Part shown: positions 1-64,000 of the stretch, one piece after another
Layout of the letters: every line of letters starts with the position of its first letter
Numbering within the stretch: position 1 is the first letter of the stretch
Assembly (NCBI GenBank): GCA_051362555.1
Contig: CM120643.1
Span: 5,890,001-5,954,000, forward strand
Length of the DNA: 64,000 nucleotides
Source: Lingula anatina
Taxonomy: Eukaryota > Animalia > Brachiopoda
Reading direction: 5' to 3'
Program-made: the position numbers and the translations under genes
Notes under the pieces: model-generated
Databases searched by the model: none
The model's input: the letters and a program-made list of their open reading frames with translations, nothing else
What the model was told of the DNA's origin: nothing

Positions 1-2077
1 TATTATATCTTTTGATTTTTCGTTAGATATAATATTATTGATTATTGATTGAGAATAAATTATAACAAAAAGGTAATTATAACTTCTTTTTCATTGTTAT
101 TGTTATATTTTTTCTTTTTGCTTCAACTTTTGCTGGATCTCAGCACTGCTAACACAACGTTCATCCGCGAAGACTATACTAAGTTAGAAGGCCAGATGTT
201 CATTACAAATCGCCCATTCTGCTATTTTGTTGTGTTTACATTCAAAGATCTGTTTGTGGAGTTGATTCATTCTGACGCTGGGTATTTTTCTACATGTATT
301 TTGCCCAGGATAAATTTTTTTAATGAAAAACACTATAGGAAGTATGTGTCAGCTAGTTTATAGAAAGTACCCCTGTATGAGATGGTTTTAGCTGCAATCA
401 TAATTTTGAAGTGCAATTTTAAAAATGTTTTAACTAAAATGAAATAATTTGGTGGTGCTATATTCTTTACAAAAAGTACTTATGTTTTTATGCTGTTTTT
501 AATAATATTTAACTGTAATGAAAAAAAACCTATGATGATATTTTGTAAAGTATTTTTAGTGGGATGAAATAAATTGCTAGTTGTATTTACAGCAAATAAT
601 TTGGTTTTTCTGCTTTTTAAAGAATTTTCAAAGTGATGACATAATGTGGTGGTTCTATTCAAGTAAAATAATTCATAAGTACTATTTTGTAAAAAGGAAC
701 AAAAAACTGTGTTAATTTGTAAAATGTTTGCTTTCTTCAATTTTTATTTCTTAAACTGTTACAAAAAGTTTTCCATACCTACAGTAATCCATTGGCTGAG
801 AAATTGCAGCTATATATTCAGGAAAGTTATAGCACAAATAAATTATCTAAGTATTACATGGTTTCATGGTTTTTACTATGGACTGAATATTTATTATGTT
901 TAAATAAAATATTTGGTTTTGCTGCATTTCAATGAATTTTCAGAGCGATGAAATAATATGGTGTTTCTACTCAAGTAAAACAATTCAGAAGTGCTATTTT
1001 GTAAAAAAAGAACAAAAACTGTTCATTTATAAAATGTTTTCTTTCTTTAAATTTTATTTCTTAATCTGTTACAAAAAGATTTCCAAACATGCATTATTCC
1101 ATTGGCTGAGAAATTGCATCTATACATGAACAAATAAATGATCTAACTATACCTAGTTTTATGATTCTAACGAGGTACTGAATAATGATTTTAAATAAAA
1201 ATAATTATTTAATTAACATTACCGGTCATGCTCAATACATCAATAAAAAAGGATATTACTTAATAACACATCCTTATGCGGGTAGTAGGCTACCGGCACT
1301 TATATATATTTACTGACAACTCTTCTGAAATTACGGACATAAGAAAATGCACTTTGATAAATCATACTTCCTAGGGGCACTTTCTTGCTATGGAGCTCTC
1401 TTTCCAAAACTTCATAAGTTTTGCCAAGATCAATTAACCTTTTTACGTGTATTCTTTTTGAGGCAACTCGTCTATCTTTAGGGGCCTAATTACTGTGCCT
1501 GGGTCAAGTTGTAACTGTCCCTTTAACATGGAAGGTGTGTTGACATGGGCAACCCTTCACTTCAAACGAAGCCCTGAATCCTCAAGAAAATTATGCCCAC
1601 CTTGCCGACTTTGACAATCAGGTACACAACAATACTGAGGCATGTTTATTAAGGCCAGTACCACAGTCCAACGAATACAATATCCAACATGGCGACTGTG
1701 GAAGGACTGAATTCACACTAGCGACACCTGGCGCCAAGCGGGCTGGTATTCCTCATTTGAGCAAATGGAGCATTTAAGGACCTTCGCATTAAGAGCAATT
1801 AGGTCCTACCACTAAAAGTATAATAAACAAACTTGAAAATATTCTAAAGTCAATTTTGCCTTCACAGCATCTAGTACCTGTACTTTACTTTTATAGACAG
1901 CGCAAGAGACTGCGCTAGTAGGCTTGGGGGGGCCTATATTAGATGCGCTAACTAATTTATTTTCAAAAGGTCTAATTTTTTTCCTCAATTCCAAGTATAT
2001 TTTCTCAATGCCTGGTAACAAACGGCTTTTTTAAGAGAATGTCGTGTTTCGCGCAAAACATTTGACTGTGCCCTATT

Positions 2078-2245
2078 CAGGGGCGGATTTAGGCCGTCTT
2101 CTGGGTCTTCCGGAAGACGGTCAGATTTTCAAGTTTACATTGAAGGGTATCTAATTTTTTCTGTCGGAAGACGGTCAAAAATGGAAAATGGATAACCAAA
2201 TATAATATGGAAGACTGTCAGGAAATATTCCTGGATCCGCCCCTG
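2078..2245. mobile_element. MITE with CAGGGGCGGAT...ATCCGCCCCTG TIRs
   Basis: TIRs and 5-bp TSD ctatt; second copy at 55783-55949, reverse fragment at about 47345-47392. Confidence 0.88.
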
Positions 2246-2492
2246 CTATTAACATATCGTCCAGCTAATCATGCTGGGAAGGGGAGGGGGGGGGGGGGGG
2301 GGGAGAAGTGATCATAGTTCATGGCCACAAAAAATAAAACCATCAAATCACAAATCACACATATTAATTAAAAACTTTATTCGTATCTCACTGAAAAAGC
2401 TAGTCTAAACAGGAATCTTTCTTTTAAAAATTATTAAAGACATTCTTACATTTTATACATATCTGTGAATATCTAGTGAAAACTCCATCTGT

Positions 2493-2529
<37 letters not shown>

Positions 2530-3510
2530 GTTGTCTCTGGTCGAATTCACAATCAGTTGGTCCTTGGACCAGAATCAGATAACAAACCTCTTTTATGATA
2601 ATTAACTGTTATGACTGATAAATGAAACTACATATTTTTCATTCGACAGCATCTTCCGTATCTTCACTAAAAATATATATTGAAAACGCATCTGTAAAGA
2701 TTAACTCTGAAAGATGAAAAAAATGCCCAAGCTTTTGCTTGTGAACCTTCTTCAGGTACCAAAACGAGAATAAACAAGCAAACTACAGGGATGCATGTAA
2801 AAGGGACAATAAGTTAGAAGTGCGTGACCAAGGTTAACGTGTTGAAGATTACGTAATAATTAAACAAGACTAATATCCGTTGAGATATTCATTGTCTCTA
2901 TAAAGTCCTTTTTTAAAGTGTTTAATATTTTTATGAGCTTCTTATCGACAATCCGTCTTTGTCTTGTGTCGCGTATGTGTTCTTTTAAAATGGAGACTAC
3001 TGTGGTGGTTCTTGATGCGAGTTTTAAGGGCGTAAGACAGCTTTTTTCTATCGTTTTCCCTTTTAATTACTATTAGTTCTATTACTGTACATAGCTACCA
3101 ATTATCTGCGCTTTAAGCTTGTACTTTTTATTACAGATACAAGCAAGGCAAGCAAAAAGTATCTGGCAGTGAATTGTGAACTGTTGCTGCTACCACTCCA
3201 ACATAAAGTAGATATTGCAAACATATATCGGCACATGAATCAATAAGATATCAGACAACTTTCATGGAAAATAAACTGAAATTAAAGCTGGATATTATTT
3301 TATCTATTATCATTTCGCATTTACGTTAAATCTCGGCACGTACGTCTTCATCACCATCATACTTCCGTCGCAGTCTGAAGCGATAAAGTTCAAACAGTGC
3401 ACATCAAAACCATAAATAGGAGTCCTTACGTAGGAAACATCGCGCTAGAGAACGGGTTTAATTAAGGCATTCTTGTTGGCGGTATTGTCACTAATTTAGA
3501 GAATCATGAA

Positions 3511-3941
3511 TAATTCACAATGTGCTGTACACAAACTCCACACTGTTCAAAATGAAAATAGTTACTTGCCCAGGATGTATTAACTGCCATATGAAAGAAA
3601 CAATAATACATCGTTTTGTGGAATGTGTAGGCCTACGCGCAAGAAACTTTTGGATTGCATTTGAAAACTGGTGGAACACTCCAAATAATACCATTCACTT
3701 TAGAAAAAATGAAAAATAACAAGCATGTATACGTGTAGTATGTAGGCCTTTGTATGAATGAGTGAGTGAAAGTATTTCTATATATTTATGTTCTTTTTTA
3801 TTTATCAGTATTTAATTACAGTAATTATCATCAGTACTATATGCATTTAATTTTTATCTGTTTAAATATTTCATTATATATGTATATTTTCATTTTTTAT
3901 TTGAGTGAATAAACGCATTAAAATAAATTAAAAAAAAAAAA
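3511..3941 (+). mobile_element. 5'-truncated L1/Tx1-type LINE insertion
   Basis: ORF2 C-terminal zinc-finger remnant (LYTNSTLFKMKIVTCPGCINCHMKETIIHRFVEC), AATAAA, poly(A) at about 3929-3941, target-site duplication agaatcatgaa at 3500-3510 and 3942-3952. Confidence 0.88.
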
Positions 3942-4534
3942 AGAATCATGAACAAATCTGGATGACTCTATCTATAACAAAGTAATTATTACCTAAAAAT
4001 AAAAAAAAAAATACCTTTCAGAATAATACAAGAAAAATTAATGAAAAGAACAAAGGCAAAATAATTTTAAATTAAAAATGGAATCTGAACAACAAATACA
4101 GCTTCACGCAAATGGAAATGAAAATACAATATACACACTACCCTCTACCAGGGCGAGTGATAGATTTTTTTTACAGATATTCACAGATATGTCTCTAGCT
4201 AGATAGATAGTCATTTACAGCTGAACTCTACAATTAATTTTTAAAATAATGTCGGTACCTTGTCAATGTATGGCAGGACTACGTGAAAATGACATACACC
4301 CTCCCCTACACATACACTAAACACACACACGCGCGCACACACACACACGCACAGGCTCATCGTCGAAGAGGGGGAGAACCAAATCCAATCATCGAAGTTG
4401 TACATCGGTTCACTATTTGTCCTAAGTAGGCCTAAATCATCATAAAATAAACGAATCAGATCAAAATTACAATAAAGCTTGGAATGTGCAGACCAGCATA
4501 ATCAACACCTGTGGGTTTGGATACAAAACTGCTT

Positions 4535-6277
4535 TTCCCCGTTGCCAACACTCTCAATTCAGGTCTATCTTTTAAAATAAAATGTTTTATTTTATATTTA
4601 AAAAAAAACGTATAAAACAACAGACTTCGGTCTAGCAGTGTGTAATACTGTGCATGAACCCAAATATGTTGTAGATGTAGCATTATCAAAATAGAATTAC
4701 TATATCTTCTGGAACATGAAAAGTCACATTAGAATTCTCCCCCCCCCCCCCCCCATCCCACCAATACGCCCCATTTCTATTGATACCATACAAACTCAGC
4801 GTGTGTAGGAGTGTGAAAACTAAAGTAGATCAAAAGTTCACGGATAGGATATGCCATGTAAGGATTCATAGGGGTGATCCTTTTGCTCTTTTTTTTTAAC
4901 CTGTCAATTTTGAGAAAAAATACAGTGAATCGGTGTCTCTCATTGCACTTAGTCAATATAAATTCAAATAAGTAAAATATCTTTCCTTTATCACGTAATT
5001 CGTCAGATGTAATAAAATACAGCATTTCCCTAGAAAACCTTTACCCCCTCTTGTGAATGCAATGTGCCGTCTGCAGAGCTCAGCGTCTGCCTACCTCTGA
5101 TACCTCGCTGGATGCTTCGCGGTTCCCGGGATGTGAACAGTTAACGCGGTCCGAAAAATTTTAGGGAGAGTCAGGTGAAATATAGAGGGACCGTGGCATC
5201 TATAAAGTTCTACATGATGAAGCTGGAGATGTGGGCTAGTTTTACTCTTTTCTTTCAAAATTTGCAATATACTCTGACTTTCAGTACCCCCATGCAACCA
5301 AAATATTTTGCTGGTATCTTGATACATCTCCCAATTGTGTCTCCCCCATAAAACGGTCCACACTAAAAAATCAATAATCGTATGGCAATTTTATACAGGC
5401 AATTGACCTACTTTTATACCCATGCAGCTATCGACGAGTTTTATGGCTGTGGAGTGAAAACGTGATACACGTCTGTGATATAAAAATTATTTCTAATTAC
5501 ATAATTTACAAACAGTGCATTTGGATTAAAGGTGTCCAGATATGTGAGCAAAAGATGACATTGCTATATGAAAATAATGAAAAAATTGGAGACCAGCCAA
5601 AATCAAGAAAAATGCATATTTTCTCTTATATGCAAATTAGGTTCCTTGAAGTAATATAAGACTGGCCGGAAGTGATGTTCAAAGATTTGTAACGATGGTG
5701 ATCTTGATGGCCTTGATGATCTTAATATGCCTATAATAATAATAATAATAATGATAATTTTATTGAGCACTAAAATGTTTCAGTACATTTTGCAGGCCCT
5801 CTAAACTACTTGTATATAAATACATTTAGTACATTTAATTTAATTTCATTACATTTAATGGTGGTTCAAAAAATATTATCAGAGTTTTCAGTTGTCATCT
5901 GGTGAGAAAGAAATTTTCTGCACTAACACAATCAGTAAACGCGCCTCAGATGCGCTGCAGACGTCACGGCTTTTGGGCGGAAGTCACACGCGACATTTCG
6001 TCATAATTGTTTGATATTATAGGTAAAAAACTGTGATTGAAAATGGATATCGGCAAAGCATTAAAATTTTGACAGCATTTCTATTTATAAGTGTTCGACA
6101 AGGATGAATTTAATTAGAATACCCTCTCTCTCTCTCTCTGTCTCTTTTTTAAGCGAATATAAACAAGGAGTTATAACTCCTTGATATAAAGGAGAAAGCC
6201 GAGCGAAAAAATAATGCGCATAACAGTCAAAATATTCACAAGTAAAAAAATTCAGAGTTAAAAATCTTGTTGGCCAC
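4535..6277. mobile_element. Interspersed repeat copy A (unclassified), continues at about 9767-9840 after a nested insertion
   Basis: Colinear similarity with 58775-60430 (e.g. ctagaaaacctttaccccctcttgtgaatgcaatgtg and tatgcaaattagg...ggccggaagtgatgttc). Confidence 0.85.
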
Positions 6278-9200
6278 TCCAGGAAATTGGTGAAAAATTG
6301 TGCATTTTTTACCTACAAGCATGAAATTTGGCACACTTATGGACAATAAAATTCTAAGCAAATTTGGATATATGGGCATGTCTGAAAATTCCAAAATGAC
6401 CGTCAAATCCAATATGGCCACCAAAATACCTTTTCAAATTAAAACTTCAAGTACATAGTCTTCTAATTACTTAAAATATCATATAAAGGTTAGAAAACAC
6501 CATGGTAGGAATCCTTCAGGTGTATTAAATCCAAAATGGCCGCCAAAAGTAAAAAAAGCAGACCATTTATTCAAGTTATCCATTTGAATGGGGAATTCAT
6601 CAAGCACTTAAAACTACAAGCATAAAATTTGGCAGGTTTGTGGAAAATGAAATTCTGAGCAAGTTTGGATGTATGGGCATATCCGAAAATTTAAAAATGG
6701 GCTTCAAATCCAAGATGGCCTCCAAAAATACGGCTTCTAATTAAAACTTCAAGAATATTGTCTTTTAAGGGCGTAAATATCATACAAAGGTTAAAAAACA
6801 CCACGGTATGAATTCAGAATCAATATTTGCTTTTTTAGGTGTATTAAATCCAAAATGGCCGCCAATAGTAAAAAGCACTCTACTAATCCAAGATATCCAG
6901 CAGAGTGGTTAATTCATCAAAAACTACAAGCATGGCATTTGGTTCAGTTGTAAAACAGGATTCCAAGCACTTTTGGATGTATGAGCATGTCTAAAAATTT
7001 CAATATATGGCCCCCAAATCCAATATAGCCGACACAAATACCCGTTCAAATTAAAACTTCAAGTATATATAATCCTATAATAACTTAAGATAACATTTTA
7101 TGGTTAGACAAGACTATGGTATGCATGAAGTATCAATATTTGATTCTTTAAGTGTATAGAAATCCAAAATGGCCTCCAAAAATAAGAAAAACAGGCCACT
7201 CACAGCAGCAGTATGGTGAATTCATCATGCACTTAAAACTACAAGCATGAAAATTGGCTCAATTGTACAGAACAGGATTCTAAGCAATTTGTTATATAAG
7301 GACATGTCTGATTATTCTAATATGGCCACTAAAACCCTTTTAAGGTAAAAAAAGACTACTATATAATCTGACTGACAACAGTCTTTACTCTTTTTTGGTT
7401 TTTCGCTCCTTTAGTTACATTTAATGGAACAGGACTCCTTTTGGTCTAGTTGTGACACCACATGCAGCAACTCTATAAATGTCAAGGATATGAAAATGTC
7501 AAGGTATTTTCACAAATAAGTTTCAAATTAACGAAAGTTATTTTATCAAGTAAGTGTTGCACATTTTATGGGCGGTCAACCTTTTACTTTAGTAAATGGA
7601 CAATATCTCAACAGAGGATAACAGCTAGCTACACCAAAATTTCTGCTTATTTGGTTAAATAATTTTCATTCATTAATGTGTGCCTAGCTTTACTAGTAGT
7701 TGTGTTTCCCTCAGCTTTCCCAGTATTTCCTTAAAGCTAAAGCTTCTACATGTAATCCACTTTCCCCAACAAAATACCAAGAGGCATTGGTCGTTTTTAA
7801 CACCAGAAAGCATCAGTTTACATGCATGAGGGTCAATAGGAATATGAAAGAGTGGTAGGGCATGGTAGTAGATGTAGGTTACTAGTGTGAACCCTTATAG
7901 GACCAGTCTTCCAATGCTTCTGACTCAGTTTACATGCATGACGGTCCATAGGAACATGAAAGTGTGGAAGGGCATATTAGTAGATGTAGGTTACTAGTGT
8001 GAACCCTTATAGCACCAGTCTTCCAATGCTTCTGACTCCCCTCACCACAGTTAGCAACTGCACACATAACTACAAACAGATGTGGTAGGAGCTACCTGGT
8101 AGATTTTGTAAGCTGGGTAAGTGAATACTCCTCATGGCTTCATTCTGGATTGTCCCACAGAGACAATGATGTCGGAAATCTCATGAATTTTTACCTTTCA
8201 AAGTCCATATTGCACTAATTTCTTGGTGTAATCCTCAGAATACATCGTTTTTTGAAGTTTTGTATGTATTAACTGTCTGGAGGATTTAAATTCTTTTATT
8301 TTCATGTTCAGTTTTTTGAAAGTATAAGTTTGTAACTAAACAAGTTACCAAATGATCAAATGAAAACCAAAGTTTGGCGCCTATCAGTGCTTCTTTTTTA
8401 GTGCATGAAGTGTGAAGTCTGCAATGCAACTCTTGGATACAGCACGTATCAACACCTGCCCTCTGTTTGGGGTACGTAGGTATTTCTTTGCTCATAAATG
8501 TTCACTAAATTCTCAGTAGCCATTACTGCGAATGTACTAAAGCCAATTTTTTTAAATAAGAAGCTTTTCTAATTTACTTTTGAAGCACAAGATAACATCA
8601 TAACATTATCGAGTGCAAATGTGCCCCGCTTTTAGTACTTTACCAATGAAAAACACCAAATTGTTGAGACCTGTATGTTTGATTAGCTGTCATTTTTGTT
8701 ATATTTATGAGCATTTGATGAAGCGCCATGCACTGATCTAGCTGAAGAATCATAACCAACAGACAAAATTGATACACCCCAAGTTTTTTTTTATATTTGC
8801 CTCTTTAAGGCTAAGTTATTCTGGTGTTTCTTTCACATTTCATGGATTTTGCACGATACTTTTTTTCTTAGAAAGGGGGAGTCACTCATGAGTGCCATAT
8901 AAGAAGATTGCTAACTGGGAATTGATCTAAATGAGAATCCAGAGCAAAAAGTCAAACTACTTATGTTGGTTTATCAAAAGAAGGACTGTTTTCAGTACAT
9001 AATAAATGTATCATGCTTGATGGTTTTTTTTTAAAACTCTGTAGAATAGCTCCTGCACAGGTAGGAATATGCTGATTATACAGGTAGTTTGCAAAGCCCA
9101 CATGCCTATTCACGAGTGATTACAATTTAATAGTTGTGGTCTGCTGACTTTTGGAGGCCATTTTGGAATTTTAAAACCTTAAGTGGCAGATACTGATACT

Positions 9201-9766
9201 TCATACATACAATGGTATTTTCTAACCATTAAATGATATTTTTATAAAAGACTATACAAATGACTTTCACCTTGAAAGGGTATTTTGGGAGCAATATTGA
9301 AATTGGCTGCCATATTGGAATTTTTAGACATGCCCCTATATCCAACGTTGCTTAGAATCATGATCTACATAACTGTGCCAATTTTTATGCTTGTAATTGT
9401 AAGTGCTTGATGGTTTTACAAAACTGCTGCATATTTTGTATAAGTAAACTGCTTATTTTACTTTTGGAGGCCATTTTGGAATTCTATACACCTGTAGAAG
9501 CGGATATTGATAATTCATTCATAGCATGATATTTTCCAGCTATAAAATGATATTCTAAACCATTTTAGGACTATATATTAGATGTTTTAATTTAAAAGAG
9601 TATTTGTGGCGGCCATATTGGATTTGGCGGCCATACTGGAATTTTCAGACATGCCCATATATCCAAAAAAGCTTAGAATTCCATTCTCTACAACCCTGGC
9701 AAATTTCATGCTTGTAGGTAAAAAACGCACAATTCACCCTTTTTTCTGCACCAATTTCTTGGACTA
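6278..9766. mobile_element. Degenerate DNA transposon with long repetitive TIRs (Academ-like)
   Basis: Left tccaggaaattggtg...tttttacctacaagcatgaaatttggc mirrors right gcaaatttcatgcttgtaggtaaaaa...caccaatttcttggacta. Subterminal ~280-bp repeats carry aaaatggccgcc; right terminus CTA. Superfamily assignment is by terminal style only. Confidence 0.75.
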
Positions 9767-11639
9767 GGCACTACAGTTCCTCTTCATAGAGGACCACATG
9801 CAAAATTTTAAGGCAACTTGTAGCCTTTTCAATTGATGTTGTAAAGTAAATGACTTACACTTTCACTAACTGCAGATAAAGATTATAACGGAATCAAACA
9901 AGTTAAAGGATAGGGAGTTATTGAGTGTTGCGCCGACAGACAACTCACAACGTAAATAACAACAATAACAACAATCTACACGCAATATGGTAACGTGCAT
10001 ATTGGTAACGCAGTGGTGGATTTAGAGGTTTCTGAAAAATATATCGCACCAATATTCCCCTCTTGAAATTAGAATTTCGTCTTACCTTTGTACATTTTTA
10101 ATTGGAAAATCTATTTATTGATATTATTCCATTTTTTCACAAAAATTATTTGTTTTTCTTATAAAAATCAAAGTGAAAGGGAAAAGATTAGAGGGAGAAA
10201 AAGAGCAACAATTGAACATACATATTTCCCCTCCAAAATATCCTTTATTACAGTGAAATAATGAAGAACATACATACTATTGGCATGCATGTACCAATAA
10301 CAAAAAGACTTTCACTAGTATCTAAAAATGAAAATCAATATATCTTCATACATAAAGAACAATGCACCACCTCCAAAAGAATTAACAAAATTTCAAGTAT
10401 TACATTACAGTATGGACAAGCCTCTATTCAACAACAACAACAACAAAAAAAAATCAATAGAACAATTTTAAATATCTAATTTCCTCCTTTCTGAGACTCT
10501 GAACACAGTGAAGGATTGAATCTGACAAACTACACTAATATAATTTTATTTCCATTTTTGATTCTTTATTTCAAGATACAGGATAACAGATTTACCATCA
10601 TTTTAATATAAACAAGTAACAAAATTGTTAAGATGCAGAAAATGTCAAAAGAACATGTTTACATATATTGAAAATAGCACAGGTGACAGCAATGTACGGA
10701 CAGTGCTGAAAATAAAAATCATATTAAGTGAATGTTGCAATGGTGTGGGACAAATTTTCTTCCAGCCTTCTTAAAGCTTTTATATTTGTACAACATTAAT
10801 AAAATTTCCATCTGAAGACGTCTATATGAATGTCACATGACATACAGTTTAAAACCAGAAGGACAGAGCATCAATATGTCTTGTATACTGTAAAATAAAA
10901 ATTTATCTTCTACCCTTTTCTGAACCAAGACAACAGTTCTTGGAATGTTGAGTACACCAAGCAAGCCAACACAGATGTATTTCTAGGATAATGTATTAAA
11001 ACAAACTGCAAAGTGCTGTTTTTGATTTTCATCTGGATTCTTAATTTCAACTCCGCTGTTACATTAACTAAGCTGTATCATTTTCCTCACATTTTTAAAT
11101 ACAACAAAAATATCATTATTACGGGTCAGATTATACTTGTCATGGAACTTTTTTGTTGGTTGTATTTGCCTTAGCACTTCTTTTAATTCAGTCCCTTAAT
11201 CCAGTTAATATATGTGCTAACTACTATGTAACAATACAGTCTTATGGTTACGTCTTGCAATCTGTAAAGCCTACAGGTTAATCAAGATTTTAAAAATCTG
11301 TTAACTGATTTCTTATTGTTAACTTAGCAACAAATAAACCAAATATTGGTATGAGAGTTCTTTGAGGAATATTTTATGTGCAAGCATGTGGGCTTAAGTT
11401 TCTGCAAACAGAACATCAGCACAAACACTATATTCAAACAGGAGGACTGACTCTTTAATAGCGTAACATTTTATCTGGAATTATTTAGTAAACAGTAATT
11501 CCAATTCTTCATCAGAGTTGGAAAGCTGCACCCATAAAAGAACAAATAAATTATATGGGTTTAATATAACACTTCATAATAAAGTTCCATCATAACTACC
11601 AACATCTATTCTGCTTTGTGCGAGACATATTTCCTCTCG

Positions 11640-13992
11640 ACACATGGATAAGACAAAGTGCTGCTCTTGGTGCTGTCTTTCACTGCCTGCTTTTTCATGG
11701 TTAGGGTACTCTGAAAAAAGAACAATATAAGTGAAAAAACTGAAAATTACATTGGAAAGACTAGCAAATCCAAGGACTTAAAATAGTTAAACGTTAATAA
11801 TTTTGTCAAATCTTGTCTAATATTTCTGAAATTTGTACAAATGATGCTTAACAACAATAAAATCTGTGATTAGATGATTTGTTGACTGTATCTAATGAAA
11901 AGTGTTTTTTGGGACAATTAATTTAGGACAACTGAAATTTACATTGAAAAGACTGGCAAATCCCATGACATAAAATAGTTAAATGTTAATAATTTTGTCA
12001 AATCTAGTCCAGTGTTTCTGAAATTTGTACAAATGATGCTTAACAACAATAAAAACCTGTGATAAGCTGATCAAATGACTGTGTCTAATGAAAAAAATCT
12101 TCTTTCGACAATATCCTTGAAAAAACTGAAAAGTACACTGAAAAATCTGGCAAATTCCATGGCTTAAAATAGCTAAATGCTAATAATTTTGCAATGTGAT
12201 TATAAAATAAAATAGCAAACGTGATGATTTGAGGTTGTTTGTGTAGGAGGTTGCAAATTACCTATAACTGTTATCTGGAAAACAATATATACCCAAACAA
12301 GACTTCTCCTTACTATCAATGCCAGATGCAGATTACTCCTTACAATGGGTTTCTGGAATGGGTTGTTGTTATCACAACATTTGACAATGTCCTAAATCTT
12401 ACCACATACCATGTATTGTACACATGGATAAGACTTAGTGCTGCTCTTGGTGCTGTCTTTTGCTGCCTGCATCTTCATGGTAAGGGTACTCTGGAAAAAG
12501 AACAATATAACTGAAAAAACTGAAAATAACATAGAAAACGCTGGCAAATTCCATGACATAAAATAGTTAAACGTTAATAATTTTGTCAAATCTTGTCCAA
12601 TATTTCTGAAATTTTTACAAATGATGCTTAACAACAATAACAATCTGTGATTAGATGATCTGTTGACTGCATCTAATGAAAAGTGTTTTTTGGGACAACA
12701 TATTTGGGAAAACTGAAATTTACATTGAAAACACTAGCAAATCCCATGACTTAAAATAGTTAAACGTTAATAAAATTTTCAAATCTTGTCCAATATTTCT
12801 GAAATTTGTACAAATGATGCTTAACAATAATAAAAATCTGTGATTAGACGATCTGTTGACTGTATCTAATGAAAAGTGTTTTTTGGGACAACATATTTGG
12901 GAAAAATGAAATTTACATTGAAAAGACTGGCAAATCCAAGGACTTCAAATAGTTAAACGTTAATAATTTTGTCAAATCTAGTCCAGTGTTTCTGAAATTT
13001 GTACAAATGATGCTTAACAACAATAAAAACCTGTGATAAGCTGATCAAATGACTGTGTCTAATGAAAAGTATCTTCTTTCGACAATATCCTTGAAAAAAC
13101 TGAAAATTACACTGAAAAAGCTGGCAAATTCCATGGCTTAAAATAGTTAAATGTTAATAATTTTGCAATGTGATTATAAAATAAAATAGCAAATGTGATG
13201 ATTTGAGGTTGTTTGTGTAGGGGGTTGCAAATTACCTATAACTGTTATCTGGAAAACAATATATACCTAAACAAGACTTCTCCTTACTATCAATGCCAAA
13301 TGCAGACTACTCCTTACAATGGGTTTCTGGAATGGTTTGTTGTTATCACAACATTTGACAATGTCCTAAATCTTGCTACATATCATGTATTGTACACATG
13401 GATAAGACAGTGCTGCTCTTGGTGCTGTCTTTCACTGCCTGCATCTTCATAGTAAGGGTAACTCTGGAAAAGAACAATATAACTGAAAAAACTGAAAATA
13501 ACATAGAAAACGCTGGCAAATTCCATGACATAAAATAGTTAATCGATAATAATTTTGTCAAATCTAGTCCAATATTTCTGAAATTTGTACAAATGATGCT
13601 TAACAACAATAAAAATCTGTGATTAGATGATCTATTGACTGTATCTAATGAAAAGTGGTTTTTGGGACAACATATTTGGGACAATGAAATTTACATTGAA
13701 AAGACTGGTAAATCCAAGGACTTCAAATAGTTAAACGTTAATAATTTTGTCAAATCTTGTCCAATATTTCTGAAATTTGTACAAATGATGCATAACAACA
13801 ATAAAAATCTGTGATTAGATGATCTGTTGACTGTATCTAATGAAAAGTGTTTTTTGGGGCAACATATTTGGGAAAACTGAAATTTACATTGAAAAGACTG
13901 GCAAATCTCATGGCTTAAAATAGTTAAACATTATTAATTTTGTCAAATCTGGTCAAATGTTTCTGAAATTTGTACAAATGATGCTTAACAAT
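11640..13992. repeat. ~178-bp satellite array with interspersed ~300-bp module (higher-order period ~974 bp)
   Basis: Recurrent tttctgaaatttgtacaaatgatgcttaacaacaataaaa; module copies at 12239 and 13213. Confidence 0.9.
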
Positions 13993-14059
13993 AACAAGGC
14001 AGCAAAGCTGTCAAATGTACAGACAAAAAACCAGAAAATAAAAATGCAGAAAAAAGGAC

Positions 14060-15974
14060 TATGGAACGCCATTCACGCAAAAAATGCAGACGTCAATTCA
14101 ACAATCTATCGGCACTATTTAACAGCCAAAACCTACTTTAACTATCTAAACTTAATTCTACTAAATTAGTTTTGGTCATTTTAATCTAATCGTCAAAATC
14201 TAACAATCAAAAAACGATTCCAAAGTCAGTTACTGCAACTCAACAATCAGTCACTGCAACTCAACAATCAGTTACTGCAAATCAACAATCTGTCGCGGAC
14301 TTAATTAACACCAGATGGCGCGCGCGCACCTTCAGCTATCTGAAACGTCCTTGACCTTTTCCATGTTTTCAATATTCCGCATATTATGCAGCACACGAAC
14401 AATATGTGGTTCCTCTAAATGAAACCAGACAACTTTTGTGTTTTTAATCTACAAATACTAAAAAAATCAATTAAGTTAGTAAATAGGCTGGGAACAAGAA
14501 CTTATTATAAAGTATATTTTATATTAACTATTATTGAAGATCATAGTAATAATTAAACGAGTCGCATTTCGATGTACTCCATGCTATGGTCTTTATCTAA
14601 AATAGCATTTTTTTATGAGAATACATATTGCATCGTATTGTTTGGTTCCATTGCTTCGCTTTCAAAAATTAAAACATGCTGTCGGGTCCAACATAAAGAT
14701 CATACGAAGTCGTATATGACGTAATGTCTTGTAGTCTAGTAGCTTTTGCTCGAGTAATGCGGCGGTCTCTGTGTATGACGCCGATGTAAATAAATTAATT
14801 ATACAATTAAAGGTAGTTAAAGTTTGCGTCATGGACCATACAGGTAGATAAGGAAGAAGGATATAAGCAATACCTTGAGAGATACTGTATACTGGAGACA
14901 TGTAGAAGGAAGCAGCGAGGAAGGAGATTGGAAGCGACGGAGTACGAAGCTGACGAGTTAAGAGTTGGAGACTTCACTTAGAATATGTAGCTTCAAGCGT
15001 CAACAAATAAATCGTTTAACTGGTCAGTTGTTGTATAAAGCATCGTTACATTGATTTATCCTTGTGGTTGACTTGGTTTCTGGCGCACACACTTACGTGT
15101 AGTTTTAGTCATTCGAATCTGGGATCGAACGTGAGAGTGAAAGGTTACTTGTCTAAGTGAGCGTAAGTGAACGATAGTGAGTGAGAGCTTCCTCCGATTT
15201 AGTACGTGCAGTACAATCCGCTCCAAAACCGGGAGATGAAGTTTAAAAAATTATATTGGCCAAATTCACCCTCGCACAAGAATGTCCTCGCAGCATAATC
15301 GGCAATTGACCTTCTATTCCTACGATTTTGAATGTATTTTGCAATATCATTTTCAATCTGGCACATGAAGAATTTTATTAATCAAGAGTGGGGAGGGGTG
15401 GAAAATACCCATTGGGGCCACATATAACACTATAAATAATGGGAATCCCCTTAAAATGAAGGTAAAATAAATGTTATTCTAAGGAATTCCGACGGATTTA
15501 CTTTTTACAACATAAAATCAATAGAACATTTCTAATATAAATTTGCAAAATGACACCAGAGAGCAAATGAAATAAACTCAACCAGCCGGTAAACACCGCC
15601 AGGCTTTCACTGCAACTTGTTTATTTCAAACACCGCACTTTTCGCGCATGTGCAGTTGTTTGAAGCCTGTGCTCCGGAAAAGTTCAAGGACGTTTCAGAT
15701 CGCTGAAGGCGTGCTAGCGCCATCTGGTGTTAAGTCCGCGACAGATTGTTGATTTGCAGTAACTGATTGTTGAGTTGCGGTGACTGATTGTTGAGTTGCG
15801 GTGACTGACTATTGAATCGTTTTTTGATTGTTAGATTTTGACGAACGATTAAAATGACCAAAAACTAATTTAGTAGAATTAAGTTTAGATAGTTAAAGTA
15901 GGTTTTGGCTGTTAAATAGTGCCGATAGATTGTTGAATTGACGTCTGCATTTTTTGCGTGAATGGCGTTCCATA
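14060..15974. mobile_element. Non-autonomous TIR element, ~300-bp TIRs, TATGG...CCATA ends (IS3EU-like)
   Basis: 14060-~14362 is the reverse complement of ~15675-15974. Flanks aaggac / caggac form an imperfect 6-bp TSD. Confidence 0.82.
14785..15050 (+). mobile_element. Possible LTR remnant nested in the IS3EU-like element
   Basis: TGTAA...TTACA ends, TATA-like motif, purine-rich tract and AATAAA about 40 nt from the end; no clear TSD. Confidence 0.35.
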
Positions 15975-16277
15975 CAGGACACTAGCTGTCAGTTCTGATG
16001 CACTGATGTATTATGCTTACTGTAACTACATAGCCAACATCAAATTCTAATTCTGCATAACAGTGGATTAGGATCAAAGTAAAATGTGTAACAAGCATTA
16101 GACTGAGTTCCCATACCTATATCAATCTAACAGGATCAATCCAACTCCAAGGGGTTTCTCACTAAATTGCTTTCAGCTGAAGCAGCTTAGGATTCTGGCA
16201 TGCCAGTAGGCGTGACAGACAGCTAAGCCACTTACATTGATTGCATTTAGCGAGAATTCCCTTGAAATGGTCCCTAA

Positions 16278-16823
16278 GAGCGCATTCTCAACGAATTAAG
16301 CCAGGCTTTACAAAGCCGGTGACCTAAAAATGGCGGACGTACATGAAAGAAAAACCGCCTAATCTTTTAATAGTCTCTCCGCCTCTCACACGCCTCCCCA
16401 CACGTTGTCCCTGCGGGGTACAGTAATTAAATCTCGGCTCCGAACATTAATATTTCCGTGAATATCTCTGGTGATATTATCTCCGCAGATAGTCGATTCA
16501 TTGCTGCTCTACGGGCCAAATTATTCCTTTTTCGTCTCTGTTTTCAAAGATAATAGAACAGAAGAGCTTTTTTCCTTCGATCGCCTTCAGCCGCCATGCT
16601 TTCTTCACCACGAGTTTAACTGATGAGCATGCGCACTTAATATTTCTCAGGTAACTTCCGCATGGCGAACGGAGACGCGATTTAATTACTGTACCCCGCA
16701 GGGACGACGTGTGGGGAGGCGGAGAGACTATTAAAAGATTAGGCGGTTTTTCTTTCATGTACGTCCGCCATTTTTAGGTCACCGGCTTTGTAAAGCCTGG
16801 CTTACTTCGTTGAGAATGCGCTC
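16278..16823. mobile_element. PIF/Harbinger-type (Tourist-like) MITE with ~160-bp TIRs
   Basis: gagcgcattctcaacgaa... / ...ttcgttgagaatgcgctc; TAA TSD at 16275-16277 and 16824-16826. Confidence 0.88.
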
Positions 16824-19800
16824 TAAGGCTTCAGGCTGATAAGAGTTAAAGTTCATATTTTGGAAATGCCAGAATGAGATAAAGTGAAAAATTCACAAAA
16901 AAATGCTTAAACTATATCTATAGTTTAATAGAGCTGTTTTTCTTATTTGGGCTGTAAGTCAATCCTAAGAATCATTCTTGTAAGTTAAAAAAATACAGAA
17001 AATATTACAAAGTAACAGTACAGGGCACCTGGTGGATGGGAGTGATAAGTCACAACTTGAAAATGCCAGTTTGAAAAATCAAAAATTAAAGAAAATATTA
17101 CAAAAATATTCCACTAAAGCTGCCATTCAGTCTAGCTGTATAACTATGATATGAATCATCCAATTGAGTTTAAACAGTGTAAACAACTCACAGAAGTATG
17201 TTTTATCACAAAAAGGGCAGCCATAGCTATTATTCTGATATCTGAACTTGTCATCAGACCGTGTGACCTCCATAGATGGCTATACTTTGTAATAATTTCT
17301 TAAGAGATTATAACAAAAAAACAAGGCAGCAAAGCTGTCAAATGTACAGACAAAAAGCAGGAAATAACTATGCACAAAATAGGCTAATGTCAATTCTGAT
17401 GCAAAAGTACATTATGTTAAACTGCAAATTTAACATCAAAGTTTAATTATGCTCAACAGGTAATACCAATGTAAGTAAAATGTGTAACAAGCATAAGGCC
17501 TCAGGCCCATGGGAGTTCAAGTTCACTCTTTGAACATGCATAACTTCCAGAAAAAGAAGCCAATTAGACTGCTTTTCCAACTCAGGCTGCATGCCGATTT
17601 CGAACTTGACTTGCGTTTTAGTAAGATCAATTACTCCTGTGAGTTTCATGACAACAAGCCTATCGGTTTTTCTTGAAATGTGTTTACAGTGTTGCATATA
17701 TGTTGAAAAGTGAAAAAAAAAAGCATAAGGCCACACTTTTTTATTTTTATGGATGACATCCTCTGGGTACCCCAAAATCGGTGCGAGAGGGCGAAAAAAA
17801 AAAAAAACAGTCCAAAAAAAAAAAAACTGCTTAAGTAAAGGAATGCTGTCAGTACACAGCTGGAAACACAAATTTAACCACAGAAACACGTATCAAACTA
17901 ACAATATGTCTTTATCCATGCTCTCAAAATATTAAAGCATTGTGAATACTTCGTAGAAATGTAAAAAAAGTCATGAATTGATATACTTCATATTACCAAA
18001 TCTATTTCAGGTTATTTCATGCATTCATTTGGTAAAGCAATCAATAAAACAAATATCAATCAAACAGTGTGTCTTTATTTGTATTCTCAGAATATTAAAA
18101 CATTTTGAACACTTCACAGAAATGTTTAAAAAATGATGCAAAGATATGCTTAATACTACCAAATCTATTAAAGGTCATTTCAGACGATGCCATTTTGTCA
18201 ACTTCAACTCACACGAAGCAGCTAAACTGTCAGGTGGCCTGTCCGACCTCCAGCCCACCAAATACCTCGACGCCCTTGTCGACCCTTTTTTCGCTACAGA
18301 AAACCTGGTATTAATGTGCTGCTTTATACAGAATGTCACGGAAATGTTTCGGCCGCCGCCAGCCTTTCGCACAATTGTAAAAAGGTGATATCTCCATGCC
18401 GAATATCAATGGCATACCAATCCAAAACGATGGCGCCCGTTCTCTTTATGACTTTTATTGTTGTGTAATTTGAAAGTAATCCTAGAGATGAATTTGACAG
18501 CAAAGTGGTCGCATTTCCACGTGGCGAAAATACGCATGCGCAGAAAGCTCATTTCCTTGCAAATTCAATAACAACGTTTGCGGGGTTGGGGCTGGGGGGG
18601 GGGCTTTTTTTTTTTTTTTTTTTTTGAGAACGGGCGAAAATCCGTGCGCGCGCAGGATGTCATCCATAAAATTAAAAAAGTGTGGCCTAACTTCTACAAT
18701 AAAGGCCCGATCATGCTGATTTTTGAACTTGACCTGTGTTTTATGAATATTCATCAGCTCTGTAAATATAAAGCCCAAAAGTAAAACTGCCTTCCACTTA
18801 TCGTGCTTACAATGAAAGTGCACGGCGATGGCGATGACGGCGACGACAGACACAGGTGATGTCAATATGTACAGACACATCTATATATATTTACTGTACT
18901 GTTTAAGAACAGTAATTGACATGGTTTTTCTTAAATGGTCATCATGGGAACAGTGCCCAAAATAGGTTTTTTTCAAATTTTGATGCAATATTACATAATG
19001 TTTAACAGCATAATGACCATCAATTTTTAATAATAAAATATTAGTATCATGGATGTTCAGAAAATGTGACTAGCAAAGGTCTTCAGGCCCATGGAACTTC
19101 AAAGTCAAAACTTGAAAATGCCAAAATGTAAACAAGACAGCACTGTTCTGAAATGTTTTTTTTTTTTTCATTTTTAACAATTTTTAACATAAAACAAAAT
19201 TAACAGTTTACTGCCATTTTTATATGATCAACTAAGAAAATTGATGAGATGGGAAAAATATCAACAGAGCAGTGTTAAATGTCCAATTTCTTCCATTCTG
19301 AGATTCTGAACATAGTGAATGATTGAATCTGACAAACTGCAATGATATGAGTTTTTTTCTATTTTTGAAACTTTATTACACAATACATGATAACAAGTTT
19401 ACCATCTTTTTTACAAAATCAACTAACAATGTTGTAAAGATGCAGGAAATGTCAAACAAACACTTTTATGTATCTTATTAGTTTAATAATGAGACTGTTA
19501 ACATGCCTAAGAATTGAATCTGAGGAAATGTGAAAAATATGCTGAAAAGTGAAAAAACAGCATAACTTCACCCCGGTGAAGTTGATTCCTGGTTCCTTAT
19601 TCCTTATTCGGTTACTTATTCAAATGTGAAGTTGGTTACTTATTCCCGGTTCCTTATTCGGTGACTTATTCAACTTTTTTATGTTTTTTTATGATTTTGA
19701 TGCTAGAATACCTGTTTCATCATACTAGCACCCCCTCTTCATCTAGATGACACCCTAAAATTGTTAAATATACCAATAAAAACACAAAATATAACCCATT

Positions 19801-20412
19801 CCTTATTCAAAAGTCCTGTTACTTATTCGGTTACTTATTCCTTATTCGGTTACTTATTCCTTATTCGGTTACTTATTCAACTTTTTTATGTTTTTTTATG
19901 ATTTTGATGCTAGAATACCTGTTTCATCATACTAGCACCCCCTCTTCATCTAGATGACACCCTAAAATTGTTAAATATACCAATAAAAACACAAAATATA
20001 ACCCATTCCTTATTCAAAAGTCCTGTTACTTATTCGGTTACTTATTCCTTATTCGGTTACTTATTCCTTATTCGGTTACTTATTCAACTTTTTTATGTTT
20101 TTTTATGATTTTGATGCTAAAATACCTGTTTCATCATACTAGCACCCCCTCTTCATCTAGATGACACCCTAAAATTGTTAAATATACCACTAAAAACACA
20201 AAATATAACCCATTCCTTATTCAAAAGTCCTGTTACTTATTCGGTTACTTATTCCTTATTCGGTTACTTATTCAACTTTTTTATGTTGTTTTATGATTTT
20301 GATGCTAGAATACCTGTTTCATCATACTAGCACCCCCTCTTCATCTAGATGACACCCTAAAATTGTTAAATGTACCACTAAAAACACAAAATATAACCCA
20401 TTCCTTATTCAA

Positions 20413-20688
20413 AAGCCGCCAATACTTGTTGTCAATGTTTGTGATTATGTAGAGGCAGGACTGCACTCAAAGGATTTGAAGGCCTTTTCCCCCGTTGTAG
20501 AAGCACAGAATGTGAAATACATTCTTATTGGAATAACGATGCACCGAAAAGGACACTTTGTAGCCTGTATCAACTCAACGAAACATGGTTGGTTATATTA
20601 TGATGGGTTAAGAGGAGAGCTGAAGCCATTCCGACGAGAAAGTGTAGCTGGATGTGTGCCAGGGAATGTCATATATTTGCAGGAATAA
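20413..20688 (+). pseudogene. C-terminal fragment of a USP-like (peptidase C19-like) cysteine protease domain
   Basis: KPPILVVNV...KYILIGITMHRKGHFVACINSTKHGWLYYDGL...GNVIYLQE*; resembles the USP His box (YxLxG...H.xGHF/Y.A...W..YD...Y). No Cys-box half present. Confidence 0.65.
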
Positions 20689-20910
20689 CTATGACCAGTA
20701 AATTTTCTATTACTCAGCCTACATCACTCAGTATCTAGCATCAATATCAGAAAAAAATGTGTAAAATGTTTATATTTGTATATATCTCATCGTCGATTTG
20801 TTGGGAGTTCTTTCGTTTTATAATGTTTTCGTTATGATTCTCTTTTGTTGTCCATGCCACGTCAAATCTTTGCTTACATAGGCCTCGTGTCTCTCCCCTG
20901 ACATAGAGGC

Positions 20911-21240
20911 CTATAGTCTGTTTGACGAAAGCTTGCCGGGTTGTTTTTTGGGCACCAACTGCTCTCATCCTCAACAGATTTTAATAAACAAATACTTTCT
21001 GAATCTTGAGATTACATCGTATTAGCAGTATAAGAACTGAGAGTCTAGGATATTTCAAAGTCTAAAGATGACAGGAAGGGAAAATTGCAATACTTGATAT
21101 CAAACTTATGCCCATATTTTCTGCTCAACATGCACTCTCCCATTCAAACTCCAATAAAAGTTGAATTTTGAACTTATGAATACATTCATATAGAGTGTTG
21201 CGCTTCTAAAGACAGCAAGGTTTCGTCAAACAGACTATAG
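20911..21240. mobile_element. MITE nested in the 19570-22065 element
   Basis: ctatagtctgtttgacgaaagcttgc / gcaaggtttcgtcaaacagactatag inverted ends. Confidence 0.8.
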
Positions 21241-24200
21241 CCTAGTTAATTTAATCATCAACAGGTTTATACTACCTCTCCTTTCATAGTCACCTGCCAT
21301 CAATTTCCGTTTTAATCAATAATTAAAACCGGTTTTATGTCTTCCCTTGATTAAATACTGTTTATTTATCAATTTTACTATTGTAACATAGCCTTATTTG
21401 CAGTTTATACACTTAATTTCTCACACCCTTCTAATTCATCTACTGCTTGTATATTCTTGTCTCTTCAAAATACTGTTAATCAACCTGAAGTTGAATTACA
21501 AAGAATTTCCTAAATTCATCTCCTTTTGTCTTTTGGATTTTATTGTGGGTTTATAGTTAGTCATGTGGGTGGGGAATCCCCTTTCAAAGCGAGGTTTGGG
21601 CTCTGGCGTCATAGTAAAAATGGGCATCATTGGATTTATATAGTTAGTCTTTAAGTGCTTTTTTGATCTCATATTTTATGGATTTAAATGGGAATCATGT
21701 CATAGTGTACCAATCAGCAGGCAGCAAGTCCACGGATGATCATTGTCACAATGACGTCAGAGCCTAAGCTCCTTGGAAAAAAGTAACCGAATAAGGAATA
21801 AGTAACCGAATAAGTAACAGGACTTTTGAATAAGGAATGGGTTATATTTTGTGTTTTTATTGGTATATTTAACAATTTAGGGTGTCATCTAGATGAAGAG
21901 GGGGTGCTAGTATGATGAAACAGGTATTTTAGCATCAAAATCATAAAAAAACATAAAAAAGTTGAATAAGTAACCGAATAAGGAACCGGGAATAAGTAAC
22001 CAACTTCACATTTGAATAAGTAACCGAATAAGGAATAAGGAACCAGGAATCAACTTCACAGGGGTCATAAACCCTACAATAATGGCCCGATCATACTGAT
22101 TTTCGAACTTGACCTGCGTTTTATGAATATTCATCAGCTCTGTAAATATAAAGCCAAAAAGTAAAACTGCCCTCCACTTATCGTGTTTACAAGGAAAGTG
22201 CACGGCGCCGGCATCGGCATCGGCATCGCCATCGCCATCGCCATCGCCATCGGCGACGACAGACGCAGGTGATGGCAATATGTACAGACACATCTGTGTC
22301 TGTACATAAAAAACTTTTTCGAAAAAAATTAATTATTTGCCAAAAAGAACAGTTATTATCCCTTTAACTGCAAAGTCAAGTTGCAAATATTGCACAATAG
22401 GTAGTATCAATAAAAGTGAACTGTTACATGCCCTTTGGAGTTATAAGTCCCACACCGATATTGCCAGTATGTGAAAGAAAAAAAATTCACAAAATGTACA
22501 ACAGAATAACATGGTCTATAAGGTTACAGTTTCAGGACCATATGTGAGAGTTCAAATTCACACAATGAAAATCCCAATATGTGAAAAAAAGATGACAGTG
22601 AATAAAATAATATAATTACACAATGCTTAAAGACATAAAAACCAACACAACTCCCAATGTGGAAAAACAGAAAATGCACAGTGCTTCTGGTGGATGGGAG
22701 TTGAAAGTGATATCTTGAAGATGCTAGTGTTTGAAAAATAGTTAAAAGAAAATGTAAAATAAAACATAATAAAAAATTCCAATAAAGCTGCTATTCAAAC
22801 TTTTAATCTAGCTGTGTAATTACTAACATGACTAACATTTACCTGCATAATAATCATCGATTCCTAATTATGTGACACAGTTAAGAGAGATAAACCCAGG
22901 GGACTTTACAATGAAATCTCAATGTGTGTTTTATATAATCTCATTTAATGGCCACTTGAAAATTAATTAAGCAAATTACTTTATAACCCTAAAATAACTT
23001 AAAAATTAATTAAGCAAATTAATTTATGATCCCGAATTAATACACTGCCCGCTATCCATATACATTTATTGCACCATATAGCACTCAAAAGAACCACATT
23101 TCTTCCAAAACAGAAAACAATCACAAAGATTTTCCAACACAAGCTGCACTTCAGTCTTATGAAACTTTTCAGTAAGTTTGAGTATCATAAGTAACATGGT
23201 TTTCCCTCAATCGCTATCCTGGCAGCAGTGTCCAAAATAGGGTTTCCTTCAACTTTCATGCACTATAACATATTACTTAACAGCATAATGGCCATCAATT
23301 TTTTTATAAAAAAATAAAAGTATCATGGATATTCAGAAAATGTGATATGGGAAGGTCTTCAAGGCCATGGAAGTTCAGAGCCACACTTTCAAAATGCCAA
23401 AATGTAAACAAGAGATAACTGTACTGAAATGGTTTTCTTTCCATTTTCAACACCTTTTTTTTTACATAAAACAAAATAATCAATTTTCTGTCATTTTTAA
23501 ATGATCAACTAGGAAAATTGTTGACATAGGAAAAATATCAATAGAACAATTTTAAATGTCCAATTTGCTCCATTCGAAAATTCTGAACATAGTGAATGAT
23601 TGAATCTGACAAACTGCAATGATGAGTTCCTTTCCATTTTTGATACTTTATTACACAATGCACGATAACAGGTTTACCGTCATTTTTATACAATCAACTA
23701 ACAATATTGTTAAGAAGCAGAAAATGTCAAAACAACACTTTTACTAATTAGTTCCATTATGAGACTGTCAACATGCCTAAGAATTAAATCTAAAGAAAAA
23801 ACACTTATATACAAAAAGGCTAATAACTTCATCAAAACTTAACTGATCAAGCTTATTTTCAAACTTGATCTGTATACTAGTTAGACTAATCACTCCTGTG
23901 AGTTGCAAGACAAACGGCTGCTTGGTTTTCCTTAAAATGTGTTATCAGTGTTGCATATATGCTGAATAAGGGAAAAAACAGGATAACTTTTGTAAAAATA
24001 GTCCAATCAAGCCAATTTTCCAACTTGACCTTCGTATTATGAATATTCATCAGTTCTGTAAGTTTCAATCCAAAAGGAAAAAAAAATTAACACTTATCTT
24101 ATTATCCATGTTATAAAAATGCTGAAAACTTTGAAAAAAAAAGAATAATTTCCATAAAAATTGCCCAATCATGCTGATTTTCAACTTTGACCTGCGTATT

Positions 24201-24549
24201 ATGAATATTCATCAGTTTTGTAAGTTTCAAGCCAAAAGGTAAAATGGTTTTCCACTTATCGTGTTATCGGCGCTGCATATATGCTGAAAAAAGTTAAAAA
24301 AAACAGCATAACTTCCCTAAAAATGGCCTGATCATGCTGAATTTCGAACTTGACCTGCTTATTATGAATATTCATCAATTCAGTAAGTTTCAAGCTGAAA
24401 GAAAAAACACTTTCCATTTTACGTGTTATCGGTAAAAGTGCACGGCGATGGCAGCGACGACAGCAACGACAGACGCAGGTGATGGCTATATGTACAGGCA
24501 CATCTGTGTCTGTACATAATAAAAAGGAATGACATAGAATGTAAAGAAC

Positions 24550-24648
24550 CTGTCTGATGTACTCTTGTAGTCCATTTACACCATGTAACCTAAGAACAAA
24601 CCACAGCTTTAAGGAGCGAAATCTACGAGCCAGAGGAATTTGCCAATG
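24550..24648 (-). pseudogene. DDC: DDC-like exon, last one recognisable
   Basis: tag|[33 protein letters not shown]|gttc, 99 nt. Confidence 0.93.
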
Positions 24649-27600
24649 CTAGAAAAATAATAATCGATATTAAATCTGTGTAACGGCTTTTATAGTTTTT
24701 TAAATAACAATCCATGGGATTTTTTTCGGAAAATCAAATCAAATATATGATTATTGGCAGCAATCATTCTTTCATTTTGTATTTTAGGATATGTATGTAT
24801 CAAATACAAAAGTTCATTAAAAAGGCTTTAAAATCCAAAAATTTTAGAAATATCAGAAGAGAGGCATGACTATGACTGCATTCCCATATCCCTACTGTAC
24901 TAGCAGGATTGATCTATCTCAGCGGGGTTTCTTGCAAAGCAACATGAACAAATTCATGGACTAGTTTGCTGCTGTCTTTTAACCTAAATAAAAGGCACCA
25001 TGTATAGTAGTGGTTTACTTTTCATCAAAGCAATCTGGGTGATGATATGTGATTGTGCAAAACTTGTCACCAGTACAGAAATGTGCACAGTCATTGAATA
25101 GGCAGAGAAATGTCTTTGAATATGGGCATTTTTACAATCCTGGGCTCCTTTTTTTCCCACCAAGGGTAAAAAATGGAAATCATTATTGTGTTGAAATAAG
25201 TACTTTTCTTGAAAGTATAGACCTGAAGGGGATTAGAAATGACAATCCCGAGATAAAACCTTGTGTATGTATAAAGATATGATTATTTGAATTTTGAAAA
25301 TCATTTTTTTTAATTTTCATAAGCTAAACCTTGAAGTATGTGACTTTTATGATAATTTAAGGTATTGATCTCCAAAAAAACACTTAGTTTTACTCAGAGA
25401 GTATTGCTCTTTTATGTATTTGCAAAAAAAAAAAAAAAAGGATGAAAATATCCAAAATTTCCCTGTTTCGGAAAGGACATTTTTTAACAAGTATGATATT
25501 GTTTTAATATATTGTAGTATTTGAGTTTATAAGTTTTAGGTAAAGTCTTGGAATAACTGGGCAAAATAGGTGGAAGCTGAATTAAAATTGAATTCTTTTT
25601 ATTACATTTTGCACTTGTTTTGTCTATTCTGTACTAGTAATTCATTACTGGAATTTTATTTTATTAAATATTGATTCTAAGATATATCCCAGGTATTCTT
25701 TACTCCATTATATCTTATTTCCAGTTTCTTTTGTTACAGTTCATAGCTGTATAAAATATTATTTGACAATGTCAGATTTACCATGTTTAAAATATGTCCT
25801 TTCAGACATGTCCTTGTTTCAGAATGGACATTTATTTAACATTTATGAAATTGCCTTAAGATCTCATAGTATGTTGGTACTGGGGAAGCAATCATTGGAC
25901 AAAATATGAGTTAACTAGATTAAAATTGAACTGTTTTTATTACATTAATTGGTCATTTTGGATAGTTTTGATTCTTTTTTGAAATGTTACTCTATTAGTA
26001 TTTGATCATGACATAAAATAGAGTCTTCTACACTCCATTATACCCTATTCTACTTCCTTTTCATACAGCTCATAGCTGTATGAAATATTATTTGACATTG
26101 TCAGGTTTAAATTTAGTAATAACATTTTAAATATGTCCTTTTAGGCATGTCCTGTGTTTATTTAACATTTACAAAATTGCTTAAATGGTATATATATTTA
26201 TATTTTATAAATAATCACAGGAAGTTAATTTTAACCTGTGTCTGCCTGCAAGCACCTCTGTAAACCGTGCCAGTGAACTGACTCTCGCAACTTTAACATA
26301 TGTAGCCTCATAACTATTTTCGAATACTTTTATGTACATCATAAGTAAGCAATATTAAAGTAAGGTAAGTTATATTATTCAAAATTATATTCTACATAAA
26401 TTTGATGTGCTTTCCATCATCCTTTTCCTCATGAATAATAAATAGATGAGCAGACCAAAGATTAAACAAGTGTTTTAGACAATCTGTTTAAAAATGTCCT
26501 TTCCGATACAAAGCATCCAAATTGCCTTTATTTCTATTTAAACTGATATAATCTCTTCAATTAATTGTTAATTTAACTTTGAAATACATGAACTTTGGGA
26601 AAATATGCAATGGAAGTTCTAGTAGATCCAAAGAAAAGATGCTGACTTGCAAAAATGATTTTTTTTGTTGAGGATATATATAGAAATTTAAAAAGATGCC
26701 ATTGAAGAAATGTTTTTCTATTATTTTTATGTCATATGCATGATGCTCTAACAGTAATTTGCTCATGTCAGGTGAAACATACAGCAATAAAGACAGAATT
26801 CTCTCTATTTATAACATTGGCAGTGTAAAGGTACTTTGTTTCGGAATGGATAATTTTTAACAAGCATCTCAAAAAAGGCCTCAGTTAAATGGGTTTCTGT
26901 GCACTGGGGTTTTCTTATATAAAAATAAATATCACATGTCCTGGGCTTTAGAGAAATATATATTGTTACAGGCTAGGTGTTAACATGTTCTTTTTATGTA
27001 AGAGAAACCCAATGTTTCGGAATGGACAAATTTAACGGAAAAACACAGTAGGGTTATTTTGCACTCCATGTCAAGCTCAAGAATCATCGCGCAGATTTCA
27101 TTATTTGATACAAACAATACCAATACATCCAAATTATCGATGGTTAATTATACCGTATGTTTTATGATATATTTTCTGAAAGTAATTTATTTTTGTTTTG
27201 GAATGGACATTTCGTTTAACGGAAATACCAGCATGCCATTAAAAGACTTTTTTTCTAGGATACACCTCTCTACTTCTTTGCTTCCACCGTACTACTGAGT
27301 GTTTAATAATCCAAAAAAATGCAATGTCAAACACTGTTTTAATTTATTTCAGATTCCCTTTTATATCATATGACCAAAACGGGAAAAATTTTTGGTCATT
27401 TTTGACTTTGGACTCGGTGGTGAAATTTGGTTTCTATTTTCAGTGTTTATCTTCACTTACACCATTCTCTAACATAGTGATAAAATAATTCTTTGATCAT
27501 ATGTATGTAATTTGTTAATTAGCAATATGTGCTAATTAGCAATATATGCCTAGCATTGTAAAAATGCCCATATCTAAGTGAAAGAATCTCTGTGACTCTA

Positions 27601-28218
27601 GTAGAGGATTTAGTAGAGGATTCCTTAATTAATTCAGATTTAATGCATGCAAGTTTCTTTATTTATTGCTAATATGTCTTTGATTTGAGTAATAAGTAAA
27701 ATAGTTGAAACAACTAGTTATAATATTTAGCTTTAAGCAAAATCCCCTTGAGATAAGAATACTTAAATGACAGAAAAACATATAAATGACAAATATAATT
27801 GAAAAAGAAATCAAGTACTGTTTTGAAAAAATCATTTTGAGCCTCCATATAATCAGGCCATTTAAATTTATGAGCAGGAATAAGTGAAAATTTGAAAAAT
27901 AAAGAAGATGGCAACCATAGGCTCTGAAATTATGGTTAGCCATTGGAAACATCATGGTAGTAACTTGAGGTTACCATGAGGTTTCTGAAAATTTAGTGGT
28001 TGACCCAGGATTTTGCTGAAAAAACAACAGTGGGCAAGAGCAATTTTAATATAACATATGTAACAGTGGTGGAAAATTAGTTGGATTTGTCATGTTTCAC
28101 CCGTATTTACTGTTTTTAGAAGAGAGAATGAGAACTTCCAAAGCTAAAGGGGAGGGTCAAATGCCTACATATATATATAGTGCTTTTCAGTGCTCTGGAT
28201 CCACCACATGTATAATTT

Positions 28219-28348
28219 ACACACACACACACACACACACATACACTACTACTACTACTACACTACTACTACTACTACTACACTACTACTACTACTACTA
28301 CTACTACACTACTACTCTACTACTACTACTACTACTACTATAACTACT
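28219..28348. repeat. (CA)n followed by (CTA)n compound microsatellite
   Basis: Direct reading; lies about 20 bp from the DDC PLP-lysine exon. Confidence 0.97.
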
Positions 28349-28368
28349 GTGCTTCTTAATTTACTTAC

Positions 28369-28436
28369 CATAATGCTGAACAATCAAATGTCACTCTCAT
28401 CAACTTGTGAGGACTGACACTAAAAGAATCTGCAAA
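28369..28436 (-). pseudogene. DDC: DDC-like exon with PLP-binding lysine
   Basis: tag|FADSFSVSPHKLMRVTFDCSALW|gtaagt, 68 nt. Confidence 0.9.
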
Positions 28437-28776
28437 CTAAAACAATTGGAAACAATGTAAATTCTCCATGGGGCGCATGCCACTTGTACGGTTCCATTCT
28501 TGTTACACACCAGCGTCACTAATAAATCGGTTTACATAGTTATCGGTGACGGGCGGTGACATAAGACCTACCGGTCGCTAATACTTTTACCACCATTTAC
28601 TTTTAAAAAAGATAATTCTAAATACCGAGACCGAAAGTGTCATTTTATGTCCGCTTGTCATTCAAAAATCGATGAGAGGGAGTAACGTTAGGTGTGGGGG
28701 AGTTAAAACATATTAAGAGGGGGGGGGGGGGGGGTATTTCAATTCAATTCAAGTTACATTATTATTATTATCTTAC

Positions 28777-28938
28777 CTGTACCCCACTGAGCAGGTATCG
28801 AAAATCGGGTCAAATGGAAGCACTGCCAGCATACGAAGCATCTATATGGAGCCACATCTGCTCTCTGCTGCACACTGGGCCAAGTTCCTCAATGTTGTCA
28901 AAAGCACAGGAGAAGGCCGTTCCTAGCGTGGCACAAAC
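28777..28938 (-). pseudogene. DDC: DDC-like exon (nonsense codon)
   Basis: cag|[53 protein letters not shown]|gtaag. TGA at 28810-28812 where the family has Cys (ICPE). Confidence 0.93.
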
Positions 28939-29157
28939 CTGTTGTTTATCATAAATGAAGTATGGTAAGTAAACGTAATGTTCAAGATGTAAAACATACA
29001 ACGTTCAATACGCCATGGATTCGAAATAAATAAAGCACCAGGCTAATGTATGATTTTAATCATTAAAATGGTGTAATAATGTTTCAAACTGTTTATCAAA
29101 TGTTTACACCGATTAAAAAATTTATATGATCACGTTCGTGTGTGAACGTAACAAATT

Positions 29158-29325
29158 CAGGCCCGTAGCCAGCAAATGCAAAAGGGGGGTTCTTTTTCTG
29201 AAAAAGTGGACCTTTTACCATGAAATTTATGTATACCTAGATCAAATTTTACCCAAAACGGACCTTTTTCAGACAAAAGGGGCGGTTCTTTCGAACCCCC
29301 CGAACCCCCCCTGGCTACGGGCCTG
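29158..29325. mobile_element. MITE with CAGGCCCGTAGCCAG...CTGGCTACGGGCCTG TIRs
   Basis: Perfect 15-bp TIRs and 5-bp TSD aaatt; lies in a DDC intron. Confidence 0.9.
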
Positions 29326-29510
29326 AAATTCTAAATCCATTGCTTGGCTCGGTTAAAACACTCTACTGTTTCTGTTGGTGCATCACATAGCAGGGTCAAT
29401 CTGCTCACACCATCTCGATCATAACGTTATTACAGAATAACTTTTAAGTATTGCAATGCATCCACAACAATAAGCACAGACAATATATTTAACGAAGACT
29501 ATACACTTAT

Positions 29511-29654
29511 AAAGATAGGTATCAATCCCTCTGCCTTGCTTTTTTGTACAGCATGCGCCAATGTTTCGCCGCGTAGGGATTGTTGCTCGTCAGTGGGGAG
29601 CAGGACGATCTTTACTACTCCAAATAGGCCAGCACGTATCACTGAACTATGGGC
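29511..29654 (-). pseudogene. DDC: DDC-like exon (donor mutated GT>AT)
   Basis: tag|AHSSVIRAGLFGVVKIVLLPTDEQQSLRGETLAHAVQKSKAEGLIPIF|ataagt, 144 nt. Confidence 0.9.
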
Positions 29655-30165
29655 CTACAAATACATATATAGGGGAATATAAGCTTAATTGTATTAAAAA
29701 GGCAGAAAACTACCAAATGTACAGACAAAAAACAATATGAAAGAATTTAAATAAAATGCATTATATGCACAATAAAATACTAATTTCAAGAAAAAGAATC
29801 CAGTCAGGCTGGATGTCCAACACAACTTGAACACGGCGATAAAAAAAGAACTTAAAAGAAGAATGTAATTGACACTTTTGTGCAAGGTATGCAAGTGTGC
29901 CACCAACGCTACGGAGGCAATGTGAAGCATATTTTGGAAAGAACATGGCTTTTATGCCAAGCTACCGATATAATTAATACTTTGGGGAATGTTCGTGGGT
30001 AGACTGGAGTTTAAGTCCACCTTATTTCTTGAAATTTGCTGGACCTTCTTCTAATTTCATAAAATGATAAATGAGCTATGTTTTTTCTTGGGGAGGTTTT
30101 TAAAAGTCTGAATTGGGAAAGATTAGAGTCTTTACAGGATATTGGAGACTTGGAATGGTATATAC

Positions 30166-30301
30166 CTGATCTGAACAGTACCCCCACCATCTTTGCCATG
30201 ATGTCAGCCTCCGAAAGAGCAGGGTTTGCTTCCTTCTCTCTGAGAATGGCTTGATTCCTAGCAGCTAGCAAGCAAATCAATATGGTCTCGCTGGAGCTAC
30301 C
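30166..30301 (-). pseudogene. DDC: DDC-like exon (+1 frameshift)
   Basis: tag|GSSSETILICLLAARNQAILREKEANPALSEADIMAKMVG(+G)YCSDQ|gtat, 136 nt. Confidence 0.9.
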
Positions 30302-30734
30302 CTACAGATGTAATTTTTTTCATTATTTTACGCGTTAAGATGATTCAAGTTTAAGGACATCTTTTCTTTCTTTTTTTGAACTACATGTATAGGGCATATT
30401 ATCTGGCCGTTGGATTAGGGCCCAAAACGACGACGTTCACTATCTTTAGGAAAGATTTACTTTTTTAAACACATTCATTACTGTCCTTTTTTTCTTATGA
30501 TAAGAGTGTATACAATACCGGTAATTATATATATATATATCATGTGCTAAATCTTTAATTTTTCCAGAAAAGACATAAGCACCAACTAATTATAATTTCC
30601 CGTGATTGTATGTTCACAGACCGATGTCGTGATCAGACTGTCGTGAAATTGCCTTGTAATTTAGAGTCATCTTTATGACTCGTTGTCCAACCTTTGTATT
30701 TCAATAATATTATATACGTACAGTTTTTGTATAA

Positions 30735-30942
30735 TGTTATGACAGATAGGCAGACAAACAGACAGACAGATAGGCAGACAATTAACTTATCGTTAACAAT
30801 TAACTTTTGGATCACCACCAAAATCAAGTCTATAATGAAAACTCGTCCTCAGCTTTTTCCATTATGTTGCTATCAGTCAATCAGAAGAACAGACAAAAAG
30901 ACTTGGGGAACCAAAAACATTACCTCTTCGGCCGAGATAAAT
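30735..30942 (+). mobile_element. 3' remnant of a HINE/pearl-like element in a DDC intron
   Basis: (GACA)n-like tract and terminal aaaacattacctcttcggccgagataa hairpin. Confidence 0.5.
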
Positions 30943-31290
30943 ACAGATATAAACAATTGTTGAACAATTGCATCAAATAAAATAAGATGACAATCAATTT
31001 AAGTGTTTAAAGTGATATTTGGTGCACTGAGTACATCTAAAATGCATTTCAGAAGCCTATATTTTAAATACACAAGCGGGTCACTGTCACCTCTAAGTGT
31101 ATTAAGTTTCATCAAAACAATCATCTGTCGCTCAAGGTGTTTTGTCAAAAGACAATAAAATGTGATAATCAGTGTAACAGTTCCATATATGTTGTTGGCG
31201 AAACGCCACTTAATCAATTCAGTCTAAGTTGTCTACAATTTTGCCTCAAATATCTCAAATAATTTTTGGGTTCTAGATGACTGGTCTTAC

Positions 31291-31410
31291 CTGAATGACC
31301 CCGCCCCCTTTGCCTCCAGAGCAGAATAGAAACTGCTCTGGCAAATCCAGCATCTTCCCCAACCAGTCCATCATAATCATCTCCAGCACTGTGCATGCCG
31401 GATTGGCTGC
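31291..31410 (-). pseudogene. DDC: DDC-like exon
   Basis: cag|[40 protein letters not shown]|gtaag, 120 nt. Confidence 0.93.
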
Positions 31411-31733
31411 CTGGGAAAAGAACATAAGCCCGTGTTTTCCTGTTATTAATAAGAAAATAACAAAAAGGTCTTTGCTTCACCCTGAGTTTCAGAGGGCTGG
31501 AAACTCGCCTCATTGTGCGTGCTTTCAGCATGCATGGCAGGGACAAGCTGGTAACATATAGAGGTGAGTTTCAATTCACACATGGATCTCAGACCGCTTG
31601 ATTTAGATGTCTTGAAGAGTCTCATTTCTAATGGTATCGAACAATAAATAAAATACAAGTCAGTTTCCAGCCCCCCCCCCCAATTTTGTGAAATCTTGGG
31701 TCCTCCGGTGTACAGTAGAAAAAATCAGCTTAC

Positions 31734-31847
31734 CCAGGTAAATCCAAGACCACCCATAGCATCGGAGAGCATGTCGGCACAGATGGCAGCGTAGGATCTG
31801 ACTGAAGGGAAATAGCCATGGAACTGCGGGTGATTCCAGTGCGTTGT
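31734..31847 (-). pseudogene. DDC: DDC-like exon
   Basis: ag|TTHWNHPQFHGYFPSVRSYAAICADMLSDAMGGLGFTW|gtaag, 114 nt. Confidence 0.93.
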
Positions 31848-32248
31848 CTAGAGTATTGTTTGATTTAGATTAGACACAAAATATATAAATCGTGCCAAAA
31901 ATATAATATAGAGATTATTAACCATCAACTTCTTAGCAGAAATGTTACAAACAATATTCTATTTCATATACAACATTTTTGTATGATTATGATTTTGAAT
32001 TAGATTTCTGTGATTTAGCTGCCTTTTTCTCAAGTGAGGAAACCGACTAAAACGAAGCAAGTCAGATTCAATTAAAAAACAATCCTCTTTAAATTACAAC
32101 CCTTGTACACTAAACTATTGCTCATCTCTTAAAGACAGTAAAGCCAATATACTAAAAATCAACTGTATATTTTGCCATGTGTATTTTATATTTAGCCGCG
32201 TGGCGCATGCGCAAACGATAATTTACCTGTGTGCCTATAAGCACTTAC

Positions 32249-32445
32249 CCCAGGCATAATAACCCGCTCTACGTCACCAATAACGTCCTCCCAGGACTCA
32301 GCAGTTTCTGGGGCAGTTTCCGGAAGGAACTGGCGCTTATATCCGGCTATGCAGGATATACTGGATGATTCTGCACATTCTCTAAGTAATCAGCCACCAT
32401 GTCTACTATTTCTTTCCCACGAACACGGAACTCTGCAGCATCCAT
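32249..32445 (-). pseudogene. DDC: DDC-like first coding exon (frameshifted)
   Basis: ATG at 32445: MDAAEFRVRGKEIVDMVADYLENVQNHPVYPA* then, in another frame, GYKRQFLPETAPETAESWEDVIGDVERVIMPG|gtaagt. Coding length 197 nt is not a multiple of 3. Acceptor tttttcatag at 32461. Confidence 0.92.
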
Positions 32446-35400
32446 TTGGCTGTCAATTGCCTATGAAAAAATAACAAAGAGTAGCTTGCGTTTTGGTATC
32501 TATATCAGCAACAACTAAACTTTTTCAACGCTGTTTAAAAGGAAAGATCATGAAAGATGGAACATTGCAACATATGCGTTTTTCAGTCCAGGATACAACT
32601 ACAAGGATTTCAGAAAGAGGCGATAAAATATGAAGCAAGAGTAGTTAATTCTGGTAACAGGTACGGCTTACACGAGTTCAATGTTAAACTGTTTTTAAAG
32701 AGACTTAACGTCGGTCACTCGTTTGGCACGACGTTTCGGCCCTTCGCACGAGGACCTTGATTACATTTAAGAATCTATGAAGATACTCTTTTACGCGCTT
32801 ACGAATAGCATCTGTTTGTGACTTCTGTAACTACTAAATACCTTGAGGAAAATTCACAATAAATGTTCTCTTAAAACCAATGATCACATCAACTCATGAA
32901 TTGAACTTATTTCGTATACTGACCCCAATTCTAAAATTACCTGTACAAATCGCCAGTTTTCCAGAAAAACGCTAGAAAGGGGTACGCGTACAACCTCCTT
33001 CGACAGACAATCAACTGTGAAGGCAGAGGTTAGATTATTGTAGCACAAGGGTGCGTGAAGAAATTCATTTTGGATTTTGGTTTTGGATTACCCTCCACCA
33101 CAGGGTCACAGCTTGATTTTTTGCTAGGTATTCACAGATATGTATCTGGTTTAATTGACGGCAATTCCCTGCACTGTGTCAGAAAAGTCCACATAATATA
33201 ATATGAGGTCCTGGTAGGTGGTAATTTTGGCTTGGAACCGTGTTAACTGGCCTCGGTTGTCCTCGGGGAATTGAATAGCAAACATGGAATTTCCTAATTA
33301 GCTTTCAATTACCATACAGATATACACCTAACATAAATTTAAGCATAAATGATGTGGACTCTCACCACTATTTCAGCCTTATTATACACTAAGCATTTTC
33401 TAAACGCATTCCTTTACTGTGGAGAATCATATTGATGCATTTTGATACAACCAAAATGGCTTTAACAGTCAGAAAAATAATTTCCACTAAAACTGGCTCA
33501 TGGTATTGACGTACATGTATTTATGAGCTCATTACAAATTCTAGATGTTTTGCTGATTTTTTGCTGAACTCTGGTTGATTTTCCCCACAACAAGGAATAA
33601 CAAAGCTGATATAATTTGATTGTTGCCACAAAACCAAAAGAATAGCAAAAATCCCTATTAACCTATTTATTTGAATGGACATATCAGTGATATACAGGGT
33701 TTTACGCTTTCCATTATTAAGAAACAGAAATATTCAGTGTTCATCGACTAAATTAGGTTAACATAAACACTCATGTTTGCGATTTTGGAGTAAAAATTGA
33801 AAAATATGTTTCTCAAAGTTCTCCTTTCCCAGAGCACCAACGAACACGGTTTCAACGCCAATTTAATGACACTATTTACTACTCCAAAACCCTGCCAGCA
33901 ATTTTTCTAAAAAAATAGTTCATACTGCATTGTTGATAAAGCAAAATACTGCCTTTGTTTCAAGAAAATCTGTAATGAGGGGCTAATAACTCCATAACAA
34001 AAAATGACGGCACGGAACTGTTAATTCTAGGTGCTCTATTCCAACTCATTAAAGTCTTTATTGTGGGTTATTCCCAAATTGAAACGTTGCGCAACACTGC
34101 AAAATCGTTTCTAAAATCAAAAATTTATTTATTTACTTAACATTGTCTGGTTTTATGGAAGAAATCGGTATGAAAGTAATTACAAAAGAGTAAATCAAGT
34201 TTAGAATATAATTTTATTCAACTATCAAGTTAAATGATGACCAGTTACATTCAATTCCAATAGGATTTGCAAGTAATCATTAATGAATTACTATACGTAA
34301 ATGCAATGGATTAAAAAACGGTAGTTTTACTGAAAGTTTATATTTTCCATTCCCGTCTTTATCATCTCACAACGAAACGCAAATAGCCCAGCAATGTACA
34401 AGATAAACAAATTTACCAAAGTAATTCATACAGAAAGAGGCACTGAAGCCAAATAATGATGGTCAGAGGTTGGTACCAGATGCTCTCGGGCCGTGGGGAA
34501 AAACCCGTCTAAACCCTTCTTGGGGAATGCCGGGAAAGTGCCCACGCCCGGATAACAGTTTTTACAGCACCTTACAAGCTCAAGAATATCGTCCCGTTTT
34601 AGACAGCATGGCACGACTGAATAAACTTTCGTGACTACAAACTATTCTCTATATATACTATACAAGATAAACATATTTACCAAAGTAATTCATACAGAAA
34701 GAGGCACTGAAGCCAACCCGAGACATTAACTAGAGACTTAACACGAAACTAGTTTAAACTTTATCCAGGGGGGCAAAGCCATAAATAAAGTCGCTCAGTC
34801 CTGAAATTTCTAACGATAACATAAACAGACCATAAACAGATTCAAGTAATATGACCATAACTCGGGTATCTCAATGATTTAAACTAAACTAAGACATAAC
34901 TCTGGATAAAATACCTAAAACTATAAAATTTCTAAATTTTCATTTTGCCCTGAAATCGCCACTACCTATATGATACAAGCTGAGAATAAAGCAAGCTTGC
35001 TTCGAATTATTTCGCATCTCACATCACTGTTTGACCGTCCATGTAAGTTTCAATTTGAATTTGGTTGATCCGGAGAAAAGGTGCATATATGATGAAGTGG
35101 ATTTATTTGTCAAGTATAACACTTGAGAAAATCTGAATGTTAGTAATGTGATCTCTATCTTGAGAGATGATGGCATCTCTCAAGTAGAGCAGACTGTGCA
35201 AAAAATAATGAAATATTTTCACATGTAAAACATTTCATTGCAGATTTTGCACAGGCTATCAATGTAAAATCTCTCCATGTAAAAGCGTTTACATGAAGTC
35301 AGATTTTACAAAGATGTGAGGGTTTATTAGTAAGGTTAGTGTGCAGGTTAAGACCTTCTCAAATGCCTTACTGACAAACAACTCCACATCACCAAAAGCA

Positions 35401-37320
35401 CAAATTTCAGAAAAGACTACTGCACTAAGATTGAAACAAAACACAGACGACCATAAGTGGTGGAAATGCGAATGTTTTTGTGAGCATAAAACTACTTGCA
35501 TTTAGAATGTATACAGCAACTGGATATTCAATTAAAATCATTAACATGATGATTATTATTATATCTGAAGAGGTAGACTTAAAACATTTTTATACATAAC
35601 CACGCCTCATCCTATACAATTGGAATGCATGGAATTAAGAATGATCATTCAGACCTTCAGCCATTGTAATAAAACATCACTTACACAAGTGAAAAACAAA
35701 ACTTAGTGCAATTACACTCGACAAAAGTTTGTGACCAATGAAACCCAAATATTCTTATTATCCAAAAGCCCCAAGTCCATTACTAGTTTGTATTCCTATT
35801 ATACTCTGCATATTGCTCTCCATTTCCATTGCACATTCTCTATATTTGTTTGCAGAACAAGTTGTATCCTTCAAAACCAAGACTGCTAGGACGTCCAATC
35901 ATCAATGAAAAGTGGCTACAGGGGGCTCCTTGCTAGCGCTATAAAGCGTTTCACATCTTGGATATTTGGTCTACGGTTGAAGCTGTTTGCCTTCGGGCAT
36001 CATTTCTGGAAATCCCTTTTCGTAGCCTACAAATGAAATGTAATGTGTTCACTTAAAAGTTATTTCACCTTGAAATGTTACATGTTAAAATTGTTGGCTG
36101 TCCATGCTACTTTTCTTAAGAAAAGAAAAAATAATAATATATGATTGAATTATTTAATAACTAATTTAGACACTTGGCTATTAGTTAAAGGATGCGATGT
36201 TTAGGAATGTGCTGGGCGCTTTTGCCAATTCTGTATATACAGACACTGCTCTAAGATTATTATTCTGCGAATTTTAAAGGATATAGTCTTTGATCACAGT
36301 CCATAATAAGAAACAATACACTAATAATAATATACAAAAAAGTTAAGAACTGCTTTTCTTAAAGTTGTCGATCCCTAAGAACTTACAAACTTATCTAGCA
36401 AGAAGATCCCTCGCTCCTGAAGAAGTGTTTCATCTGGTGGTTTGGATGTTGCAATCGACATTTTTGGACACCTCCACTTTTGGTAGCCTGCAAATTTGAT
36501 TAATAATTTTAAAATGTAATAAAAGCCAACAATTGCAATACGAAATGTGTTTAAAAAGTTTAATGGGTTTGATAAAAAATTGATATCAAGAGTACTTTTG
36601 TCACAAACTCTGAAAAAACATATATTTTGACTTGCACTGGCGACCTTCACACGTCTGTGACACAATGGAGTAAGGCAAAATTTAGAGTTTTAACGACGGA
36701 AAAGGAACATTGCATTTGCTGTAACGGACCAGGAAAAACATCGATTGGGAGAGTGCTTAGATTCTACAAAAAGGAAGTGACTGGAGAACAAGAGGCATAA
36801 AGGAAGGAACGTGTTTTGCTTTCCCAAATAACATGAGTTACATGTACCTTTTAAGGCTTTCCATCTCAGTGAAACGTCACATGCTTCTGCTGTTCTCACA
36901 TACAGCCACCTTTATAAACAAACCATGGCAGGACTAAATCAGGCACCAATGACTGATCGAAATAAACAAATGTGCCGCTCTTCTTGCACTTCTTTTGAAA
37001 ACTGGGAACTAACAGGAGTTGCCATCACTGAGTTCTGTAAACAAACGAAAATGGAATAAGTTTTAAAAACCAAAGCAGTCTGCGTCCATTAAAATTGTTT
37101 GAACCAGTACATTTCTAGAATGTGTCAATTTTGTAACGTGGTTGATAGATTTTTCTACAAGTTTTCAAAAGAGCTTTAGACTTGATTTAATTTATTTCAT
37201 TAACTGTTAAATCACAATTTTAAATGACAAGGTCTTGTTAATACAAATATTAATGCAATACAGTCCATTCCTATTCAAATTTGTATTTGGACCAGTAAAT
37301 CCAGATTCAGACTTCTAGAT

Positions 37321-37645
37321 TTAAAGGGATAACTCTTCGTATGATATCTTTATTTCACAATAAAAGCATTGTGAACAGCTCATAGAAATATAATATATTG
37401 TTTTACCACAAAAACAGCAATTATAGCTATTATTCTGATATCTAAGCTTGTCTTTAGATCACGTGACTTCCATTGATGACTGTACTCTGTTATAATCTCT
37501 TAAGAGATTTTAACAAAAAACCAAACTTTAAAAAAAAAAAACGGACTAACTTTGAATAAAAAATGGATTCATTAACCCTTGGTAAGTATGGGAACATTGT
37601 TGTTTACTCCAGGAAAATTCATTTTTTGGCCAAAACGAAGAATTA
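37321..37645. mobile_element. Inverted copy of the Kolobok-like element at 46416-46753
   Basis: ttaaagggataactcttcgtatga...ttttttggccaaaacgaagaatta is the reverse complement of the 46.4-46.75 kb copy. Confidence 0.8.
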
Positions 37646-37789
37646 GGAAAGTAAGGCGGTCAAAACGGCCAGTAAGGTGAAAAGTTTATGGCACGGACTA
37701 CAACTAAAAGTAAATCATTTTAGTACATGTGCTTTCCCCAATAACACGGGTTACCTTTCAGGATTTTCCATCTCATTGAAACATCATAT

Positions 37790-38695
37790 GACAGGACTCG
37801 CTGGACGCTTCCCCATTGCAGTCACATCGTAGACGGACCATGGCAGGACTCGCTGGACGTTTCCCGAGTGCAGTCACCTCGTAGACGGACCATGGCAGGA
37901 CTCACTGGACGATTCCCCAGTGCAGCCACCTCGTAGACGGACCATGGCAGGACTCGCTGCACGATTCCCCAGTGCAGCCACCTCGTAGACGGACCATGGC
38001 AGGACTCGCACTCGCTGGACGCTTCCCCTGTGCAGCCACCTCGTAGACGGACCATGGCAGGACTCGCTGGACGCTTCCCCATTGCAGTCACATCGTACAC
38101 GGACCATGGCAGGACTCGCTGGACGTTTCCCCAGTGCAGTCACATCGTAGACGGACCATGGCAGGACTCGCTGGACGTTTCCCCAGTGCAGTCACATCGT
38201 AGACGGACCATGGCAGGACTCACTGGACGATTCCCCAGTGCAGCCACCTCGTAGACGGACCATGGCAGGACTCGCTGCACGATTCCCCAGTGCAGCCACC
38301 TCGTAGACGGACCATGGCAGGACTCGCTGGACGCTTCCCCAGTGCAGCCACCTCGTAGACGGACCATGGCAGGACTCGCTGGACGCTTCCCCTGTGCAGC
38401 CACCTCGTAGACGGACCATGGCAGGACTCGCTGGACGTTTCCCCAGTGCAGCCACATCGTAGACGGACCATGGCAGGACTCGCTGGACGATTCCCCAGTG
38501 CAGCCACCTCGTAGACGGACCATGGCAGGACTCGCTGCACGATTCCCCAGTGCAGCCACCTCGTAGACGGACCATGGCAGGACTCGCTGGACGCTTCCCC
38601 AGTGCAGCCACCTCGTAGACGGACCATGGCAGGACTCGCTGGACGCTTCCCCTGTGCAGCCACCTCGTAGACGGACCATGGCAGGACTCGCTGGC
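37790..38695. repeat. GC-rich 52-bp minisatellite, ~17 copies
   Basis: Unit cctcgtagacggaccatggcaggactcgctggacgcttccccagtgcagcca, period 52 (37831, 37883, 37935, 37987). It explains the overlapping repetitive ORFs in the track. Confidence 0.97.
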
Positions 38696-38750
38696 AACAA
38701 AGATTGGTCGAAGTAGCTGTAGATGTGGGCCCTCTTCTTGCAGTTGTGTT

Positions 38751-41250
38751 CTGTAAACAGAAATAAAAACGAGATTAGATTTCTTTTATTTCTAATCTCC
38801 ACTTCCAAAAAGAAAAGATTACATACCTTAAGGAGTGCAGTCGAAGTCCCACCGGTGGTGCTCATCATCTTCTATGTCCTGTAAACAGAAATAAAAACGA
38901 GATTAGATTTCTTTCATTTCTTAAATTCCACTTCCAAAAAGGAAAAAGATTACATACCTTATGGAGTGCAGTCGAAGTCCCACCGGTGGCGCTCATCATC
39001 TTCTATGTCCTGTAAACAGAAATAAAAACGAGATTAGATTTCTTTCATTTCTTAAACTCCACTTCCAAAAAGAAAAAGATTACATACCTTAAAGAGTGCA
39101 GTCGAAGTCCCACCGGTGGCGCTCATCATCTTCTTTGTCCTGTAAACAGAAATAAAAAAACGAGATTAGATTTCTTTCGTTTCTTAAACTCCACTTCCAT
39201 AAAGAAAAAGATTACATACCTTCAGGAGTGCAGTCGAAGTCCCACCGGTGACGCTCATCATCTTCTTTGTCCTGTAAACAGAAATAAAAAACGAGATTAG
39301 ATTCCTTTCATTTCTTAAACTCCACTTCTAAAAAGAAAAAGATTACATACCTTAAGGAGTGCAATCGAAGTCCCATCGGTGGTGCTCATCATCTTCTATG
39401 TCCTGTAAACAGAAATAAAAACGAGATTAGATTTCTTTCAATTCTTAAACTCCACTTCCAAAAAGAAAAAGATTACATACCTTAAGGAGTGCAGTCGAAG
39501 TCCCACCGGTGGCGCTCATCATCTTCTTTGTCCTGTAAACAGGAATAAAAAACGAGATCAGATTTCTTTCATTTCTTAAACTCCACTTCTAAAAAGAAAA
39601 AGATTACATACCTTAAGGAGTGCAATCGAAGTCCCATCGGTGGTGCTCATCATCTTCTATGTCCTGTAAACAGAAATAAAAACGAGATTAGATTTCTTTC
39701 AATTCTTAAACTCCACTTCCAAAAAGAAAAAGATTACATACCTTAAGGAGTGCAGTCGAAGTCCCACCGGTGGCGCTCATCATCTTCTTTGTCCTGTAAA
39801 CAGGAATAAAAAACGAGATCAGATTTCTTTCATTTCTTAAACTCCACTTCTAAAAAGAAAAAGATTACTTACCTTATAGGAGTGCAATCGAAGTCCCATC
39901 GGTGACGCTCATCATCTTCTATGTCCTGTAAACAGAAATAAAAACGAGATTAGATTTCTTTCAATTCTTAAACTCCACTTCCAAAAAGAAAAAGATTACA
40001 TACCTTAAAGAGTGCAGTCGAAGTCCCACCGGTGGCGCTCATCATCTTCTATGTCCTGTAAACAGAAATAAGAACGAGATTAGATTTCTTTCATTTCTTA
40101 AACTCCACTTCCAAAAAGAAAAAGATTACATACCTTAAAGAGTGCAGTCGAAGTCCCACCGGTGGCGCTCATCATCTTCTTTGTCCTGTAAACAGAAATA
40201 AAAAACGAGATTAGATTCCTTTCATTTCTTAAACTCCACTTCTAAAAAGAAAAAGATTACATACCTTAAGGAGTGCAATCGAAGTCCCATCGGTGGTGCT
40301 CATCATCTTCTATGTCCTGTAAACAGAAATAAAAACGAGATTAGATTTCTTTCAATTCTTAAACTCCACTTCCAAAAAGAAAAAGATTACATACCTTAAG
40401 GAGTGCAGTCGAAGTCCCACCGGTGGCGCTCATCATCTTCTTTGTCCTGTAAACAGGAATAAAAAACGAGATCAGATTTCTTTCATTTCTTAAACTCCAC
40501 TTCTAAAAAGAAAAAGATTACATACCTTAAGGAGTGCAATCGAAGTCCCATCGGTGGTGCTCATCATCTTCTTTGTCCTGTAAACAGGAATAAAAAACGA
40601 GATCAGATTTCTTTCATTTCTTAAACTCCACTTCTAAAAAGAAAAAGATTACTTACCTTATAGGAGTGCAATCGAAGTCCCATCGGTGACGCTCATCATC
40701 TTCTATGTCCTGTAAACAGAAATAAAAACGAGATTAGATTTCTTTCAATTCTTAAACTCCACTTCCAAAAAGAAAAAGATTACATACCTTAAAGAGTGCA
40801 GTCGAAGTCCCACAGGTGGCGCTCATCATCTTCTTTGTCCTGTAAACAAATAAAAAACGAGATTAGATTTCTTTCATTTCTTAAACTCCACTTCTAAAAA
40901 GAAAAAGATTACTTACCTTAAGGAGTGCAGTCGAAGTCCCACCGGTGGTGCTCATCATCTTCTATGTCCTGTAAACAGAAATAAAAACGAGATTAGATTT
41001 CTTTCATTTCTTAAATTCCACTTCCAAAAAAGAAAAAGATTACATACCTTATGGAGTGCAGTCGAAGTCCCACCGGTGGCGCTCATCATCTTCTATGTCC
41101 TGTAAACAGAAATAAGAACGAGATTAGATTTCTTTCATTTCTTAAACTCCACTTCCAAAAAGAAAAAGATTACATACCTTAAAGAGTGCAGTCGAAGTCC
41201 CACCGGTGGCGCTCATCATCTTCTATGTACTGTAAACAGAAATAAGAACG
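38751..41250 (-). repeat. Tandem array of 19 x ~130-bp units, each a ~76-80-nt intron plus a 52-nt exon
   Basis: Minus-strand unit: gtatgt...ctaat...tttttatttctgtttacag|GACATAGAAGATGATGAGCGCCACCGGTGGGACTTCGACTGCACTCCTTAAG|gtatgt (some copies gtaagt). Example exon 38827-38878, intron 38751-38826. Confidence 0.92.
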
Positions 41251-41590
41251 AACTCTAATAAAAAAAATAAACCTGGAACGCATGCAATAATGCAATGACA
41301 CTACGACTAGCCCAGCAAAAAGCAAAAAGCAAAAAGGTGAAGTATCCTCCGAAGATCCCTGAGCGACGATTCCTCGTGTGGAGAAGCGAAGGTTGTAGCT
41401 GGCCAGCTTAGAGAAACGCCGAATCCACTGTCTAGACGTCTGCGTGTGCAAGGAACAATATGTCGAAGAGCGATGCGTTGACGTAGAATGAGGAAAGATT
41501 CGGAGAAATGCGTGTCGACTCCTGTGTCCTTTGTGCTTGATACAGGACGCAGCACACGACGTCCTTCCTGTTGCTCCAGATCTGTCCGCA

Positions 41591-41642
41591 GTTGAGTGAA
41601 CGCACTTTCAAAATTCCGCGCTTTTATACCTTTAGTCACGTG
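41591..41642 (-). promoter_or_regulatory. Core promoter: E-box, TATA box, initiator
   Basis: Minus strand reads CACGTGAC (41642-41635), TATAAAAG (41628-41621) and TCACTC with its A at 41597, 31 nt from the first T of the TATA box. Confidence 0.6.
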
Positions 41643-42469
41643 GTGGCGTTCCTGTTGTCACCACTAGTCAACTTGTTCATAGGGGATGGTCTTTGATAGT
41701 GATACGCCAATTTGATTAAAATATCTTAAAGACATAAATTTTATTTTATATTTTCTATTTTGATTTTTTTGTTTATCATTTCATTTTATGGTAAGAGTAT
41801 TAAGTACTAAGCAGTGACCTCGAAATGTAACAGACAAAGTAGATGACAATTTCTGAGCAACATATTCTCTCCCCAAAATTATGATAGGCACGATGTCGGT
41901 TATACTGGAAGCTGTGAACTTCTCGCAGGCCACTATATTGTGCGTGTGTATTCGAGCACTGATCCAAAATGTGGATGACGTAATAGGGCGTAGAATGACT
42001 GCATTTTCGAGGTTCTGATTGTAGCGAATTGAAGTGAGTCATTTGAAAGTACGCTGGACTGGACATGTACATCCACCTCAGTTTTCTAAAACACATTTTG
42101 TAATCAAGAAATTAAATGAAAATAAGTTATTAGGTTTTACGAATAGAAAGAATAGCAGCAGTAAGTCATATGAAAAATCTTGATTAACTTCTACAAGGCA
42201 GAAGAAACGAATGATTTTATTTTTGTATAAAAAACATCTATTGATTTAGGCAATAATTAAGAACGGGTGCCTTCCTTTTTGGCTTCAGGTGACCAGTACT
42301 CTTATGTCACTGGCTTGAGTAGAGAAAAAACAGAAAAAAGATAATAAATACGAATAATAAGATAAAAAAATTTAAAAATGAATTTTTTCTCATTTGTACG
42401 TTTACTTTATCCATTTTAAACCATAGCTGGATTTTACACTTTTTAATATGCGTTTTAACATTGTTATAA

Positions 42470-42700
42470 GTCTCAGTGCTCACTGGCATCCTTTCTCATC
42501 TCTCTGGAGAGCATACAACCAAAGTTGCCGAAAACTAGAGTTTACATGCTAATAGGCCAGTTGCTCATTATCAGTGCTTCATGGTCGGGCACACAACAGT
42601 TCCATTTGTGTGTTTTCTCAGTGAGGTGGTCTCTGACTCGACTCTACCTAAAAATCGAACTCCCGACTTGCCTCGCCTTCCACGAGAACACTCGCTGATT
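42470..42700 (-). mobile_element. Degenerate tRNA-derived SINE remnant
   Basis: Minus strand has a B-box-like gggagttcga and ggttgtatgctctccagagag, resembling a conserved central SINE domain (Nin/Deu type). Confidence 0.45.
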
Positions 42701-43540
42701 CTCAATGTGTAGGTCCATTTAAGAATTTAAAACAGGAGAAAGAATTGTTTATCCAAGTGGAATTTACTTAAATCAGTCTAGCTACTTAAATCGCTGCAAA
42801 AAATAATTACTAGATTTATCTGTTCTGACATAAAAACAAACAAAATGTAAACCATCGTTATTGTAGTTCGCTGCTCCATCTTGCATTCTCCAATCGATCT
42901 AGGTTATTTCTACTAAAGCACAAATGCAAGAAGTGAGTATGATGTCTAACGTCTCAGAAAATGTCTGTGTTTATGTTCATTTTAAATGCCGCAATATAGA
43001 TTGCGGCTACCTCCGCGGTGTCACCTGGCTTTTAAAAACTGAAAAAAAAATTGTGACGTCTTTTGCTGCGGGTCATTATTTTTAGTTGTTTGATGTTTTT
43101 GTAATATTTTAGCCATACAAAGAATCTTCAATAACATCTTTGATTAGCTAGACGATAGGCAGGACACACTCAATTGTTTTAGACAAAACACGACAAAACC
43201 GCGTTCTCATGGAAAGTAATTTGCAAAACCTTAGTATTACCAGGCATTTAAAAAATATACTTGAGGTTGAGAACAATATTTGTTAGTAAAATAAATGTGC
43301 TTCTCGTAATACCTCTTTTTTATACGGATTTTTTAAAATTTTTGTTAGTATTAATAACGTGCGAATATTACCCAAAAGGGTTGTTATTTTAAAAACCTCT
43401 TTCTCCGAATACGATAACTCTATACTAGCAAGGCATGAATCGTAAGATGTTTTCATTGTTTACACAAAAGCTTGGTTTATCACTTTCTGTTACAAAAGGT
43501 ATTTAAAAAAAGGAGATTTCGCCCCCCCCCCCCCCCCCTC

Positions 43541-43571
<31 letters not shown>

Positions 43572-44908
43572 TCACGCTACTCGACGCTCCCGGTAGAATA
43601 GGCACGTTTCACAATAAAACGTCTTTGTCACTGTTTATGTAGTTCTGCACCACACAATTTACTCACGTGCCTTACACCATTCCCTAAAATCCCTTCCCGA
43701 TTTTGATTTCAGATAATTATTCAGTAACAGACAAAACTATGTTAAAGTATTCTGTTAAAGACAAATCTCAGCCCGTCCTATGCCTAGATACACGAGATAC
43801 AAAATCTCTGAAACCGAACATGACCGTCATATGGCTTACATTAGTCTTGCGGTGTTACTTGATGACTTTCTAAAACTGATATATTAAATTATTATTCAAT
43901 TTTAAATTTAAACCGTTCTGTCCACGTATTAAAATTTAAAAAAAAATTCGGGTGGGGGGGGGGGAGGATTTAAAAAGCCGAACACCCCTCTAGGAAATCC
44001 AGGATCCCCCCCTGGTTAGCTTAACCCAGTAAGTAGTACATACTTGGGCGATGATATCTGATCCTTTTAATATATATATATATATATATACATTTACTTT
44101 ATCCATTTATATATATCCAAAAGTATATCCATATATATATATATATATATATATATCCAAAAGTCCTAGAACATTTTTTACTACTGAGTCTCACATGAAT
44201 ATTTTCAGCTCTGCTCATTTTGATATTTTTACATGGATGAGATACATGAGCAATCCCAATAGCGACTGGATGGCAATTTTGACGCTTTAAAGAGATATGA
44301 TAAATAATGCTCTTTAATCCAGAAAAGAAATACATATAAATACATTAGCGGTGTGTTATAACTCTTAAGGAGTGTATTTCATTTTCTTTTAATGAACTAA
44401 TACCATTACAAAAACCAATAACTGATTCTCTGATCAGTTTGATCATGCAAAGAACTTAAACTAGCAGAACTTGAGATATAAAGCTGATGAACAGGGAGAT
44501 TGACATTTTCTTATGCAAATTATTTGAATGTTCTGCCTTTTTAAACATTTATTAGAAACGAGAAAGAATGTCACCTTTCTGGATCTTTGTGTTATACGAG
44601 CCAGGTATATATTTTTTTATGTGGAGCTTATCAAATATCGTTTTGTCATACCACGACAGTCTTATTGTATTTCCATATTACTCTCTCCGTGTGTTGCTTT
44701 TGCCTTGTATCCTACCATACTTTATAAATGAGGCAGTGACAGATAAAAAGTAATCCCAAATCACTATTCAACTGTGTCAAATCTTCCACACATCTCAAAG
44801 CTACACCAAATCCCAAAATATTGACAACTCCCTCATTATGCTGTTTCAATCTCTTATATAAAGTCACTGCAGCATTTACTGGAGGTTAAAAGTACATTCC
44901 AAGTATGT

Positions 44909-44974
44909 TTAAATGTTGATAGGTTTCCCACAGTAAGCTGCTAGGTTGGCCTCTCGTAGTGCTTCAGCAACCGT
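44909..44974 (-). CDS. DLD: Dihydrolipoamide dehydrogenase, last coding exon
   Basis: cag|TVAEALREANLAAYCGKPINI*; completes the catalytic HPTxxE motif. Candidate AATAAA on the minus strand at 44548-44553. Confidence 0.92.
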   Translation of the reverse strand, partial: TVAEALREANLAAYCGKPINI

Positions 44975-45349
44975 CTGAAAAATCAATTGTGTTAGTTTTA
45001 ATATGTCTGCATGTTAAAGTTCCTTTAGATAGAAAACTCATCACCCCACATTAAAATAAATTTTAAAAATGCAAAACTGATTACACAATATTGTAAACTT
45101 GTAACACTTGAAATCTTTTCTAGTTACTTGTAATGAAAAGAGACAAATTAACACAAATGGTAAAAAAAACACATATTAACCTCTTCAACATTAAATAGTT
45201 GGTCTGAATTTATTTGTAAATAATTTTTAAAAAACCATGAAAACATCCAAATTTTCAGATTTTTCAGGTCACTGGAAATGATTTTATTATCAGCATGCCT
45301 CTGCCCTTTCCATTACTGTTGATTTTTACGGTTGTGCTTTAAGCTACAT

Positions 45350-45500
45350 GTAAGAATGAAAAGAACTTGCAGTCAATGCTTGATGTTGTGCACAAGTGGT
45401 ATTATAAATGGCAGTTGACTCTGAATGTGGACAAAACTCAGATGGTTGGTTTCAGGACACCTTGTCTGCCTAGGACTGAAAATGTATTTGCATGTGGAAA
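45350..45500 (+). mobile_element. LINE reverse-transcriptase fragment in a DLD intron
   Basis: Translates LQSMLDVVHKWYYKWQLTLNVDKTQMVGFR, typical of the region just after the YADD motif in CR1/L2-group RTs. Confidence 0.7.
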
Positions 45501-45582
45501 CTTTCATTTTATTTATTTCTACCTTTTCCTGTACTGTTGATTTGATAGGCTAAAAAATCAAGCAGTGTAGTACTTCAAGCTA

Positions 45583-45777
<195 letters not shown>

Positions 45778-46415
45778 CTAAAATACATTTCTACTATTAA
45801 TTCACAAAAATAGCCAATTAACAAATTTACTACAAAAAGGTTACTTTTATTTTTATAGTGTAAATGCATCAAAATATTCAAAGATGTATAATATATAAGA
45901 ATTGATCATAATAACACAAAATCAAATCTTAATAGGAGGAGGCAGATTTAAATGGTCTTTTTTATGTTTTTCTATGTTTCCAATGTTGTTATAAATTTTC
46001 TTTTTCAATTTTTAGACATTCTGATACTGACCAATAAACATATTTAAATGAAATCTGATTTTTTACCAATTCAACATAGGTTATATAAAAGAAATCAGTT
46101 ATCAGATTTGTTTGAAAATAAATAAATAAATAAGTAGTTAAGAGGGTTATCTAACAAATAAGTGTATCAGTATTACCACAAACAACTAAACCCCTGATTA
46201 CATTTGCCATACAATGTCTGTTCGGTGCTAGCGTACTGCCAGTAAATCCCTTTTCATGTGGTGTCTGTGCAGAGGCATATGGTGGCTGTGCAACTTTTAT
46301 GGATCCACAGCCCCGATAGCCACTACAATTTTGTCAAGCAAAAAAATTTGGATACCATCACAAAGAGCTTGCGTATGATTATACAGTGCAAGTGGCAAAT
46401 GTAATCTTGGCTTAA

Positions 46416-46753
46416 AGTCATAATAACTCTTCGTTTCGGCCAAAAAATGAATTTTCCTGGAGTAAACAACAATTTTCCCATACTTACCAATGATTAATGA
46501 ATCCATTTTTACATTCAAAGTTAGTCCCTGGTTTTTTTCTAAAAAGTTTGGTTTTTTGTTAAAATCTCTTAAGAGATTTTAACATAGTATAGCCATCAAT
46601 GGAGGTCACGTGGTCTAAAGACAAGCTCAGATATCAGAATAATAGCTATAACTGCCGTTTTTTGTGGTAAAACAGAATATATTATATTTCTATGAGTTAT
46701 TCACAATGTTTTAATTGTGAAATATAGATCTCATACGAAGAGTTATTATCCCT
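46416..46753. mobile_element. TTAA-targeting non-autonomous element (Kolobok-like) in a DLD intron
   Basis: TTAA|AGtcataataactcttcgt ... acgaagagttattatccCT|TTAA; inverted copy at about 37321-37645, fragment at about 17200-17320. Confidence 0.8.
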
Positions 46754-46778
46754 TTAAGAACATCAGCAATCTACTTAC

Positions 46779-46916
46779 GGAAGCAATTACATGACATCCC
46801 AATAACCTATCTGTCTCTTTGTCTCCGAGAACCTTGACAAACCCATCTGTGTCATTATTACACTTGGAGCGGCTGTTGGCAGCCAGTGGAAACTTCCCCA
46901 CTGTGTATTTTACACC
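46779..46916 (-). CDS. DLD: Dihydrolipoamide dehydrogenase, third-last coding exon
   Basis: tag|[46 protein letters not shown]|gtaagt; matches the DLD interface domain (GKFPxxANSRAK...DGxVK). Confidence 0.92.
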
Positions 46917-47075
46917 CTAGGTGCAAAAAAAAAAAAGTATTATTCCAAGAAAAAATAATGTAATAGCCAAGAGTAGCTACTTGTAGGTATACCTACTGTT
47001 TAAAATTTATCATTGCTACACTTTACTGTTTAAAAGCCACTTACTATTAAAAACAATGAAACTTTAAATAAAGAA

Positions 47076-50000
47076 AAGCGGTCAAATGTACAGACAAAAA
47101 ACAGAAAATAAAGATGCAAAAAAGGTCATTTTGTCAATTTTGATGCAATAATAAATAATGCTTATAATAGCACTGTCAGTCAACACTGAATTATAATCAT
47201 GCACAACAGTTTAAATGGTCAATAACATGAGCAGACCCAGAGATATTTTCTGACAGTATTCCAAAGTATCTATTTTGATCCATCCTCCATTTTGATGGAC
47301 TTCCAACAGGAAAAAAATAAATACCAGTCAATATAAACTTAATAACCTGACTGTCCTCCGGAAGACCCAGAAGATGGTCTCAATCCACCCCTTCAATAAG
47401 ATTACAGTTTCAGGACCATGAGAGTTCAAATTCACATGATGAAAGTCTCAATATTTGAAAAATGATGACAGTGCATAAATTAATATTACATAAGTAACAT
47501 AATGTTTAAAGACATAAAAAAAACAATCCAACTACTTATGTGGAAATACAGAAATGTCAGAGCCTCAGGCCGATGAGAGTTAAAAGTCACAAATGCAAGT
47601 GTTTGAGAAAAAATTATAAAGGAAAACATAACAAAACTAGAAAAGCGCTCCGAGAGTGCAGACCTCTGCCAAGGCAGCAATTGTTGATTATTATTGATTA
47701 TTGTCCTCTTTGGCCCACTTCTGACAGTTCCTGAAAATTTCATCAAAATCGGTCCATAACTTTTTGAGTTATGTTGATGACAGACAAACAAGGGTGAAAA
47801 TATAACCTCCTTGGCAGAGGTAAATATAATTCCAATGAAGCTGCTATTCAAACTTTTAATCTTTGAGTTTGATATATATAGGCCCATATTTGATATATAT
47901 ATAGGCCCATAAGTCACAACTTAAGAAAAGCACAAAACAATAATGCACAAAATAGGAGACTACCAATTCTGATGCAATAATACATTATGTTTAACTGCAC
48001 AGTCAACATCAAATTTTAATTTTGCACAGGTAACACCGACAAAAGTAAAATCATAAGGCTTCAGGCCCATCAGAGTTCAAGTTTATACTTAGAAAGTGCC
48101 AGAATGAGAAAAATGAAAATTTCACACAAAATTGCATAAATTCATTAATAAATGATAACCCAATTGACCTGGCTTTCTAATTTGAACTGCATGCCAATCC
48201 TAAAAATCATACTTATGAGTTAAATATAATAATAAGTAGCACAGTTTTCTTTTCATAATGTTTGCAGTAGCAGTGCAAAAAGATTATTGTCAATTTTGAT
48301 GTCACATTACATAATAAGTTATAGAATAATTTTCACCAATTTTTGATTATTGACTATAAATAGCATGGACATGTAGAAAGTTTGATTACCATTCGGCTTC
48401 ATGTCCATGGGAGCTCTGAGTCCCACAATGAATATGCCAAAAAAGATAATGAATATTTCACTAAAATGTATAACTTCCAGAAAAAGAAGCCAATTAAACT
48501 GCTTTTCCAACTCGGGCTGCATTTTAGTCCTGTGTTTCTTTTTTGAAAGTTTGAAAATCATAAGTAACATGGTTTTCCCATAATGGTCATCATGGCAGCA
48601 GCACCAAAAACTGTGTTTTCTTCTATTTTGATGCAACATTACATAATGCTTAATGGCATAATACATCAGTTTTTAATAATAAAATATACGTGCCATGGAT
48701 TTTCAGAAAATATGACTAGCAAGGGTCTTCAAGCCCGTGGAGGTTTTAAGTCGCACCTTGAAAATGCCAATAAGTGAAAAAATTAACTTTTCACAAAAAA
48801 CTGTTAAATTGCCAGAAAAATTTACCAAACAGACTGCGTTGCCTACTGAAGCTGTATGTTAGACCCATGTTTCTTTCCTGTAAGTTTGAGAACAGTAAGT
48901 GACATGATTTCCCTTAAATGGTCATCATAGAAGCAGTGCCCAAAATAGGGGTTTCTTCAAATTTTGATGCAACATTACATAATCTTTAACAGCATAATGA
49001 CCATCAAATGTTATTAATAAAATATAAGTAACATGAACATTCAGAAAATGTGACAAGCAAAGGTCTTCAGGATCATGGAACTTTTAAGTCACACCTTGAA
49101 AATGCCAACATGTGAAAAATTAAATTTTCACAAAAAACTGTTTGACTGCAAAAAACAGACTGCATTGCCTACTGAAGCTGTATTTTAGTCCCATGTTTCT
49201 TTCCTGTAAGTTTGAGAACAATAAGTGACATGATTTTCTTTAAATGGTCATCATGGGAGCAGTGCTCAAAATAGGGGTTTCTTCAAATTTTGATGCATTA
49301 TTACATAATGTTTAACAGCATAATGACCATCAATTTTTAATTATAAAATATTTGTATCACAGATATTCAGAAAATGTGACTAGCAAAGGTCTGCAGGCCC
49401 ATGAAACTTCAAAGTCACATCTTGAAAATGCCAAAATGTAAACAAGACAGTACTGTTCTGAAATGGGTTTATTTCCATTTTTAACACTTTTTCAACATAA
49501 AACAAAATAAACATTTTACTGCCATTTTTATATGACCAACTAAGAAAATTGATTAGATGGGAAAAGTATCAATAGAACAGTGTTAAATGTCCAATTTCCT
49601 CCATTCTGAGATTCTGAACATAGTGGATGATTGAATCTGACAAACTGCAATGATATGAGTTTATTTCCATTTTTGACACTTTATTACACAATACATGATA
49701 TTAAGTTTACCATCATTTTTACATAATCAACTAACAATGTTGTAAAGATGCAGGAAATATCAAACAAACACTTTTATGTATCTTATTAGTTCAATAATGA
49801 GACTGTTAACATGCCTAAGAATTAAATCTGAGAAAATTTGAAAAAACAGTATAACTTCTAAAATAATAGCCAGATTATGCCGATTTTCTAACTCAACCTG
49901 CGTTTTAGTAAGATTGACCACTCCTGTGAGTTTCATGACGATTGGCCCATCTGTTTTTCTTATATTGTGTTAACAATGTTGCATATATGTTGAAAAAAGT

Positions 50001-50380
50001 GAAAAAACAGCATAACTTCCCAAAAAATGGCCGGATCATGTTGATTTTCACACATGACCTGCGTATTATGAATATTCATCAGTTCTGTAAGTTTCAAACC
50101 AAAAGAAAAAACATTTTTCCACTTATCATGTTATCAGTGCTGCATATATTGAAAAAGTGAAAAAACAGCATAAATTCCCTAAAAGTGACCTGATCATGCT
50201 GATTTTCGAACTTGACCTGCGTATTATGAATATTCATCAGTTCTGTAAATTTGAATACAAAAAGAAATACAAAATTCCACTTATCGTGTTATCACTGAGT
50301 GCACGGCGACGGCGACGGCGACGACAGACGCAGGTGACAGCTATATGTACAGACACATCTGTGTCTGTACATAATAAAAA
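47076..50380 (+). mobile_element. Helentron-type HINE-like element, same family
   Basis: 5' gtcaaatgtacagacaaaaa at about 47081; internal blocks shared with 17320-24525; 3' (GGCGAC)n and hairpin at 50345-50372 followed by aataaaaa. Confidence 0.75.
47634..47825 (+). mobile_element. Short HINE/pearl-like element nested in the larger one
   Basis: aactagaaaagcgctc...acctctgccaagg (subterminal IR), gacagacaaac microsatellite, 3' acctccttggcagaggt hairpin. Confidence 0.7.
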
Positions 50381-52420
50381 TCTGTGATAAGCTGATCAGT
50401 TGACTGTGTCAAATGAAAAGTGTCTTTTTGTGACAATATATTTGGGAAAACTGAAATTTACATTGAAAAGACTGGCAAATCCAAGGACTTCAAATAGTAA
50501 AACGTTAATAATTTTGTCAAATCTATTCCAGTGTTTCTGAAATTTGTACAAATGATGCTTAACAACAATAAAAACCTGTTACAAGCTGATCAAATGACTG
50601 TGTTTAATGAAAAGTATCTTCTTTCGACAATATCCTTGAAAAAACTGAAAATTACACTGAAAAATCTGGCAAATTCCATGGCTTAAAATAGTTAAATGTT
50701 AATAATTTTGCAATGTGATTATAAAATAAAATAGCAAATGTGATGATTTGAGGTTGTTTGTGTAGGAGGTTGCAAATTACCTATAACTATTATCTGGAAA
50801 ACAATATATACCCAAACAAGACTTCTCCTTACTATCAATGCCAGATGCAGATTACTCCTTACAATGGGTTTCTGGAATGGGTTGTTGTTATCACAGTATT
50901 TGACAATGTCCTAAATCTTGCCACATATCATGTATTGTACACATGGATAAGACATAGTGCTGCTCTTGATGCTGTCTTTCACTGCCAGCTTTTTCATGGT
51001 AAGGGTACTCTGGAAAAAGAACAATATAACTGAAAAAAATGAAATTATATTGAAAAGACTGGCAAATGCAATGACTTAAAATAGTTAATCGATAATAATT
51101 TTGTCAAATCTAGTCCAATATTTCTGAAATTTGTACAAATGATGCTTAACAACAATAGAAATCTGTGATAAGATGATCAGTTGACTGTATCTAATGAAAA
51201 GTGATTTTTGGGACAACAAATTTGGGACAACTGAAATTTACATTGAGAAGACTGGCAAAACACAGGACTTTAAAATAGTTAAACGTTAATAACTTTGTCA
51301 AATCTTGTCCAGTATTTCTGAAATTTGAATAAATGATGCTTAACAACAATAAAAATATGTGATAAGCTGATCAGTTAGACTGTGTCTAATGAAAAGTGTC
51401 TTTTGGGAACAATATATTTGGGAAAACTGAAATTTACATTGAAAAGACTGGCAAATTCCAGGACTTTAAATAGTTAAATGTTAATAATTTTGACAAATCG
51501 TGTCCAGTATTTCTGAAATTTGTACAAATGATGCTTAACAACAATAAAAATCTGTGATAAGATGATCTGTTGACTTTATCTAATGAAAAGTGTTTTTTGG
51601 GACAACATATTTGAGACAACTGAAAATTACACTGAAAACGCTGGCAAATTTCATGCCTTAAAATAGTTAAATGTTAATCCTTTTGACAAAACTTGTCCAG
51701 TGTTTCTGAAAATTGTCCGGAATCTTGCCACTTGTCATGTATTGTACACATGGAGAAGACATAGTGCTGCTCTTGGTGCTGTCTTTCAGTGCCTGCTTCT
51801 TCATGGTAAGGGTACTCTGGAAAAAGAACAATATAACTGAAAAATCTAAAAAATTACATTGAAAAGACTGGCAAATCCAATAACTTAAAATAGTTAAACG
51901 TTAATAATTTTGTCAAATCTAGTCCAATGTTTCTGAAATTTGTACAACTGATGCTTAACAACAATAAAAATCTGTGATAAGCCGATCAAATGACTGTGTC
52001 TAATGAAAAGTATTTTCTTCAGATGATATATTTGAGGAAACTGGAAATTACACTGAAAACACTGACAAATCCCATGACTCAAAACAGTTAAACGTTAATA
52101 ATTTTGAAAAATATTGTCCAATGTTTCTGAAATCTGTACAAATGATGCTTAACAACAATGGAAATCTGTAGTAAGCTGATCAGTTGTCTGTGTCTTTTTT
52201 TAAGTGTCAAGTTTATTGGAAATTGATAATCAGAAAAGAGAGAATTAACCAATTTGAAAAGAAATATTTCAATATTGCAATGTATCATTTACTCTCAAAG
52301 AAAACAGCAAATGTAATGATTTGAGTTTGTTTGTGTAGGAGGTTGCAAATTACCTATAACTGTCATCTGGAAAACAATATATACCCATACAAGACTTCTT
52401 CTTGCTATCAATGCCAAATG
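50375..52420. repeat. Second array of the same ~178-bp satellite and module
   Basis: Same monomer and module (50758; partial copies at about 51720 and 52330), same orientation as 11640-13992. Confidence 0.9.
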
Positions 52421-53255
52421 TGATCCATGACAGCCAACCTGCTGAGAGTGAATGGCACCCTATGTGGACAAGTTGGGAATGCTGGAATTGATAACAGGTG
52501 ACTACATACATCTTTTTCAATAGAAGTATATGAATCAGCCTTGAAACAGTTTTACAAATGGACCAATATCTGTACTTTAAAGCTGGAACATAATTTTATA
52601 TCATGTTTTCAAACAAAGAAGTTGGTATTTTCTGGTCAAATGCACCCATTACTTGTCTACAAATTCCAGAGTTTACTAAATTAACAAGCAATCTCCACAG
52701 CTTCAGTAAGGTCGTTACCCACTACCTGACAACCCATTTCTTTGATATCCATCTTCATTCTAAGCAATACTTACTACACCCTTCCTCGTTGCTGTCATTG
52801 CTACAGTCACTGCTGTGGTAACATCTCCAAGTTAAGTTGATACAGCAACAATATTACCACATACAAACATATATGGCTGACATGTGTGATCCACAGGAAG
52901 ACAATAAAAAATACATCTTTAAAACAATCTACTTTATTTTCAAGTGTCTTAAAACTGTTCCTTCACTTTCTTTGACAAAGCATTAAAATACCTGGGTAAT
53001 TTACATTAAAATTCTTACATCACTAGCAGCACAAATCCACCTAAATATCAGAGATTTCATTGAACAAGATGAAAAACTTGCTGAAAGGCTGTGATTAAGC
53101 AGCATTACAGATTCAAAAATTCACTGAAATAAAGTGAAATATGTAAAGATCCAGAAGGCAATGAGATCTACTAATGAAGATTTATGAAACTCATGTTGTT
53201 ATCTGACCATCTTGCAAATAAGCCTGCGGTCATTGTGTTTTATTATTTTTATTTT

Positions 53256-53790
53256 AGTATAGTCCTATGCCTCCTAGCACAGTGTAGTAATCTGGAGTCA
53301 TTGTGTTCCATTGTGGCAGTATAGTCCTGTGCCTCCTAGAACAGTTTAGTAGTCTGGAGTCATTGTGTTCCATTGTGGCAGTATAGTCCTGTGCCTCCTA
53401 GAACAGTGTAGTAGTCTGGAGTCATTGTGTTCCATTGTGGCAGTATAGTCCTGTGCCTCCTAGAACAGTTTAGTAGTCTGGAGTCATTGTGTTCCATTGT
53501 GGCAGTATAGTCCTGTGTCTACTAGAACAGTGTAGTAGTCTGGAGTCATTGTGTTCCATTGTGGCAGTATAGTCCTGTGCCTTCTAGTACAGTGTAGTAG
53601 TCTGAAGTCATTGTGTTCCATTGTGGCAGTATAGTCCTGTGCCTCCTAGTACAGTGTAGTAGTCTGGAGTCATTGTGTTCCATTGTGGCAGTATAGTCCT
53701 GTGCCTCCTAGTACAGTGTAGTAGTCTGAAGTCATTGTGTTCCATTGTGGCAGTATAGTCCTGTGCCTCCAAGTACAGTGTAGTGTGGAG
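53256..53790. repeat. 62-bp minisatellite, ~8.5 copies
   Basis: Unit agtatagtcctgtgcctcctagaacagtgtagtagtctggagtcattgtgttccattgtggc, period 62. Confidence 0.95.
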
Positions 53791-54790
53791 TCAGATGATG
53801 GACTGGAAAAGACTAAAAAAATCAACAATCAGGCTTTTCCTCAAGATCAAAAATATTAGAGTACATAATAAAAATTTTAATAGGTTTATTACATCAAATA
53901 AACTGCAAAGAAATATATTAAAAAATAAACTTTCCAAATAAAGTATTGTTGTAAGTCAAGGCAGAAGCATACACTGTACCAGTACTGAAAATTAAGAGGT
54001 GGGTTTACAGTGCTTTCTGAAACTCAGGATGGTAGTGCTAGTTCACGTAAGTGGACACTCCATGGGGGGTTTGTGTTACTCATAGTTCAGTTCATATATT
54101 ACCATTTCGACAGATGACTCAAAAGAAACAAGAAAAAGGCCCACTTAAAAATTATATAAGAAGGAATAACGTCAGTTCTTCATTTTATTGCCTCACCTTC
54201 ATAAGGCATTGGGTAATTGCAGATGAAAAGGGAATGGCAAAACTGAAGTAGATGACTGCGTGCAGTCTTGCTAGATCTCCAAGGGCGCTTTTAATCTACA
54301 GCGTCAACATTCTGAAGCATTTTGTAAAATCTTCACCAGCACATTGCATCGTGATGTGAACAGTGAACAACTGACACAGTCGATAACATATGTGTCCGTC
54401 ACTTTAGATGTCTCATCCTGAATTCACCGATTAAGTTTGTCAATAGAATCTAAAACAAAACCAACTAAGAAAAGTGTCCTGATGTATGGTGAAACTCAGT
54501 GTGCAGAACGTTTGATGAAAATTCCGACTTTTCAGCGTCATCCTTTGCCTAGTCTACGCCATATAAAAATTGTTTAGTATAGATGGCGCTATGCAAGAGG
54601 TGAGACTTAGGATTTGTAAAGGACTGCGGCCAGTATCAGCAACAGGTTCACCGCCTGCTTTCTAAAAAACTCGTGCGAGGAACCGCAATAGATATGACCA
54701 GGGTCCAGGCACTGTGATATATATATTACGATATATTGTGATTTCTATTTATTAGAAAGACTCAAGGTCGAGAGCTTCAACGAAGCGTCA

Positions 54791-54855
54791 ATCTGATTGG
54801 CTTAAAGTTAAGGAAACAATACAGGAACCGTCCAATGAAATTCTTTTATACAATA
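54791..54855 (+). promoter_or_regulatory. Candidate promoter of the micro-exon gene
   Basis: Reverse CCAAT box (ctgattgg, about 54793-54800), CCAAT at 54832 and an AT-rich tttataca at about 54846, 40-100 nt upstream of the ATG at 54896. Confidence 0.4.
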
Positions 54856-54895
54856 ATTATTCCTGTTTATTGTTTTAGTAAACAGCAAAGAGACA

Positions 54896-56871
54896 ATGTC
54901 TACACAGCCGCTGCATGGTAAGTTTTATTTTTTATTCAAAACTGAAATTCTGTAGCAAGTTCAATGTAAGCCCACACAGCGCCTTTTTATCCGTCGTTCA
55001 TTTTTATGTGATTAATTAATATTCTAAATGAAATTCTTTAAAATTTCTTGTCACATGACGATTTGCTGATCATTCTGGTAATGGTACAAATGTATATATA
55101 CTATATATAGTTTACATCACAAACTACCAAATAAAGATACAGAATTCTATGTATCCCGTTAACATGGTTTCTTTAATTTATTGTACATATTGCAGATGAT
55201 AGCTGATATGGAAAATGAAATAAGAAGAACAGTGTGCTCGTAAGTTGTGTGCGTGTTTGTATAATCAGACTGTATGTGTTTTATAATACAACGGGCCTAA
55301 AACTACTCTTGCAATTTTTTGTTGTTATATAAATTAAAAAAAGATTAAATTTGTTCATAATAAGAAAGTAAGATATCCTATTCTTTATTTACATTAATGA
55401 AGTGGTCAGTTTGAATGTCTGTAATGTAAATATCAAAAACGATATATTGATAGTATTTCTTTCTATTTTACTTTTTACTTTGAACAGGCAAGGCCACTGT
55501 AAGAGTTTTCTTAACCAACAACTATTTAAAAGCCAAAGTGGTGGGCAGGAGAACTGCCCTTGGGGGATGGGACCCCCAGAAAGGTGTGAACCTGTCAAGG
55601 TTCACTGATATGGGGGTCCCATTTGTGTTCCATTTTTTCCTTCAGTTGATGTCAAAGACACAACAACTACTGTGACAGAGCTCGTGAAGTAGAGAGGTAA
55701 GATAGAATAGAATAGGTCAATAGAACAGGTATCAATTTATGACACTGATGACATGTGATTGTGCATGTACACACACACACACCAGGGGCGGATTTAGGCC
55801 GTCTTCTGGGTCTTCTGGAAGACGGTCAGATTTTTAAGTTAACATTGACGGGTGTCTAATTTTTCTGTCGGAAGACGGTCATAAATGGAGGATGAATCAA
55901 CAAAGATAATTTGGAAGACTGTCAGAAAATTTCTCTGGATCCGCCCCTGCACACACACACACACACACACAATCAAAGGCACTGTACTTGCATGCACAAG
56001 CAAAGTCTGGCCTTTGACATATTTAAGAAGATACTTTATCTTCTGAAAATTAATGTTTTTGTTGTGTAAAGATTGAACACACATAATGTTGATCTGAAAA
56101 TTCAATTTAATTCTGTTCTTTCAGTTGATACCAAACTGAAAGACAAGAACAATGTAACACCTGTAAACCCACTAAGTATGGAGGAGATAGGTAAGACAGG
56201 AATCTCAGTAAAATAGTTATGACTTTTAATATACTTATGAAACATGCGTGCACACACACACATACACTAACAAACACACATACACGCACGCACATACACA
56301 CCACAAGCATGTTGCTCAAGCAAAGTCTTTAGCATACTTAAGAAGATAATTTATTTTTAAGTCATTTAAATATTTGAATGTGTCTTCCATAAATTGTAAT
56401 ACTGAGTCCTGTTTGAACATGCGCAGATATGGAATGTTAAGTTTTTATTAGATATCATTTTTTCTTTAGCCAATATCAAAGACACAAAGACTGTGTCAGA
56501 TGCTGAAGGCATCAAAGAAAAAGGTAAGACAATAAGCTTAGGACAACTTACGGGAAGTCATTTACCACATTTAAAAACGTAAACACACACACAGATGGTC
56601 TCTAGTGGGAGACTCTGATGCACAAACACTGAGTTCAAATTCACTGTTCAGTGATCTAAATTTTTGAATGGGTCTTCGACTATGTTAAATAATGTATTGA
56701 ATTCTTGTTGTGCACAGGTATGAAATGTTTAATTTGTTTTCCTGTCTTTCTTCAGTCAATATCAATGACACAACAACTGTGAAAGCAGACGTGAAGGAGA
56801 GAGGTAAGACAGTAGGGTCAACAAAATAGTAGGGTCAATATTTATTATACTGATGGAATGTGATTGTGCAT

Positions 56872-56915
<44 letters not shown>

Positions 56916-57176
56916 CTTATGTTGTGCCAACACAGTTTGTGCTTTTGGCAAGTTAAAAATAATATTGGCAGAATTGTTTATTCCAAATACTGGTAAAAGT
57001 GTTTCATTGAAGCTTCATACATGAAATATGATGTCGCACTGACTTATTGAACATTTTATACTTTTGCCTCTTAGTAAGTATTATACATTTCAGCTCCAAA
57101 GAATCGCCGCCAATCTAGGTGGAGGAGGGTATTGAATCTGTTCACGTCTTGCTTCAGACGGAGGGCACAAACATAA
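54896..57176 (+). CDS. Uncharacterised micro-exon gene (repeated phase-1 exons, basic amphipathic C-terminus); possibly partly degenerate
   Basis: Exons with ag/gtaag boundaries: 54896-54917 (MSTQPLH), 55196-55239, 55646-55696, 56125-56190, 56470-56523, 56756-56803, then 57094-57176 (PKNRRQSRWRRVLNLFTSCFRRRAQT*). The four repeated exons are 51, 66, 54 and 48 nt, all phase 1-1 and mutually similar. Confidence 0.7.
55783..55949. mobile_element. MITE, same family as 2078-2245, inserted in a (CA)n tract
   Basis: Near-identical sequence and TIRs; flanked by cacac on both sides. Confidence 0.88.
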
Positions 57177-58774
57177 ATGGTTATTATTATTATTATTATT
57201 AATTAATTAAATAATTCTAAGCACTTCAGACATTAAGAATTGAAGAAAAGTCAACAGTATTTTTAAAAGAATAGATTTATTATACATTTATAGAGAAGTT
57301 CTTTTTGTTTGTGTCTTTGTTTTGGTGGTATCATAACTTAGTAAGCTTTCAGTTTTTTAGAAGAGAACTGTCAAACAGCTGTAAAACTGTACATTAAAGA
57401 AATAAATTAATTATATCACAGCAGCCAGGAGCTGGTGGTTGTAGAGTTACTGACAACATCTATTTACACCTAACTGAATACACATTTTAACTGAATTATA
57501 TTTTAATATTTTCATCTTTTATTTTTTAGGGTCGTCAGTGCAGAACTATCATTGCCTCAGTAGAAGACAGTTAAAAAACTGCAAAATGTCATTCTCTAAA
57601 TTTTACAATAAAATATTAATATTTTTTATCAAATGAGTTTTGTTTTTCTTTTCTTAATTGAGGGTACCATTGGGGAGGGGTGTTCACAGTTCACAGGAAA
57701 TAAAACCATTAATTTACAAATCACAGTAAACAAAACTTTATGCATATCTCACCAACAATGCTAGTTGAAAATCATGAAAATTACGAATTACCAGGTATAA
57801 GGCTTAGTAAGACTTTTTTTTACAATAAATGAAGCACTATAGTAATTACCTTTTTCCAATAAAACAACATTTGATTTAAGTTTTAAAGTTTGAAGTTTAT
57901 CTCAAATTTTTTATCAAATTCTTTTTTATTTCATTTATTAAACTTAAGAAATAAACTATACATGGTACAAACTTTTAACTATATTCAAATACATACATAA
58001 ACACTCATACTAACACACATGTACCCTACCATACGGCTCAATTACTGACAACTTCACTTTTGGTTTTATATTCCAGTATGTTCATGTTTAAATACAATAG
58101 ATATATAGTTCAAACTCCTAGGAATTCACTTGAAAAGCAAACTTGCTTTAGACAAAAACGGTTTTCTAGATCACTTGCAACTTTTACAGATAATGTATAT
58201 GTGCAATATTGAGAGTATTTTCATCTTTTATTTTTTAGGGTCGTCAGTGCAGAACTATCATTGCCTCTGTAGAAGCATCTGGTGGTTACATCGGTTACAG
58301 GGGAGAAACGGGGAAAAAAACTTATCTATGTTATTAACACTGATAGTTAAATAATTGGGAGAGATCTTCAACTGGATGATATCTTGACAGAAAGAATGGA
58401 GAAAACAACAAAACGAAATATGGGGATCCCACCCATCCAGCAAGTTCTCTTTTTAAAGTAGTTCTTGACTCTCTGCAGTATTTTAATTCCACTTTTAGGC
58501 CTAGTTCATAATTTTTATTGTCCAGTGTTTTATTTTAGTATTATCTCTCAAAGGATAACAATAGCCTATATTTATATTTTAATATTTTTCTTGTCTGAAT
58601 AAATTCTTACTAAATTTTTACTTTATCTTACCTTACTTGTACTATTGCTATAGCCATGTTACATGTATTATCATAAAAATATTGTAAATAGCGGCAACAA
58701 GTTCTTTTTCTGATACAATTCTTTTGTTGTCATTTTCAAATTGATTAAAGGATTTAAAATCTTTTACAAACTGC

Positions 58775-60234
58775 TCTTGCCCGTTGCCAACGCCCTCAGT
58801 TCAGGTCTATCATTTAAAATCAAATGTTTTATTGTATAAAATATAACATGTATAAAACCACATACTTCGTTGGAATAATCTAGCTTTGTTTAATACTGTG
58901 CATGAACCCAAAAATAAAGCTCTAGTATAATCAAAATAGAAATATCAAGACTTCTTGAACAAGATGGATCACATTAGAATCCCCCCCCTCCCCTCTCATC
59001 CTGCCCCCTTTCTACTGATACCATACAAACAAGCCACCTTCCAAAACTCAGCGTGAGGTCAAAAGTTCACGGATAGGATATGCCATGTACAGGTGATTAG
59101 GGGAGATAGGTGGTGTCTTTTTGCGTTTTTTTTATTCTGCCAATTTTGAGAAGAAATATCAGTATCTTTCACTGCACTTAGTAAAAATAAATTAAATTAA
59201 GCCAATTTTCTTTCCTTTATTACGTAATTCGTCGGATGTAATTACATACAACAAATTCCTAGAAAACCTTTACCCCCTCTTGTGAATGCAATGTGTCGTC
59301 TGCAGAGCTCAGCGTCTGCCACCACGCTGGATGCTTCGCGCTTCCCGGGAGCTGAACAGTTAACGCGGTCTGAAAAATTTTAGGGAGAGGCAGATGGAAA
59401 AGAGAGGGATCTTGGTATCTATAAAGTTCTACTTGGTGAAGCTGGAGATTTGGGCTAGTTTTAATCTTTTCATTAAAAGTTTGCCACATACTCTGTCTTT
59501 CAGTGACCCTATGCAACCAAAATATTTTGCTGGCATCCTGATACATTTTCCACTTCTGTCTCCCCCCTAAAATGGTCCACACTCAATAATCAATAATCGT
59601 ATGGCAATTTTATACAGACAATTGACCCACTTTTATGCCCATGCAGCTAACAACGAGTTTTATGGCTGTGGAGTGATACACGTCTGCAATATAAAATTTA
59701 TTACTAATTACATAATTTACAAACAGTGTGTGCGGATCAAAAGTGTCCCAATTCGTGAGCAAAAGGGAACATTACTTTTTGAAAATAATTAAAAAATTAG
59801 AGACAAGCCAAAATCAGAAAAAAATTCATTTTTTCTCTTATATGCAAATTAGGTCTTCTGAAGTAATATAAGACTGGCCGGAAGTGATGTTCATATCAGA
59901 GATTTGTAATGATGATGATCTTGATGACCTTGGTGATTTTAATGGTGATTCAAAAAAAATCTTATCAAAGTTTTCAGTTAATTGTTATCTGGTGAGAAAG
60001 AAAGTTTCTGCACTAACGCAATCATTCTACCAGTAAAGAATAGATAGTAAACGCGTTTCCGAGATGCACTGCAGACGACACGACATTTGGGGGAAAATCG
60101 CACACCTAAGATATTAGGTTAAAATAATGATATATAGGTAAAAATGCATGTCTAAATTTTCCATTAAATTTGTGACTGCATTTCTATTTATTTGTGTTCG
60201 ACAAGGGTGAATTTTATAGGGATATTGTCTTTCT

Positions 60235-60291
<57 letters not shown>

Positions 60292-60430
60292 CGAAAATTG
60301 GGCATAGGCCCTAACAGTTAAAATATCCAGAAATAAAAAGATTTCAAAATTTAAAATCTTCTTGGTCACTACGATTCCTCGTCGTGGTGGTTCACGGGGA
60401 AATTTTTAAGATAACTTGTAATTATAAAAA
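58775..60430. mobile_element. Interspersed repeat copy B (uninterrupted)
   Basis: Direct-orientation homolog of 4535-6277 plus 9767-9840. Confidence 0.85.
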
Positions 60431-60762
60431 TTGATAACGCGCTTCTTAATAATGTTCATGATTAACAAGTAAATTACGCTCAAACTTAAAATCGCCTTGA
60501 CTTGTGTCAAAATTACATTTTTCATTAGACTTTTTGGATTGTGTCGAAATGAGTTTTTTAGTCTTCTCTTACTGTTTAAGTGCGGAAAATAGGCCTAGCT
60601 GTTTGTTGTAAATAAACTCAAGTTTGATATAGCAACAAGTCAAGTTGGAAGCATTTGTTCATTGTGCTTATTTTGAGAAGGGGGTACCAATATCTTTCAT
60701 TGCATTTACTAAAAAGACTCAAAGATATCTATCCCCTTCCCAACACAACACTTAACGTGTAA

Positions 60763-60985
60763 AGCCCCCTTTACATTGGATGGCGTCCTTTCTGCGTCCA
60801 GCAGTACGGCCCCATTTGAGAGTTAAAAAATTATAATACTTTACGTGCCGACAACTGGCCGATCATTGAGCATTCATTCTGATACAAAATCAATGCTCGT
60901 GCCTCCTTATTAAGACCACAGCAATGCCAAATTTCATGGTCGCAGAAAGGACGCAGAAAGGACGCCGTCCAGTGTCAAGGGGGTA
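60763..60985. mobile_element. Harbinger-type MITE copy 1
   Basis: agccccctttacattggatggcgtcc / ggacgccgtccagtgtcaaggggg TIRs, TAA flanks. Confidence 0.8.
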
Positions 60986-61054
60986 TAAGTAAATACACAT
61001 TTCCTTAGATAGACTATTATTCCATTCTGTGAATGTAATATGCCGATTCCCTAA

Positions 61055-61270
61055 AGCCCCCTTTACACTGGACGGCGTCCTTTCTGCGTCCCTCAGTGCG
61101 ACCTCGTTTGAGAGTAAAAAATATTTTACGTGATGACAACTCGCCGATCACTGAGAATTCACTCTGCAACCAAAGCGATGCTTGTGCCTCCTTTCTACAC
61201 GACCACAGCGATGCCAGTTTTATTGTCGCACAAAGGATGCAAAAAGACGCCATCCAGTGGAAAGGGGGTT
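61055..61270. mobile_element. Harbinger-type MITE copy 2
   Basis: Same family as 60763-60985, 70 bp away, TAA flanks. Confidence 0.8.
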
Positions 61271-63639
61271 TAACAGACGCTCTCTTGTGTGGTGCTTGCC
61301 ACCAACTACAGTGTACCGTAGAGAATAGAACATGTCAATATGTGAACCTTACATAATGAAAAAAAAACTTTGCCATGTGATCAATAAGACTCCAAATATA
61401 TGTGTGAAGATCGATTTGTGGTCAAATTATCAAAACTCATATAGATATCTTTTATTTTTAATGAAAATTGCAAACAGGTTACAGGGGCGGATTAAGGATT
61501 ATTTGAAGGGAGGGGGGTTCCGCGGAGATCAGTTATCAACGGCTTACTAGCTGTTACTCATCTGGCCAGTTTGCATTCTGAGATATTTTTTTCAAAATTA
61601 TACAGCTGCTTGTCTTTCCCATTTCGATGAATAATATTTCTTCGAATATCGAAATGATATAAAGAAATATTTACCGCAAATTGTAATCGCTCCTCATTGC
61701 TCTTGTTGGCACTCTCTCCATGTCCAGCGGTACTTGTAGTGCCCAGTCCACCGAATACTTGTTACAAAACAGATAATAACATTGAGTTCTCTTGCACATT
61801 TCGTTATCATAAATTCCCCAGTAAGATTGATTAAGATTCCTTTTATCATGTCTTAGCAAATTGATTTTGAGAAGCGCGTGCACACACACCCTCACCCACC
61901 CCCCACCCCACACACACACACACACACAGGAGAGAGAGAGAGAGAGAGAGAGAGAGCAGGTTAAATTTCTTAGGTGATAGGAACAATCAACAAAGATCAA
62001 CATAAACCGTCTCGAATCGGACTTCTCACAACATTTTCCCCTTTCTTTAAACTTAACAAATTCAAGCCATCAAATTATGTAAGATTTTACCTCAAATTAC
62101 CAAATATCATATCATCTCCATACATACAGGTAGACATACTGTCAAAAGATACTGGTAGATCAACTTAAACAGTTTTGAGTAAGAATTCTCACAATATTTG
62201 TTTTTTTTAGTTCTTTTATTTTTTTGAAACAAAGTCAAGTTGTTACATCATCTAAGATTTAATTAAAAATATGATATTGCATACATGGACATACTTTATG
62301 AACATTTCTGTAGTTGTCGTACATTTGTAACCTAAATTTCTTTGTCTTGGAAACTCGCTGATGAAAAGAGTATGTGTACTTATCTAAATACAAGTAATCT
62401 ACAGGCCTTTTCTATATTTTGGCTATACACAAGACTTGACGAAACTCTCCCTGATATCTTTTATTTTATAAGTTTTTTTTTTTTTTGTTCTAAGTGTATT
62501 TTGTGATAACCCTGTAAGAATGTTAGCATGGCTTTATTATGAATTTTCGATAAAAAAAACTAGTAGAATACTTTAACATAACAAGAAACAAAGATGACTG
62601 TGCTGCTTTTAGTGGTTTCTTTCGACAGGATTTACGGTTTATTACGAGGCGGTCTATCTATACTACACTGAAGCTTCGACTTCATAACGAATAACGTTAT
62701 TATGTCCACGACTGAAGGCATCCGTAACTGTTTTTGGATTAAAATACTCTAGATTCAGCAGAATTATCATATCAAAAACACCAAAAAGTGATATCTCAAA
62801 TCTACCGGAGAAGTGTATTTTCATTTTTTTTTCCGTTATTAGATTATACATTTAATTCTCATGCCTAGATTACATTTGAAAAGTGTACTGTGCGATGGAA
62901 TCGTAAACGATTTTCCATGCATTTTTTAAAATTTTATTTTGCATCGTAAGTGGCTACGGGCTACAGCGAATACGTTTACATTACGGACGGGTTAATGTTA
63001 TTGTTATAATGTTAATGATTTCACAATTAACTCTTATGCCTAGATTACACTAGAAAAGTGTGTCGTGCGTTTTTATTATTTTTTTTAACGTCGTACGGGC
63101 TACGGCGAATACGTTTACATTACAGATAGCTAGGTTAATGTTAATGTTAATGTTAATCAATCGCCAAAATATTAATTTTATTACGAAACATTGCTTTTTT
63201 ACACAGATACTGAGGAATTGAATCTCGAGCTGGACCAACCATTGTACTTCATATCTGCTCATTAATGACAAAATCCCCGCAATACTACTTGTACACAACA
63301 AGTAGACTGTCCTGCAGGTAGTTGCAACAGGTTTAATCAGCCCATGGGTACACAATGATGCTTTAAGGACTTCTTTAAAGCCTTCTGCTGCTGCTCCGCA
63401 GAGACGGAATAAATATAAAACATCGATGCATGTATCAGACTATTTCGAAAATAGATTATTTACCAGAATAAAATGGCGATTGTTTTATTTATTATTACTT
63501 TTACATGAGACTGAGCTCTCGGTTTTATTCTACCGGATTTCATTGCTGACAAAATCGATACTGGAGACGACGTAAAGCGGTTATGTTGACGTGGATAAAG
63601 ATATCAAATCCTAACTTGAGCTTTAACTAAAGCGTTTTA

Positions 63640-64000
63640 CGTAACAGACAAGAGACTATGATAAAAGCCAACCATAACGAACAATACAGCCGAAAAAACA
63701 ATGTAAAAATATATGGCATCCCGGAGTCTGAATCGGGCGATCAGACAACTTCTGCCCTAGTAACTAAAACATTAAAAGAGAAGATACAGGAAGAGGTGAA
63801 AGGCGGTGAAAGGCCAGGATTCCCGGCAAACCAGGGGAACCCAGGCCGATCATCTTAAAGTTAAAAAACACAGAGATAAAATCCCGTATCATGCGCAAAA
63901 GGGGTGAGCTAAAAAGGTCCGACAGAGCCCTGAGGCTAGCAGACGATGTTACAAAAGAAAATAAGGAACTACTTAAATTGCTGAATGACCATCCAGAATG
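63640..64000 (+). mobile_element. LINE ORF1-like (L1 ORF1p RRM-type) fragment, frameshifted, runs off window
   Basis: NEQYSRKNNVKIYGIPE motif, then after a frameshift near 63810 PRPIILKLKNTEIKSRIMRKRGELK...LRLADDVTKENKELL. Confidence 0.8.

What the first reader, a model, noticed from the sequence alone, without database searches (positions are those of the whole stretch)
38751..41250. A satellite whose monomer is a complete intron plus micro-exon: 19 tandem splice cassettes
Seen: each ~130-bp unit read on the minus strand has a strong donor (AAG|gtatgt or gtaagt), a CTAAT branch-point motif about 25 nt before a pyrimidine tract and CAG acceptor, and a 52-nt GC-richer exon. Splice signals are kept in all 19 units, while substitutions fall elsewhere. 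The array lies downstream of a well-spaced TATA/Inr and its last intron joins a unique exon at 38750. Inference: the spliced RNA carries ~19 x 52-nt repeats, with copy number tunable by exon skipping, and could also yield circular RNAs by back-splicing. The 52-nt length breaks frame, so it does not behave like an ordinary repeat-protein gene. Recent amplification alone could also explain the preserved splice sites.
Basis: partly seen in the sequence, partly recalled or inferred. Interest (0 to 1): 0.85.

Follow-up and report, generated by a model that had tools for sequence, protein, structure and literature searches.

The report
Non-coding gene of repeated spliced exons
A 131-base repeat in what is likely a lamp-shell (Lingula) genome is 19 head-to-tail copies of one tiny exon plus its intron inside a likely non-coding gene; RNA from related copies is made and partly spliced at the predicted sites, but the array likely grew by ordinary tandem duplication and no function is shown.

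Summary
The array is real: 19 minus-strand units, each a 52-53-nt exon plus a 76-80-nt GT-AG intron. RNA reads show minus-strand transcription from the TATA/Inr. Exact exon-exon joints: 9 spliced against 59 intron-kept in run X1, 6 against 5 in X7. Most reads are only 90-95% alike, so they come from related copies or another population, not provably this locus. The 'unique' exon is not unique: it holds a second, transcribed 52-bp array and has an older duplicate. Three Lingula anatina RefSeq models at other loci share these downstream exons, read in mixed frames. There is no conserved ORF, Rfam match or hairpin. Unchanged splice sites fit recent amplification (P 0.08-0.37). Verdict: a likely long non-coding RNA of a Lingula multi-copy family, built like mammalian repeated-exon host genes but with no small-RNA cargo found. 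Exon skipping and circles are untested. This scan noted the same design before in two fungi and one animal.

The parts
41594..41642 (-). Pol II core promoter: E-box CACGTG (41642-41637), TATA (41628-41621), Inr with predicted +1 at 41597
   Evidence: Sequence; the only E-box+TATA pair in the window, though 9 TATA+Inr pairs occur; X1 RNA cover rises from about 41580
41340..41597 (-). Leader exon, CpG-rich (o/e 1.11 against 0.61 for the window), no ATG; 3' edge unresolved
   Evidence: Strand-specific depth up to 33 in X1 with several haplotypes; lack of ATG is not significant (188 of 2000 shuffles)
38751..41229 (-). Array of 19 units: exon (52-53 nt) + intron (76-80 nt); exon 1 = 41229-41178, exon 19 = 38878-38827, intron 19 = 38826-38751
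   Evidence: spliced and intron-kept joints in related RNA
37755..38750 (-).
   Evidence: Donor at 37755 used in 5 X2 reads with 5 starts; acceptor at 38750 predicted only
37788..38694 (-). Second tandem array inside exon A: 17.3 copies of a 52-bp unit, not detectably related to the 52-nt array exon
   Evidence: back-52 joints X1 76, X2 79, X7 22, X4 0; relatedness 203 of 500 shuffles
37035..37754 (-). 720-nt GT-AG intron between exons A and B, holding a palindromic MITE-like insert (about 37329-37645)
   Evidence: Skip joint 37034-37755 in X2; insert copies at 46424-46673 and 17200-17324
36848..37034 (-). Exon B (187 nt), an older duplicate of exon A without the internal array
   Evidence: 72-76% identity to both ends of exon A; acceptor used in X2; donor predicted
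36387..36487 (-). Predicted exon C
   Evidence: Splice signals read by eye; low minus-strand cover, no joint among the rows shown
34385..36026 (-). Predicted exon D and 3' region; AATAAA at 35328, 35107 and 34218; end unresolved
   Evidence: Strand-specific cover of 3-25 in X1 and X2 with fixed differences; signals

Best explanation
The array is 19 tandem exon-plus-intron units inside a likely non-coding, Pol II-type gene of a likely Lingula-specific multi-copy family, and RNA from related copies is transcribed on the minus strand and partly spliced at the predicted sites. The array likely grew by unequal crossing-over that copied one small exon with its whole intron, so each unit kept working splice sites by descent, not by shown selection. 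The same gene also duplicated exon A/B long ago and amplified a 52-bp unit inside exon A. The fully spliced RNA would carry 44 AUGs in the array, each opening a short frame (13-65 codons, bar the last). The first frame stops ahead of about 20 exon junctions, so the RNA would likely be degraded by nonsense-mediated decay, leaving intron-kept RNA as the main form. SHOWN: anatomy, strand, splicing of family copies, lack of a long ORF. INFERRED: growth mechanism, decay, lack of selected function, expression of this very copy.
For: Anatomy. Strand: X1 depth 121-140 on one mate orientation against 2-4 on the other over the unit. Splicing: 'back 52' joints at the exon edges, X1 9 reads (8 starts) and X7 6 reads (3 starts); exon A to B joint in 5 X2 reads. 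Non-coding: stops in all three frames of the spliced array. ORFs starting in it are 13-65 codons except the last (190 codons, into exon A). No Pfam family reaches its cut-off for those frames or the three RefSeq models. The models run through several frames of the 52-bp unit. Family: 3 Lingula anatina models on contigs of 36, 346 and 687 kb; several leader haplotypes in reads. Turnover: 15 distinct units of 19, with identical sets 5=11, 7=12=14 and 8=15, mean identity 94%. The array exon resembles exon B (7 of 2000 shuffles) and the start of exon A (34 of 2000), not exons C or D. Splice-site invariance is not significant.
Against: Only 9 of 223 X1 reads and 2 of 51 X7 reads are 95% or more alike, and reads carry near-fixed letters absent from all 19 exons (positions 17 and 41). 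So expression of this locus is not shown. No single-copy gene was covered to tell paralogues from a divergent population. X4 gave 2 reads and X5 none. The spliced share is a lower bound, since 52-nt pieces about 90% alike are harder to lay than 130-nt pieces. An intronless DNA copy of the exon elsewhere is not excluded (table 5b not given; no genome held). The spliced share differs between X1 and X7 (Fisher p=0.005), which could be regulation, library type or a different copy. A strong core promoter and a family-wide unit fit a selected function as well. The RefSeq models show the downstream exons only, not the 131-bp array.
Confidence: 0.55

Rival explanations
1. Architectural nuclear RNA: the 19 donor, branch and acceptor sets (or the 52-nt exons) are the function, binding splicing factors or another protein many times over and holding the RNA in the nucleus, like FIRRE RRD or chicken LL2R.
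For: Intron-kept RNA is abundant in a poly(A) library (59 of 68 joints in X1). Donors match the recalled U1 consensus at 8-9 of 11. The splice-site variants seen (GTATGT/GTAAGT, CTAAT/CTGAT) stay splice-compatible. There are two repeat arrays in one RNA. Precedents: PMC4820808 and 10.64898/2026.03.19.712899 (passages).
Against: No localisation or binding data. Splice columns are not over-conserved. LL2R has excess donors over about 160 kb; here donors and acceptors are 1:1 over 2.5 kb. No fold beyond shuffles.
Confidence: 0.17
2. Small-RNA host or precursor: each unit yields a piRNA, mirtron or snoRNA, as in the C19MC and SNORD115/116 host genes or the mosquito tapiR satellite.
For: Same gene design as C19MC-HG and the SNORD hosts. 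A satellite can yield a functional piRNA. The exon holds a C-box-like ATGATGA (motif recalled).
Against: No Rfam match over the gene's arrays; 3 weak hits in 31000-43000, E 0.91-3.9, all far below cut-off. Introns fold no better than shuffles (z 0.94 and 0.06). The C-box-like word lies in the exon, not the intron. No small-RNA run was listed, so piRNA output is untested.
Confidence: 0.12
3. The whole 7-kb unit is a non-autonomous mobile element with its own promoter, inserted between the DLD-like and DDC-like genes, and the arrays are internal repeats.
For: Multi-copy family, apparently lineage-restricted; self-contained promoter; sits between two ordinary enzyme genes.
Against: The 5' region has no second copy in the window, so no LTR pair. 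No transposase or RT frame was evident among 68 window ORFs (only 12 stretches scanned). It keeps many spliceosomal introns. Ends could not be compared without the genome.
Confidence: 0.1
4. Splicing-built peptide array: each AUG-AUG in exon n opens a 30-codon frame that stops in exon n+1, so the spliced RNA encodes repeated peptides.
For: The 30-codon frames exist only after splicing, and the leader has no ATG.
Against: The three near-fixed read differences in the exon all change residues in this peptide (worked by hand). Two 53-nt exons and a TGA variant break the pattern. Lack of ATG is not significant (188 of 2000).
Confidence: 0.04
5. The array is part of the 5' UTR of the downstream DDC-like gene.
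For: Same strand; the first DDC-like coding exon has an acceptor just before its ATG.
Against: Depth over that exon's bin is at most 0.23 in 4 of 4 runs, while family RNA is present in X1 and X2; no joint to it among the rows shown. The exon has a stop and a frameshift.
Confidence: 0.02

Closest known systems
Mammalian repeated-exon host lncRNAs: C19MC-HG (PMC2691840, passages), SNORD115/116 host RNAs and rat Bsr/RBII-36 (PMC3413130, passages)
   Same: A non-coding Pol II transcript whose repeat unit is one exon plus one intron; splicing gives a chain of near-identical exons.
   Different: Those introns carry miRNAs or snoRNAs, and C19MC units are about 400-700 nt. Here the unit is 131 nt, no cargo was found, and the gene belongs to a multi-locus family in an invertebrate.
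FIRRE lncRNA with exonic local repeat RRD (PMC4820808, passages)
   Same: Many exons of one lncRNA are copies of one repeat (7 of 13 human exons, 11 of 23 mouse exons).
   Different: RRD is a shown nuclear-retention signal bound by hnRNPU, and FIRRE repeats are local to one locus. Here exons and whole introns are head-to-tail, family copies lie at other loci, and no function was tested.
Amphioxus 'mirages' (PMC3087553, passages)
   Same: Minisatellite-like tandem copies spanning an intron-exon boundary (150-160 bp in globin genes), turned over by unequal crossing-over. The array exon here weakly resembles the start of the next exons.
   Different: Mirages copy one boundary in coding genes and do not disturb normal splicing. 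Here each unit has both donor and acceptor and is spliced in family RNA.
Chicken LL2R tandem-repeat RNA (10.64898/2026.03.19.712899, abstract and passages)
   Same: One-strand transcript of a tandem repeat rich in splice sites, incompletely spliced.
   Different: LL2R spans about 160 kb, has over threefold more donors than acceptors, starts at a retrotransposon promoter and is shown to nucleate condensates.
Lingula anatina RefSeq models LOC106164805, LOC106153014, LOC106173768 (uncharacterized)
   Same: Share exon A/B sequence and the 52-bp unit (38-74% protein identity).
   Different: They are annotated as proteins, likely spuriously; they show fewer 52-bp units and no sign of the 131-bp array in their translated parts.

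Membership tests
Repeated-exon lncRNA (C19MC-HG / SNORD host / Bsr design) | Repeat unit = exon + intron with intact splice signals | tested here: met
   19 of 19 units
Repeated-exon lncRNA (C19MC-HG / SNORD host / Bsr design) | One-strand transcription and exon-to-exon splicing | tested here: met
   Shown for related copies: 9 reads in X1, 6 in X7, none in X4 or X5; not shown for this very locus
Repeated-exon lncRNA (C19MC-HG / SNORD host / Bsr design) | No protein-coding frame | tested here: met
   short peptides not excluded
Small-RNA host gene (C19MC, SNORD115/116, Bsr) | miRNA hairpin or C/D snoRNA inside each repeated intron | tested here: not met
   No Rfam hit on the array; intron z-scores 0.94 and 0.06
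Small-RNA host gene (C19MC, SNORD115/116, Bsr) | Discrete mature small RNAs | not testable with these tools
   No small-RNA run among the 9 listed
FIRRE-type local-repeat lncRNA | Repeat confined to one locus | tested here: inconclusive
   Downstream exons occur at 3 other annotated loci; the 131-bp unit has no other copy in the window; no genome held
FIRRE-type local-repeat lncRNA | Exonic repeat causes nuclear retention through a bound protein | not testable with these tools
   Needs RNA-FISH, fractionation and pull-down
Mirage repeats | Copies of one intron-exon boundary of a neighbouring authentic exon | tested here: inconclusive
   Exon part resembles exons B and A (7 and 34 of 2000); intron part does not resemble the intron before exon B (177 of 1000)
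Mirage repeats | Copies are skipped in the mature RNA | tested here: not met
   Unit-to-unit spliced joints seen
LTR or other mobile element | Terminal repeats, target-site duplication or element proteins | tested here: inconclusive
   No second copy of the 5' region in the window; ends not comparable without other loci

The most novel reading that the evidence does not exclude
The splice cassettes themselves are the working part. A Lingula lncRNA family uses a dense array of 19 minimal introns as a multivalent spliceosome-binding scaffold, and switches between intron-kept and spliced forms by tissue or stage (14% spliced joints in X1 against 55% in X7). That would make it a cargo-free, invertebrate counterpart of FIRRE and LL2R.
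Probability: 0.12. Interest if true: 0.72.

Novelty: new variant of a known kind. Interest (0 to 1): 0.4.

Why it matters
It shows that a DNA satellite can be a stack of working minimal introns and exons, and that the repeated-exon lncRNA design of mammals also arises in a lophotrochozoan, apparently without small-RNA cargo. Nineteen near-identical 78-nt introns with natural donor and branch variants form a ready test bed for how splice-site choice, intron retention and RNA decay act on repeats. It also flags three RefSeq protein models as likely spurious. If neutral, it is a clear example of intron gain by tandem duplication and little more.

Tried and rejected
No whole genome is held, so copy number and element ends are open. 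No RNA holder was listed by index; 9 same-species raw-read runs were offered, and 5 of the 9 were laid (X1, X2, X4, X5, X7), each read to 6-25%. X5 laid nothing, which is no test. Only one array unit and one 52-bp unit were laid, never a whole array. The unit pattern had 0 matches in metagenome contigs. Longer fused proteins: none among 4974 candidates. Leader ORF homologues: none among 8 candidates. HMMER on 1.84 billion proteins with P0001 gave 5 hits: 2 Lingula models and 3 repetitive proteins at E 3e-6 to 1e-4, which I judge chance. Weak Pfam hits on the 52-bp frames (best DotD, E 3e-6, 27.9 bits at a cut-off of 27, but 0 passing stretches) are a repeat-summing effect. A shared 52-nt motif between the two arrays was rejected (203 of 500). 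An origin of the array intron from the intron before exon B is not supported (177 of 1000; whole unit 16 of 2000, while a DLD control reached 19 of 500). Mirtron or snoRNA cargo was not found. The RLRGG word in the 52-bp frames resembles a ubiquitin tail (recalled) but reads CLRGG or SLRGG in the paralogues, so it was dropped. Four exon differences in reads fall on third positions of a frame closed by stops here; too few to call a lost coding frame. The DDC-like gene gave no reads, so it could not serve as an identity control. No earlier scan notes by place or sequence. Literature: 9 searches listed no description of this locus or of such an array in an invertebrate lncRNA. PMC13121700 had 0 hits for six terms. 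No supplements were read, and the library lacks most subscription papers.

Full report
OBSERVATION. TRF finds an array at 38747-41251, period 131, 19.2 copies, 93% matches. On the minus strand it parses into 19 exons (17 of 52 nt, 2 of 53 nt; 41229 to 38827) and 19 introns of 76-80 nt. All have AAG|GTATGT or AAG|GTAAGT donors, CTAAT or CTGAT branch motifs and TGTTTACAG acceptors. Exons are 51% GC and introns 27%. Mean pairwise identity is 94%; 15 of 19 units are distinct, and units 5=11, 7=12=14 and 8=15 are identical, which points to recent multi-unit duplication. With 29 of 134 columns variable (slightly over-counted by one misaligned unit), the chance that GT+AG are all invariant is 0.37, and 0.08 for ten splice columns. 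Intact signals are therefore no evidence of selection.

SURROUNDINGS. Upstream lie an E-box, TATA and Inr, with 31 nt from TATA to the predicted +1 at 41597, and a CpG-rich leader. The array exon resembles exon B (7 of 2000 dinucleotide shuffles) and the start of exon A (34 of 2000), but not predicted exons C or D. It does not resemble the 52-bp unit (203 of 500); the equal length appears to be coincidence. The gene lies between a DLD-like gene (PF02852) and a DDC-like gene (PF00282), all on the minus strand.

ORGANISM AND FAMILY. A frame of exon A finds 3 proteins among 2370 candidates, all uncharacterized Lingula anatina models on separate contigs. They share exon A/B sequence and the 52-bp unit and run through its different frames. 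A search of 1.84 billion proteins adds only 3 weak hits to repetitive proteins. So the window is likely Lingula (inferred), and the gene has relatives at other loci. No genome was held to count them.

RNA. One unit plus the 5' flank was laid on 4 runs: X1 223 reads, X7 51, X4 2, X5 0. In X1, depth over the unit is 121-140 on one mate orientation against 2-4 on the other, which means minus-strand RNA by the tool's usual convention. Cover of the leader starts near 41580. Joints that go back exactly 52 at the exon edges are spliced exon-exon reads: 9 in X1 (8 starts) and 6 in X7 (3 starts). Joints that go back 130 keep the intron: 59 in X1, 5 in X7, 2 in X4. Intron/exon depth is 0.92 in X1 and 0.45 in X7, and the joint ratio differs between them (p=0.005). 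The spliced share is likely under-counted, because short diverged pieces lay poorly. Against a locus-level claim: 177 of 223 X1 reads are only 90-95% alike and 37 are under 90%. Reads carry near-fixed letters absent from all 19 window exons, and the leader shows several haplotypes. Reported heterozygosity for L. anatina is 1.6% (PMC4595640, passage), so the reads come from paralogues or a divergent population. No leader-to-exon-1 joint was listed. A second lay, 28400-37842 on X1, X2, X4 and X7, shows the 52-bp array transcribed mainly on the same strand (X1 76, X2 79, X7 22, X4 0 back-52 joints) and the exon A to B splice in 5 X2 reads. One-strand cover continues to about 34385, and there is almost nothing on the first DDC-like exon. 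Seventeen joint rows were not shown.

CODING AND STRUCTURE. The spliced array has stops in all frames and 44 ATGs. Its ORFs are 13-65 codons, except one of 190 codons from exon 19 into exon A. No Pfam family is convincingly matched. Rfam gives nothing on the arrays. Introns, exon, units and leader fold no better than shuffles (z 0.06-2.2).

MECHANISM. Most likely (0.55) this is a non-coding Pol II gene that repeatedly duplicated its own parts. One round copied a small exon with its whole intron, so every unit can be spliced. The spliced RNA, full of short frames ahead of many junctions, would likely be removed by nonsense-mediated decay (established pathway; not tested), which would leave intron-kept RNA dominant. 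Rivals: a splicing-factor scaffold (0.17), a small-RNA source (0.12), a non-autonomous mobile element (0.10), a peptide array (0.04) and a DDC 5' UTR (0.02). Skipping and back-splicing cannot be told from linear splicing in these reads.

KNOWN KINDS. Repeated-exon non-coding transcripts are described for C19MC and the SNORD115/116 and Bsr hosts (PMC2691840, PMC3413130; passages), where the introns carry small RNAs; that feature is not met here. FIRRE has repeated exons with a shown retention function (PMC4820808; passages). Amphioxus mirages copy one splice boundary and do not disturb splicing (PMC3087553; passages). Chicken LL2R is a splice-site-rich repeat RNA that gathers splicing factors (10.64898/2026.03.19.712899; abstract and passages). 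The mosquito tapiR satellite yields a piRNA (10.1101/2020.01.15.907428; passages). Nine searches listed no account of this locus; supplements were not read. This scan's own unchecked notes report the same design in two fungi and one animal.

VERDICT. A real, transcribed and partly spliced exon-intron satellite in a likely lncRNA family: a new, cargo-free, invertebrate variant of a known design, with no evidence yet of selected function. Interest 0.40.

Noticed in passing
window 32445-32250 (-), further exons near 30300 and 24640: DDC-like gene (PF00282) whose first coding exon has an in-frame TAG and a frameshift and almost no reads in 4 runs: a likely pseudogene or an assembly error.
   Followed up: partly
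window 46916-44912 (-): Last coding exons of a dihydrolipoamide-dehydrogenase-like gene (PF02852 for two exons; name by eye).
   Followed up: partly
window 37329-37645; copies at 46424-46673 (91%) and 17200-17324 (82%): Palindromic MITE-like element with very deep RNA cover on both strands in 4 of 4 runs; a second such pile-up lies near 29158-29325.
   Followed up: no
window 36487 and 36026 (-): Predicted exons C and D start with similar sequence (by eye), suggesting one more old exon duplication in this gene.
   Followed up: no
window 41212, loose ends in X1: 7 reads join a different 5' piece to the middle of the array exon; it looks intermediate between the array exon and the start of exon A, perhaps from a paralogue.
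   Followed up: no
window 20353-20688 (+): 111-codon frame with a weak match to Peptidase_C98 (E 0.00085, below cut-off), next to a 207-bp tandem repeat at 19650-20415.
   Followed up: no
window 34716-34661 and 34452-34397: 56-bp direct repeat (98%) in the predicted 3' region of the gene.
   Followed up: no
window 12516-13991, 51031-51716, 48516-49439, 53256-53784: Other tandem arrays (periods 193, 194, 326, 62); the first two share a consensus.
   Followed up: no
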